Part shown: positions 1 to 64,000 of the stretch, one piece after another
Layout of the letters: every line of letters begins with the position of its first letter
Position numbering within the stretch: the first letter of the stretch is position 1
From: an uncultured Clostridia bacterium
GTDB taxonomy: Bacteria > Bacillota > Clostridia > Christensenellales > Borkfalkiaceae
Direction of reading: 5' to 3'
DNA: 64,000 nucleotides
NCBI GenBank assembly: GCA_947625595.1
Contig: CANQOX010000001.1
Coordinates: forward strand, 2,442 to 66,441
The notes under the pieces: generated by a model
What the model was told of the DNA's origin: nothing
Databases searched by the model: none
The model's input: only the letters and a program-made list of their open reading frames with translations
Program-made: the position numbers and the translations under genes

Positions 1-927
1 GCCGCCCTCATCCCTCACGGGATTGCCCGAATAGGTGTTGAGGCCGCAGAAATCGAGGCGGCTCCTGATGATTTTCATGTCCTCTTCGGGCGGGACGAAG
101 CCGTTTTCCTTGAACCATGCGAGGAAATCCGCAGGGTACTCCCCCTTCAGGAGGGGGTCGAGCCAGAGCGCGGGCCCGCCGAAGTCATGGTGGCAGGCGA
201 ACGTCTCCCTTCTCGCCATCGCGACGTCCTTTTCGCCGTGGGTGGCGGGAAGCGCGGGCCAGTAGGCCTGCGCCGTGCCGATCTTCACGGGGTGAGAAAT
301 GACCTTGCGGAGGACTTTCTCGGCCTTGCCGCAGGCGAGGAGGACGTTGTGGGAGACCTGTGCGACGTCGCGGACGGGAAGTTTCAGGAAGGGCGCATGC
401 CCCGCCGTGAAGTGGCCGAGCCCGACAAAGCACTCGGGTTCATTGATGAGAATGATGTGCTCCATGTAGTCGCCGAACAGCTCGCCGACGGTCTTTGCGT
501 ACTCCGCGAACCAGTCGGAGCTTTCGGGATTGAGCCAGCCGCCCCTCTTGTAGAGTTCGTAGGGGTAATCCCAATGGAAGAGGGTCACCCAAGGCTCGAT
601 GCCCGCTTTCTTCAATTCTTTGAAAAGATTCAGGTAGAAATTCTTGCCCGCTTCGCTGACCTTCCCCGTTCCCGCGGGGAGGAGGCGGGACCAGTTGAGC
701 GAGAAGCGGTAGGCCTTGATGCCCAGCTCCTTCATCAGGGCGACGTCCTCTCTCCATTTATGGTAATGGTCACAGCCGATGTGGCCCTTGTGCCCCTCGA
801 AGACGCGGCCCTCGGTGGCGGAGGCGACGTCCCAGACGCTCAAACCCTTGTCGTCCTCGTACGTCCCCCCTTCAATCTGGTAGGAGGCCGTCGCGACCCC
901 CCAAGCGAAATTTTTGATAAATGCCAT
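1..927 (-). CDS. Glycoside hydrolase family 1 beta-glucosidase, N-terminal part (C-terminus lies beyond the left window edge)
   Basis: Absent from the ORF track because it runs off the edge. My translation of the minus strand from the ATG at 927 gives MAFIKNFAWGVATASYQIEGG...YRFSLNWSRLLP...TLFHWDYP...ILINEPECF. These are the GH1 N-terminal signature and the NEP acid/base motif. It replaces the listed + ORF 187..1029. Confidence 0.85.
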   Translation of the reverse strand, partial: MAFIKNFAWGVATASYQIEGGTYEDDKGLSVWDVASATEGRVFEGHKGHIGCDHYHKWREDVALMKELGIKAYRFSLNWSRLLPAGTGKVSEAGKNFYLNLFKELKKAGIEPWVTLFHWDYPYELYKRGGWLNPESSDWFAEYAKTVGELFGDYMEHIILINEPECFVGLGHFTAGHAPFLKLPVRDVAQVSHNVLLACGKAEKVLRKVISHPVKIGTAQAYWPALPATHGEKDVAMARRETFACHHDFGGPALWLDPLLKGEYPADFLAWFKENGFVPPEEDMKIIRSRLDFCGLNTYSGNPVRDEGG

Positions 928-975
928 GGTCTACCCCTTGATATGGAATTAAAAATTGAAGTAATGGACTACGTT

Positions 976-1247
976 GCGTTCATGCTGAGCGCAAGCGAAG
1001 CATCTCATAGACCCGCGGACTGCGTTTGAGGGGATCCTTCGGGGATAAACCCCTCAGGATGAGCGGGAAGCAGAATGACGCAATGGGAAAAGCGTTCATG
1101 CTGAGCGCAAGCGAAGCATCTCATAGACCCGCGGACTGCGTTCGAGGGGATCCTAACTTCGCGCTTCGCGCTCGTGCCGCGCTTAGAATCAAATAGAATG
1201 CGCGCGGGGCGGTCGCAAAGCCCCCTCAGGATGAGCGGGAAGCAGAA
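976..1247. repeat. Intergenic hairpin-module repeats (cluster R1)
   Basis: A 62-nt direct repeat occurs at 976-1037 and 1092-1153 with 1 mismatch (gcgttcatgctgagcgcaagcgaagcatctcatagacccgcggactgcgtt-gaggggatcc). The module ccccctcaggatgagcgggaagcagaat occurs at about 1050-1076 and 1221-1247. An inverted copy of the same module lies at 22673-22752. Confidence 0.85.
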
Positions 1248-1248
1248 T

Positions 1249-3162
1249 TTACAGCTTCTCGGCTTCCTCGAGCCAGAGGGTGGCGACGGCGTCGGAGGGC
1301 ATGCGCCAATCCGCGCGGGGCGAAAGGGACACCGAGCCGACTTTCACGCCGTCGGGAACGCAGTTGCGCTTGAATTGCTGGCCGAAAAACCGCCTGTAGA
1401 AGTTCACGAGCCACTTTTTCAGGGTCGCGCGGTCATATTTGCCCGCAAAGGCCAGCTCGGCAAGCGCAAACGTCTTTTTGGGGCCGTCCCCCCTGCGTAT
1501 CATGTGATAGAGATAGAAATCGGTCAGCTCGTAGGGACCGATGAGGTCCTCCGTCTTCTGCGCGATCTCCCCCTTCTCGTCCGTGGGAAGGAGCTCGGGG
1601 GAAATTTCCGTCGAGAGGACGCTCTTCAGGACGACTTCGGCCCTGCCGCCGAGGCGTTCGGCTTCGGCGAGGACAAGATACTTGACGAGGGTCTTGGGGA
1701 CGGACGAATTGACGGCGTACATCGACATGTGGTCACCGTTATAAGTGCACCAGCCGAGGGCAAGCTCCGACAGATCCCCCGTGCCGATGACGAGGCCGCC
1801 CGTCTCGTTGGCGAGGTCCATGAGGATCATCGTGCGGTATCTCGCCTGCGCGTTCTCATAGGTCGTATCGGTCGTTTCAGGGTCGTGGCCGATGTCCCTG
1901 AAGTGGCGGAGGACGGTCTGTGAGATGTTGATCGTCCGAAGGTCCACGCCCAAGGCCTGCATGAGGGAGAGGGCGTTGTTCTTGGTCTTGAGGCTCGTGC
2001 CGAACCCCGGCATAGTGACGGCGATGACGCCGTCATGGGGACGGTGCAAAAGGTCGAAGGCGCGGCAGGCGACAAGGAGGGCAAGCGTCGAATCGAGCCC
2101 GCCCGAGACGCCGATGACGGCCGTCTTTGCATGGGAAGCCCTGATCCGCCGCGCAAGGGCATGCGCCTGCATGTTCAGAATGAGTTCCGCGCGCTCCCTT
2201 CGCTCCGTCTCGGGGGGGACAAAGGGAAGCGGATCGACTTTGCAGAGGGAAAGATCCCCGTCGCCTATAAAAACGGTTTCTAACCAATCGTTGCACTTTT
2301 CGTCTGCGGCAAAGGTGTTGTGCCGTCTGCGCTCGGAGAGCAAGAAACCGACGTCGATCTCCGCCTCGCAAATTTGGCCCGAGAAGGGCGCGCTCTCCGC
2401 GAGGCAAGTGCCGTTTTCATAGATCATATTGTTGCCCGCAAAGACCATGTCCGAGGTGGATTCTCCCTCCCCAGCGGCGGCATAGACGTAGGCGCAGATG
2501 TTTTTGCCCGACTGCGCGGCGATCATCTTGTGGCGGTACTCCCTCTTCCCCACCGTCTCATTGGAGGCAGAGAGGTTGACAATGACGGCCGCCCCGCGCT
2601 TTGCGAGCCGCACAGAGGGCGAATCGGGCGCCCAGAGGTCCTCGCAGATCTCACAGCCGACGGCGATCTCGGGATGCACTTCGTCGCGAATGACGAGTTC
2701 GGCGGAAAATGCCGTGCCGTCGTTGTCCTCTCCGCCGAAGGGGAGCCATGCGACGCCCTCGGGCGCGGGAGAAAAGTAGCGGGCCTCATAAAATTCGTTA
2801 TAGTTGGGAATGTGCGTTTTGGGAACGATCCCTATGACCTTGCCGCCCGAGACGGCCGCGGCGCAGTTGTAGAGCTTGCCGCAATATAAGATCGGAAGGC
2901 CGACAAACACGAGCATAGTACGGCCGTCCGTGCTCTCGGCAACTTCCTCAAGGGCGGAAAGACAGCCGTCGAGGAGGGTCTGCTGCAAAAAGAGGTCGCC
3001 GCAGGTGTAGCCCGAGAGGGAAAGCTCGGGAAAGACGAGCAGTTCGGTCCCCTTCTCGGCCTGCGATACGATGATCTCGATGATCTTCTGTGCGTTGAAT
3101 GCAGGATCGGCGACCCGTAACTCGGGGCTCGCCGCCGCAACTTTTAAGAATTGATGTTTCAT
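1249..3162 (-). CDS. nadE: Glutamine-dependent NAD+ synthetase (CN-hydrolase domain + NAD synthase domain)
   Basis: ORF 1249..3417, trimmed to the ATG at 3162 (MKHQFLKVAAASPELRVADPAFN...). CN-hydrolase motifs VFPELSLSGY and EICEDLW are present, as is the PP-loop GVSGGLDSTLAL. The upstream 85 codons lie in repeat DNA. Confidence 0.92.
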   Translation of the reverse strand: MKHQFLKVAAASPELRVADPAFNAQKIIEIIVSQAEKGTELLVFPELSLSGYTCGDLFLQQTLLDGCLSALEEVAESTDGRTMLVFVGLPILYCGKLYNCAAAVSGGKVIGIVPKTHIPNYNEFYEARYFSPAPEGVAWLPFGGEDNDGTAFSAELVIRDEVHPEIAVGCEICEDLWAPDSPSVRLAKRGAAVIVNLSASNETVGKREYRHKMIAAQSGKNICAYVYAAAGEGESTSDMVFAGNNMIYENGTCLAESAPFSGQICEAEIDVGFLLSERRRHNTFAADEKCNDWLETVFIGDGDLSLCKVDPLPFVPPETERRERAELILNMQAHALARRIRASHAKTAVIGVSGGLDSTLALLVACRAFDLLHRPHDGVIAVTMPGFGTSLKTKNNALSLMQALGVDLRTINISQTVLRHFRDIGHDPETTDTTYENAQARYRTMILMDLANETGGLVIGTGDLSELALGWCTYNGDHMSMYAVNSSVPKTLVKYLVLAEAERLGGRAEVVLKSVLSTEISPELLPTDEKGEIAQKTEDLIGPYELTDFYLYHMIRRGDGPKKTFALAELAFAGKYDRATLKKWLVNFYRRFFGQQFKRNCVPDGVKVGSVSLSPRADWRMPSDAVATLWLEEAEKL

Positions 3163-4432
3163 GATTTGATTTACGGTTATGTTGGAGAATTCTGAGGAGG
3201 AGAAAATGCGGTGACCACCCCCTACCCTACCCGTTACGGCGGCAGGGACCGCCGTAACCTCCGTCGCGGAGGCCACCGCTCCTGTCGCGGCGCAGCTCAC
3301 AGTGCACCGCACTGTTGAGCAGGAATGTGTCGCTCCACCCTCAAGTATAAGGGGGGAGGCGGTGGTTTTTCTCGCCTGCCCCCTTCCCAAGGGGGCGGGG
3401 TAGGGGTGGGGGTTCATTCCCTCTCCCTTGCCTTAGGCGGAATTCACTTCCGCCGTGGGCGACTCAATTTGCCGAAACCTTTCGGCTTGTTGTCCTTGCA
3501 AAGTGCCTTCCGAGGCCAAATTGATTGATGTTGATAGCACTTTCGCTCGAACATTTCTTTTCGAAGCCCCGCGAGATCCTTCGACACGCCGCCTTTGGCG
3601 GCGGCTCAGGATGACGCGCAGGGAGGGCCTCCGCGCGTCCGCGGGGCGAGTAAAGAAATGTTCGAAACATTCCCACTCATGGCGCGTGGCGGGGTTCCCC
3701 CGCCTAAGCGCACCCCATTTGGTACCCTACGGGAACCTTAATGTCCTTGCATATAACTCTTCCGAGGCCAACTCGATTGATGTACAAAGCACTTTCGCTC
3801 GAACATTTCTTTTCGAAGCCCCGCGAGATCCTTCGACAGGCTCAGGATGACGCGCGGGGAGGGCCTCCGCGCGTCCGCGGGGCGAGTAAAGAAATGTTCG
3901 AAATATTCCCACTCATGGCGCGTGGCGGGGTTCCCCCGCCTAAGCGCACCCCATTTGGTACCCTACGGGAACCTTAATGTCCTTGCATATAACTCTTCCG
4001 AGGCCAACTCGATTGATGTACAAAGCACTTTCGCTCGAACATTTCTTTTCGAAGCCCCGCGAGATCCTTCGACACGCCGCCTTTGGCGGCGGCTCAGGAT
4101 GACGCGCAGGGAGGGCCTCCGCGCGTCCGCGGGGCGAGCAAAGAAATCGTTCGAAACATTATTACTTGCCTTAGGCGGAATTCACTTCCGCCGTGGGCGA
4201 CACAATTTGCCGAAACCTTTCGGCTTGTTGTCCCTGCAGAGTGCCTTCCGAGGCCAACTCGATTGATGAACAGGGCACTTTCGCTCGAACATTTCTTTTC
4301 GAAGCCCCGCGAGATTCTTCGGTCGCTTCGCTCCCTCTGAATGACGCAGGAATGAGGTGACCCACCCCCCTACCCCCCTCCCACGGAGGGGGCGAGAAAG
4401 TTGCGGGGCGAGCAAAGAAATGTCCGAAATAA
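3163..4432. repeat. 1.27-kb mosaic array of hairpin modules (cluster R2) between recA and nadE
   Basis: The anchor ccgaggccaa(a/c)t(t/c)gattgatg recurs at 3510, 3762, 3998 and 4248 (periods 252, 236 and 250 nt). Modules are shuffled rather than strictly tandem. Each module folds as a small hairpin, e.g. ggcggaattcacttccgcc, gccgaaacctttcggc, gacgcgcagggagggcctccgcgcgtc and ggcggggttcccccgcc. ORFs 3455..3850 and 3847..4266 translate the same repeat. Confidence 0.9.
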
Positions 4433-5449
4433 CTACTCCTCTCCCACGATCGTCTCGACGGGAGAACCCTTGGCGGCGAGGCGGATCTTGGCCTCGATCT
4501 CGGCGGCGAGCTCGGGATTGTCCTTCAAAAACTGCCGCATCTTCTCCTTGCCGTTGGCAACTTTGTTGTCATTATAGATGAACCATGCGCCGCTCTTTTT
4601 GATGATCTCATACTGGACGCCGAGGTCGATGATACAACCCTCCTGCGAGACGCCCTGCCCGTACATGATGTCAAATTCGGCCTGACGGAAGGGCGCGGCA
4701 AGTTTGTTCTTGACGATCTTCGCCCGCGTGCGGTTGCCCGCCGCCCCCTCGCTGTCCTTGAGAATGTCGATCTTCCTGACGTCGATGCGAATGGAGGCAT
4801 AGAATTTGAGCGCCTTGCCGCCGGGGGTCACCTCGGGATTGCCGAACATGACGCCGACCTTTTCGCGCAGTTGGTTGATGAAGATGACGCAGGTCTTGGA
4901 CTTGTTGACGATGGCGGTGAGCTTGCGGAGGGCCTGCGACATGAGGCGGGCCTGAAGGCCGACATGACTTTCGCCCATGTCCCCCTCGATCTCGGCCTTG
5001 GGCGTGAGCGCGGCGACGGAGTCAACGACGATGATGTCGACCGCGGAGGAGCGGACGAGGGCGTCCACGATGTCAAGGGCCTGTTCGCCCGTGTCGGGCT
5101 GGGAGACATAGAGCTCCTCGAGCTTGACCCCGAGTTGCTTTGCATAGACGGGGTCGAGGGCGTGCTCGGCGTCGATGAAGGCGGCGATGCCTCCCCTCTT
5201 CTGCGTCTCGGCGACGCAGTGGAGCGCAACGGTGGTCTTGCCCGAGGATTCGGGGCCGTAGATCTCCACCATTCTGCCGCGCGGAAGCCCGCCGATGCCG
5301 AGCGCGAGGTCGAGCGAGAGGCACCCCGTCGGAATGACCTCGATGTCGTTGTCGGCGATCTCGCCGAGCTTCATGATCGCGCCCTTGCCGTAGCTCTTTT
5401 CGATCTGCGTAAGGACGGCCTCCAATGCCTTGATCTTGTCTTCGTTCAT
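4433..5449 (-). CDS. recA: Recombinase RecA
   Basis: 338 aa with a canonical RecA sequence. Walker A is GPESSGKTT, and FIDAEHALD and [10 protein letters not shown]-type motifs are present. SD aaggag lies 8 nt upstream. Confidence 0.98.
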
Positions 5450-5479
5450 AAATTTAGCTCCTTGTATGGTTTCACAGAT

Positions 5480-6547
5480 TTATTTGATCTCGCGGAAGGC
5501 GAGAAAGAGTGCAAGCTGAATGGCCGTCTTTGTGATCGTCTCCCTGTCCCCCGTCAACTGCGGACGGTAGACCCTGACATTCTCCTTTGTTCCGACGGCG
5601 ATGAAACAAAGTCCCGCGGGCTGTCCCTCTGCATCTGGCCCCGCATAGCCCGTGGTGGCGATCGCGAGGTCGCACTTGCTCCCCTTCAGAAGACCGAGCG
5701 CCATTTCGTAGGCGGTTTCGTCAGAGACGGCCCCCTTCTGCTTCAAGGTCAGATTGGAGACGCCGAGGCGGTCCTCCTTGGAACCGTTGTCGTAGGTATT
5801 CAATCCCTCATAGAAGACGCGGCTCGCCCCCGCAACGGAGACGATCGCGGCTCCGACGCCGCCGCCCGTAAAGCTCTCCGCAGTGGAAAGGTGCATGCGG
5901 CGCACTTTCAAAGCCTCCACGAGGCGATGCTCGATCCCCTCGTCCTCCATCGAATAGATGTAGTCCGAAAGGTCGGTCGCAAGAATGCGGATGACCTCGT
6001 CGGCGGTCATTTTCGGCGTGTTCCGATCGTAGATGATCTCGATGCGGCCGTTGCCAAAGGCCGTGCTCGTGTGAATGACGAGCTTGTCCTCGGCCGCCGC
6101 CCTCGCTTTCCTGACGGCCTCGCGGACGCGATCGGCGGGAGCGCAGACCGTGCGAATGTAGGCGCGGAGGTAGGTGTTGCACCGCTTCTCGTCGACGCGC
6201 GGGATGACGTCCTTTCTCGTCAGTTCCGCCCCCCTGCTGTCTGCGGGGAGAATGAAGCAAAGGCAGTCGTTCGCCGTGAAGAAGTCCTCCACGACGGTCT
6301 CCCCCGTCGCCGCCGCGAAGGCCTCGCGGGCGGAGGAAAGGAGCGCCCCATCGCAGATGAGATAGACAAATTTATGGTCGGAGACGAGCCTTGAAAGGGT
6401 CGCAGTGACGGTCATGGGCGCGTCGTAGGGCAAAATTTCGGTCTCGTCCAAAAAGACGCCGCCCGACAGGAGCGCGTCCGTCACGGCCGAAAAATTGACC
6501 GTGGAGAGCGGATTTTTATTGTTGACGAGGATCGCCGCCGCGTGCAT
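5480..6547 (-). CDS. cinA: CinA-family protein with C-terminal PncC-type nicotinamide-nucleotide amidase domain and a divergent N-terminal half
   Basis: The C-terminal approx 160 aa read LSTAESFTGGGVGAAIVSVAGASRVF...AIATTGYAGP, which is the CinA_C signature. The gene sits in the classic position directly upstream of recA. The N-terminal approx 190 aa lack the usual MoCF motif (GTELL.G). Confidence 0.8.
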   Translation of the reverse strand: MHAAAILVNNKNPLSTVNFSAVTDALLSGGVFLDETEILPYDAPMTVTATLSRLVSDHKFVYLICDGALLSSAREAFAAATGETVVEDFFTANDCLCFILPADSRGAELTRKDVIPRVDEKRCNTYLRAYIRTVCAPADRVREAVRKARAAAEDKLVIHTSTAFGNGRIEIIYDRNTPKMTADEVIRILATDLSDYIYSMEDEGIEHRLVEALKVRRMHLSTAESFTGGGVGAAIVSVAGASRVFYEGLNTYDNGSKEDRLGVSNLTLKQKGAVSDETAYEMALGLLKGSKCDLAIATTGYAGPDAEGQPAGLCFIAVGTKENVRVYRPQLTGDRETITKTAIQLALFLAFREIK

Positions 6548-7165
6548 TCAGTTCTTCTCCTTGTCAGACAGCACTTGTCTGTTTTTCACGATGTAATTGA
6601 CGCCCGAGACGACGGTGAGGACGGTCGCGAGCAGAAGGAGCGCAAAGCCGACCGCGGCCACATAGGGCGCCGCCGCAAGGTACCCCGCCGAGCCGTTCAG
6701 AAAGGGCATGACGGCGAGCAAAACGGCGATAGAGACGTCCTGAACGGTCGTCTTGATCTTGCCGAGTTTGTCGGCCGCGAGGACCAAGCCCCGCTCCACA
6801 GCGAGGAGACGGAAGCCGCTCACGATGAGTTCCCGCGCCATAATGAGCGCGACGCACACGCCCGCGAGGACGATCTCATATCCGTACACGTCGGCGGTAA
6901 AGCAGAACGCCGCGGGACGGGTCAGAAGGAGAATGAGCGCGGTCGAGACGAGGACTTTGTCGGCGATGGGGTCGAGAAATTTTCCCATGTTGGTGACGAG
7001 GTCATACTTTCTCGCGATGTAGCCGTCCAAAAAGTCCGTGCAGGCGGCGAGGACAAAGACGATCGCCGCGACGAGTTCATGATAGGGAAATTCGACATAG
7101 AAGAGAATGACGAAGATCGGGATCATGCAGATCCTTGTGAGTGTGATTTTGTTGGGTAAATTCAT
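6548..7165 (-). CDS. pgsA: CDP-diacylglycerol--glycerol-3-phosphate 3-phosphatidyltransferase
   Basis: CDP-alcohol phosphatidyltransferase motif DFLDGYIARKYDLVTNMGKFLDPIADK. Multi-TM, 205 aa. It abuts cinA with no gap. Confidence 0.93.
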   Translation of the reverse strand: MNLPNKITLTRICMIPIFVILFYVEFPYHELVAAIVFVLAACTDFLDGYIARKYDLVTNMGKFLDPIADKVLVSTALILLLTRPAAFCFTADVYGYEIVLAGVCVALIMARELIVSGFRLLAVERGLVLAADKLGKIKTTVQDVSIAVLLAVMPFLNGSAGYLAAAPYVAAVGFALLLLATVLTVVSGVNYIVKNRQVLSDKEKN

Positions 7166-8482
7166 TTATTCCTCCACGGTGTGACCGAACAGGTCGTAAG
7201 TCTCGGCGCGGTCGATAGCGACGGCGTAGCGTTTGCCCTCCTCCGCCGCGGGAGCGGTGAAGAAGACACAGCCGTCGATCTCAAACGCCTGAAAGAAGGC
7301 CCTTCCCACAAAACAGCCCCTGTCGAAGTCGATCCCGTCGCAGACGACGGAGAGCGTCTTCCCGACATAGCCTTCGAGCTTTGCGGCAGAGATCTCTGCC
7401 TGCCGCTCATAGAGTTCCCTCTGCCAACGCTTTCTCGTCGGATACGGGACCTGTCCTTTGAGCTTGTAGGCGGGCGTATCCTCTTCCCTCGAATAGACGA
7501 AGAAGCCGCAGTTCTCAAACTGTGCCTCCCCGAGAAAGGAGAGAAGGGCCCTGTGCTCCTCCTCCGTCTCGGTGGGAAAGCCCGCGATGAACGTCGTGCG
7601 GAGGGCGATCCCCCCGATCTCCCGCCGAAGTTTCTGAAAGAGGGCGAGGTATTCCTCCCCGCTTCCCCGCCGCCCCATGAGTTTGAGGACCCTCTTCTCG
7701 CTGTGCTGGAGGGGAATGTCGAGGTATTTGATAATTTTCGGATTTGTCTTTATTTCCCGAATGAGTTCGTCCGTGATCGCCTCGGGATAGCAGTACAAAA
7801 GGCGGATATGGGCGATGTTCGGGAGGGCGGAGAGCGCTTTGAGGAGCGCGACAAGGCGGTTTTCTCCCCCATCTTCCCCGTAGCGGGTGGTGTCCTGCGC
7901 GACGAGGACGAGCTCGTCCGTCTCGCCGAGGGCGGCCGCCTCCTCCACGAGTTCCTCCATGGGATAGGAGACGTATTTTCCCCTGATCTTCGGGATCAGG
8001 CAGTAGGTGCAGTGGTTGAAACAGCCGTCGGCGATCTTGAGATACTTGAGATGCGGCATGGTGGAGACAAAGCGGTCGGGCCGCGTGCCGTCCCCCGTTC
8101 CGACGGCGTTGATCCTCTGTCCCTCGCGGTAGGAGCGTTCGAGCGCGGGAAAGAGCTCCGAGTAGTCCTTGACGCCGAGGAAAACATCTGCCTCGGAGAG
8201 CGCGGGAAAGAGTTCGCCGATGAATTTCTCGGGAAGACAGCCCGTGACGACGATCTTCTCGAGGTTCCCCTCCCTGTACCTGTTTCCCTCGAATACGGCG
8301 GAGAGGGATTCCTCCCGCGCGCTGTTGAGGAAGGCGCAGGTGTTGACGATGAGGACCTGCGCTCTTGAAAGGTCGTCGGTGATCTCACAGCCGTGGCGGA
8401 CGATCTCGCCGAGCAGTCTCTCGCCGTCCACGCGGTTCTTATCACAGCCGAGCGAGATCATGCCGAAGGTCTTTTTCAGCAT
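7166..8482 (-). CDS. rimO: Ribosomal protein S12 methylthiotransferase RimO (MiaB-family radical SAM enzyme)
   Basis: N-terminal UPF0004 cysteines (SLGCDKN...NTCAF), radical-SAM CFNHCTYC and a C-terminal TRAM-like domain. The start overlaps the ftsK stop (TGATG), suggesting translational coupling. Confidence 0.88.
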   Translation of the reverse strand: MLKKTFGMISLGCDKNRVDGERLLGEIVRHGCEITDDLSRAQVLIVNTCAFLNSAREESLSAVFEGNRYREGNLEKIVVTGCLPEKFIGELFPALSEADVFLGVKDYSELFPALERSYREGQRINAVGTGDGTRPDRFVSTMPHLKYLKIADGCFNHCTYCLIPKIRGKYVSYPMEELVEEAAALGETDELVLVAQDTTRYGEDGGENRLVALLKALSALPNIAHIRLLYCYPEAITDELIREIKTNPKIIKYLDIPLQHSEKRVLKLMGRRGSGEEYLALFQKLRREIGGIALRTTFIAGFPTETEEEHRALLSFLGEAQFENCGFFVYSREEDTPAYKLKGQVPYPTRKRWQRELYERQAEISAAKLEGYVGKTLSVVCDGIDFDRGCFVGRAFFQAFEIDGCVFFTAPAAEEGKRYAVAIDRAETYDLFGHTVEE

Positions 8483-11400
8483 CAGTCGAGCCCTCCGAAC
8501 CTGCTCTCGAATTCCTCCTTCGTGAGGAGCACGGTGCGGGCTTTGGAGCCCTCAAAGGCCGAGATGAAACCCTGCGATTCCATCCATTCGATGATCTTGC
8601 CCGCATGGTTGTAGCCGATGCCGAGACTGCGCTGAATGAGCGAAATGGAGGCCTGTCCGCGCTTGACGACGACGCCGAGGGCCCTGATGTAGGTCTCGCT
8701 GACCTCTCCCCCGTCTCCGTCGTCTCCGCCGCCGCCCTTGCCCGCCTCGGGCTTGTCAATAAATTCGGCGACAGATTCGTCGAAGTACGTCTCGTTGTTC
8801 TCGCGGATATAGTTGATGACCCTCTGCCGCTCGGAGGCGCTGATGAAGGCGCCCTGCGCCCGCCTCGGCTTGCCCGTCGTCTTGATGAGCATGTCGCCGT
8901 AGCCGAGCAGTTTCTCCGCGCCCGATTCGTCGAGCATGATGCGGGAGTTGAGATCGGAGTCCACGGAGAGGGAAATGCGCGTCGGCAGGTTGCTCTTGAT
9001 GACGCCCGTGATGACGGTGGCGTCGGGGCGCTGGGTCGCGAGCACGAGGTGAATGCCCGCCGCCCTCGCCTTCTGCGCAAGGCGCTGGATGCGCTCCTCC
9101 ACTTCCTTCTTCGCCGTCATCATGAGGTCGGAGAACTCGTCGACCACGACGACGATCTTGGGAAGGCGTTCCTCATCGCCCGAGAGGTTCTGGTTGTACT
9201 CGTCGATCTTGGAGACGGCGACGCCCGAGCGGGTCTTTTCGTTGAAGAGCGTATATCTGCGCTCCATCTCGTTGACGGCCCATGTGAGGGCGGTGACCGC
9301 CTTGGGCGCGGAAGTGATGATCTCGTTGATCATGAGGTGCGGAATGCCCTCATAGAGCGTGAACTCGGACTGTTTGGGGTCGATGAGAATGAGGCGGAGC
9401 TCCTCGGGCGAATACTTGAAGAGCATCGAGATGAGCATGGAGTGCATCGCGATGGATTTGCCCGAGCCCGTCATGCCCGCGACGAGAATGTGGGTCATCT
9501 CGGTCACGTTGCCGCAGACGGGCCTTCCCTCGACGTCCTGCCCGAGGGCAAAGAGGAGCGCGTCGGGGCTGTCCTTCCTGAATTCCTCGGACTCGAGAAT
9601 GGCTTTGAGGCCGACAGTGGAACGCTTTTCGTTGGGGACCTCCACGGAGATGCCGCGGACCTCGGGATTGGCGTACATGTTGACGCCCTTCACCTGAAGA
9701 TAGACGGCAAGTTCCTCGTCATAGCGGGTGACATTGCTGATGGTGCCGTTCTCGGGCATGGCGAGGTCGTACCGCGTGACGGAAGCCCCCGCCTTGACGC
9801 TGATGATGTGCGTCTCGATCTTGTAGCGGCGGAGCGTGTCGAGGATAATGCCCGAATTGCGCCCCACTTCCTCATTGGAGAGGGTGGGCCTGTCCTCGTA
9901 TGTATTCAGAAGGTCGACGCTCGGACGCTTGTACTTGGCCCAAACGTGCTTTTTCTTCTTCGGAACCTCCTTGCGGCGGGGCTCGGCGGGCGCGGGAGGC
10001 ACGGGTGCACTTGCGGGAGGCTCGGGCGCGTCGATGGGCGCGTCGTCGTCGAAGAGGTCGGCATTGCTCCCCCTTCCCGCGTCAAAGACGCGGCTCTCGG
10101 GCAATCCGTCGTCCGCGGGCGTCTCGGGCTCCACAGGCGGGAGGTCTCTTCTGCCGCGCGGGAAAATGTCGTCCGCGGGCGTCTCGGGTTCCACGGGAGG
10201 AAGATCCCTCCTGCCGCGCGGGAAAATGTCGTCCGCGGGCGGTTCAGGCTCCACGGGAGGAAGGTCTCTCCTGCCGCGGGGGAAAATGTCGTCCGCGGGC
10301 GGTTCAGGCTCCACAGGAGGAAGGTCCCTTCTGCCGCGGGGGAAAATGTCGTCCGCGGGCGGTTCAGGCTCCACGGGAGGAAGGTCCCTTCTTCCGCGCG
10401 GGAAGATGTCGTCTGCGGGCGGTTCAGGCTCTGCGGGCGGCATGTCGCGCCTGCCCGTGAACGGGTCCGCGCTGAAGATCCCCATGTCGCGCGCCGACTC
10501 CGCACGGGAAGCGGTCGGGAAGGTGGGTTCAGGCGGGAGGTCTACGGGCTTGAATGTCCGCGGCTCGTCGAAAATGGGCTTCGGGCTGAAGTCATCGGCG
10601 GGTGCGCTCGGGGCGGGCGAAGGCGGGGTTACACTGCCCGCGACGTCATTTCTATAGAAATCCTGCCCCGAGGCGTCCTCAATGGGGGCGCGGTAAGAGG
10701 GCTTCTGCGGATAATTGTCGTCGCTGATGGGATAGGAATAGCCGCTCTGTTCCCCTGCGGCGGGCGCGTCGGTGACGCGGCGAGGCATGGAGGGACGCTC
10801 CTCGGCGGACTCCTCCGCGTAACGGTCGGAGTAGGTCTGCCCGTCCTGCGGGACGATGTTGGAGCGGCGGGGACGGGAATTGAAGCGGGAATCCTCGTCG
10901 AAGATGAGATTTTGCCGATAGCTCTCCGCGGGATCCTCCGAGAAGAGGATCGCACGGCTCCTCGCCTGCGCTTCACTGCGCGGTGCGCCATAGGGACTGC
11001 GCGCCGCTGTCTGCCCGTACGGCTCTGCGGGCGCGGGAGCCTGTCCGTACGACCCCGCGGGCGCGGTCGGCGCGGCCTCGGTCGGAGCGGCCGCGGCGGG
11101 AGGAGCGACGGGTGCGGGCGGAGGCGAATAGGTCCGCGGCGTCGGCGGGATGTCGTCGAAAGCGACGGGAGAAGCCGCAGTCTCCCGCTCCCCTTCCTCC
11201 TGCTCCTTCTTTTTCTTTGCGCCGGGAAGGAGGTAGACGCGGAGAGGCGTGCCGATGAGGGCAAACCAGACCGCGGCGAGAAGGAGGATCGCGAAGATCA
11301 CATAGGCCCCCGCCGACTGAAAGACGAAGCGGATGGGATAGCAGATGAGGCCGAGCAGAACGCCGCCGCCCGTGCCCTCCGCGACGCTGTTCCCCGCGGA

Positions 11401-11808
11401 ATAGAAGCAGTCGGCAAGGTATGCGCCGAAACTCCTTATCTCCGCGGTGGCGGGATCGATGAAAAAGCGCTCCGCCGTCGCCGTCTGGACGATGAAGAAG
11501 ATGCCCGTCATGAGCAGAATGATGCGGAGGGTCCAGCCCTTGGGCAAAAATCCCCTTCCCGCAATCAGACAGACCGCCCAGTAGACGAGCAGTACGAGCA
11601 AAAAGAAGATGTAAAAACCGCCAAAGCCGACAAAGAATGCCGCGATGGCTTTCCCGACGTCCCCGAAGAGCACGGGGCCCGTTGCCGTGATGAGCAGAAG
11701 AAGCCCGCCGAAGAGGAGAAAGCTCATTCCGAGCGTCTCATGCGTGGCTACCTTTGCCTTTTTCTTTTTATCCTGTTTGTCCTCGCTTCCGCGACCGACT
11801 CCGTTCAC
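8482..11808 (-). CDS. ftsK: DNA translocase FtsK/SpoIIIE
   Basis: 1108 aa. N-terminal TM helices, a long Pro/Glu-rich linker, and a motor domain with Walker A VAGMTGSGKS and Walker B VVVVDEFSDLMM. The gamma winged helix reads RGQASISLIQRSLGIGYNHAGKIIEWME. GTG start with GGAGG upstream. Confidence 0.95.
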   Translation of the reverse strand: MNGVGRGSEDKQDKKKKAKVATHETLGMSFLLFGGLLLLITATGPVLFGDVGKAIAAFFVGFGGFYIFFLLVLLVYWAVCLIAGRGFLPKGWTLRIILLMTGIFFIVQTATAERFFIDPATAEIRSFGAYLADCFYSAGNSVAEGTGGGVLLGLICYPIRFVFQSAGAYVIFAILLLAAVWFALIGTPLRVYLLPGAKKKKEQEEGERETAASPVAFDDIPPTPRTYSPPPAPVAPPAAAAPTEAAPTAPAGSYGQAPAPAEPYGQTAARSPYGAPRSEAQARSRAILFSEDPAESYRQNLIFDEDSRFNSRPRRSNIVPQDGQTYSDRYAEESAEERPSMPRRVTDAPAAGEQSGYSYPISDDNYPQKPSYRAPIEDASGQDFYRNDVAGSVTPPSPAPSAPADDFSPKPIFDEPRTFKPVDLPPEPTFPTASRAESARDMGIFSADPFTGRRDMPPAEPEPPADDIFPRGRRDLPPVEPEPPADDIFPRGRRDLPPVEPEPPADDIFPRGRRDLPPVEPEPPADDIFPRGRRDLPPVEPETPADDIFPRGRRDLPPVEPETPADDGLPESRVFDAGRGSNADLFDDDAPIDAPEPPASAPVPPAPAEPRRKEVPKKKKHVWAKYKRPSVDLLNTYEDRPTLSNEEVGRNSGIILDTLRRYKIETHIISVKAGASVTRYDLAMPENGTISNVTRYDEELAVYLQVKGVNMYANPEVRGISVEVPNEKRSTVGLKAILESEEFRKDSPDALLFALGQDVEGRPVCGNVTEMTHILVAGMTGSGKSIAMHSMLISMLFKYSPEELRLILIDPKQSEFTLYEGIPHLMINEIITSAPKAVTALTWAVNEMERRYTLFNEKTRSGVAVSKIDEYNQNLSGDEERLPKIVVVVDEFSDLMMTAKKEVEERIQRLAQKARAAGIHLVLATQRPDATVITGVIKSNLPTRISLSVDSDLNSRIMLDESGAEKLLGYGDMLIKTTGKPRRAQGAFISASERQRVINYIRENNETYFDESVAEFIDKPEAGKGGGGDDGDGGEVSETYIRALGVVVKRGQASISLIQRSLGIGYNHAGKIIEWMESQGFISAFEGSKARTVLLTKEEFESRFGGLD
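10100..10450 (-). repeat. Six in-frame 60-bp tandem repeats inside the ftsK linker
   Basis: gtc(c/t)gcgggc recurs at 10111, 10171, 10231, 10291, 10351 and 10411, an exact 60-nt period. The encoded unit is RRDLPPVEPE(P/T)PADDIFPRG, six copies. Confidence 0.95.
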
Positions 11809-11864
11809 GATGCCTCCAATCTTCTCTCCACCTTACGGAGAGAGCGCATATAATGTCAAAATAC

Positions 11865-11893
11865 AGTATATCATTCTTTGAAGAATTTTTCAA
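11865..11893 (-). promoter_or_regulatory. Putative sigma-A promoter of the ftsK-rimO-pgsA-cinA-recA string
   Basis: Minus strand reads TTGAAA-N17-TATACT with a TGn extended -10. The inverted repeat ATTCTT-TG-AAGAAT lies in the spacer. It sits about 55 nt upstream of the ftsK start. Confidence 0.45.
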
Positions 11894-11935
11894 CGATATT
11901 GCGAAACTTTTTTTGACGGAAATTGAAATTCTTCC

Positions 11936-11973
11936 AAAAAAGAAAAGCGCCCTCCCCGCGCAAAGGGAGGGCG
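11936..11973 (-). terminator. Intrinsic terminator downstream of the ABC-F gene
   Basis: 9-bp GC stem cgccctccc/gggagggcg (11948-11956 with 11965-11973), followed on the minus strand by cttttctttttt. Confidence 0.7.
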
Positions 11974-11984
11974 AATGCGATCCG

Positions 11985-13562
<1,578 letters not shown>

Positions 13563-13592
13563 AGATACCTCTCTGTGCGATGATGTGATTTT

Positions 13593-15968
13593 TTAACTGT
13601 TTCGCTCAAATGTGTAGTCGCATTCCTCAGTGAGTTCACGGATGGTCGTCGCCATGTCCCCGTCGGCTCTGAAATGCTCGATCAAAACGAAAAATCTGAC
13701 CCCCCACACCGAATGGGCGGGCAGAGTGACGTTCTTTAGATTGATACAGCTCCTGAATGCGTTGGTCTCGATGGTCCTGATGTTGTCGGGGATCGCGATC
13801 GCGGCGAGCGCACTGCAATTTTTGAAACAGGAGTCGGGAATGACCTCGAGCGACGTGGGGATATTGACGTCGACAAGGCGCGAACAGCCCGCGAAGGCGC
13901 TCTTGCCAAGTTCTCTGACGGCGTCGGGAAGTTCGATCTCCGTGAGAGCCGTGCACCCCTCGAAGGCGCTCGCGCCGACGGAGATGACCGTCTCGGCGAT
14001 GCTGATCTCCTTGAGCAAGGTACAGCCCTTGAAGGCGCTGCTGCCGATCCTCATGATCCCGTCGGGAATGATGACGGACCCGACGACATTGTCCCGCTCC
14101 ACATAGGGCCGCGACACCTGCGTCACGCGGTAGCCATCGATCTCGTCGGGAATGACGAGCTCCTCCATGTCGTACTTGTAGACGCAGACGCTCGCCGTGC
14201 CGTCCTCGAGAACTTCGTAGTAAAAGCCGTCCACGGCCGTTTTCTGCGTCTGAACGGTGAAGAGCAGGCCGCAGAGGCTTGCAAAGATCGCAAAGGCCCA
14301 GATGCAGGCCGTCGCGTGATGTTCGGTCTCAAAATTGAGGCTGAAGACGGACACGACCCCGAGCGCGATGCCGAAGGCAAATTGCACCCAGAGCCAGTCT
14401 CCCATGGAGTGGCAGAACCAGCCGATCAGAATGCAGATCGCCCCGATGACGCCCTCGAAGACAAAACTGCTGAATAAAATTCGCCCGCCGCCCCCTCCGA
14501 TGAGGATGACGACCCCGTGCACGAGCAAGACGCCCGCAAGGACGCAGAGGACGATGAGATAGGCCGTGTACTCTGCCGTCTCGGCGGCGAGCGATGCGGC
14601 GAAGGGATAGCTGACGGCAAAGAGGCACCCCACGACGTCGAGGACGGTCAGAATGATGTTCAGGATCCGCATGCCCCGCTTCATTCCCTCGCCGAGCGAG
14701 GAGAAGAAGGAAGAAAAGCCGTCCTTGAAAGTTTCGGCGGCCGCAGAGCGCTTATGCTTCCGCGCCCGCTTGCGCTCGGCCTTCTCGGCCTCCTTCTGCC
14801 GCCTGCGCTCGGCCCGTTCGGCCTCCAGCCGACGCTTTTCCTCCGCCCTCTGCATGGCGAGCGCGTGGCGGCGTTCCCGCTCGGCCTGCCTGCCCTTCTC
14901 CTTTTCGGCCTGAAGTTGCAGGCGGTGCGCCTCGTTCTCCTCCCGCCTGAGGGCGGCCTCCTCCTTGATGCGCTTGACCTCTTCCCGCCGCGCGTCATCC
15001 TCCTCGCGGAGGTGCTTGAGGTCCAGAAACTTCCTGACATGGCTTTCAACGCGGCTGAAAGCGTCGGGGCTGTCGCACCCGATCCCCTCGATCGTGCCGT
15101 CGATCCCCGAGAGCCGCCCGATGGGATGCTTTGCGTCGTGGTAGAGAATGGTGAGCGCGCCGCGGCCCTTCTGCCCCTGCTTCATCATCTCCGTGAAGCG
15201 GGTGTATTCATTTTTGACCCAAGGGGTGTGAAGATATTCCTCGTTGAAGCAGACGACGACCATGCTCTCCGATTTCAGGAGCGCGTAGTAGATGAGGGCC
15301 TCATAGTCCTCGCCCGTGCGGCCCTTGGCGTCCACCTCGGAATAGAAAGGTCTGAGTTTTTTATCTTTGAGAAAGTAGTAGAGCTTCAGAGTTTCATGGC
15401 TCTCGGCCGTGAAGTCGTCGCCCGTCCCGTCCGTCCCCGTCTTGGAGACCTTGGTGCAGAGAAAGACGTCGTAATCAAGCCCCTCCCTTTGGAGGCGGTA
15501 AAATTCCTCGCGGATATGGTCGATCTCCCTGCCCTGCGCACGGTAGATCTCCCGCTGTTCGTCCGTGGCGAGTTCCACGGCTTTGAGATATTCCGCATCC
15601 TCCGTGAAGTATTTGGAGGAGATCTCGTGGCAGATGGGACGGACGCAGGGGGTCTCCCCGCTCCTGTCCACGATGAACTGCACGCGAAGTTTGGCCCGCG
15701 CAAGGCCGAAGTGGGCCTCAGGCTCCGCGGGGACCTGTTCGATCGCCTTTTCAAAGCACATCCGCGCCGCGTCGAAATCGCCGCGGTCGATGTCGTTCTC
15801 CCCGCTGACGAGCTGTGCCGTCACATACGCGGAGAGGCCGAAGGAGGGAAGCGTCCACGTCGTGCCGCAATACGCGCACTTGATGACGCCGCCCGCCGCG
15901 GCCCTGTGATCGAGGTTCGCCCCGCAACATCTGCATTGGATCGGTTTTGACCCTTCCTGCCTTTCCAT
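13593..15968 (-). CDS. Zinc-ribbon / TIR-domain / coiled-coil / 5-TM / BspA-type LRR membrane protein
   Basis: ORF 13593..16250, trimmed to the ATG at 15968 (MERQEGSKPIQCRCCGANL...CAYCGTTW). TIR-like block spans residues approx 165-290 (YDVFLC...MVVVCFNEEYLHTPWVKNEYTRF). A Lys/Arg/Glu coiled coil covers residues 320-410. I count five hydrophobic helices in 434-572. C-terminal LRR_5-type repeats read IPDGIMRIGSSAFKGCTLLKEISI..., about 6 copies. Confidence 0.8.
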   Translation of the reverse strand: MERQEGSKPIQCRCCGANLDHRAAAGGVIKCAYCGTTWTLPSFGLSAYVTAQLVSGENDIDRGDFDAARMCFEKAIEQVPAEPEAHFGLARAKLRVQFIVDRSGETPCVRPICHEISSKYFTEDAEYLKAVELATDEQREIYRAQGREIDHIREEFYRLQREGLDYDVFLCTKVSKTGTDGTGDDFTAESHETLKLYYFLKDKKLRPFYSEVDAKGRTGEDYEALIYYALLKSESMVVVCFNEEYLHTPWVKNEYTRFTEMMKQGQKGRGALTILYHDAKHPIGRLSGIDGTIEGIGCDSPDAFSRVESHVRKFLDLKHLREEDDARREEVKRIKEEAALRREENEAHRLQLQAEKEKGRQAERERRHALAMQRAEEKRRLEAERAERRRQKEAEKAERKRARKHKRSAAAETFKDGFSSFFSSLGEGMKRGMRILNIILTVLDVVGCLFAVSYPFAASLAAETAEYTAYLIVLCVLAGVLLVHGVVILIGGGGGRILFSSFVFEGVIGAICILIGWFCHSMGDWLWVQFAFGIALGVVSVFSLNFETEHHATACIWAFAIFASLCGLLFTVQTQKTAVDGFYYEVLEDGTASVCVYKYDMEELVIPDEIDGYRVTQVSRPYVERDNVVGSVIIPDGIMRIGSSAFKGCTLLKEISIAETVISVGASAFEGCTALTEIELPDAVRELGKSAFAGCSRLVDVNIPTSLEVIPDSCFKNCSALAAIAIPDNIRTIETNAFRSCINLKNVTLPAHSVWGVRFFVLIEHFRADGDMATTIRELTEECDYTFERNS

Positions 15969-15975
15969 ACGGTAA

Positions 15976-16004
15976 ATTATATCATACTTTTGCCGTTTTA
16001 ACAA
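15976..16004 (-). promoter_or_regulatory. Putative promoter of the TIR gene; geometry suggests a leaderless mRNA
   Basis: Minus strand reads TTGTTA-N17-TGaTATAAT, then 7 nt (ttaccgt), then the ATG at 15968. No SD is present. Confidence 0.45.
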
Positions 16005-16041
16005 ATAAAACGCGGGACAAAAAGAAATTTTCTCAAAACAC

Positions 16042-16070
16042 TTGCCTAAAATCTCGCGATATGATATAAT
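16042..16070 (+). promoter_or_regulatory. Putative promoter of the TM1266-like regulator gene
   Basis: TTGCCT-N17-TGaTATAAT (extended -10). It is divergent from the TIR promoter. Confidence 0.5.
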
Positions 16071-16106
16071 CGCTGTGCCTGAACGGAAAGAGCATTCTGA
16101 CCGCAA

Positions 16107-16182
16107 AGGAGGAAACCCCAATGACCGACGCGCCCTGTTTTGCGGCGTATTTCCTCCTGCCGTTCGGACGGGAGGTTTTTTT
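16107..16182 (+). promoter_or_regulatory. Leader with mutually exclusive pairings; a terminator-like hairpin sequesters the SD
   Basis: aggaggaaa (16107-16115) is a perfect complement of tttcctcct (16150-16158). The latter overlaps the 5' arm of the hairpin cctgccgt-tcgg-acgggagg (16156-16175). The 3' arm of that hairpin contains the SD GGAGG and is followed by T7, then the ATG at 16183. Confidence 0.4.
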
Positions 16183-16431
16183 ATGGAAGAAAAACGCATC
16201 GCGGTACTCTCGATCGTCGTCGAAAAGCGGGAACAGGCGGAGATCCTCAACCGCTACCTGTCGGAGTATGCGGAATATGTCGTCGGAAGAATGGGGATAC
16301 CTTACAGAGAGAAACATGTGTCCATTCTGAGCGTCGTACTCGACGCCCCCTCCTCCGCCGTCAATGCCCTGACGGGAAAGATCGGCCAGCTCGACGGCGT
16401 GAGTGCGAAGACGTTATTCAGCAAATACTGA
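16183..16431 (+). CDS. TM1266-family small ACT-like regulator (iron-only hydrogenase system regulator type)
   Basis: ORF 16042..16431, trimmed to MEEKRIAVLSIVVEKREQAEILNRYLSEYAEYVVGRMGIPYREKHVSILSVVLDAPSSAVNALTGKIGQLDGVSAKTLFSKY. This matches my memory of that family. SD GGGAGG lies 7 nt upstream. Confidence 0.65.
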   Translation: MEEKRIAVLSIVVEKREQAEILNRYLSEYAEYVVGRMGIPYREKHVSILSVVLDAPSSAVNALTGKIGQLDGVSAKTLFSKY

Positions 16432-16434
16432 TAT

Positions 16435-17290
16435 TTCGAACGATTTCTTTTGCTTCGCAAAACAAATGCGTTCGAGGGGTCAGCGTTGTGCATTCCACGG
16501 CTCTACCACCCCACGAAATCCCATACCCTGAAAGACATTAAGGTTCCCGTAGGGTACCAAATAGGGTCGCCCACGGCGGAAGTGAATTCCGCCTAAGGCA
16601 AGGAATTGGGAATGTTTCGAACGATTTCTTTACTCGCCCCGCAGACGCGCGAAGGCCCTCCCCGCGCGTCATCCTGAGCCGCCGCCGCAGGCGGCGTGTC
16701 GAAGGATCTCGCGGGGCTTCGAAAAGAAATGTTCGAGCGAAAGTGCTATCAACATCAATCGAGTTGACCTCGGAAGGCACTTTGCAGGGACAACAAGCCG
16801 AAAGGTTTCGGCAAATTGAGTCGCCCACGGCGGAAGTGAATTCCGCCTAAGGCAAGGGATTGGGAATGTTTCGAACGATTTCTTTTGCTTCGCAAAACAA
16901 ATGCGTTCGAGGGGTCAGTGTTGTGCATTTTCTCGCTGCCCCTTTTAGGGGAAGTGGCGAACGCAGTAAGCCAAAGGGGTTTTGAAACCCCTCTGTCACT
17001 TCGTGACATCTCCCCTATGAGGGGCGACAAGAGGACTGCGTATGAGGGGATTCTTCGGCTTCGCCTCAGAATGAGCGGTACCCCCTCCATGGGAGGGGGG
17101 CAGGGGGGTGGGTCACATTATTCTCGCTACCCATTCTTTGCGTCATGTTGAGGCGAAGCCGAAACATCCCGAAGAACGAAGTCCGTACTTTCCTCCTCGG
17201 GATTCTTCCCCTTCGACAGGCTCAGGGTCAGAATGACGCAGTTCCCCCCCCTTCCCCTGTAAAGTAATGGACAACGAGGAGACATATTCT
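16435..17290. repeat. Hairpin-module repeat cluster R3 (mostly inverted relative to R2)
   Basis: Region 16538-16860 is the reverse complement of R2 modules; minus ORF 16538..16828 translates like + ORF 3455..3850. An internal 60-nt direct repeat lies at 16435-16494 and 16869-16929. Region 17167-17210 is the inverted copy of 28866-28905, and 16925-17030 mirrors 28960-29065. Confidence 0.9.
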
Positions 17291-17319
17291 TTGAATTATA
17301 TTTTTTAAGGAGTTGCAAT

Positions 17320-18372
17320 ATGAAAAAACTTATCAGCGGTATTCTGTGCGCCGCGCTGTGCGGCGCGGCGGTCCTCGGCGTTGCGGCGTGCAACGGTGGC
17401 AGTCACGAGAACGGCAACGGTCACGACGAATGGACGACCTATTCCGTCTACGCACCCGACGGCGCACCCGCCCTCGCGCTCGCAGGCCTCATCGCGGGCG
17501 AAGAGGACCCCGTGTCCCCCTTCAAATTCGACGTCCACATCGTCAGTGCCGACACGATCGCGACCTACGTCACGGGCAATAACCCCGAGGCCGACTTCTG
17601 CATCCTCCCCTCCAACGCGGCGGGCAAGCACCTCGGCACGGGCGAAAAATATCAGATGCTCGGCACTGTCACCAACGGCAACCTCTATTTTTTGACCGAT
17701 ACGAACAAGAACCTGCCCGAACTAACCCGCGACAACCTCAAAACCGCCCTCCTCGGCAAGACGCTCGGCGTCATTCAGTATGAAAACGTCCCCGGACTTA
17801 CCCTCAGGGTCGTCCTCAACGAGAACGGGATCCCCTATCAGCTCGTGGAGAACAATGACGATCCCGCCCCCGATAAGGTCAACCTCCGCTTTCTGACACC
17901 CGCGCAGGTCGTCCCCGCAACGGGGTGCGACTACTACCTCTGCCCCGAACCTGCGAGGACGAGCAAGATCGGCGGGACGGCAAGCACTGCGAATCCCTTC
18001 CGCGCGGCGGGGTCCCTTCAGGCCCTCTATGGGGACGGGAACGGTTTCCCTCAGGCCGTACTCGTCACGAGGGTCTTTGAGCAAAGGGACGCCGAGGAGA
18101 GGATCATCTCCTACATGAACAAGAGTGCGGATTTCCTCAAAAATACCGACGCGCAAACCCTTGCTGCCCTGCTCGACTCCAAGCGCACGAAGGGCATGGA
18201 CGCGGCCTTCACCGAGGCACAGCTCAACCCGACCGTGCTTGCGAACTGCTCCATCGGCTTCACCAAGGCCGCCGACTGCAAGGACAAAGTTATCGAATTT
18301 CTGACCAAATATAAGGCCGTTTCGCCCGACGCGACAAACATTCCCTCCGACACCTTCTTCTGTGTAGGATAA
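17320..18372 (+). CDS. ABC transporter substrate-binding lipoprotein (NMT1/NitT-TauT-like)
   Basis: Signal peptide plus lipobox LGVAAC. 350 aa. Followed by a cognate permease and ATPase. SD aaggag is present. Confidence 0.75.
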   Translation: MKKLISGILCAALCGAAVLGVAACNGGSHENGNGHDEWTTYSVYAPDGAPALALAGLIAGEEDPVSPFKFDVHIVSADTIATYVTGNNPEADFCILPSNAAGKHLGTGEKYQMLGTVTNGNLYFLTDTNKNLPELTRDNLKTALLGKTLGVIQYENVPGLTLRVVLNENGIPYQLVENNDDPAPDKVNLRFLTPAQVVPATGCDYYLCPEPARTSKIGGTASTANPFRAAGSLQALYGDGNGFPQAVLVTRVFEQRDAEERIISYMNKSADFLKNTDAQTLAALLDSKRTKGMDAAFTEAQLNPTVLANCSIGFTKAADCKDKVIEFLTKYKAVSPDATNIPSDTFFCVG

Positions 18373-18375
18373 GAT

Positions 18376-19131
18376 TTGAAAAAAGAAAAGCTCCTCAACC
18401 TCATATTTTCCCTGATGGCGCTCGTCGCGCTGTGGCTCGCGTGGCTCATCGCCTACTTTGCGGTGGGAAACGACATCGTCGTACCGTCTGTCACCGAGAC
18501 TTTCGCGGAAGTCGGACGGCTCCTCACGGAGGCCGCCTTTTGGCGCGCCTTCGGGGGGACGCTCTGGCGGAGTTTCGAGGCCTTCCTCATCTCCTTCGCG
18601 CTCGGCGTGGGATTGGGACTGCTCGCGTGCGTGCTCCCGCCCGTACGGGCCTTTTTCGCCCCCATTGTGTCGGTTTTGCGCACGGTCCCGACGATGGCGG
18701 TCGTGCTCATCCTGCTCCTTTGGACGTCGCCCGCGCTTGCTCCCGTCATCATCGCCGCGCTCGTCCTCTTCCCCGTCTTCTATGCGGCAGTGCTGTCCTC
18801 TTTGGACGGCGTGAAGGAGGAATACGGCCCTCTCGCCTCGGCCTTTGACATTCCGAAGACGAGACAGGTGTTCAAAATTTATCTCCCCCTCGCCGCCCCG
18901 CCCGTCCTTTCCCAGCTCGGCGCGGCGTTCTCGCTCGGGCTCAAGATCACCATTTCGGGAGAAGTGCTCTCGGCCACGGCGAGGAGCCTCGGGAGCATGA
19001 TGCAACAGGCGCAGGGCTTCCTCGAGATGCCCCGCCTCATCGCGCTCACCCTCCTCTCCGTCGCCGTCGGACTCGCTGTCGAGGGGCTGTTTGCGGTCCT
19101 TCACTTCCTCATCGATCGGAGGCGGACATGA
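18376..19131 (+). CDS. ABC transporter permease (NitT/TauT family)
   Basis: 251 aa, about 6 TM helices, TTG start. Overlaps the ATPase start by 4 nt. Confidence 0.8.
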   Translation: MKKEKLLNLIFSLMALVALWLAWLIAYFAVGNDIVVPSVTETFAEVGRLLTEAAFWRAFGGTLWRSFEAFLISFALGVGLGLLACVLPPVRAFFAPIVSVLRTVPTMAVVLILLLWTSPALAPVIIAALVLFPVFYAAVLSSLDGVKEEYGPLASAFDIPKTRQVFKIYLPLAAPPVLSQLGAAFSLGLKITISGEVLSATARSLGSMMQQAQGFLEMPRLIALTLLSVAVGLAVEGLFAVLHFLIDRRRT

Positions 19132-19796
19132 AACTGACCCATATCACAAAAAAATACGGCGAGACGGTCGCCCTTCGCGATGTGACGGCCGAATTTGAGG
19201 ACGGAAAGATCACCGCCGTCCTCGGCGAGAGCGGCGCGGGCAAGACCACCCTTCTGAACGTCATTGCGGGCAATCTCCCCCATGAGGGAAGCGTCGAGGG
19301 CGTCGGCAAAGTCAGCTATCTCTTCCAAAGCCCCAAATTGCTCCCCAACCTCACCGCCGAGGACAATCTGAAGCTCGTTCTTGTTAAGGAAGATTATCAC
19401 AAAATTGAATATGTTCTTGAAAAAGTCGGTCTGAAGGGCAAGGAAAGGGCCTTCCCCCGACAGCTCTCGGGGGGCGAAAAACAGCGCGTCGCGATCGCCC
19501 GCGCCTTCCTCTTTCCCCACGATGTCCTGCTCATGGACGAGCCCTTCTCCTCTCTCGATCTCTCCCTCAAAAAGTCCCTCATCTCCCTCACCGCCGACCT
19601 CTGGCGGGAGCGGAAGGAGACGATCGTCTTCGTCACCCACGACGTGCACGAGGCCGCCCTCCTCTCGCACAGGGCCGTCCTGCTCCGCAGGGGAGAACTT
19701 TTTGCCGACGTGCCCATCGAGGGCGAGCCGCCCCGCGACTTCTTCGCCCATTCGGGGGAGGAGGAACAGCTCGTCCGCCTGCTCATGCAGGAATGA
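19128..19796 (+). CDS. ABC transporter ATP-binding protein
   Basis: Walker A GESGAGKTT, signature LSGGEKQR and Walker B LLMDEP. Confidence 0.9.
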   Translation: MKLTHITKKYGETVALRDVTAEFEDGKITAVLGESGAGKTTLLNVIAGNLPHEGSVEGVGKVSYLFQSPKLLPNLTAEDNLKLVLVKEDYHKIEYVLEKVGLKGKERAFPRQLSGGEKQRVAIARAFLFPHDVLLMDEPFSSLDLSLKKSLISLTADLWRERKETIVFVTHDVHEAALLSHRAVLLRRGELFADVPIEGEPPRDFFAHSGEEEQLVRLLMQE

Positions 19797-19824
19797 CGCG
19801 GACAGCCTTTTCATACAATATTGT

Positions 19825-20487
19825 GTGAAAAAATACCGTTCGGAGAAGAGCAAGATAAAGATCCGCGTCATCATCGGCGTCATTCTCGCCGCGATCGTCC
19901 TCATCATCGTCCTCCTCCACATCAATCTGACGAGCGTACTCAAATCCATTGCCGAGGCGAACATGCGCTCCATCACGACGGTCGCCGTCAATGACGCCAT
20001 CTACTACACCCTCTCCGACGGCATCCGCTACGAGGACCTCGTGACGGTGACGCGGGGCGAGGACGACGGCATTCGCTCCATCACGTCGAACGCCTTTCAG
20101 ATCAACCGCATCGCGCGCGACACTGCTTACATGTCCCAGCAGAACTTACAGGAGATGAGCGAGGGCGGCATTGAAGTCCCCCTCGGCGCCTTCTTCGGCA
20201 TCGAAGCGTGGGCGGGCTTCGGCCCGAAGGTCAACATCAAGATCATTCCCATCTCGAACGTCTCTTGCAGTTTTGTCTCCAAATTCGAGGCGCAGGGCAT
20301 CAACCAGACCAAGCACTCCATCTATCTCGACGTCGTCGCAGACATCTCCATCGTCATGCCCTCGGGGACGAGCAACTTTGCCTCCCTCACCGAGGTCCTC
20401 ATCTGCGAGAGCGTGCTCGTCGGCACCGTGCCCGACGCCTACCTGCAGGGCAATCTGTTCGGCAACGGCTACGAGCTTGCGCCGTAA
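19825..20487 (+). CDS. yunB: Sporulation protein YunB
   Basis: ORF 19522..20487, trimmed to the GTG at 19825 (VKKYRSEKSKIKIRVIIGVILAAIVL, an N-terminal TM helix). The block IEVPLGAFFG...GPKVNIKIIPISNVSCSFVSKFEAQGINQTKHSIYLDV matches the YunB family as I recall it. Confidence 0.7.
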   Translation: MKKYRSEKSKIKIRVIIGVILAAIVLIIVLLHINLTSVLKSIAEANMRSITTVAVNDAIYYTLSDGIRYEDLVTVTRGEDDGIRSITSNAFQINRIARDTAYMSQQNLQEMSEGGIEVPLGAFFGIEAWAGFGPKVNIKIIPISNVSCSFVSKFEAQGINQTKHSIYLDVVADISIVMPSGTSNFASLTEVLICESVLVGTVPDAYLQGNLFGNGYELAP

Positions 20488-20502
20488 ACTTGCAGCCGAA
20501 GG

Positions 20503-20526
20503 GCGGGGTCTCCCCCGCTTTTTTTG
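20503..20526 (+). terminator. Intrinsic terminator after yunB
   Basis: gcgggg-tctc-ccccgc followed by T8. Confidence 0.7.
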
Positions 20527-20554
20527 ATAATTTGATGAAATTTTCCCATTCCCC

Positions 20555-20583
20555 TTGACAGAAATCCGAAATCGGATTACAAT
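20555..20583 (+). promoter_or_regulatory. Promoter of the marR operon with an embedded palindromic operator
   Basis: TTGACA-N17-TACAAT. The spacer contains the inverted repeat aatccg-aaat-cggatt (20563-20578). A half-site repeat atccgaaatca follows at about 20587. Confidence 0.55.
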
Positions 20584-20616
20584 AAGATCCGAAATCAGAC
20601 TGCAGGGGCTTATACT

Positions 20617-21048
20617 ATGGACGAACACACCTTTTTTTACAGACTGGGGAAACTCATATACACCATCGACGGCGTGTATGAGGCGTACGGCAGACAGTGC
20701 CGCATGGGGTCTCCCAACCTTCTCTGGATCCTCTACGCCTTAAACGACGGCGAGCGGCACAGCCAAAAGCAGATCTGCGACGACTGGGCCATTCCGCGGA
20801 GCACGGCAAACACAATTATTAAAGATTTAGAGAGCAAAAACTATATCGCGCTCTCCCAGATCAAGGGGGAGCGGCGGGAACTTCTCGTCTCCCTCACCCC
20901 GCGCGGCAAGGAGTACGCAGACGGGATCCTCTCCGACCTCTATCGGCGGGAAAGGGAAATTTTCGGGGAGATCGAGGACCCCGAGGGGACGCTCCTGTCC
21001 CTGCAACAACTGGCCGCAAAGGTGCAAAAAATCGCAGAAAATAAATAG
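20617..21048 (+). CDS. MarR-family transcriptional regulator
   Basis: 143 aa. Winged-HTH pattern LLWILYALNDGERHSQKQICDDWAIPRSTANTIIKDLESKNYI...RRELLVSLTPRG. Confidence 0.85.
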   Translation: MDEHTFFYRLGKLIYTIDGVYEAYGRQCRMGSPNLLWILYALNDGERHSQKQICDDWAIPRSTANTIIKDLESKNYIALSQIKGERRELLVSLTPRGKEYADGILSDLYRREREIFGEIEDPEGTLLSLQQLAAKVQKIAENK

Positions 21049-21066
21049 ATTTTGGAGGAATATATC

Positions 21067-21543
21067 ATGAAAAATGTTTTGGTGGCTTACTTTTCAGCGA
21101 GCGGAACGACCGCAGACACGGCCAAAAAATTGGCTTCGGCGATCGGGGCGAAGCTCTATGAGATCAGGCCCGAAGTTCCCTACACCCGCGCCGACCTCGA
21201 CTGGATGAACAAGCGGTCGAGGAGCTCTCTCGAGATGGGCGACAAATCTTCCCGCCCCGCGCTCGCGGACAGGGACGCCCCCGTTGCGGACTGCGACACG
21301 GTCTTCCTCGGCTTCCCCATCTGGTGGTACGTCGCGCCCACGATCGTCAACAGCTTTTTGGAGAGCTATGACTTCTCGGGCAAGAAGATCGTCCTCTTCG
21401 CGACGAGCGGCGGGAGCGGCTTCGGACGGACGCGGGAGGGCCTCCTCCCCTCTGTCGGCAAGGACGCGGTCATCGTCGAGGGAAAAGTGCTGAATGGGAA
21501 CCCTTCCCCCGCCGAGCTCAAGCGCTGGGCCGAGCAATTCTGA
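21067..21543 (+). CDS. Flavodoxin (long-loop, Flavodoxin_4-like)
   Basis: Trimmed to the ATG at 21067, after GGAGGA. VLVAYFSASGTTADTAKKLA...FLGFPIWWYVAPTIVNSFLESYDFSGKKIVLFATSGGSG. Confidence 0.85.
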   Translation: MKNVLVAYFSASGTTADTAKKLASAIGAKLYEIRPEVPYTRADLDWMNKRSRSSLEMGDKSSRPALADRDAPVADCDTVFLGFPIWWYVAPTIVNSFLESYDFSGKKIVLFATSGGSGFGRTREGLLPSVGKDAVIVEGKVLNGNPSPAELKRWAEQF

Positions 21544-21562
21544 CTTTCAAAGGAGCAAAATC

Positions 21563-22315
21563 ATGAAAAAGATCACACAGGACGCGGGAAGGAAGGCACT
21601 CGGGGAATTTGCCCCCGACTTTGCGCACTACAACGACGATATTCTCTTCGGAGAAAATTGGAACAATGGCGACATCGACCATAAGACGCGGTGCATCATC
21701 ACCGTCGTCGCGCTCATGGCGTCGGGGATCACCGACAGTTCTCTCAAACATCACTTGGAGAACGCCAAAAAGGCGGGCGTGACGAAGAAGGAGATCGCCG
21801 CCGTCATCACTCATGTCGGATTCTATGCGGGCTGGCCGAAGGCTTGGGCCGTCTTCAACATCGCCAAGGACATCTGGGCAGAGGAGAGCGCGGAGACGGC
21901 GATGGCCGCGCATGAAAATTCGATGATCTTCCCCATCGGCGCGCCCAATGACGGCTTCAAGCAGTACTTCAGCGGAAAGAGCTACCTCGCGCCCGTTTCC
22001 AAGGAGCAGGTCGGCATTTTCAACGTCACCTTCGAGCCCTCCTGCCGCAACAACTGGCACATTCACCATGCGACGAAGGGAGGCGGGCAGATCCTTATCT
22101 GCGTCGCGGGGCGCGGCTGGTATCAGGAATGGGGAAAGGAGGCCGTGGAGATGAAGGCGGGCGATGTCATCAACATTCCCGCGGGGGTAAAGCACTGGCA
22201 CGGCGCGGCAAGAGATAGCTGGTTTTCCCATCTCGCTGTCGAGGTCTCGGGTGAAAACTGCTCCAACGAGTGGTTGGAACCCGTAGCAAGCGAGGAATAC
22301 GACAAACTTCCGTGA
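21563..22315 (+). CDS. Carboxymuconolactone decarboxylase (AhpD-like) domain fused to a cupin domain
   Basis: Trimmed to the ATG at 21563, after aaaggag. The CMD block reads HKTRCIITVVALMASG. The cupin block reads NNWHIHHATKGGGQILICVAGRGWYQEWG...IPAGVKHWHGA. Confidence 0.8.
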   Translation: MKKITQDAGRKALGEFAPDFAHYNDDILFGENWNNGDIDHKTRCIITVVALMASGITDSSLKHHLENAKKAGVTKKEIAAVITHVGFYAGWPKAWAVFNIAKDIWAEESAETAMAAHENSMIFPIGAPNDGFKQYFSGKSYLAPVSKEQVGIFNVTFEPSCRNNWHIHHATKGGGQILICVAGRGWYQEWGKEAVEMKAGDVINIPAGVKHWHGAARDSWFSHLAVEVSGENCSNEWLEPVASEEYDKLP

Positions 22316-22323
22316 GGGGCAAC

Positions 22324-22617
22324 ATGGCGTTTACGGTCAACATCTATTACACGGGAGAGAACGGCAACGCGAGAAAATTTGCCGAGGAGATGAGATCGAG
22401 CGGCCTTGTAGAGAAGATCCGCGCCGAAGCGGGAAATCTCCGCTATGAGTACTTTTTCCCCATGGACGACCCCGAGACGGTCTTACTTATCGACGCTTGG
22501 GAAAGTCAGGAGGCCCTCGATCTTCACCACCGAAGCCCCATGATGGCAGAAATCGCCCGCCTGCGCGAGAAATATCGCCTCAAGATGCGGGTGCAACGAT
22601 TCTTCGAGACCGTCTGA
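22324..22617 (+). CDS. Antibiotic-biosynthesis-monooxygenase (ABM) family small protein
   Basis: Trimmed to the ATG at 22324. 97 aa: NIYYTGENGNARKFAEEM...LLIDAWESQEALDLHHRSPMM. Confidence 0.7.
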   Translation: MAFTVNIYYTGENGNARKFAEEMRSSGLVEKIRAEAGNLRYEYFFPMDDPETVLLIDAWESQEALDLHHRSPMMAEIARLREKYRLKMRVQRFFETV

Positions 22618-22672
22618 AGTCCGCCGTTGCGCATTTGGCAAAAACTGTCAAAAGAGATGCGGCGCCCCCTTT

Positions 22673-22752
22673 CCCGCTCATTCTGAACCGAAGGAGAAGG
22701 ATCCCCCCATACGAAGTCCGCGGGTCTATGAGACCTTCGCTACGCTTCCAAT
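22673..22752. repeat. Hairpin-module repeat (R4), inverted copy of the R1 module
   Basis: cccgctcattctga..cgaagga..ggatcccc..acgaagtccgcgggtctatgagaccttcgct aligns with the reverse complement of 976-1076. Confidence 0.8.
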
Positions 22753-22795
22753 GCGGCTATTACAAATCAAAAATCATTTTTAAGGAGAAAATCAA

Positions 22796-23368
22796 ATGTT
22801 AGATGCAGTTTTAAGGCGTTACAACTTGGGCATCCGCATTTCGATCAAGAGTGCCGTGTCCGTCCTCTTGGTCGCGCTCGCGGTCGCCCTGCCCCAGCTC
22901 GGGCACTTCTTCGGAAAGGAATTTTCCTCGATCTATATGCCCATGTATGCGCCCGCCCTCCTCGCGGGTTGCCTTCTCGGGTGGCAATGGGGCCTCGGCG
23001 TCGGCCTCCTGTCGCCCGTCGTGAGTTTCGGCTTCTCCTCCCTCTTCCTCTCCTCCGTCATGCCCACCGCCTCACGGCTCCCGTACATGATGTTGGAACT
23101 CGGGCTGTACGGCCTCATCTGCGGGCTGTTCGCAAAGAAGATCGAGAAGAACGCCTTCGTCTCCTTCCCTGTGGTCGCCCTCGCGCAGGTCTCGGGGCGG
23201 GCGGTCTATGTCATCTATAATCTGATCGCGGGCAGGACGTTTGCAGAGCTTCTGTCCTCCGTGCAGACGGGGGTCGTGGGGCTGTACATTCAGCTCATTC
23301 TCGTCCCCCTCCTCGTGATCGTGCTGTCAAAGCTCCTCCGCAAGGAGCGCGAAGAAATGGAGGAATGA
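22796..23368 (+). CDS. Polytopic membrane protein, ECF-transporter S-component-like
   Basis: 190 aa, 5-6 hydrophobic helices, SD aaggag. The family assignment rests only on size and topology. Confidence 0.55.
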   Translation: MLDAVLRRYNLGIRISIKSAVSVLLVALAVALPQLGHFFGKEFSSIYMPMYAPALLAGCLLGWQWGLGVGLLSPVVSFGFSSLFLSSVMPTASRLPYMMLELGLYGLICGLFAKKIEKNAFVSFPVVALAQVSGRAVYVIYNLIAGRTFAELLSSVQTGVVGLYIQLILVPLLVIVLSKLLRKEREEMEE

Positions 23369-23371
23369 GCG

Positions 23372-24508
23372 ATGACGAATGAATTTTTCGGTAAGGAGAT
23401 CAAAAAACTCGGCTTCGGCCTGATGCGCCTGCCCAAACTCGGCTCGGAGAAGTTCTCCCCGACCGACCTTGAACAGGTCAAGGAGATGGTCGACCTCTTC
23501 CTCGAGGCGGGATTTACATACTTTGACACCGCCTTCGTCTATGGCACGAGCGAGGAGGACATCCGAAAGGCCCTCGTCGACCGCTATCCGCGCGACAGGT
23601 ACACGCTCACGACCAAACTCAACGCCTTCATGATGGCGGAGACCGAACAGGCGGCAAAGAGCCAGTTCTATAAGAGTTTGGAGCGCACGGGGGCGGGATA
23701 TTTCGACTTTTACCTCCTCCACGCCCTCATGGCGAACAACTACACCAAGTACGACAAATTCCACATCTGGGACTTTGTCAAGGAACAGAAGGAAAAGGGC
23801 CTCATCAAGCGGTTCGGCTTCTCCTATCACGCCGACCCCGTGCTCCTCGACAAGCTCCTGACGATCCACCCCGAAGTGGACTTTATCCAGCTTCAGATCA
23901 ACTATGCCGATTGGGAAAATCCGACAGTGGCCTCGCGCGGCAACTATGAAGTCGCCCGCAAGCACAACAAACCCATTGTCATCATGGAGCCCGTCAAGGG
24001 CGGCGCCCTCGCAAATCCGCCCAAGGAAGTGCAGAAGCTCTTCAGGGAATATGACCCCAACGCCTCCTTCGCGCAGTGGGCCATTCGCTTTGCGGCCTCG
24101 CTCGACGGCGTCATGACCGTCCTCTCGGGCATGTCAAATACCGCGCAGATGCGGGACAATATCTCCTTTATGAGGGAGTTTCGGCCTCTCAACGACGACG
24201 AGCAGGAGATCATCCGCAAGGCCCAGCGCATCATGGGCCATTCCTCCGCGATCCCCTGCACGGCCTGCCATTACTGCGTGGACGGCTGTCCGCGGAACAT
24301 CCGCATTCCCGAGATCTTTGCGGCGGCGAACAGGCACATCGGCAACGGTCAGACGGCACAGGCGATCGAGGCCTACAGACAGGCCACGGCGAGCGGCGGG
24401 CTTGCCTCCTCCTGTATCGAATGCAGACAGTGCGAACGCGCCTGCCCCCAGCATTTGCCCATTACAAAGCACCTGAAAGACTGCGCCGCCCTGCTTGAAG
24501 GCAAGTGA
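23372..24508 (+). CDS. Aldo/keto reductase with C-terminal 2x[4Fe-4S] ferredoxin-like domain
   Basis: AKR N-terminus LGFGLMRLP...GFTYFDTAFVYGTSE. The C-terminus has CTACHYCVDGCP and CIECRQCERACP. Confidence 0.85.
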   Translation: MTNEFFGKEIKKLGFGLMRLPKLGSEKFSPTDLEQVKEMVDLFLEAGFTYFDTAFVYGTSEEDIRKALVDRYPRDRYTLTTKLNAFMMAETEQAAKSQFYKSLERTGAGYFDFYLLHALMANNYTKYDKFHIWDFVKEQKEKGLIKRFGFSYHADPVLLDKLLTIHPEVDFIQLQINYADWENPTVASRGNYEVARKHNKPIVIMEPVKGGALANPPKEVQKLFREYDPNASFAQWAIRFAASLDGVMTVLSGMSNTAQMRDNISFMREFRPLNDDEQEIIRKAQRIMGHSSAIPCTACHYCVDGCPRNIRIPEIFAAANRHIGNGQTAQAIEAYRQATASGGLASSCIECRQCERACPQHLPITKHLKDCAALLEGK

Positions 24509-24723
24509 GATAAAATCGGCCGCTTGAGCGGCTTCTCCGCAAAGTCTACGGAGAAAATGAGAAAAATTGTCTCGGGTGAGAATAAAAAAGAGGCGATACC
24601 CCCTGCGTCCAGGAACCCAACTCCGACGGACGCGTCTCGGTCGGGTCAAAAAGTATCGCCTTGTAAGGATATTCTACACCAATTTCAAAAACTTGTCAAC
24701 AGTTTTCTGACAGGGAGCAGATC

Positions 24724-26259
24724 ATGAAGAAAAAGTTGGTTTTTATTCTGACAGCGATCGTGCTGTGCCTCTGCTTTGTCTTTTCCGCTTGCGGCGAGGC
24801 GGGCGGCAAGGACAAGGGAGACGATGCGTCCGACGATACTTATTACACCGTCACTTTCGACAGCCAAGGCGGGAGCGCGGTCGACAGCCAAAAAGTTTTT
24901 GCAGGCAATCCCGCCGTTCTCCCCTCTTCCCCCACGCGGAGCGACGACATCTTCCTCGGTTGGTTCAGGTCGGCGAGCGAAAGCGCCGCGCAGTGGAACT
25001 TTTCGAGCGACCGCGTCAACGAAAACGTCACCCTGTACGCGCATTGGGCGGTGAACACAGAGGACCCGACGGCAAGCGTCACTTTCGAGCGCAATGCGGC
25101 GGGCACGGGCTTTATCGTCACGGGCGCGGGACAGGAGGCGAAGATCGTCATTCCCGAGACCCATGACAATTTGCCCGTCGTGGAGATCGGCGAGAGCGCA
25201 TTTGCCTACTCGCGGCACAAATCAGACATTACTTCCGTCACCATTCCCGATTCGGTCACGAAGATCGGCTTGAACGCTTTCTATAATCAAGCCGCCCTCG
25301 AGACCGTGAACATCGGAACAGGCAGTAAACTCGAAACTGTTGAAAACAACGCCTTTTCGGGCAACAGCGCGCTGAAGGGATTCTATCTCCCCGCGGGCGC
25401 GACAGAGCTTGGCGACAGCGTCTTCAATAACTGCGGCGCACTCGACAGCTTTACCGTCGCACATGGGAATACGGCCTATTCGGGCGAGGGGAACAATCTG
25501 ATAGACCTTGCCTCTCATACCATCCTTCGCGGCACGAACAACAGCAAAGTTCCCTCTTCCGTCACGGGGATCGGTGTCGCCGCGTTTCGCAGAGCCAACC
25601 GCATCACCGAGCTCTATCTTCCCCGTTCTGTGAAAACTATCGACAAATACGCCTTCGCGGACAGCACGCTCACGACGATCAGATACGAAGGGAGCAAGAC
25701 GGAATGGGGCGAAGTCCAGAAGGGAACGATGTGGGATCTGCACTGCACGATCGAAGTTGAATACAACGCCTCCGACGAGGCGGCAAACATCCTCGTCGCG
25801 TACTTCTCGGCGACGGGACATACCGAGACGATCGCGCGGTACATCGCCGAACTCACAGGCGGTACAAAATATGAGATCGTGCCCGAAATTCCGTACACGG
25901 ACGCCGATCTGAACTACGGAAGCAGTTCCTCGCGCACTTCCGCCGAGGACAGGGACCCCTCCGCCCGCCCCGAAATCAGCGGGAGCGTCGAAAACATGGA
26001 CAGCTTCGACGTCATCTTTCTCGGCTACCCCATTTGGTTCGGAAGTGCACCGAAGATCATCTATACCTTCCTCGAGAGCTATAATTTTTCGGGAAAGACA
26101 ATTATCCCCTTCTGCACGTCGGCGAGCAGTTCCATGGGATCGAGCGCGTCTGATCTTCACGGTCTCACAGACGGCGCAACATGGCAGAGCGGAATGCGCT
26201 TCGCGGCAAGTTCCACGCAAAGCGACGTCGAAAGCTGGCTCGACGGGTTGAACAATTGA
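24724..26259 (+). CDS. Lipoprotein: Listeria-Bacteroides repeat + BspA-type LRR + C-terminal flavodoxin domain
   Basis: Lipobox VFSAC. Flg_new-like YTVTFDSQGGSAVDSQ...FLGWF...VTLYAHW. LRR_5 repeats IPDSVTKIGLNAFYN.... The C-terminal 150 aa (ILVAYFSATGHTETIARYIA...FLGYPIWFGSAPKIIYTFLESYNFSGKTIIPFCTSASS) are paralogous to 21067..21543. Confidence 0.85.
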   Translation: MKKKLVFILTAIVLCLCFVFSACGEAGGKDKGDDASDDTYYTVTFDSQGGSAVDSQKVFAGNPAVLPSSPTRSDDIFLGWFRSASESAAQWNFSSDRVNENVTLYAHWAVNTEDPTASVTFERNAAGTGFIVTGAGQEAKIVIPETHDNLPVVEIGESAFAYSRHKSDITSVTIPDSVTKIGLNAFYNQAALETVNIGTGSKLETVENNAFSGNSALKGFYLPAGATELGDSVFNNCGALDSFTVAHGNTAYSGEGNNLIDLASHTILRGTNNSKVPSSVTGIGVAAFRRANRITELYLPRSVKTIDKYAFADSTLTTIRYEGSKTEWGEVQKGTMWDLHCTIEVEYNASDEAANILVAYFSATGHTETIARYIAELTGGTKYEIVPEIPYTDADLNYGSSSSRTSAEDRDPSARPEISGSVENMDSFDVIFLGYPIWFGSAPKIIYTFLESYNFSGKTIIPFCTSASSSMGSSASDLHGLTDGATWQSGMRFAASSTQSDVESWLDGLNN

Positions 26260-26290
26260 ACAGTTTTGCAAAAAAAGAATCGCGTTCCGC

Positions 26291-26319
26291 TTTACATTTG
26301 GAGCGCGATTTTTTATAAT
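26291..26319 (+). promoter_or_regulatory. Putative promoter giving a leaderless RlmI-like mRNA
   Basis: TTTACA-N17-TATAAT, then 6 nt (gtctgt), then the ATG at 26326. No SD is present. Confidence 0.45.
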
Positions 26320-26325
26320 GTCTGT

Positions 26326-27513
26326 ATGGGTTACGAAATTTTTCTCAAAAAGGGCGAAGAGCGCCGCATCGCAGGCGGGCATCCGTGGGTGTACGCCAAC
26401 GAGGTCGCCCGCATCGAGGGCAAGGACAAAAACGGCTCCCTCGCCACCGTCCGCAGCTTTGACGGCCGCTTTCTCGGCAAGGGCTACCTCAATCACGCGT
26501 CAAAAATCCTCGTCCGCATCTTCATTCGTGGCACGGAGGACGACGAGATCGCCCGCCGCGAGGAGAATGAAAAGGCTCTCTTCCGCGCCCGCATCCATGC
26601 GGCGAACGCCTATCGCAGGTCGCTCGGCCTGACGGAGGCCTACCGCGCGGTCTTTGCCGAAGCCGACGACCTCCCCGCCCTCATCGTCGATAAATACGGC
26701 GACTATCTCTCCGTGCAGTTCCTTTCCCTCGGCGTCGACCGTCGGAAGAAGACGATCGCGGAGGTTTTGGTCGAGGAATTTGCCCCCAAGGGCATCTATG
26801 AGCGTTCGGACGTCGCCGTGCGCAAAAAGGAGGGTCTCGAGGAGGTCACGGGCGTGCTGTATGGCGAAGTTCCCGACGAGATCGTCTTTGAGGAGAACGG
26901 CCTGAAGATGGCCGTGGACGTCAAAAACGGCCAAAAGACGGGCTATTTTCTCGATCAGCGCGAAAACCGCTTGGCCGTGCGGCGGTACGCGAAGGGCGAC
27001 GTGCTCGACTGTTTCTGCAACAGCGGCGGTTTTTCCATGAACTGCGCGCTCACGGCGGACCATGTCCTTTCCCTCGACGCCTCCCCCCGCGCCCTCGAGA
27101 GCGTCAGGCGGAATGCCGCGCTCAACGGATTTCACAACGTCGAGACCGTCTGCGGCGACGCCTTTGAGCTCCTCCGCGCCCTTCACGCCGAGGGGCGAAA
27201 GTTCGACCTCGTCATTCTCGATCCGCCCGCCTTCTGCAAGTCGGCCGCCGAGGTCAAGGACGCCCTCAAGGGCTACCTCGACATCAATCTTTTGGGTCTG
27301 AAACTCGTCAAAGAGGGCGGGTTCCTCGTGAGCTCGTCCTGTTCACACTTTGTGACGTTGCCGATGTTCGAAAATATGCTGAAAGAAGCCGCCGCACGGT
27401 CGCACAGGCGCGTTCAGATCGCCGAAATGCGCGCACAGGCCCCCGATCACCCCGCCCTGCTCGCCGCGGACGAGACGATGTACCTGAAATTTTTCGTCCT
27501 CCACGCCGAGTGA
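26326..27513 (+). CDS. PUA-domain class I SAM-dependent rRNA methyltransferase (RlmI/YwbD-like)
   Basis: Trimmed to MGYEIFLKKGEERRIAGGHPWVYANEV, the typical family N-terminus. SAM motif VLDCFCNSGGFS and DLVILDPPAF are present. Confidence 0.85.
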   Translation: MGYEIFLKKGEERRIAGGHPWVYANEVARIEGKDKNGSLATVRSFDGRFLGKGYLNHASKILVRIFIRGTEDDEIARREENEKALFRARIHAANAYRRSLGLTEAYRAVFAEADDLPALIVDKYGDYLSVQFLSLGVDRRKKTIAEVLVEEFAPKGIYERSDVAVRKKEGLEEVTGVLYGEVPDEIVFEENGLKMAVDVKNGQKTGYFLDQRENRLAVRRYAKGDVLDCFCNSGGFSMNCALTADHVLSLDASPRALESVRRNAALNGFHNVETVCGDAFELLRALHAEGRKFDLVILDPPAFCKSAAEVKDALKGYLDINLLGLKLVKEGGFLVSSSCSHFVTLPMFENMLKEAAARSHRRVQIAEMRAQAPDHPALLAADETMYLKFFVLHAE

Positions 27514-27515
27514 GG

Positions 27516-28679
27516 TCAAAGGCTCTCGCGGAGGATCTTCACGATCTCATCGCGGGTGAGGATATGGTAGCCGCCCTCCTGCACACGCGTCGCGTCGGCG
27601 ATGCCCTCGATCATGTCGGGCGTCGCACCGAGGTCGGAAATGTTAAGGGTCAAGCCCAATTCCTTCATCCAGTCCTCCATGGCGGAGAGGCCTTTCAGGG
27701 CGATCTCTTCGTCCGTCCCCTTCGGCTCCACGCCCCAGACGTTGAGAGCAAAGCGCTTGAATTTTTGCAAACCGTATGGCAAAATGTGGCGATAGTAGGG
27801 AAGCGAAACGGCGGCGAGCGTCATGCCGTGCGTGGCGTCGGTGTACGCTCCGACGGCTTGGCCGAGCATGTGGACTTCCCAGTCTGTCGTCTTTCCTTTA
27901 TTAAGTAAGGTATTCAATGCCCACGTCGCCGCCCACATGATATTGCTCCGCGCCTCATAGTTGCGCGGGTCTTTTTTTGCCTCGCGGGAGGCCGAAATGA
28001 CCGCCTTCATCAACCCCTCGGCGAGGTAGTCGGTCACGTTGTCGTCGTCGCCCGAAAAGTACTGCTCGCAGATATGGTTGAAGATGTCATAGATGCCCGC
28101 GACCATCTGCCGCTCGGGCAGGGTGTAGGTGAGTTCGGGGTCGAGAATGGAGAACTTCGGCATGACATCGCTTCCGAAGACGTGGCCGATCTTGAGCTTT
28201 TCCTCGCGGTTTGTGATGACGGAACCGCCGTTCATCTCGCTTCCCGTGCCCGACATCGTCAGAACGCACCCGACGGGAATGATCTTGCAGGTCGGCTCTT
28301 CAAAGCGGACGTAGTACTTTTCCCACGGGTCGTCATCGCAATAGGCAGAGACCGAAACGGCCTTCGCGTAGTCGCAGACCGAACCGCCGCCGACGGCGAG
28401 CAGGAGATCCACGGCGTTGTCTTTGGCGAGCTTCGCGCCGACTTTAAGGCGTTCGTAAGTGGGATTGGGCATGACGCCGCCGTCCTCGACCACCTCCTTC
28501 CCGCAGGCAAGAAGGATCTCAAGGATCTCGCTGTAGAGGCCGCTCTTCTTGATGGACCCGCCGCCGTAGATGAGCTGAACGGTCTTGCCGTACTTCATGA
28601 GTTCCTCGCCCAACGCTTCGAGGGCGTTCGTGCCAAAATAGAGTTTTGTGGGATTGTGATAGGTGAAATTTCCTAACAT
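27516..28679 (-). CDS. Iron-containing alcohol dehydrogenase (butanol dehydrogenase/YqhD-like)
   Basis: 387 aa. F.YHNPTKLYFG N-terminus, the GGGSVCDYAK motif and His-rich metal-site blocks. Confidence 0.9.
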   Translation of the reverse strand: MLGNFTYHNPTKLYFGTNALEALGEELMKYGKTVQLIYGGGSIKKSGLYSEILEILLACGKEVVEDGGVMPNPTYERLKVGAKLAKDNAVDLLLAVGGGSVCDYAKAVSVSAYCDDDPWEKYYVRFEEPTCKIIPVGCVLTMSGTGSEMNGGSVITNREEKLKIGHVFGSDVMPKFSILDPELTYTLPERQMVAGIYDIFNHICEQYFSGDDDNVTDYLAEGLMKAVISASREAKKDPRNYEARSNIMWAATWALNTLLNKGKTTDWEVHMLGQAVGAYTDATHGMTLAAVSLPYYRHILPYGLQKFKRFALNVWGVEPKGTDEEIALKGLSAMEDWMKELGLTLNISDLGATPDMIEGIADATRVQEGGYHILTRDEIVKILRESL

Positions 28680-28710
28680 GGGTTACTCCTTTTTTTGATT
28701 TTTCGGGGAT

Positions 28711-28739
28711 AGTGTAACACATTTGGTAAAAAATGTCAA
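28711..28739 (-). promoter_or_regulatory. Putative promoter of the alcohol dehydrogenase gene
   Basis: Minus strand reads TTGACA-N17-TGtTACACT. SD aaaggag follows about 20 nt downstream. Confidence 0.5.
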
Positions 28740-28740
28740 G

Positions 28741-29190
28741 ATAGAATGACCCACCCCCTACCCCCTCCCATGGAGGGGGTAATGGGCGGCACCCCCATGG
28801 AGGGGGTAAAGGGAGGCCCCCCATGGAGGGGGTAACGCGTCATTCTGAGGGAGCGGAGCGACCGAAGAATCCCGTGGAGGAAAGTGCGGACTTCGTTCTT
28901 CGGGATTCATCGCTACGCTCTGAATGACGCGGGGACGGGAGGAGGCAAGGCTCCCTCTCGTCGCCACTTTTAGGGGAGATGTCACGAACGAAGTGAGTGA
29001 CAGAGGGGTTTTGAAAACCCCTTTCCCCCTTCGGGGGACTTCCCCTACAGGGGCAGCGAGAGAATGCGGTGACCCACCCCCCTACCCCCCTCCCATGGAG
29101 GGGGTAAAGGAAAAGGGGCAGCGAAACACCCCTTCCGTCTCGCTGCGCTCGACACCCACCCCTCAAGGGGTGGGCAAGAGGGGCGAGGGA
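28741..29190. repeat. Hairpin-module repeat cluster R5
   Basis: Three copies of cc(c)atggagggggtaa lie within 28765-28835. C-tract modules lie at 28750-28769 and 29073-29094. Region 28840-28925 (gtcattctgaggg...ctctgaatgacgcgg) and region 28960-29065 both mirror R3 sequences. Confidence 0.88.
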
Positions 29191-29191
29191 C

Positions 29192-29223
29192 AAAAAAACA
29201 GACGCCGAAGCGTCTGTTTTTTT
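29192..29223 (-). terminator. Strong (bidirectional) intrinsic terminator closing the 32-kb surface locus
   Basis: A7-cagacgc-cgaa-gcgtctg-T7, lying 13 nt downstream of the 2146-aa gene stop on the minus strand. Confidence 0.8.
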
Positions 29224-29235
29224 GTGTTTCAGGAA

Positions 29236-32200
29236 TCAACCTGCGACAAAGTTGAAGTTGGAAACGGTTGCAAAGTCGTCTTTTGTAGCACTGGAATAAA
29301 TCATTGAAGCAATGTAAAGCGTATCTCCTGCTTGCACAGAAATTGCTTGCTCCGTTCCAGAGCCAGTTGAAGCAGAGAACTTCCTTTGATATGCATATGC
29401 AGAATTCGGATCCAGGTTAAGAGTAACGCACAAGCAATCATTTGTATCATACGAATTACTATATTGGCACGACCAATCAAAGGTGAATGTCCCTGACACT
29501 TTGAAAGTAATTTTAATATATGCTTTCGCAGTCTTGCTCGCATCAATGTGATAACTTCCGTCGTCCCGCAAAATCCACTTTTCACTCCCAGAGTTGTTTG
29601 TGATCTCTATCAAATAAGGCGTGGTAGACCAACCAGCGAAGATCTCCTTGTCGGCCTCAAGCGGAGCGGGAACATATGCCGTTTCGCAAGCCGCTTCCGT
29701 GAACCAACCTGTAAAGTATTGCTTCGGCTCGGAGGCAGTATCCTCGGGGGCTTCTTCGGTCAGGTCGGGAGTTGCGCCCTTCTTGTACCAAAGATCCTTA
29801 TTCTCTTCGGGGCCGTGGCCGTTGTAATTGAGGGTGAGTTTTGCCATGGTCTCGACCTTGCCATATACAGTGACCTCTGTGCCCTCGGGAATGAACAGGC
29901 CGTCCTCTCCGAGCGCGGAATCAGTGTATTCGGCCGAAGTGTACCAACCCTCGACATACTTGTGGGTGGCATCGTTCACGACGTCGGGAAGCGCTATGCC
30001 GATGTTCGTATTGACAGACATCTCCTCATGCGTGAGTTGTCCGTCCTCAATCACGAACTTCACGGTCGTCAAAGGCATGGTGGCGGTGTAGGTCTTGTCA
30101 TCGCCAGTCACAAGGGTGATCTCCCAGTACTCTGCGGGGTCATCACCGTCTTTCTCGAGGGTGACTGCAATGACATTGCCTTCCTTTGTCACATAGGTTC
30201 CCTGACGGCCTGCCCAAGAGACGCCGCCCTTGCCGTCGATGTCAAGATCTTCAGGCGTTTCGCCCTTGTTGCCCTTATAGAGCCCCTTGAAGTCATCGTA
30301 GACGGTCTTCCTCCAAACGATGTTAGAGATACGGGCAAGGTCATCACCGTTACCATTATCACCGCTATCCTTCGTATAGGTGAGAATAATGACATCTCCA
30401 GGCATAACTTCACAAGTAAGATTACCTTCTTTCCCAGGGTTATATCCACCCGTTGCCGCCAACAGTGTTGTTTCCGCCGAACCATCTGCGTGCTTCTGCA
30501 CAATCTTTAAGTAATCATAACGTTCACTTTCAGATTCAACGAACCAATGGAAAGAGTAAGTACCTTCAACAGCAAATAAGATTTCAAGTTTTGCCGTCGT
30601 GCTACCCTTATGATAATTGTTGGACTTCCAAACGCCTTCTTCCTGTACCCACTTGGTGTTCTCATTGGTCTCGTCAGGATAGTAGTTGACATCATCAAGC
30701 GTATCGCTCCACTTGGCATAGAGATCGGTCTCTTCGTTGATAACAAAATATGTATCAAACTTATCATCAGAACAATCTTCTGTCTTGTACCAACCAAGGA
30801 ACTGCTTCATTTCGACAATTGACGCAGGGTCACCTTTCCATGCAGAAGCACTCGTAACGGCTTCACCCTTGCCAACCACGAAATCGTAATCCTCCAGTGA
30901 GGGCACGTCCTCCCTGTTGTAATGAACATGCACAGTGACAGCTTCCTTAAAGTAGGCATAGAGCGTAACGCTCTCTGTCGTCGGCGTGAATATCCATTGC
31001 CTTTCATCATTCCTTTGGAGCATTTTGCTGAAATTTGATCCGCTCTTTTCCTCATACCACCCAATAAACGCATAACCATCCACGGTCGGCTCTTCGATCA
31101 CCGTCTCAATATTCAGGTTAGCTTGCATATCGGCGGGGAATTCGCCGCGGTCAATGTCACCGAAATCAAAGATGATCGTTGCCATGGGCTTGGTCGCGGT
31201 ATACGTCTTTTCGCCCTTATTGAGCGTGACATAATAGAACGCACCGTCGTAGGTCATTGTCGCCGTGTAGGCTTGATTAGAGACAAGAAGATACGTCCCC
31301 ATCTTGCCCTCCGAGCCCCTCACGATGCCCGCGCCGTTTAAGGTGAATGCGCCAAGATCGACTGTGGAGTCTGTAGCCTTTGTATATCCACCCTCATAGC
31401 CGTCAACCTCAACCATCTTCGTGCCGTTGAAGCCCCAACTTCCAAGAACTTTATCGTTCTGCTTCACGATCACGTTCTCTGAATGGTATGCTTCGTCTGC
31501 AGCAACGGCTTCGCCAGACATATCTTCGAATGTCACGCCAAAATACACTTTATCCTGGTAAACGAGAATATTGACCACTTCATCAGAGATAGTAAGTGTA
31601 ATGACACGGCCTTTTCCACCTTCCCAATACGAACCTTTTAGGCTGACTTGATCCATATCTGCTGGTACGAGTACTGCAAGCGTTCCAAATTTACCTGTCA
31701 AGCCCAAAACAATTATCTTTTTCGAAAGCATCATATATGCGTCATTCGAGCTGCTTGTACTATAGGCAAATTTTAGAGCACGTACATCATCGCCCGCATC
31801 GTCTTCGGAAGCAAACGTGACCTTCATTGCGAATGTATCAAGTGGCCAATCCAAGCCATTCACAATTGCCGCCTGTCCTTCTGAATCAATCTTATAGGAG
31901 CCGTTTTTTAATGTTCCGTTCATCTGCGCGCCATTTGAATTGCTACCATTGAAGTAGTACTCAACATATGTTCCGCTGTATGCGGGGGGATCGCCCCACT
32001 TCGGGTAGAGATCAATCGCCGTCGTGTCGGATCCAAGCGTGACGGTTGTGCTGCCATCTTCCAACTTCTCGCCCCAAAGATTTTCAAGTCCAGAATCAGT
32101 GTACCACCCCTCGAACTTCTTCCCTTCCTTGGAGGGACGGACGATCGTGACGTCTTCGCCTTGGCCAAAGGTATCGATCGTGCCGTTTGCGCCAAGTGAG

Positions 32201-35200
32201 CCTTCGGGAAGGGTCGCGCCGTCTTCGAGATGAACGGTGATCGTGACCTTCTTGATCCACTTTGCATAAACGGTCAAGCCGTTCTCAGAAGGGACAAAAG
32301 TCCAATATTTATCTTCACCTTCAGGTTGCTCGTAATCGCATTCCTTCTCACAGAAGGCATTCATAAACCAACCGCGGAAGAGATAAACGCCGTCTGGATC
32401 AACAAGATTAGGAAGTTTAACTTCAATATTTTTGTTGAATGACGTATCTGTAGACTTACCCGTCGGATCAACCACGAGACCGTAGTTGAAGTTAAGGCTC
32501 ACCATCACCTTCTCGAGATCGTACGTCGTGCCGCTGATCGTGACTTCGTAGTAGACAGTCACGTCATCCTCGACAATGTATGCGTCGATCTTATCGTCGG
32601 CATCCGTCGCCTTGTAGGTTCCCAGCTTGGACCCGAGCATAAGATTTCCTGCACCGTCGAGCTCGAGGTCATCGGCCTCTTCTTTGGTATATGTGCCAAA
32701 GTGCTCGTCGAGATCGACAGTACTGCTATCGTCCGCAATAGATGCCCCCTTAGAGGCAACTTTGAGCAAAATTTCTCCATTGGACGTCTTTACGACAACC
32801 GACTTGGAAGACTTAATCTCATTGATCTCCAGCGGAACACCGAACGCATTCGTGATCGTCACATCGGAATAGATGAAGGTGTCATAGATGAAAATATTCT
32901 TCTCTCCGTCTTTTGTAGCGATCTTGACAAATTGAGCGTACCAACTTCTTGAAGTGTCATGTTTTGAACTTGCATTTACGCCAAACTTAACACTTATCGT
33001 GTTGGTGGACGCAAACTTGCTCAAAACATACATGTCGCTCCACAAATACTGCAGTTTGGAATTGTTATAATTATATGCAAGTACGCCGCTGGCGTCGTCA
33101 TAGAAGAAGTAATTGGTATTTCCACTTGAATCCATCCAGGTGATGATCTGCGTTGCCTCATCATAATCAACGATCGTACCTGTCTTGGAACCTGAAATTT
33201 TACCGTCTTCACTGATCGTAATATTAGATGCACTTGAGCCATAGCCTGCATTATACACTTCGGAGCCCTTGTATTCCCCGACATAAGGAGCATCTACCCA
33301 TTCTGAATAGAAATCCATCTTATCATTCACATCGGAGAAAGTGCTGTCAGGGTAGTCGGCCAACATCGTCTTGGTTTCGCCGTCTTTAATATACCACCCT
33401 CTGAAGACCATGCCATCTTTGACGCTGAGGTCGAACTTTTTGTTCAAGGTCTCGAGCATGTTGTCGCCCGCGCCGACTATGAGAGTTTCAGTCGTCGCCT
33501 CTTCGGGCTCTGCATGCACGGTAATGGTGATCGCCTTGACCCACTTCGCATAGAGCGTCATGCTCTCCGTCGGCTTGAAGGGAACGGGAACGGGCGTCGT
33601 GCAAGCATCGTCCGTGAACCAACCGCGGAAGAGGAATTTGCCTTCCGCGTCTTTGGGCTCGGCAGGGAGTACCATTTCAACATTCTTATAGCCTTCTTTT
33701 TTGTCCTCTGCCGTCCCGTGCTCTTTCATATCAAAGGTGACAGTGACTTTGGCTTCGGCAAAGGTCACAGATTTTGCGGCCTTGTCGACCGTGACGGTGT
33801 AGGCCTTCTTCCCGCCAGATTCCTCCATGATCGCGTCCAAGGTGTCGCCCGCAACGATGTAAGCGCCGTCGACGTTGGTGTCGTCCTTGACCGCCTTGAT
33901 CTTGCCCGTACCAGAGATCGTGACCGTGCCGAACGTGTCATTATTGTATTCGCCCTCGAATCCGTCGAGCGCGACCATTTTCTCGCCGTCAAAGCCGACA
34001 CTGGACAACACTGTGTCGCCCTTCTTCACATAGAGTTGAGGCGCGTTGTAGCATTTGTCTGCAACAATATCTTCGCCCGCCATGTCTTTGAACGACACGC
34101 CGAAGGTGACGACGTTGTTTGCGACATAGAGCGTAATCGTCTTTTGGCCTTCGGCCTCATAGGTATAGGAGAGTGCATAAGCATAGCTCACCGCGCTCTC
34201 GCCCCAAACGGAGCCAACTGCGCCGCTCGTATATTGACCAGAGGGTATAAGAAGATTACAGTCAGTGAAATCACTGCCTTCATCTGCCATGAAGATGAAG
34301 CCCGTGTCCATATCGACATAGCCCTTCGCAGTCTTTTTTGCGCCTGTGAAGGCATCATCAGCATCCCCTGCCGCCTTGCCCGTGAAGGTAACCTCTATCT
34401 CACCCGTCTCGGCGTTTATCATTTTGAAAACGATCTTGGTATTGTTTGAGAAGGGATAAGCCGTGCCGAGGCCGACGCCATTGGCGTCAAGCGTGAGAGA
34501 AGCGTCTGTCCAGGACATTCCGATTTTGATTGTTCCGTTGAAGGTGTCATTGAGGTCCACATTGAAGCTGTGATAGGTCTTTCCGTCGTAGGGGGCGACC
34601 AATTTGTCAATGTCGACCGTGACCGTGCCATACTCCGAGGTGTAGACTTTGCTGCCTTTCTCGTTGTAGGTCGCAGGGGTCGTTTCAAGGCTCCAAGGGG
34701 CTTGGTCGGAAAGTTTGGGAACGGCCTTCTCTTCCTTCTCCGTGCAGCCGCTGATCGTGCACGAATGAACGGCGGTCGCGCCTTCCTCTTCGGTGGGCGC
34801 CTTGTCGTCTTTCCATGACCATTCACCCCAAGTGTGATTGCCGACCTTATCAGTGGTCACTTCGACGGTGCCGTACTCGGACTTGTAGACGTCCGTGCCC
34901 GTCGCCGTGTGCGTCGCGGGCGTGGAAGCCGTAGCATCCTTCGTCCAGACGGTGGCGTCGCTCAGAGCGGGAACGTCGGTCTTCGTCTCTTTCCCGTTGT
35001 CATTGGCCGTGCAGGACCGCTCCGCAGTGCCCTTCTCCGTGAGGGTCGGGTCCTTGGTGAGCGTCCATGCGCCCCAAGTGTGCTCGGTCGTCTTGTCGGT
35101 GGTCACTTCGACGGTGCCGTATTCGGACTTGTAGACATCCGTGCCCGTCGCCGTGTGCGTCGCGGGCGTGGAAGCCGTAGCATCCTTCGTCCAGACGGTG

Positions 35201-35676
35201 GCGTCGCTTAAAGCGGGAACGTCGGTCTTCGTCTCCTTCCCGTTGTCATTGGCCGTGCAGGACCGCTCCGCAGTGCCCTTCTCCGTGAGGGTCGGGTCCT
35301 TGGTGAGCGTCCATGCGCCCCAAGTGTGCTCGGTCGTCTTGTCGGTAGTCACTTCGACGGTGCCGTATTCGGACTTGTAGACGTCCGTGCCCGTCGCCGT
35401 GTGCGTCGCGGGCGTGGAAGCCGTAGCGTCCTTCGTCCAGACGGTCGCGTCGCTCAGAGCGGGAACGTCGTTTTTGACTTCCTTCTCGCCGTCATTCGCC
35501 GTACAGGACCGCTCTGCCGTACCCGTCTCCGTGAGCGTCGGATCCTTGGTGAGGGTCCATGCGCCGAAGGAGTGGTCGTGAGGGGTCTCCGTCTCGCCGC
35601 AGGCGACCGCCCCGCAGAGCGCGGCGACCAACATGCAGAGCAAAACGATGAGAGTTACTGTTCTCCTTTTTTTCAT
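29236..35676 (-). CDS. Giant surface lipoprotein (2146 aa) with N-terminal 82-aa repeats, multiple Listeria-Bacteroides (Flg_new) repeats and unknown beta-rich modules
   Basis: Lipobox CGAVAC. Repeated FRGWF/FRGWY...LYAKW units. Three super-repeats of an unnamed module, e.g. VVTFGVSFKDMAGEDIVAD versus VYFGVTFEDMSGEAVAAD. Two C-terminal approx 130-aa modules (..FHWFVESESERYDYL.. and ..FTFDWSCQYSNSYDTNDCL..). Confidence 0.9.
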   Translation of the reverse strand: MKKRRTVTLIVLLCMLVAALCGAVACGETETPHDHSFGAWTLTKDPTLTETGTAERSCTANDGEKEVKNDVPALSDATVWTKDATASTPATHTATGTDVYKSEYGTVEVTTDKTTEHTWGAWTLTKDPTLTEKGTAERSCTANDNGKETKTDVPALSDATVWTKDATASTPATHTATGTDVYKSEYGTVEVTTDKTTEHTWGAWTLTKDPTLTEKGTAERSCTANDNGKETKTDVPALSDATVWTKDATASTPATHTATGTDVYKSEYGTVEVTTDKVGNHTWGEWSWKDDKAPTEEEGATAVHSCTISGCTEKEEKAVPKLSDQAPWSLETTPATYNEKGSKVYTSEYGTVTVDIDKLVAPYDGKTYHSFNVDLNDTFNGTIKIGMSWTDASLTLDANGVGLGTAYPFSNNTKIVFKMINAETGEIEVTFTGKAAGDADDAFTGAKKTAKGYVDMDTGFIFMADEGSDFTDCNLLIPSGQYTSGAVGSVWGESAVSYAYALSYTYEAEGQKTITLYVANNVVTFGVSFKDMAGEDIVADKCYNAPQLYVKKGDTVLSSVGFDGEKMVALDGFEGEYNNDTFGTVTISGTGKIKAVKDDTNVDGAYIVAGDTLDAIMEESGGKKAYTVTVDKAAKSVTFAEAKVTVTFDMKEHGTAEDKKEGYKNVEMVLPAEPKDAEGKFLFRGWFTDDACTTPVPVPFKPTESMTLYAKWVKAITITVHAEPEEATTETLIVGAGDNMLETLNKKFDLSVKDGMVFRGWYIKDGETKTMLADYPDSTFSDVNDKMDFYSEWVDAPYVGEYKGSEVYNAGYGSSASNITISEDGKISGSKTGTIVDYDEATQIITWMDSSGNTNYFFYDDASGVLAYNYNNSKLQYLWSDMYVLSKFASTNTISVKFGVNASSKHDTSRSWYAQFVKIATKDGEKNIFIYDTFIYSDVTITNAFGVPLEINEIKSSKSVVVKTSNGEILLKVASKGASIADDSSTVDLDEHFGTYTKEEADDLELDGAGNLMLGSKLGTYKATDADDKIDAYIVEDDVTVYYEVTISGTTYDLEKVMVSLNFNYGLVVDPTGKSTDTSFNKNIEVKLPNLVDPDGVYLFRGWFMNAFCEKECDYEQPEGEDKYWTFVPSENGLTVYAKWIKKVTITVHLEDGATLPEGSLGANGTIDTFGQGEDVTIVRPSKEGKKFEGWYTDSGLENLWGEKLEDGSTTVTLGSDTTAIDLYPKWGDPPAYSGTYVEYYFNGSNSNGAQMNGTLKNGSYKIDSEGQAAIVNGLDWPLDTFAMKVTFASEDDAGDDVRALKFAYSTSSSNDAYMMLSKKIIVLGLTGKFGTLAVLVPADMDQVSLKGSYWEGGKGRVITLTISDEVVNILVYQDKVYFGVTFEDMSGEAVAADEAYHSENVIVKQNDKVLGSWGFNGTKMVEVDGYEGGYTKATDSTVDLGAFTLNGAGIVRGSEGKMGTYLLVSNQAYTATMTYDGAFYYVTLNKGEKTYTATKPMATIIFDFGDIDRGEFPADMQANLNIETVIEEPTVDGYAFIGWYEEKSGSNFSKMLQRNDERQWIFTPTTESVTLYAYFKEAVTVHVHYNREDVPSLEDYDFVVGKGEAVTSASAWKGDPASIVEMKQFLGWYKTEDCSDDKFDTYFVINEETDLYAKWSDTLDDVNYYPDETNENTKWVQEEGVWKSNNYHKGSTTAKLEILFAVEGTYSFHWFVESESERYDYLKIVQKHADGSAETTLLAATGGYNPGKEGNLTCEVMPGDVIILTYTKDSGDNGNGDDLARISNIVWRKTVYDDFKGLYKGNKGETPEDLDIDGKGGVSWAGRQGTYVTKEGNVIAVTLEKDGDDPAEYWEITLVTGDDKTYTATMPLTTVKFVIEDGQLTHEEMSVNTNIGIALPDVVNDATHKYVEGWYTSAEYTDSALGEDGLFIPEGTEVTVYGKVETMAKLTLNYNGHGPEENKDLWYKKGATPDLTEEAPEDTASEPKQYFTGWFTEAACETAYVPAPLEADKEIFAGWSTTPYLIEITNNSGSEKWILRDDGSYHIDASKTAKAYIKITFKVSGTFTFDWSCQYSNSYDTNDCLCVTLNLDPNSAYAYQRKFSASTGSGTEQAISVQAGDTLYIASMIYSSATKDDFATVSNFNFVAG
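34603..35574 (-). repeat. 246-bp in-frame tandem repeats (3 near-identical + 1 degenerate) at the 5' end of the 2146-aa gene
   Basis: The unit is H(S/T)(F/W)GAWTLTKDPTLTE.GTAERSCTAND...YKSEYGTVEVTTDKTTE, 82 aa. Copies cover residues 35-116, 117-198 and 199-280, with a divergent copy at about 281-358. Shadow ORFs 34895.., 35141.. and 35387.. are near-identical, spaced 246 nt apart. Confidence 0.95.
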
Positions 35677-35781
35677 TTTCTCTTACTCCTATAAAAAGAT
35701 TTTACTGATTTATCGTGACGAATAGGGCATGTCACACTTTTCCGCGCTTAGAACGCGCTATCCGTTGCGATCGTCTGCGGC

Positions 35782-38700
35782 TCAATCCGTGAAGGTGAGC
35801 CCGCTTGCGGGGTTGGTGCCCCAAGTGATCTTCGCATGGCGAACGGTTTCGCCCTGCGTGATGGTGTAGATGTCGCCCTCGAGGGTGACTGTCACGACTT
35901 CGCCGCTGACATGGGCGTCGTCAAAGGCGACGTAGACGGCGTTTTCTCCGTTGCCAAGGCGGCGAAGGGTGTACCCGTCTGTGCCTGCGACGGAGCTTTG
36001 GCCTCCCTTCACGAAGTAATCGGTGTAGTGAAGCATGCCATCGCATTCGGCACGGATGACGCCGTCCGCGAGGACCGTTGCCTTGACGCTGACAAATCCG
36101 TCGTCGGGGCTGTAGGCCTTGATGACAAAGGACTTCCTGTCCTCGGCGATCGAGAAGGTCCCGCTGTAGGTGACGTTGCCCGCCACGACATAGGCCATGC
36201 CGTATGTGTCAAGGCGGAGGGAGAAGCTCGTGCCGTAGATGACGCCGTTGCCGTAATTGCCGACGAGGGCGTCGCTGCTATATTTCACCGTGAACACCTG
36301 AACGGCGTAATGGGAGGAAACCTCCTCTCCCTTCACCGTCACCGTGACCGTGAAGTCGTAGAAGCCCGCCTTCATGAAGTTGACACAGTCGGTGTGCAGG
36401 AATTTATCCTTATCGGCGTCGGAGACTTCGCCATCCTTCGTGAGGATGGAGACCCCCTCTTTGAGCTGGGGAAGGCCAGTCACCATCGTGACGTTGACCC
36501 TGACGATCGCGCCGTCGGTGATGTAGGTATTCACGAAATCTTCGCCCGCGAAGACGTCGCTGAAGGAAGTTTTCGGGGTGAGGATGTTGAGAAGGGGCGA
36601 GACGAAGAAGGTCGCCTCCTTGCCGTACGCAAACTTCGGATCGTCGGTGATAAAGGAGATGTGTAGCTCGGAATTTTTCACCGTGTAGCTGAACTGCGTG
36701 GAGGAGTACAGTCTGCCCGTATTGTCCTCATAGAAGTGGCCTGTTCCGTAGCCGTCGAGGAAGAAGCGCAGTTGCCCCCTGTCGTAGACGCCGAAGTAGC
36801 TGTCGCGCTCCTCGAGCGTGAAGGTGCCATGCTCCGTGTCGAGGTCGAACATGTAGGAATACGTGCCGTAGTCCGCATTGGCGAGGTCGTAGAGGAAGAC
36901 CCTTCCGTCCGCGAGTTCCCCGCCGTTCTTCATACTGCTCATGTCGTTGGAGTAGACCCGAACCGCGAGAGTAGTGCCGATGTAGAGTTCATACCAGTTC
37001 TGACTGGTGACCTGAAGCGTCGCCGCGCTGCCGTCGATCGTGCCAGTGAACTTTTTGTCCGTGTAGGGACGGGAAGTGTCCTTCACGACATTGCCCACGG
37101 CCGCCGCCGTCATCGCGAAATGATAGCTTTCGCCGCAGAAGGTGAAGGTGTTCTCATCGCCGACCGCGGAGGAGTATTCGCCGACAAACTCTATGGGCCC
37201 CCGTTTGACTTCATAGACATGGTCGCCGTTCGAAGCCACGAGGATCTTGACGAAGAGACCGTACCAAAGTTCGGTGCCGCCCTCTTTGGCTTTGAGGCGG
37301 GTGGCGTCGATGGAGTAATAGCCGACGGACTCTTTCTGTAAGACGTACCCCTCGCCAAAGTTTACGGTGAGTTTCTCCTGCATCTCCCAGATCGTGTCCT
37401 GGAAGTAGATGAGCGGACGCCTCTGATCGGAAAAGTTCATCGCTGTGCGATTCTCGGGATCGAGGACGACGACGCCGTTGTCGTAGTAGAGGGTGTAGTC
37501 GTTGCCCCTTCCGTCCGCGCCCGTGTGAAGGATCATCGTATTTTCATCGATGCCTGTGACGGAGAAGACGGAAATGCCGTTGAAGCGAATGGAGCCGTCC
37601 GCTTTGATCGTGAGCGCACCGAGGGGCGAAGGCGCTTCGGCGATCGCCATGGGTACATCGAGGGACATCGTATCGGGGTCAAAGTCGCCATAATCCCCCA
37701 TGTCCTCGTCATCGTCCTCCTCTTCCACGGGAATGGTGGTGAGCGACGTGCGGTAAGTGCCGATGAGATCCCGCTCGTAGACGACGACTTTGGCGGTGGC
37801 GGTCAGACCCTCATAGGCGAGGGTCACATAGTAGACCCCCGGGGTGAAGGTGTCGACCTTGCCCGCGATGTTCGCCTGCGGGACGGCGATCTCCTCGCCG
37901 TTGACCGTGATCGTAAAGAGGTCGCGCGTGAAGAGCGTTTCGCCCGTGAAGGAGATCCTGTCCGTTGCGGAGAGGGCGAGCTCGGTCTCCACCTGTACAT
38001 GGAAGGAGACAGTGATCGGGTCGCTTTCCACGCCATAGACGTAGATCGCAAGGCGGACCTCCTGCATCTCGGCAGATGTGAAGTCCAGCTCTCCGCTCAA
38101 GATCTCGTAGTAGACATTGATGACGTTTGCCCAGTCTTTATTTGTCGTAAAGCCCTGATTGTAGCCGTTGATCTTGAGCTGGATATTCTTTGTCGGGTCG
38201 TAGGAGACCGTTCCCCTCGGAAGGAGGACGGGATCCTCCTTCAACGAGAGCTCGTAGTCCGCAGAGACGACGACGTAGGTGATGGTCTTCTCGGTGACTT
38301 CGAGATCGGGGAATTTGGGAGGGAATGACCCCGGGATCTTGGCCTGATCGCCGTAGGAGATAGAGATCTTCGCCGTGCAGGTCCCTTCCTTGGAAAAGTC
38401 CACTTCAGACAGATCCAGACAGGAGTCGGGAATGCGGCGGTAGCGTGCGCCGTTGATGATGACAATGAAATCATCCGCGAAGGGATAGGTGGCCTTGTCT
38501 GTGCCGACGCGCACGGGAATAGTGTCGCCCTTGGCGTAATCGATGATGACGCCGAGTTTGACAGTCACGGTCGCCTCCGCCGTCTCTCCGCCGTAGGTGA
38601 GCGTGATGATGTTGTCCCCCTCCTTGGAGTAATCGATGGCGCCCGAGATCATGTCGTTCGTGACGGGGATAGTTTCGCCGCCCAGCGTAATCGTGAACAG

Positions 38701-39561
38701 GGTCGTGAGGTCGATCGCCTCCGCATTGGGGTAGGTAATGACATTTTTGGGCGTGATGACGAGAGCCGCCTCGTCCACGACCGTGACAGTGACGGTCTGC
38801 GTTGCCGTGACGCCGTCTTTATCATAGTTGAGCGTGACCGCAAAGGTGTCGCCGACCCCCTTCCCCTCGCTCTCCGCCGTCACCATGGAAGGCGTCACCT
38901 GAACCGCGGCGCCGTCCACATAGAGGGAGAAAAGCGACGTATAGTCATACTCCCCGAGTTCACTCACAGGGATCTCGGGGTGGGAAACGGTCAAAATGAC
39001 CTCTGCAGAGTGATCGGGCACGACGTGGACCGTGAGCGTCTTCTGCACTCCGTGATAGGTGACGGTGAAGGTATAGTCCCCCGCCTCGGCCTTCACGTCG
39101 CTCTCTGTCATGTCCTGCGTGATCGTCTCCTTGACGCCGTCCTTCTTGGCAGTGAAGTACTGCAGGAAGTCGGCCGCAGACACATTGGAGACCTTCACCG
39201 TGACTTCAGAAGTCGCGAGATCGAGCGTAAAGACGGCCTCTCTCACGGTGACAGAGACGTGTGCGGTCTGCCCGCCGTAAGTACAGGTGACGTCGTATGT
39301 CCCCGCCTCCGCCTTGACGGCGGAAGCGTCGACGTGGGACGGGAGGACGTCTGTCGCCTCCCCGTCCACGGTGATCGTAAAGAGGGATGTGAAATCGTAC
39401 GAAGCGATCTCATCATCTGTGAGCTCAATGCTCTCCTGCACGGCGGTCACAACGACCGTCTTTCCGTTCAGGTCATCATTCTGTTGAGTTCCGCCGCAGG
39501 CGGAAAGGATGAGTGCAAGCATGGCGCACAGAAGACCAAGATACTTTATAAGGCGTTTCAT
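35782..39561 (-). CDS. Large surface lipoprotein (1259 aa) with about 7 Ig-like repeats and a 650-aa unknown C-terminal region
   Basis: Lipobox LILSAC. Repeats of the type D..SLFTITVDGE...V......G.Y.VT..YGG.TA..TVTV. I recognise no catalytic motif. Confidence 0.85.
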   Translation of the reverse strand: MKRLIKYLGLLCAMLALILSACGGTQQNDDLNGKTVVVTAVQESIELTDDEIASYDFTSLFTITVDGEATDVLPSHVDASAVKAEAGTYDVTCTYGGQTAHVSVTVREAVFTLDLATSEVTVKVSNVSAADFLQYFTAKKDGVKETITQDMTESDVKAEAGDYTFTVTYHGVQKTLTVHVVPDHSAEVILTVSHPEIPVSELGEYDYTSLFSLYVDGAAVQVTPSMVTAESEGKGVGDTFAVTLNYDKDGVTATQTVTVTVVDEAALVITPKNVITYPNAEAIDLTTLFTITLGGETIPVTNDMISGAIDYSKEGDNIITLTYGGETAEATVTVKLGVIIDYAKGDTIPVRVGTDKATYPFADDFIVIINGARYRRIPDSCLDLSEVDFSKEGTCTAKISISYGDQAKIPGSFPPKFPDLEVTEKTITYVVVSADYELSLKEDPVLLPRGTVSYDPTKNIQLKINGYNQGFTTNKDWANVINVYYEILSGELDFTSAEMQEVRLAIYVYGVESDPITVSFHVQVETELALSATDRISFTGETLFTRDLFTITVNGEEIAVPQANIAGKVDTFTPGVYYVTLAYEGLTATAKVVVYERDLIGTYRTSLTTIPVEEEDDDEDMGDYGDFDPDTMSLDVPMAIAEAPSPLGALTIKADGSIRFNGISVFSVTGIDENTMILHTGADGRGNDYTLYYDNGVVVLDPENRTAMNFSDQRRPLIYFQDTIWEMQEKLTVNFGEGYVLQKESVGYYSIDATRLKAKEGGTELWYGLFVKILVASNGDHVYEVKRGPIEFVGEYSSAVGDENTFTFCGESYHFAMTAAAVGNVVKDTSRPYTDKKFTGTIDGSAATLQVTSQNWYELYIGTTLAVRVYSNDMSSMKNGGELADGRVFLYDLANADYGTYSYMFDLDTEHGTFTLEERDSYFGVYDRGQLRFFLDGYGTGHFYEDNTGRLYSSTQFSYTVKNSELHISFITDDPKFAYGKEATFFVSPLLNILTPKTSFSDVFAGEDFVNTYITDGAIVRVNVTMVTGLPQLKEGVSILTKDGEVSDADKDKFLHTDCVNFMKAGFYDFTVTVTVKGEEVSSHYAVQVFTVKYSSDALVGNYGNGVIYGTSFSLRLDTYGMAYVVAGNVTYSGTFSIAEDRKSFVIKAYSPDDGFVSVKATVLADGVIRAECDGMLHYTDYFVKGGQSSVAGTDGYTLRRLGNGENAVYVAFDDAHVSGEVVTVTLEGDIYTITQGETVRHAKITWGTNPASGLTFTD

Positions 39562-39587
39562 GTGCTTGCCTCCTTTTCAGAAATGGA

Positions 39588-42047
39588 TCAGTCCCTCGAC
39601 AGATGCCACTCGCCGATCTTGTAGAGATCGAAGAAGAAATTCTTCGTGTTGTTGCTCTCGACGACCATCATGACGCCTGCACTGGTATTCAGATAGGTCG
39701 CGAAATAGCTCGATTCGGGATTGCTGGGGGTGCGGAGCCCCGAATTCGCGTTGTCATACGTCCACGCGCTGTTGACCTTCTTGAGTTCTGTCAGGAGCGT
39801 TCCGCTCGGGCCGAGAATGCTCTCGATGTCGATGGGCCGTCCGTTCCTGTCGAGGCGGGAGTCGTCATTGTTCATCGCGCAGTTGAAGGAGAAATTCTCG
39901 CGGACTGTCTCATCTGCCAATGTGGAATAATCGAACCAAGGGCCGTTGATGTCGTCGCTGATGAGGTTCATGATGACCTCGGGCTTGGGCATATCGGCGT
40001 TGATGTTGGCATTGGGGAACATGTGCGCAAGGACTGTGGAAGCGACCTCGTCTGTCCGCTCGCTCGTGTGCGACGGGTCGAAGTCGTGGGCGGTGTACTT
40101 ATCCCATGTATCTCTCCAGACCCTCTGCGTATAGTACGCTTCGTCGAAGGCATTGGCGAGGAGCTTCGTGTTCCCGAAGTCCGAATAGGTCGTCGTGATG
40201 ATGCCGCTGTAGTCGCCGCCGAGATATGCGTAAGGGTACTTCGTCTGGAGAATGGTCGCATTGTCGTTTTCGTCCACGGCAACGGTAATGGTCAGCGTTG
40301 CGAAGGCCGCGGCATCGCCGTTCGCAGCCATGTTGTCTGCGGCGATCTGGCGGGACACATCGTTCGTGATCAAGGAATCGCGGAGGGTGAAAATATACGC
40401 GTTATAATTCTTATTGCCGACCCTAACTATAGTGGGTCCGAAGGATTCGAAGATGTTGGGCGAGAAGGACCACTGGGGCATCGCCTTCTCGAAGAAGTTG
40501 CCCTGCCTGCGCTCCACGCCAATGAGCCCTTTGACGGTGGTGTAGACCTGCTCATCGTCGATGACCTCGAAGTAAGCGCCATCTCCGCTGCCGTACTGAC
40601 GGTAGCCGCTGTAGTTGAAGTTGTAGTCATTCCCGTCCATGGAGGCAGAGTACATGCCGACCGTCTCAAAGATAGCGGCGTTCTCCGTCACATATCCCTT
40701 CGTGCCGACGGTGCCGCGCGAGGCGGCGTGTTTGAAATAATATTGGTCGCCCGTTGCAACGGGGACGGCCTTTGCGATCGTCGATGCGCCGCCCGTGAAG
40801 GACTCCATCTCATAGTCGCCTGCGTCATAGTCGGGGGCGGAGACGGCGGTGTCCACTGCTGTGAAGGTGTAGTTCCTCGCGGCCTTCATCGTGTCGATGA
40901 CCTGCTCCAGATACTTTGCGCCCTCGGGTGCGTCGTAGGGCTTGGGATCGGGAACGACCGTCTCTCCGACGTCGGAGATCGTGAGCTCCACTTCGGTATA
41001 GGCGCGCGATACGACGGTCTCGCCGTCGCCTGCAAACCATTCCTTTACTGCGGTCTGCGCCCAGATGCCCGTCACCTTGTCGCCCGTCATCTTGAGACGG
41101 AAAGCCGTGAAGTTGTCCTCAACCATGGCGGTAAAGGAGACTGCGAAATAGGCCATGAGGTATTCGTCCTTGCTCGCGTCGGTATCGTAGGGTCCGCTCG
41201 TGACGATGTTATAGATGTACTCATCTTCCGTCGCGTCGTATGTGAACTTCTCGCTGATATTGCCGAGGTTATCGATGTGATTCCAGAGGTGCTGGCTCTC
41301 CCACGAGAACGGAACACTCATGTAGTTGGTCTCGGGCCTCTCCTCCACTTCGTTGTCCTTGTTGATGAAAACGCTCGTGAGGGCGTGCCCCTGCGTGCCG
41401 AACTGCTCGCCCATGCGATAGTTCGAAGCGATGACATTCTCCTCATTCTCGTCCCCGATGGGATTGAATGCGCCGTACCATTTGCCCGTATCCATCATGA
41501 CGACGGAATGATAGGCCGTCTCATAGCTGTTGGCGGAGTAGTTGAGGTCCTCATAGACGTCGGTCACGGTGCCCGAAACGGTGAGATTGGGACCCGCGAC
41601 GGCCTCAAGGGCGGCCGCAGTGAGCGAACCGACCTCGCCCGTGAGATTGGGCTTGACCGTGAAGGTGTGCGAAGCGGTCTTGGTTTTGTCCGCGTCGGCC
41701 GTGGCGGTGACGGTGACAGAGGTATCGAGTTCTACGTCCTTTGCGACCGTAACGACGTCTTCATCGCTGACCGCAAGGATGTCGCTCGCCTTGCCCTCGC
41801 TGTCCGTGACAGACCAAGCGTACTTCTTATTCGTGGTGTTCGTGATCGTGACGGTGAGCGTGACCTGCTCGCCCTTCTTGATCTCATTGGGAACGCCCGC
41901 ACCGATGGAGATCGTAACTGCGGGGACCTCGGGCTCGGGATCATCGCCAGTCGGATCCGTCGTATTGCCGCAGGCCGCAAAGGAACAGCACAGAATGCCC
42001 GCAAGCAACATGGAAAGGATGCTCTTGAACAAATTTGCCTTTTTCAT
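39588..42047 (-). CDS. Surface lipoprotein (819 aa): Big_2-like domain + unknown approx 650-aa region; paralogue of 42082..44487
   Basis: Lipobox CSFAAC. Ig-like block VTLTVTITNTTNKKYAWSVTDSEGKASDILAVSDEDVVTV. SD gagga is present. Confidence 0.85.
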   Translation of the reverse strand: MKKANLFKSILSMLLAGILCCSFAACGNTTDPTGDDPEPEVPAVTISIGAGVPNEIKKGEQVTLTVTITNTTNKKYAWSVTDSEGKASDILAVSDEDVVTVAKDVELDTSVTVTATADADKTKTASHTFTVKPNLTGEVGSLTAAALEAVAGPNLTVSGTVTDVYEDLNYSANSYETAYHSVVMMDTGKWYGAFNPIGDENEENVIASNYRMGEQFGTQGHALTSVFINKDNEVEERPETNYMSVPFSWESQHLWNHIDNLGNISEKFTYDATEDEYIYNIVTSGPYDTDASKDEYLMAYFAVSFTAMVEDNFTAFRLKMTGDKVTGIWAQTAVKEWFAGDGETVVSRAYTEVELTISDVGETVVPDPKPYDAPEGAKYLEQVIDTMKAARNYTFTAVDTAVSAPDYDAGDYEMESFTGGASTIAKAVPVATGDQYYFKHAASRGTVGTKGYVTENAAIFETVGMYSASMDGNDYNFNYSGYRQYGSGDGAYFEVIDDEQVYTTVKGLIGVERRQGNFFEKAMPQWSFSPNIFESFGPTIVRVGNKNYNAYIFTLRDSLITNDVSRQIAADNMAANGDAAAFATLTITVAVDENDNATILQTKYPYAYLGGDYSGIITTTYSDFGNTKLLANAFDEAYYTQRVWRDTWDKYTAHDFDPSHTSERTDEVASTVLAHMFPNANINADMPKPEVIMNLISDDINGPWFDYSTLADETVRENFSFNCAMNNDDSRLDRNGRPIDIESILGPSGTLLTELKKVNSAWTYDNANSGLRTPSNPESSYFATYLNTSAGVMMVVESNNTKNFFFDLYKIGEWHLSRD

Positions 42048-42081
42048 TCTTTATTTCCTCACTTCTAAAATGTTTTTTTCT

Positions 42082-44487
42082 TTATTCGGTGATTTCGGGC
42101 GTCTCGGCGGAGTTGACCCAAACATAGATGAAGAGCTGGGCCTGCTCGTCAGAGATCGCCACGGACAATTTCTCGCCCTCGTACTCGTAGGAAGTGCCGT
42201 TTTCGCCCTCCCTGACGCCCGAGGAGGTGTAGCCGTGCGCCTCGAGGAAGGCTTTGACCTTGTTGATCGAGGAATCGATCGTGTAGTCAAGGTCGGCGGG
42301 GACGTCATACCAAAGGCTGACAGCATAGTGCGTCTTTCCCTTCGAATCGCGGTAGAAGTACTCCATTGCAAACCCGAAGCAGTCACCGAGGGCTTCTCCG
42401 AAGAAGGGAATGCCCTCCTCCGTTTCCAAATACTCCTGCGCGTGCTTTTCAAACGGCTCCGTCGCAAGCTCCTTATCCTGCGGGTTGAAGAGGGTCCCAC
42501 TCCAATCTGTGGGGACTTCCCTTTCTGTAAAGGTGATCTCCTTGTCGATCGTCGCGGTGTTGAAATCGGAAAATTCGATCTCAATGACGCCCGAGAGATA
42601 GCCCATGTTGTAGTAGAACATCATCTCGGTGATGTAGCCGTCCTTCACCGTGACGCTCGGCCTGATATACCGCGTGCCCGTGGACCCGAGCGCGGCATAC
42701 ATTCCATAGAGCTGGTCGAGGATATCGACATAGTGGTAGAATTCGGTGGCGACCATAAACATGCCGTCCGCGACTTCGTAGTACATGTCGAAGTCATCCC
42801 CCGCCTGCGGCTTCGCGTAATTTGTGAAGATCTCGGCGGCAAAGTTGAGCCCCATACAGCCCTCCTTCATGTCGCCCTCAAAGGCGCGGACCGCGGAGTA
42901 GACGGGAGTTGTGTCGGAAGGCGTATCCTCCGTCTCATCGGGATCGATGGGATTTTCGAGCACAAATTGGTCGTAAAGGCCCTTTTCGCCCGCACCGTTC
43001 GGCTCTCTCACCTGCTTGTAGCCGTACTGAATGCCGTTGAAATGATAGACGGGCGGATAGCCCTCTGTCTCGAGGTCGTAGTCCCAATCGAAGTCCTCAT
43101 AGAGGATGACGTCCTCGGTGACAGTCTCTTTGTAGCCCTCGAGGGCGATACTGCTCCCCGTGAGAGGGCTCTGCTCGAGCTTTCTGAAGATCATCGTGTA
43201 GCTCTTAAGGGCGTGCATGTTGTCGAGCGCGTCCTTGAGAGGCTTGTGGATCTCTTCGTCGTAAGTGAATTTCGAGATCGTGTGGACCTCCACGTCCGTA
43301 AAGTTGAGGGTGGAAGTCAAGGTCATGTAGGAGTCGTACCCCGAGGAGACCTGCTTGTCGACGTCGCTCTGGGAGATGAAGCCGACGACCGCGCCCTCAT
43401 CGATGAGAAGCCAGAGGGCAATGGGTTTGAAATCGTAGGGGTTGGAGGAGGCGACCATGCGCTCCATGAAAGTTTTATCTGCACCGACGTACTTCCAGCC
43501 GTAGTTGTCATCGTCGTATTCGAAATCGCTGACTTTGAGGTTCTGCGGGTGGTCCGCCGTGCCCTTGAAGCAGTTGTAGAGGCCAGAATTGTACCAGTCG
43601 ATCTCGCTTCCGTCCTCGCCGATCATGGGATAGTACTCCTCCTCGTTCATGAGGGTGACGGAGACCATGCTCGGCTTGCCATTGTGCTTTGTATAATAGA
43701 TCTCGCGCGAGAGGCCGTCGCCCGTTTCATACTGGGCGTACCAATTTGTCCCGTCCATGGCCGTCGTCGTGTCGAGATGGGCGCTTCCCGCATACTGGGG
43801 ACGGGAACCGATGGTGTACATCTCGATGTCAATACTGCTCATGAATTCGACGGTGTCGCTCACGGACACCTCGTCGAGCATCGCCTGCGTCAGGTCGGCC
43901 TTGACGCGGACAGTGACCCTCTTTTCGGCAAATTTGCCCGTGTTGGCGACGCTCGTCGCGCGGATCATGACGGGCGTATCGCCGTCCACGTCCTTTGCCG
44001 TAAGGACGCCGTCCTGCGAGATCGAGGCGGCATCTCCGCCAGACACGATCGACCAAGTGACGGTCGCGGGCGTTGCACCCGTGACGGTCGCGGTGTATGT
44101 CTTGGTCGTGCCTTCGAGAATGGAGGAGTCGCCCTGAATGGAGACGACGGCCGCGGGAGCCGTGTAGGTCATGGTCGCCGCGTCCGAATCCTCATAGCCC
44201 GCCGCCTTCGCGACGACGCTGTAAGTAAAGTCGTGCGTCGGGAGGCTGTCAAGCTGATACTGCGTCGCAGTGAGGTCGTGGGCGTCCCCGTCCACCGTCA
44301 GGGTGTAAGAGGAAGCGTGCTCCACATAGCTCCAGCTGATGAGGCCTTCTGCGGATAAGTTAAGGTCCTGCGGGGTCGCAAGCTTGGTCCCCTCTCCCTC
44401 GATCGGGCCGTCATTTCCGCCGCCTGCACAGGCGGCAAGGCTCACAGCCATAACGACAGCCAATAAAATGCTTAAAACTTTTTTCAT
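42082..44487 (-). CDS. Surface lipoprotein (801 aa): Big_2-like domain + unknown approx 600-aa region
   Basis: Lipobox VSLAAC. Block YTATVTGATPATVTWSIVSGGDAASISQDGVLTA. Shared blocks with the 819-aa neighbour: L.DALDNMHALKSYT versus LEQVIDTMKAARNYT, and GVIEIEFSDFNTA versus GIITTTYSDFGNT. Confidence 0.85.
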   Translation of the reverse strand: MKKVLSILLAVVMAVSLAACAGGGNDGPIEGEGTKLATPQDLNLSAEGLISWSYVEHASSYTLTVDGDAHDLTATQYQLDSLPTHDFTYSVVAKAAGYEDSDAATMTYTAPAAVVSIQGDSSILEGTTKTYTATVTGATPATVTWSIVSGGDAASISQDGVLTAKDVDGDTPVMIRATSVANTGKFAEKRVTVRVKADLTQAMLDEVSVSDTVEFMSSIDIEMYTIGSRPQYAGSAHLDTTTAMDGTNWYAQYETGDGLSREIYYTKHNGKPSMVSVTLMNEEEYYPMIGEDGSEIDWYNSGLYNCFKGTADHPQNLKVSDFEYDDDNYGWKYVGADKTFMERMVASSNPYDFKPIALWLLIDEGAVVGFISQSDVDKQVSSGYDSYMTLTSTLNFTDVEVHTISKFTYDEEIHKPLKDALDNMHALKSYTMIFRKLEQSPLTGSSIALEGYKETVTEDVILYEDFDWDYDLETEGYPPVYHFNGIQYGYKQVREPNGAGEKGLYDQFVLENPIDPDETEDTPSDTTPVYSAVRAFEGDMKEGCMGLNFAAEIFTNYAKPQAGDDFDMYYEVADGMFMVATEFYHYVDILDQLYGMYAALGSTGTRYIRPSVTVKDGYITEMMFYYNMGYLSGVIEIEFSDFNTATIDKEITFTEREVPTDWSGTLFNPQDKELATEPFEKHAQEYLETEEGIPFFGEALGDCFGFAMEYFYRDSKGKTHYAVSLWYDVPADLDYTIDSSINKVKAFLEAHGYTSSGVREGENGTSYEYEGEKLSVAISDEQAQLFIYVWVNSAETPEITE

Positions 44488-44527
44488 TGCTATCTCCGAA
44501 GTTCTGCGATGTTCTAATATGTTGTTT

Positions 44528-44563
44528 GGGGATACGCATTGGAAATGCGTATCCCCGTTTTTT
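44528..44563. other. Perfect 12-bp stem-loop between the S8 protease gene and the 801-aa gene; its T-tract is on the non-coding (+) strand
   Basis: ggggatacgcat-tggaa-atgcgtatcccc, then gTTTTTT on the + strand. On the gene (minus) strand the hairpin is followed by aaacaac. Confidence 0.7.
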
Positions 44564-44594
44564 CGTAGAAAAAACGACTTTTCGTTTGAAATTT

Positions 44595-47500
44595 TTACTT
44601 GTCGGTCTCTCTCTTCTTCAGGAGGATGACGGCTGCGCCGAGCATGGTGACGAATGCCGCCACGCCGCCGCCGATGCCGATGACGCTTCCGCAGCCGTTG
44701 TCGGCCTCGGAAGGCGTCTCGCCGCCGGGGGTATCAGACCCGGGGTTGTCGCCCGTCGGGTGCGCCGCCTGATAGGCCGCGAGGAGAGTCGTGTATTTGC
44801 CCTGAATGAGCAGGTTCCGATCGTCCGTTTCGAGGCCAGCGATGGCCGTCTGAAGGGAAAGGATCTCGCTGTTGAGCCCAGCTTCGTCCGTGTAAGCGTC
44901 GGGAAGCTTGTCGATGCGGGCCTGAATGTCCCTCACCGCCTTGCTTGCAAACTCCACTTTCAGGCGAAGGATGCGGTCCCTCGCCGCGGTGACGGTGGAG
45001 GTCAGATCCTGCCACTGGGCGCTCGTGACGCCGTAGTTGGTGGGATCCTGTTTGACGCCGTTGAGGGCGATGACTGCCTTGGAGACGAGGGCCTCGTCAT
45101 TGAGAGTGATCTTCTCAATGGCCTTCACCTGCTCGGCATAGCTGAGGAAGTCCTTCATCGTCTGCTCCATGGCGACGTATTTGCTGCGGGTCGCCCTGTC
45201 AACTGTCCCGAAGTAGGCCTGATAGATGACGTTGTCGTACCCCGAGATGTCGCTGTTGCTCGGAAGGATCATCGCGATGGGCTCATTCCGACCGACGAGA
45301 TCGACAAAGTTGAAGTAGGTCATCTCAAGGCCGTACATGTCGAACTGGTTGTGGAGAAGGTCATACCCCGGATCGGTCTCGGCGAGGGAGGCGCTTTCAC
45401 TATAATTGCATTCGAGCTTGGGCGCGGTGACGGAGCGGAACTCCACCGATTTGAGGGCGGTATAGCCGTAGAAGGCGTAGTCGGCGATCGTGTTGAGCGA
45501 GTCGGGCAGGACGATGGAAGTGATGTTCTTATTGGCATTGCCTGCGTAGTCGCCGATGCGGGCCGTCCCCTCCTCGACGGTGAGCGTCTGGACATTCTTG
45601 CCCGCGGGAACGGCGGTGAGCTGCTGATCGCCGTTTTGGAGAACGGTGTAGAGGACGCCGTCGACGAGCTTTGCATAGTCGTTGATCTTGCCGTCCTTCG
45701 CCTTGCTGTCACCGAAGGTGAAGTCCGTGATCCCCGTGCAGCCGAGGAAAGCGTAGTCGCCGACGCTCTTGATAGAAGTCGGGAAGTTGAAGGAGGTCAG
45801 GGAAGTCCCTTGGAAGGCCGCGGCGCCGATCGTCTCCAAAACGGGAGCCGTGAAGGAGGTGAAGGTCGCCATCTGGAAGGCATACTCCCCGACCGTCTTG
45901 AGCGCGGGGGCATCGATCGTGCCGCCAAGCGCAGTGTCCGCAAATGCGGCAAAGCCGATTTCCTTTACGGAAGCGAACGAAAGGTTCGCATTCTTCAAGG
46001 CGTAAGTCTCACTGACGCCGCTGCCCGAATGGCCCGCGGAGAGGAAGGCATTTTCGCCGATGCTCTCGACTTTGTCGAGGTTGATCTTTGACAGCCGTGC
46101 ACAGCCGACGAAGGCGTAGTCCCCCACCTTCGTGCATCCCGCGGGAAGGGTCACTTCCGTGAGGCCCGTGCAGACGCCGAAGAAATAATCAGGGATCTCG
46201 GTCCAGTTGTCGGGAATGGTGACTGTGGTGAGAAGGGTGCATCCATAGAATACGCCCATGCCGAGTTTCGTGATCGAAGCGGGCAGAGTGATGCTTGTGA
46301 AGCTGGGCCCGTAGGACGTGCTCGAGTTATTCGAGAAGGAAGTGTAGTCCATGAAGGCGCCCTCGCCGATCTCGGTGAGTTCGTCGCCGAAGGTCACTTC
46401 CGAGAGCAAAGCGCAGTCGGCAAAGGCACGCTCACCGATCTTGGTGATGTGGGTGAGGTCAGCCTTCGTCAGGGCGCGGCAGCCGTTGAAGGCCCCCGCC
46501 CCGATCTCGCCCGCGGCCTTCGAGAGGTCGATGGTAGCGAGTTTGGTATCTCCCGAGAAGCACACAGTGCCGAAGGTCACGCCGCCGTCCGTGGGCATGT
46601 TGACCTTGACGAGGTCGGTACAATACTGGAATGCGCCGAGGCCGAAGGAGGACTGTTTCCCAATGGTGACTTCGGTGAGGCCACTGCGGAAGAACGCACC
46701 TTCGCCGTAGATACCGTTATCGGCGAGTTTTACCGTCTTGAGGGCGGGGCTGATCGCAAAGGCGTAGTCCCCCACCGTCACGACTTTGTCGAGGTTCTCG
46801 ACCGTCGCAAGCAGTGCGCAGTCATTGAAGGCGCGCGTACCGACCGCCGTGCCCTCCGCCGCCGCAAAGGTGACCTTGGTCAGCTTGTCGCAGTCCGCGA
46901 AGGCATAGGCGCCGAGCTGAATGGGACCCGCAAAGGTGAGTTCGGTGATCATGGAGCCCGCAAACGCGCCGTCGGAGATGTGCTTCACATCAGCGGAAAT
47001 ATTGAGCGGGCCCGTATAAGCGTTGATCGCCGCGAGGACGATATCACTGCCCTTGAGGAGCTGTTTGCCATCGTCGCCGAGCGTGTAGACTTCACTCGAA
47101 CCGTCTGCAAACTCGAATTTGTTGAGGCCGCAACCGCTGAAGATCGCGCCCTGCGCCGAAGTGATCTCGGTGTTGGGCTTGAGCTTCACCGTGGCAAGTT
47201 TCTTACAGCCTTCGAAGACGTCATCGCCGAGGACGAAGGGCCCGTCGGGCAGGGTGATCTCGACGAGGTCCGCATTGTTTGCAAAGGCCCTGTCGGGAAT
47301 GCCGTTCTTCTCAAGGATCGCAACGGAGGTGAGGCCGCAGCCCTCGAAGATGCTCGCCGAGAGCTTGGTGAGTTCGCCGAGCACGACATTCTTGAGCCCT
47401 GTGCAACCCATGAAGGCCTCCTCGCCCGTGTTGCGAAGCCCCGTGAGGTCGATGCTCTGAAGGGCAACGCAGTTCTGGAAGGCGGCCGTGCCGATCGTGT

Positions 47501-50500
47501 AGCACTTTGCCATCTTCTGCGGCTCTGCCGTGGTCTTACTGACAAGTTTCGTGAGCTTCGAACAGCCGCTGAAGGCGCGCGCCCCGATGGCCTCGACGTC
47601 GTCGAGGTTGATGGATTCAAGTGCGACGTCCCCTGCGAAGGCGTCCTGACGGATGAACTGCACGGAGTCGGGGAGGGTCACCGTCTTGAGCTTGGTGCAG
47701 TTGTAGAAGGCGTTCTGCTGGATCTCCATGACGCCCTTCGGGACGACGACAGAGGTGATCAAACTGTTCGAGGCAGGAACGCGGTTGGCATAGATGTCAT
47801 TGTCGGGGAGTTCCTGCGCGTACTGATAGTTTATCTCATAGAGGCTGAAGCTGTAGGGTCCGATGTAGAGAATGCCCTCGTCGTCGGGAATGACGACTTC
47901 GCCACCTTCGCCGCCCGTTCCCTTGTACGCGACGAGCGTCCGCGCGTCGTCGATGACGAATTCGCTGTTGACAGTGATGCGGAGGGTCGCCATGAGCGAA
48001 GAGCCCTCGACGCGGAGCGTGATGTTGACATTGCCCTTCTTGAGAGCGGTGACAACGCCGTCCTCGTTGACCGTCGCGATGTCGGGACGGTCGGACTGAT
48101 AGGAGGTCTTGATCGAGTCTCTGACGTACCACGGCGAGACGTCGTAATGGAGCTGGAAGCTCTCCCCGGGGTATATCGCGATGCCGCCGCGGTGGGCGGT
48201 CAAGAAGATCCTGTCCCCCGTGGAACCGACGTCGCTCGGGTAGCCCGCGGTGGCGTGGGCGAAGAGCGTATCAAAGTAGGAGAAACGGATCTCCTTGAGG
48301 TTTTCCTTGGTCACATCGGCGACGTTGTCCGAGGAGAGAGGCGTGACCGCGCGGTCCGTCCCCTCTGCGGCCGTTGCCGTAGCGGAAGATTTGACATTGA
48401 TAGTGATGCTTGCCCCATAGCCCAGCATCATCTCCCTGACGGTGATCCTTGCCGAGCCCGCTTTGAGGCCGACGACCTGCCCATTCTCAACGGTCGCGAC
48501 GCGGGTATTGTTCGACTCCCACGAGAGATACTTGAGATAGTCCTTGTTCTCGTCCACGGTGGAGTCAGCGGTCGCAAGGAACTGCGTGAGGTCGAGGACC
48601 TCGTTGACGTTGATGGACTTGACGGAGAGCGTCGTGCTGTCCCATTCGCCGTCGCCCGTGAATTTGAACCTTCCCTTCGTCCCGGGGAGCTGGCAGATGA
48701 ACAGATTCTGGTTGAGCGCGTAATCCTCGATGGAGAAGGCGAGCCCGCTGGTGATCAATTCGTCAAATTTGATATCCTTCAGATAGTCGGTGATCTCGAA
48801 GCGGACGGTGATGTCCTTCCCCTTCTCGCCGTAGAGCGGAATGGGAGTGTCGCGGAGGTAGGACGGGGAAACCTTGCCCGCCTCGGGGCTGGGCGAGAAG
48901 ATAAGGGGCGTGACCGCCATGGCGTAGTTGTTGTCATACACCGTGAGGTTGATGTAATAGCGGTCCTTCTTCAGCGTCCTGTCGTAGACTTTCTCATAGG
49001 TCGCCCCCTTGATGATGGGAGCCTCGTTGTCGACCGTGAAGTCGAAGGAGAAAGTATTGCGCGCGTTCGTGGTGAGACCCGTGTCGCGGGCAAAGTCGAG
49101 CTCCCCTACCATCTTGAGTTCATACTTGCGGTTGTTCACAAGCCCGAGCTCATAGGGATAGACATGAAGCTCCTCAAAGTTCGGAATGGGCGAGCCGCCC
49201 TGCGAGAAGGCCTTGCGGCCGTTCGTCACTTCATGGGTATAGACGACCTCGCCCGTCGCCTTGTCAGTGATGGTGTAAGTCACCGTCTTGCATCCGCGGA
49301 GCATGCCCGCATAGATCGTGGAAATCCCGTCGATCGCGCCGAGCGTGTCGGAGATGGCGATGCGGTCCTCCGTCGCGGGAATGGGATCGAAGGACGTCTC
49401 GTCCATGTCATAGAGATATGTGCCGAGCGGAATGAGGTAGTTGATGTAATAGGAGCCGTAAGGCGTGGTCGCGTAGTAGTCGGCCTTGAGCTTATCCTCC
49501 TCGTCAATGCCCGCATTGTGGGCCTCGGTCTCCACTTCGTAGTAGGTCTTGTCGAAGATGGGAGCCTGCGTCCAGTCGCCGAAGAAGGCGAGGAAGGGAA
49601 CATTCAGATCGATGTCTGTTTTTTCCTTTGCCTGGAGGGTCACAAAGCCCTCGACGTACATGCCGTAAGGGAAGAGGCTGTCGATGAGCTCCTTATCCTC
49701 CTCGGAAAGGGTGTAGACGAGCTTCAGTTTCAGGGTGGATTTGGCGTTGACGGTCACGTCGGTCCCGTTGACAGTGCCCGCGCTCTCGCTTCCGCTGACG
49801 ACATTCGCCGTGAAGGTGCCGCCATCGAGCATCTGGTCGCGCTCTGCGACGTGGTCATGGTCGGCCGTGGAGACGCTCTCGGTCATACCGATGAGGCCGA
49901 GGGTGTAGCTGATGGGGCTGTCGGACGTATTGACGATGTCAAAGGTCATCGTGTAAACGCCGCTACGGGTAGGATCGTCGCCGAGCTCGATCTTGGGTCT
50001 GTCCTGAACCTCCCCTTCCTTCTCGACCTCGAGATACGCCCTCGTGTTGACGACGTTGAAGAGGCTCGCAAGCCCTGCGCCCTGCTTTCTCGGCGAGTAA
50101 GGGTTGCCCTGCTCGTTGAGAATGATGGTCGCGGTGGACATCAGGAGTTTGTTCGTGAGATTCTTGACGTTCTTCATGTAGGACGCATCGTCAGTAGCAG
50201 TCTTGCCCGTGAGCTCCTGATAATTGTCCTTGATGTACTGGCGGATCAAAATGACGACGCCGCAGAGGTTCGGGCAGGCCATGGAAGTGCCGCTGATCGT
50301 GTCGAACCTGCCGCCGGGGACGGAGGAAGTGATGTCGCCGCCGTGCGCCGTGATCTCGGGCTTTAAGGTGAGGTCGGAGAGAGGCCCCCAGCAGGAGAAA
50401 TCGGACATGAAGGGCCCCGCCTCCTGCTTATAGCAGAAGGTGAGCGTGCCCGTGCGCTTCTCTGCGAGCTTGACGCCGTCCTCCTTGGAAATGGAGATCG

Positions 50501-52247
50501 TCGGAATATGGTCGCTCTTGCCCATCGACATCAGAATGTCGCCGTCGACGTTGTTGTAGATGATACAGGCGACTGCGCCCGCATTTTTGGCCTGAAGGGC
50601 CTTGTCTTCGAAGGTGTTGTCGCCGCGGGAAACGAGGGCGATCTTGCCCTTGACGTCCACAGCCGTGTAGTTGGCACGGTAGCCGTAGCCGGGGACGGTG
50701 ACATAGTCGAGCGTATGGACGGCGTCGTTCAAGTCCCACCCCATCTTCTGATAGAGTTCGCCATAGAGGTCGTTCGCATCGCCCGAGATGCTGTTGGATT
50801 CGTTGAAGAAGACGACCTGTTCATCGTTCCCGATGAGATATTTGCTCTTGACGCCGCTGATGGAGGCGACGGAGAGCGCGGCCGTATAGGACGCGGGCGA
50901 ACCGATGGTGCCCGAGTCGGGATTGGTGACAAAGTTGGTATTGCCCTGTGCGCCGCCGTAGCCCGAGCTGAACTCGTTGCCCGCGGCGGTGATGAGGCTC
51001 GTGCCGCTCTCGTTGACTTTGTCATAGATGGTGTTGGTGATGTCGCCGTCCTTCTCCCGCGTGAAGCCGCAGGCCGCGCCGAGGGACATGTTGATCGCGT
51101 CGACGCCGAGCAGGACCGCGTCCTCCACGGCGGCGAGGATGTCCTCCGTATCCGCACCCGTGGAGAGGTCGGGGAAAACTTTCATGAGGACGAGCTGGGT
51201 GTCGATAGCGATGCCCTTGAAGGGGATCGGTTTCCCGTTCTCCGTGGGCGTCGAGCCGTCCTTCTTCTGATATTCTGTACCATAGCCGCCGATGATGCCC
51301 GCGACGTGGGTCCCGTGCTCCGAATCGAAGGGGAACACGTCGGGATCTTTGTCGGCGTAGTCGTATTTGAAGGGGATCTTCTCGCTGTAATAGACGTCAG
51401 CGACCGTGAGGCCCGCCGTGGTCTGGACGGCGTTGAGGGGCATGCCGCCGTTGATATCGGAGTCCTCGATGAGGTTGCGGATAGCATCGCGGCTATACAT
51501 GAGCGGACCTTCGGGGGTATGCGTGTTGAACACCTGATGGGAGAGGTCAAAGCCCGAGTCGAGGACGGCGACAGAGGTCCCCTTGCCCGTGTAGGGTTTG
51601 CGGTTAGGGTCTAACGCGCTCTCCGAATTGAAGATACCCGTCTCGTACACATCGACGTCGTTGACGATGGCCGAGGCGTCCGTTCCGCTCGCCTCCAGCG
51701 GGCGGGCATAGGTCTCCGAGAGGAAGACGCCGTCGCAGTAGTCCGACGCCTCGATGGCGAGGAACTTGCTGTAAGTCGTCGTGACGGCGACCGCGTTTGC
51801 GATCGTGTTGTAGCGGTAATTGACCGATTCGATGAGGCTGTTCCCCTCCAATCTGCGGATGAGATCGGTCTGGTGGGAGCGAATGGCCGCCTGTTTCTGT
51901 TTGCCCATGGGGCTCGAGGCATACTGCGCGAGCGAATAGCGCGCGGAGTACTCTTCATCGGCGAGATAGTCGTCGATGAGGGCGTCCTCGCCGAGGGAAA
52001 GGATGGCGACGACCTTGTCATCGTCCTTGTATCCCTTGTTCTCGATGAGATATTCGGCCTTGAAGCGGGCCATTTTTTCCTCGGGCGGGAGCTGATAATC
52101 GCTCTTTAAGACCGTGAGCTCCCCGCTCTCGGCGGCGGGTTCGTCCTGATCTGCCGTAGCAGACGGATCGGGAGCGCAGGCGCACAGTGCGCCCGCCCCC
52201 ATGACAGCGACCATGAAAATGGAAAATACTTTTTTGAAATTTGCCAT
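44595..52247 (-). CDS. Giant cell-envelope subtilisin-like (S8) serine protease with PA domain, Big_2 domains, about 830 aa of BspA-type LRR and a C-terminal TM anchor (2550 aa)
   Basis: Signal peptide/lipobox GALCAC. Catalytic motifs VAVLDSGFD (D230), HGTHVAGIIGG (H311), AAGNE and SGTSMACP (S655) by my residue count. A PA insert (KGKIALVSRGDNTFEDKALQAKNAGAVACIIYNN) lies between His and Ser. LRR_5 repeats span about 45.4-47.9 kb. The tail reads NGCGSVIGIGGGVAAFVTMLGAAVILLKKRETDK. Confidence 0.92.
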   Translation of the reverse strand: MANFKKVFSIFMVAVMGAGALCACAPDPSATADQDEPAAESGELTVLKSDYQLPPEEKMARFKAEYLIENKGYKDDDKVVAILSLGEDALIDDYLADEEYSARYSLAQYASSPMGKQKQAAIRSHQTDLIRRLEGNSLIESVNYRYNTIANAVAVTTTYSKFLAIEASDYCDGVFLSETYARPLEASGTDASAIVNDVDVYETGIFNSESALDPNRKPYTGKGTSVAVLDSGFDLSHQVFNTHTPEGPLMYSRDAIRNLIEDSDINGGMPLNAVQTTAGLTVADVYYSEKIPFKYDYADKDPDVFPFDSEHGTHVAGIIGGYGTEYQKKDGSTPTENGKPIPFKGIAIDTQLVLMKVFPDLSTGADTEDILAAVEDAVLLGVDAINMSLGAACGFTREKDGDITNTIYDKVNESGTSLITAAGNEFSSGYGGAQGNTNFVTNPDSGTIGSPASYTAALSVASISGVKSKYLIGNDEQVVFFNESNSISGDANDLYGELYQKMGWDLNDAVHTLDYVTVPGYGYRANYTAVDVKGKIALVSRGDNTFEDKALQAKNAGAVACIIYNNVDGDILMSMGKSDHIPTISISKEDGVKLAEKRTGTLTFCYKQEAGPFMSDFSCWGPLSDLTLKPEITAHGGDITSSVPGGRFDTISGTSMACPNLCGVVILIRQYIKDNYQELTGKTATDDASYMKNVKNLTNKLLMSTATIILNEQGNPYSPRKQGAGLASLFNVVNTRAYLEVEKEGEVQDRPKIELGDDPTRSGVYTMTFDIVNTSDSPISYTLGLIGMTESVSTADHDHVAERDQMLDGGTFTANVVSGSESAGTVNGTDVTVNAKSTLKLKLVYTLSEEDKELIDSLFPYGMYVEGFVTLQAKEKTDIDLNVPFLAFFGDWTQAPIFDKTYYEVETEAHNAGIDEEDKLKADYYATTPYGSYYINYLIPLGTYLYDMDETSFDPIPATEDRIAISDTLGAIDGISTIYAGMLRGCKTVTYTITDKATGEVVYTHEVTNGRKAFSQGGSPIPNFEELHVYPYELGLVNNRKYELKMVGELDFARDTGLTTNARNTFSFDFTVDNEAPIIKGATYEKVYDRTLKKDRYYINLTVYDNNYAMAVTPLIFSPSPEAGKVSPSYLRDTPIPLYGEKGKDITVRFEITDYLKDIKFDELITSGLAFSIEDYALNQNLFICQLPGTKGRFKFTGDGEWDSTTLSVKSINVNEVLDLTQFLATADSTVDENKDYLKYLSWESNNTRVATVENGQVVGLKAGSARITVREMMLGYGASITINVKSSATATAAEGTDRAVTPLSSDNVADVTKENLKEIRFSYFDTLFAHATAGYPSDVGSTGDRIFLTAHRGGIAIYPGESFQLHYDVSPWYVRDSIKTSYQSDRPDIATVNEDGVVTALKKGNVNITLRVEGSSLMATLRITVNSEFVIDDARTLVAYKGTGGEGGEVVIPDDEGILYIGPYSFSLYEINYQYAQELPDNDIYANRVPASNSLITSVVVPKGVMEIQQNAFYNCTKLKTVTLPDSVQFIRQDAFAGDVALESINLDDVEAIGARAFSGCSKLTKLVSKTTAEPQKMAKCYTIGTAAFQNCVALQSIDLTGLRNTGEEAFMGCTGLKNVVLGELTKLSASIFEGCGLTSVAILEKNGIPDRAFANNADLVEITLPDGPFVLGDDVFEGCKKLATVKLKPNTEITSAQGAIFSGCGLNKFEFADGSSEVYTLGDDGKQLLKGSDIVLAAINAYTGPLNISADVKHISDGAFAGSMITELTFAGPIQLGAYAFADCDKLTKVTFAAAEGTAVGTRAFNDCALLATVENLDKVVTVGDYAFAISPALKTVKLADNGIYGEGAFFRSGLTEVTIGKQSSFGLGAFQYCTDLVKVNMPTDGGVTFGTVCFSGDTKLATIDLSKAAGEIGAGAFNGCRALTKADLTHITKIGERAFADCALLSEVTFGDELTEIGEGAFMDYTSFSNNSSTSYGPSFTSITLPASITKLGMGVFYGCTLLTTVTIPDNWTEIPDYFFGVCTGLTEVTLPAGCTKVGDYAFVGCARLSKINLDKVESIGENAFLSAGHSGSGVSETYALKNANLSFASVKEIGFAAFADTALGGTIDAPALKTVGEYAFQMATFTSFTAPVLETIGAAAFQGTSLTSFNFPTSIKSVGDYAFLGCTGITDFTFGDSKAKDGKINDYAKLVDGVLYTVLQNGDQQLTAVPAGKNVQTLTVEEGTARIGDYAGNANKNITSIVLPDSLNTIADYAFYGYTALKSVEFRSVTAPKLECNYSESASLAETDPGYDLLHNQFDMYGLEMTYFNFVDLVGRNEPIAMILPSNSDISGYDNVIYQAYFGTVDRATRSKYVAMEQTMKDFLSYAEQVKAIEKITLNDEALVSKAVIALNGVKQDPTNYGVTSAQWQDLTSTVTAARDRILRLKVEFASKAVRDIQARIDKLPDAYTDEAGLNSEILSLQTAIAGLETDDRNLLIQGKYTTLLAAYQAAHPTGDNPGSDTPGGETPSEADNGCGSVIGIGGGVAAFVTMLGAAVILLKKRETDK

Positions 52248-52265
52248 GATGTCCTCTCTGAAGTT

Positions 52266-52508
52266 TTAGAATTTCAGCCACAAATACAGTAGAACCGCAA
52301 CGAGCGTGAAGCTGCCGATGACGATGAGCAGCGGCGGCAGATAGCGGGCGAAGGCGGCGCGGATGAGCGCCCAGCGCTCCTTCCCCGTCAACTGCGGGCG
52401 GTCCTTCTGTTCGGGCTGTTTGCCTGTCAGGCCCTCCATGCTATAGACGGTGTGCCCGTCGTCTACAAATTCCTGCTTTGGCTTTTTTGGTTTATCCTTG
52501 CGTGCCAT
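52266..52508 (-). CDS. Small membrane protein (80 aa; basic N-terminus, one C-terminal TM helix)
   Basis: Its ATG overlaps the end of oppF by 17 nt. TM segment LPPLLIVIGSFTLVAVLLYLWL. The SD is weak and distant (ggaga, 12 nt). Confidence 0.5.
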   Translation of the reverse strand: MARKDKPKKPKQEFVDDGHTVYSMEGLTGKQPEQKDRPQLTGKERWALIRAAFARYLPPLLIVIGSFTLVAVLLYLWLKF

Positions 52509-54003
52509 CTTGTTTCAATTTCTCCGCCACGGCCTCGGCCTCTGCGGGGGCGACTTGCTGCAGGAGCTCGAGGTATGCCGCGCGGTCCTTCTCCCCTGCG
52601 GCAAGGGCCTGATCTCTGAGCCAGTCTGCGTGCTTCTCGATCTCCGCGTCCTTCAGCCTCGCGAAGAGGGCGGCTCTCCGCTTCCCCCTCGCGAACTTCG
52701 CGGTCGGGTCGGTGAGCCTCCCGCTGACGGCTTCGAAGTACTTCGCCTTGTCGAGCCGCGCGAGGGAGTCGAGCAGGAGATCCAAAAGTTTCGCCTTGTT
52801 TGCCGTCGGAAGAGTGCGGAGCACCCAATCGAGGGCGGCGGCGGGATCCACGCGCTCGAGCTCGGGAAGGTCGGCGCCGCGGTCGGCGTTCGCGTCGAGC
52901 CGTTCAAGCAGCCAAGCGGCGTAGTCCCTGTCGATCTTCGCGGGATCGGCCATCACCTCTTTGTCGTAGAGGTGGCAGGCGACGAAGTGCCCCTCCTCCG
53001 CTTCGAGATACTTGGGGGCCATGAAGCGGCAAGCGTTCATACAATTCCTGCAACGGGTGTGGAATTTGCACCCTGCGGGAGGGTTGGCGGGGGAAGGAAT
53101 GTCCCCCTCGAGAATGATGCGGTTCATCTTCGCATCGGGGTCGGGAACGGGGACGGCCGAGAAGAGCGCCTGCGTGTAGGGATGCAGGGGATTTTTGAAG
53201 ATCGCGCCCGTTTCGCCGAGCTCCATCACGTTGCCGAGGTACATGACCATGATCTGGTCGGTGATGTACTTGACAACGGAAAGATCGTGGGAAATGAATA
53301 CATATGTGAGCCCCATCGTCTCCTGCAGTTCCTTCAGAAGGTTGATGATCTGCGCCTGAATGGAGACGTCGAGGGCGGAGACGGGCTCGTCGCAGATGAC
53401 GAGCTTGGGCTTTACCGCAAGCGCTCTCGCGATGCAGATACGCTGTCTCTGTCCGCCCGAAAATTCATGGGGATATCTGTCGTAATATTGGGGCTGGAGG
53501 CCGCACTTTTTCATGACGTCGAGCACATAGTCGTGCACTTCGTCCTTGGGAACGATGTGATGGACCTTGACGGCCTCGGCGATGATCGCGCCGACGGTCA
53601 TGCGGGGCGGAAGGCTGGAGTACGGATCCTGAAAGATGAGCTGGATGTCCGTCCTGTATTTCCGCAGGTCCTTCTTCTTGAGCGCCGAGAACTCGGTCCC
53701 CTCGAAGAAGACTTTCCCGCCGTCCACGTCATAGAGACGGAGGACGGTCCTTCCCAAAGTCGTCTTTCCGCAGCCCGATTCCCCCACCACGCCGATGGCC
53801 GTGCCCGGCATGACCGTGAAACTCACGTCGTCTACGGCGTGAAGGAAGGCCGTGGGCTTGCCGAAAAAGTTGGTCTTGACTGGGAAATACTTCTTGAGAT
53901 GTTCCACCCGAAGAATGCTCCCGTCCTCGTTCAGGGCGGGCCCCTGCGCTTCCTCATTCAGTATGGGCGTTACGGTCTCTTCTGTTTCGTTGATCGCGTC
54001 CAT
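52492..54003 (-). CDS. oppF: Opp/Dpp-type ABC ATP-binding protein (OppF-like) with approx 170-aa helical C-terminal extension
   Basis: Walker A GESGCGKTT, signature FSGGQRQR and Walker B ICDEPVSALD. The oligopeptide C-terminal Cys motif is GCKFHTRCRNC...ACHLY. An extra tail follows (DRDYAAWLLERLDANADRG...AEKLKQDGTQG). Confidence 0.9.
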   Translation of the reverse strand: MDAINETEETVTPILNEEAQGPALNEDGSILRVEHLKKYFPVKTNFFGKPTAFLHAVDDVSFTVMPGTAIGVVGESGCGKTTLGRTVLRLYDVDGGKVFFEGTEFSALKKKDLRKYRTDIQLIFQDPYSSLPPRMTVGAIIAEAVKVHHIVPKDEVHDYVLDVMKKCGLQPQYYDRYPHEFSGGQRQRICIARALAVKPKLVICDEPVSALDVSIQAQIINLLKELQETMGLTYVFISHDLSVVKYITDQIMVMYLGNVMELGETGAIFKNPLHPYTQALFSAVPVPDPDAKMNRIILEGDIPSPANPPAGCKFHTRCRNCMNACRFMAPKYLEAEEGHFVACHLYDKEVMADPAKIDRDYAAWLLERLDANADRGADLPELERVDPAAALDWVLRTLPTANKAKLLDLLLDSLARLDKAKYFEAVSGRLTDPTAKFARGKRRAALFARLKDAEIEKHADWLRDQALAAGEKDRAAYLELLQQVAPAEAEAVAEKLKQDGTQG

Positions 54004-54006
54004 TCT

Positions 54007-55164
54007 TCACTCCTTTGCGTAGAGATAGCATGCTACAGAGTGGGTATCCGATACCTTGTACTCTTCGGGGTATTCCCCGTCGCAACGGCCGAGACATCTC
54101 GTACAGCGGTTGCGGAAGTAGCAGTGGTTGGGCAGGTTGATGGGGTTGGGCACTTGCCCGGGGATGGAGTAGAGCGGCTCGCTCGCGTCGGAATCGATGA
54201 GCGGTTTGCTCTTCTGCAGGCCGATGGTGTAGGGGTGGAGAGGATCTTTGAAGATCTCCCTCACCGTGCCCCGCTCGATGACCCTGCCCGCGTACATGAC
54301 GACGACTTCGTCGGCCATTTCGGCGATGACGCCAAGGTCATGGGTGATGAGCATGATGGAACAGCCCTCCTGCTTCTGCAATTCGCGGAGCAGTTCCAGG
54401 ATCTGCGCCTGTATGGTGACGTCAAGGGCGGTCGTCGGCTCGTCTGCGATGATGAGTTTGGGCTCGCCCGCGAGCGCCATGGCGATCATGACGCGCTGGC
54501 GCATGCCGCCCGAGAGTTCGTGCGGGTAGCAGTCGTAGCAATGCTCGGGCATGGAGATGCCGACTTTCTTGAGCATTTCGATGCTGTACGCGCGCGCGTC
54601 CTCTTTCTTGATGTCGGGATGTTTGAGGAAGGAGACCTCGTCGAGCTGATATCCGACCGTAAAGACGGGATTGAGGCTCGTCATGGGCTCCTGAAAGATC
54701 ATCGTGATGTCCTTGCCGCGGATGTTGTACATCTCCTGCGTGGGCGTCCTGACGATGTCGTAGCCGAGCTTGTGTCCCTCCTCGTCATAGCCGAGCTGGT
54801 CGGAATTGAAGCGGATCTGCCCGCCGACCACCTGCCCCTGCGGGGCCTGTACGAGCTGCATAATGGAGAGCGATGTGACGCTTTTCCCGCAGCCCGACTC
54901 GCCGACGACGCCGATGACTTTGTTTTTCGGAATGTTGAAGGAGACGCCGTTCACCGACTTGACTGTGCCCGTGTCGGTGAAGAAGAAGGTCTCGAGGTTC
55001 TCGATCTCGATGAGGTTGTTCTCGTCCTTCATCGGAGCCGTGTACTCGGAGAGCGCCCTCTTCTGCCGTTTGAGCCGCTCATAGTACTTCATCTGCTGGA
55101 GATTGTACTTGATGATCCTGCGGCTCTCCTTCATGGAGATATAGTTGGAATATTTCTGTGCCAT
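54007..55164 (-). CDS. oppD: Opp/Dpp-type ABC ATP-binding protein (OppD-like) with approx 45-aa basic N-terminal extension
   Basis: [25 protein letters not shown] and [10 protein letters not shown]. The start at 55164 has SD gagga and lies 3 nt after the oppC stop. The internal Met 45 has no SD. Confidence 0.9.
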
Positions 55165-55167
55165 TGT

Positions 55168-64000: not shown

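Follow-up and report, generated by a model that had tools for sequence, protein, structure and literature searches.

The gene at positions 13593..15968 (minus strand) of a 64,000-nt stretch of DNA from an uncultured Clostridia bacterium (GCA_947625595.1, contig CANQOX010000001.1; the whole stretch is called the window below) encodes a protein in which a zinc ribbon, a TPR-like unit and a TIR domain are followed by a long charged helix, five predicted transmembrane helices and a C-terminal domain of BspA-type LRRs. We consider it an even bet that this protein is a single-chain sensor with a cytoplasmic head and an LRR outside the cell, in which clustering of the TIR domains driven by the tail would lead to NAD+ cleavage. 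The features discussed below are the following (window coordinates):

13593..15968, minus strand: coding sequence (791 aa plus stop codon; ATG at 15968, TAA at 13593)
15976..16004, minus strand: promoter-like site TTGTTA-17-TGaTATAAT, the -10 hexamer being followed by N7 and the ATG
15849..15941, minus strand: zinc ribbon, residues about 10-40 (C12, C15, C31, C34)
15483..15833, minus strand: TPR-like helical unit (47-93), beta hairpin (96-113) and long helix (125-162)
15069..15482, minus strand: TIR domain, residues about 163-300 (TIR_2 profile, modelled fold and RUN1 alignment)
15207..15209, minus strand: codon of E254, the catalytic-Glu position in the WxxxE motif of helix alpha-C
14778..15062, minus strand: highly charged helix of 95 residues (303-397), then a basic patch (RKRARKHKR) and an amphipathic segment
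14250..14660, minus strand: five transmembrane helices, about 437-459, 466-488, 497-519, 525-545 and 551-573 (hydropathy and AF2 helices)
13596..14243, minus strand: predicted extracytoplasmic domain with an N-terminal cap (DGFYYEVLEDG...), about six BspA-type LRRs and a C-terminal cap
11985..13562, minus strand: ABC-F ATPase gene, 30 nt downstream (two ABC_tran domains and ABC_tran_Xtn)
11948..11973, minus strand: terminator-like hairpin of 10 pairs (8 G-C) with a T run, just past the ABC-F stop codon

The TIR domain, for which the original prediction had pointed to a block of characteristic pattern, was recovered both by profile searches and by comparison of structures. With the whole protein as a query, the Pfam family TIR_2 (PF13676) scored 27.3 bits, just below the 28-bit cut-off, and with residues 155-312 scanned alone it scored 30.5 bits, above that cut-off; the same family matches 26 of 26 relatives, the best E-value being 1.5e-14. 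The AF2 model of residues 1-330 (pLDDT 91.5) and its Foldseek matches identify the TIR fold as flavodoxin-like alpha/beta (MyD88 TIR, target-normalised TM-score 0.68; also TIR-STING, SARM1 (6o0u), TRAM and SPARTA TIRs, probability 1.00). The best sequence-profile match of the head family is the TIR domain of RUN1, in which E100, within WCLDE(100)L, is aligned with E254, and the Ala of the E100A mutant entry 7s2z falls into the same alignment column. The segment W250-V-K-N-E254 (WVKNEY motif) is invariant in the relatives, W250 and E254 being identical in 52 of 52 aligned sequences, and 166 of the proteins fetched contain the WxxxE motif. Further invariant positions across these 52 paralogs, which otherwise are only 23-50% identical, are the BB-loop glycine (G219), Y222 and E223. 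The Glu that had been assigned to the catalytic position of NADase TIRs is therefore retained in the alignment, and the TIR domain of this protein is probably NADase-competent.

At the N-terminus, the CxxC...CxxC ribbon noticed in the original prediction stands, since across the 52 aligned sequences C12/C15 and C31/C34 vary little or not at all; the AF2 model contains beta strands at residues 28-30 and 37-39, and the MJ0042 CXXC profile matches weakly. The region that connects the ribbon to the TIR domain is modelled with pLDDT > 90 and starts with a TPR-like unit (residues 60-92 match TPR_11 and TPR_16 weakly, and designed TPR proteins in the PDB also match weakly), followed by the hairpin, which bears the conserved QPICHE motif (P111, C113 and H114 are invariant), and by the long helix. 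These elements possibly play a regulatory role.

The 90-aa Arg/Glu/Lys coiled coil proposed earlier was not upheld. Residues 303-397 are modelled as one single long helix with 51% of E/R/K, but it did not pass the heptad test for a canonical coiled coil, as just 5 of the 28 a/d positions are hydrophobic; a salt-bridge pattern of the ER/K type was rejected as well (16 observed versus 16.5 in shuffled sequence, no enrichment). Since both patterns fail, we describe the stalk merely as a charged helix. Five hydrophobic segments after a strongly basic stretch (11 K/R among the 36 residues preceding TM1) had been predicted correctly: five hydropathy peaks correspond to five modelled helices within about 425-573 (pLDDT < 50), joined by very short loops, and the five-peak pattern is kept in the orthologs and in all subfamily members. 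A homologous 5-TM module is found in seven relatives (P0001-P0004, P0057, P0062 and P0086), with the motifs FAVSYPFA, ICILIGWF and WLWVxFAFG and with conserved polar residues, namely an acidic residue in TM1, a His in TM2 and a Glu in TM3. When only the membrane region (420-600) was used to search for homologs, nothing was returned and even the 97%-identical P0001 was missed, which we ascribe to the hydrophobic character of the query.

The C-terminal domain was confidently assigned to Pfam LRR_5 (PF13306; residues 640-750, 113.4 bits, E 8.5e-33), and its model (pLDDT about 90) is a right-handed solenoid of about six 23-residue repeats, in agreement with the number of BspA-type LRRs originally counted. 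Foldseek identified TpLRR (6mlx, target-normalised TM-score 0.74), a surface protein of F. prausnitzii (4gt6) and PcpA (4cp6), with 4fs7 and 4oju as further matches; the nearest structures are secreted or cell-surface proteins. As to the side of the membrane, the placement of the C-terminus outside the cell is favoured, albeit indirectly, by the odd number of helices (an even number would have put the LRR into the cytoplasm), by the basic flank before TM1 and by the surface-type folds, while the 4-5 loop, predicted to be cytoplasmic, speaks against it, being acidic rather than basic. The flank that follows TM5 is acidic. In 19 of 20 relatives with membrane segments ahead of the LRR their count is 1, 3 or 5, and P0088 apparently has 4. 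Three relatives (P0129, P0153 and P0160) are single-pass proteins with LRR ectodomains of 2,000-2,800 aa, hence in those relatives the LRR must be outside, and two relatives that lack the TIR domain (P0050 and P0051) follow the same design of charged helix, basic patch, membrane segment and LRR. Altogether, the evidence supports, without proving it, a topology with the LRR outside the cell and the TIR inside.

At least 150 clusters, and probably as many as 378, share the zinc-ribbon/TPR/TIR head and form a family on this basis; its members were seen in gut Christensenellales-like Clostridia only, with as many as 7 or more paralogs in one genome. Throughout this family the TIR head is conserved, and the tails attached to it are interchangeable and comprise soluble LRRs, an LRR preceded by 1, 3 or 5 membrane segments, short anchors of 2-3 segments (with plain anchors of this kind in 72 of 166 members), Sel1 repeats and large polytopic domains. 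The predicted LRR-TM-TIR layout thus recurs in relatives, but it is just one among the sub-architectures of a large family of paralogs. In 57 of the 166 members (about a third) the LRR is present without any membrane segment, from which it follows that LRR-TIR coupling needs no membrane; together with P0088, these paralogs suggest that the LRR can work in the cytoplasm too. Paralogs of a sister group adjoin a cluster of SPFH / Snf7-like / Vps4-like AAA genes in at least 10 genomes, and for two ~190-aa proteins of this SPFH-type cluster a sequence search of the PDB reported only a non-significant match to CHMP2A. NCBIfam contains no model of the head family and returned only partial matches to LRR adhesins, searches of phage records, plasmids and IMG/VR with the head revealed no homologs, and in the limited searchable collection of literature we came across no account of a bacterial TIR-membrane-LRR protein.

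The protein shares with animal Toll-like receptors an LRR on the (here predicted) outer side and a cytoplasmic TIR in one chain, as well as a multi-copy repertoire with variable ectodomains, and induced TIR proximity would be a natural model of its activation. However, the order of domains is inverted, with the TIR at the N-terminus, the LRR_5 domain at the C-terminus and neither a signal peptide nor any other N-terminal hydrophobic segment; there are five membrane segments (one in some paralogs) instead of a single one; the repeats are of the BspA/LRR_5 type and not typical LRRs with LRRNT/LRRCT caps; the TIR exhibits an enzyme-type WxxxE motif; and the zinc ribbon, the TPR-like unit and the long charged helix are additional. 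The protein therefore falls outside the TLR family, and convergence seems a better account of the shared layout than common descent. Bacterial TIR defence proteins (Thoeris ThsB, AbTir-type NADases) resemble it in possessing a bacterial TIR with the catalytic Glu, and some of the single-gene TIR, TIR-TM and TIR-TPR systems of E. coli likewise contain a membrane segment or TPR (PMC11350192), whereas the membrane and LRR features of TLRs are, according to the same recent experimental survey, apparently absent in bacterial TIR systems (PMC11350192). The present protein differs from them by its predicted extracytoplasmic LRR and by its genomic context: its neighbors (ABC-F, FtsK, a TM1266-like gene and an ABC transporter) are housekeeping genes that do not form a defence island; there is no ThsA-like partner next to a ThsB-type TIR, as in Thoeris, and neither ThsB nor any other PADLOC model is matched with E up to 10; and when PADLOC was run on the complete protein, on its head, on the TIR segment alone and on two relatives, it yielded only spurious matches, to the charged helix.

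Plant TIR-NB-LRR proteins (RUN1, RPP1, Roq1) also combine an N-terminal TIR with a C-terminal LRR, as do the 57 soluble paralogs, and the RUN1 TIR is the one matched best by sequence profile, catalytic Glu included. They differ in the type of LRR, in the membrane-embedded character of our protein and in the NB-ARC/STAND ATPase, as neither Pfam nor NCBIfam detected an NB-ARC/NACHT P-loop ATPase between the TIR and the repeats, where the charged helix and the membrane bundle are found instead. In SARM1 (ARM repeats, SAM domains, TIR NADase; fold matches to 6o0u) a helical-repeat unit likewise precedes the TIR, and this SARM1-like order suggests, by analogy, autoinhibition that would be relieved upon activation; on the other hand, a SAM oligomerisation domain is missing here, the ARM array is replaced by a single TPR-like unit and a zinc ribbon, and the protein is membrane-anchored and has a predicted ectodomain. 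BspA-type LRR surface proteins (T. pallidum TpLRR, S. pneumoniae PcpA and those of gut Bacteroides/Faecalibacterium) agree with it in the LRR_5 repeats and fold (target-normalised TM-score up to 0.74-0.76) and in cell-surface location, if the LRR is placed as predicted, but they are secreted or lipid-/choline-anchored and have no cytoplasmic enzyme domain. A polymorphic toxin was considered and rejected, as here the constant part is the N-terminal enzyme domain and neither an immunity gene nor a secretion-system context is present.

We propose that the zinc ribbon, the TPR-like unit and the TIR face the cytoplasm and are linked by the charged helix (~14 nm) to a compact five-helix bundle, with the BspA-type LRR on the outer side of the membrane, so that the head could act as a constant effector or signal generator and the tail as a variable sensor or localiser. 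TIR catalysis requires that TIR domains be brought together. Binding of a ligand by the LRR, or a disturbance of the envelope, may cluster the receptors and bring their TIR domains together, and NAD+ would then be cleaved, resulting either in its depletion or in an ADP-ribose-derived signal. We infer that in this way an extracellular LRR may control a cytoplasmic TIR, the likely setting being a conflict with phage or competitors, or an attack on the envelope.

It is possible, if rather doubtful, that the LRR tail is an adhesin or envelope module and the bundle its anchor, and that the TIR answers cytoplasmic or membrane cues without any outside-in signal. This would be consistent with constant heads on tails that include plain 2-3 segment anchors and soluble LRRs, with the SPFH / Snf7-like / Vps4-like clusters of the sister group, which suggest membrane stress or remodelling, and with the resemblance of the LRR to the adhesin-type PcpA and TpLRR and the giant adhesin-like ectodomains of some relatives; however, the conserved polar residues and motifs of the 5-TM module exceed the needs of an anchor, and the LRR is the commonest of the non-membrane tails, which fits ligand sensing. 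Most TIRs of animal TLRs and adaptors are non-catalytic scaffolds. An analogous role of the TIR discussed here, as an assembly module that recruits partners and does not cleave NAD+, strikes us as quite unlikely. The best structural matches do include the scaffold TIRs of MyD88, MAL and TRAM, and a Glu at the catalytic position is found also in the non-enzymatic TIRs of TLR1/2/6/10 (survey: PMC7075850), but W250, E254, G219, Y222 and E223 are all invariant among these divergent paralogs, the NADase RUN1 gives the best alignment to the profile, a conserved partner gene with a TIR was not observed, and the bacterial TIRs characterised to date are enzymes (PMC11350192).

Even less credible to us is an error in the count or orientation of the membrane helices that would make the protein a membrane-tethered intracellular TIR-LRR sensor similar to the soluble paralogs. 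It would agree with the many paralogs whose LRR is predicted to be cytoplasmic, the seemingly four segments of P0088, the low pLDDT of the membrane helices and the acidic 4-5 loop, and it conflicts with the five peaks in all subfamily members, the strongly basic N-terminal and acidic post-TM5 flanks and the necessarily external LRR of the single-pass relatives. The downstream gene belongs to the ABC-F proteins by its two ABC domains, its ABC_tran_Xtn linker and the lack of a membrane domain, and the sequence agrees with the original prediction in the 30-nt spacing and in a terminator located only after this gene: the gap contains no terminator-like or promoter-like site, and the sole strong terminator-like site lies past ABC-F, which makes co-transcription of the two genes plausible. 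We nonetheless regard it as highly improbable that they form a two-gene module, for instance one that couples envelope sensing to translation control. Only four other species-level genomes, all with close orthologs, retain the pair (L009, L010, L011 and L021; ABC-F identity 89-98%), admittedly next to differing upstream neighbors (TM1266-like, VCA0040-like, Fe-ADH), but L036 and L042 lack it although they share the architecture, and no other paralog has it either, so that the linkage suggested earlier is conserved only in part. Moreover, the synteny with FtsK is kept too, and ABC-F, with a dN/dS of 0.03-0.09, experiences strong purifying selection, as a housekeeping gene would. Functional coupling with ABC-F is not supported.

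A broader interpretation of the preferred sensor model, which we put forward only tentatively, is that the family constitutes a germline repertoire of transmembrane innate-immune-type receptors, in which the surface LRR would sense an extracellular agent (a phage particle, the surface or a toxin of a competitor, or a host molecule) and switch on the catalytic TIR across the membrane, and the soluble TIR-LRR paralogs would cover the cytoplasm. Bacterial TIR systems known so far detect infection inside the cell. If true, outside-in sensing would be seen here for the first time among bacterial TIR systems, in a convergent, enzyme-coupled counterpart of Toll-like receptors. The head family would provide the layout so far missing from bacterial TIR systems, in that a catalytic TIR would be coupled to a surface LRR; its copies are numerous in each genome and include soluble TIR-LRR and TIR-membrane relatives alongside the TIR-membrane-LRR members. 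It would make testable whether threats are detected before entry, how a TIR NADase is switched on across a membrane and whether TLR- and TNL-like layouts have arisen repeatedly, and it brings to notice an unannotated head family in an abundant group of gut commensals.

The open reading frame is genuine. The orthologs P0001-P0004 (identity 46-90%, 99-100% of the length covered) share the position of the start codon. The TATAAT-N7-ATG arrangement reported in the original prediction is indeed present, as part of TTGTTA-17-TGnTATAAT, and suggests a possible leaderless mRNA; L009 and the ortholog L002/L010 (61% identity) likewise have TGnTATAAT-N7-ATG, whereas L001 has a 26-nt leader with a Shine-Dalgarno sequence. 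The tail evolves fast, with dN/dS of 0.37-0.41 for the membrane and LRR parts versus 0.03 for the adjacent ABC-F at similar dS; as all values are below 1, positive selection is not demonstrated. A swap of the membrane-LRR cassette between strains was considered, but this explanation was revised, since the tail and ABC-F have similar dS values (0.45-0.53 and 0.36, respectively). The dS of the head and upstream region is 0.026, which points to a recent recombination tract across the head.

The protein encoded at 13593..15968 (-) combines a zinc ribbon, a TPR-like unit and a TIR domain (the head, residues ~1-330) with a charged stalk, five hydrophobic helices (TM1-TM5) and a C-terminal leucine-rich repeat domain (LRR); the architecture and the family are solid and surprising, and the sensor-effector function is putative. 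The genes and open reading frames of the window that concern us here are:

13593..15968 (-): the gene under study, an uninterrupted 791-codon reading frame
11985..13562 (-): ABC-F gene, 30 nt downstream of it
8482..11808 (-): FtsK gene, whose linker (9900-10500) contains about six tandem 20-residue units (PPVEPEPPADDIFPRGRRDL); this repeat region differs between the window and L009, a related locus
24724..26259 (+): LRR_5-type ORF of 511 aa, without a TIR head
44595..52247 (-): LRR_5-type ORF of 2,550 aa, also without a TIR head; both ORFs resemble the LRR tail by tblastn (E down to 3e-19)
29236..35676 (-): ORF of 2,146 aa, within which G+C falls to 0.475-0.495 (30001-34000), against 0.55-0.63 elsewhere in the window

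A longer ORF starting at TTG 16250 was rejected, because all orthologs begin at the same Met, immediately before the first CxxC, and a promoter-like site lies upstream. The arrangement TGnTATAAT-N7-ATG is common to the window gene, L009 and a 61%-identical ortholog; it is missing from locus L001, and in most paralogs a Shine-Dalgarno sequence takes its place. Every feature listed in the original prediction was found in this gene, with the stalk reinterpreted. The cysteines of the predicted CxxC...CxxC ribbon (C12/C15 and C31/C34) vary little or not at all across 52 aligned sequences, and lie on short β-strands in the AlphaFold2 model of residues 1-330, built with the family alignment (pLDDT 91.5, pTM 0.87). 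Against Pfam TIR_2 the full protein scored 27.3 bits, slightly below the 28-bit cut-off, and residues 155-312 scanned separately scored 30.5 bits; all 26 relatives tested match TIR_2 (best E-value 1.5e-14). The second half of the model matches the TIR structures of MyD88 (target-normalised TM-score 0.68), TIR-STING, SARM1, TRAM and SPARTA, so that profile search and modelled fold both identify the domain as TIR. In the family profile the invariant W250-V-K-N-E254 aligns with WCLDE(100)L of the plant NADase RUN1, and the RUN1 E100A mutant entry has Ala in the column of E254; the earlier assignment of E254 to the catalytic Glu position is therefore correct.

In the full-length model residues 303-397 form a single 95-residue helix, 51% of which is E/R/K. 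This stalk had been described as a coiled coil; since even the best heptad register puts hydrophobic residues at only 5 of 28 a/d positions, it is better called a highly charged helix (about 14 nm if straight) than a demonstrated coiled coil. Its C-terminal end is a basic patch (11 K/R within the 36 residues preceding the first hydrophobic segment). The five hydrophobic segments expected after it appear as five hydropathy peaks and as five modelled helices (425-459, 465-490, 496-522, 524-542, 547-573) with loops of 5-8 residues; model confidence is low here (pLDDT < 50) because few sequences cover the region. The five-helix module is conserved in 7 relatives (the orthologs P0001-P0004, and P0057, P0062 and P0086), with the shared motifs FAVSYPFA, ICILIGWF and WLWVxFAFG, and DGFYYxxLEDG directly after TM5. 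The helices encoded at 14250-14660 (-) contain conserved polar residues (acidic in TM1 (D446), His in TM2, Glu in TM3), which hints that the bundle may be more than an anchor. The C-terminal domain has the predicted number of about six BspA-type LRRs: Pfam finds LRR_5 on residues 640-750 (E 8.5e-33), and the full-length model has about six 23-residue repeats with caps (pLDDT about 90).

With residues 1-330 as a query, a cut-off of E ≤ 1e-3 gave 4,652 representative clusters and a cut-off of E ≤ 1e-30 gave 378; the best 150 all have E < 1e-63 and span the entire head. When one genome per species was scanned, 126 loci emerged, and the 77 that were listed all belong to uncultured Clostridia from rabbit, mouse, sheep or human gut, annotated as Christensenellaceae, Christensenella, Candidatus Coproplasma or Pumilibacter muris. 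No member of the head family was found in phage, plasmid and viral-contig collections. Single genomes carry several copies (at least five in CANREU, six in CANQET and seven in CANRFD), with heads 40-50% identical and different tails. In a set of 166 proteins, the stalk is followed by membrane segments alone (mostly two or three) in 72; 57 carry an LRR without a membrane segment, about 10 have five TM segments and then an LRR, 8 have one TM segment and then an LRR, and a few have Sel1 repeats, a TM2 domain or large polytopic regions. These varied tails on a shared head indicate that the window gene represents one sub-architecture of a modular family; judging from the sequences, a membrane is not required for LRR-TIR coupling. 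LRR or TIR-head genes are adjacent or in tandem in 17 of the examined loci, and in L004 (1-6951 (+), upstream of P0020) a 3,005-aa TIR_2 + LRR_5 protein is in tandem with a 748-aa paralog.

Aligned with L009, the stretch that begins upstream of the gene and reaches about residue 390 is 99-100% identical in nucleotides; identity is 58-89% in the membrane and LRR part and 90-93% in ABC-F. Synonymous divergence is low in the head (dS 0.026) and higher in ABC-F (0.36) and the tail (0.45-0.53), and therefore the head with its upstream region (14950-16300) appears to be a recent recombination tract, ending inside the stalk. P0001 is the reverse mosaic (tail 95-97%, head 76-89% identical). The tail has background dS and a nonsynonymous divergence 15-20x that of ABC-F (dN/dS 0.37-0.41 versus 0.03); it evolves fast, in the manner of surface or sensor domains, with dN/dS nonetheless below 1.

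The layout is analogous to that of TLRs, but the window protein has none of the architectural characters that define them: its order is inverted, it has five TM segments, its LRR is of the LRR_5 type and its TIR is of the catalytic type. Thoeris is excluded by the lack of a ThsB model match and of ThsA, and NLR/TNL by the lack of an NTPase; PADLOC returned no model match. Bacterial TIR systems seem to lack the membrane and LRR features of TLRs, as noted in a 2024 survey that studied TIR systems of E. coli experimentally (PMC11350192), and our literature search, limited in reach, found no description of the head family. We regard the protein as a putative new bacterial TIR sensor-effector, in which the transmembrane arrangement of the LRR is apparently without precedent and the head module is new.

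Indirect evidence supports the predicted topology with the LRR outside the cell. The head lacks a signal peptide, and its TIR needs cytoplasmic NAD+; strongly basic residues flank TM1 on its N-terminal side, and an acidic flank follows TM5; 19 of the 20 family members with TM segments ahead of an LRR have 1, 3 or 5 of them; the single-pass relatives P0129, P0153 and P0160 have predicted LRR ectodomains of 2,000-2,800 residues; and among solved structures the LRR comes closest to proteins that are secreted or displayed on the cell surface (T. pallidum TpLRR, a Faecalibacterium cell-surface protein, pneumococcal PcpA, gut Bacteroides LRR proteins). On the other hand, the 4-5 loop, expected to be cytoplasmic, is acidic, P0088 has apparently four TM segments before its LRR, and the LRR is cytoplasmic in many paralogs; all in all, we consider a cytoplasmic LRR in the window protein quite unlikely. 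The stalk-membrane-LRR design occurs also without the TIR head, in the non-TIR relatives P0050 and P0051, where an E/R/K-rich helix of ~170 residues leads through a basic patch and one TM segment to a predicted extracellular region ending in LRR_5; this is a further point in favour of the LRR lying outside.

A constant enzyme-type head with a variable tail suggests a single-chain sensor-effector. Catalysis by TIR domains requires self-association, a rule established with SARM1 and with the TIRs of plants and bacteria, so in the most economical model the tail would set the proximity of the heads: a multivalent ligand bound to the LRR, or a disturbance of the envelope, would gather the receptors into clusters, in which their TIRs would assemble and cleave NAD+. 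We speculate that the zinc ribbon and the TPR-like unit may gate the TIR, like the ARM domain in SARM1. No conserved partner effector adjoins the gene in the loci compared, which points to NAD+ depletion as the output, or to a diffusible product that acts at another site. It is conceivable, if doubtful, that the protein is instead a surface adhesin whose head answers cues from inside; the surface proteins nearest to the LRR would suit such a role. A TIR serving as a non-catalytic scaffold is unlikely, with an invariant Glu at the RUN1 E100 position. As for a module coupled to ABC-F, the claimed spacing and signals were found: the 30-nt gap contains neither a promoter-like nor a terminator-like site, and a strong hairpin with a T-run lies directly after ABC-F, so co-transcription is plausible from the sequence. 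The pair recurs in 4 other species-level genomes (L009, L010, L011, L021; ABC-F 89-98% identical), with varying upstream neighbours and FtsK synteny retained in one. However, ABC-F is absent beside L036 and L042, which have the same 5-TM-LRR architecture, and beside all other paralogs; the adjacency is therefore read as probable local synteny, and a functional module is highly improbable.

The neighbours in the window are housekeeping genes (FtsK, ABC-F, a TM1266-like regulator, an ABC transporter). A TIR-head paralog lies, at varying positions, inside or adjoining a conserved cluster in at least 10 species-level genomes (L041, L045, L046, L053, L054, L060, L066/L082, L074, L075, L085; a variant in L004/L077; none in the window). 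The cluster encodes an SPFH protein (Band_7_1) with a double zinc ribbon, a 142-aa single-TM protein, a Vps4-like AAA ATPase and two ~190-aa helical proteins, one with a weak Snf7/ESCRT-III match, and we see in it a resemblance to the membrane-stress operon pspA-ydjGHI of B. subtilis.
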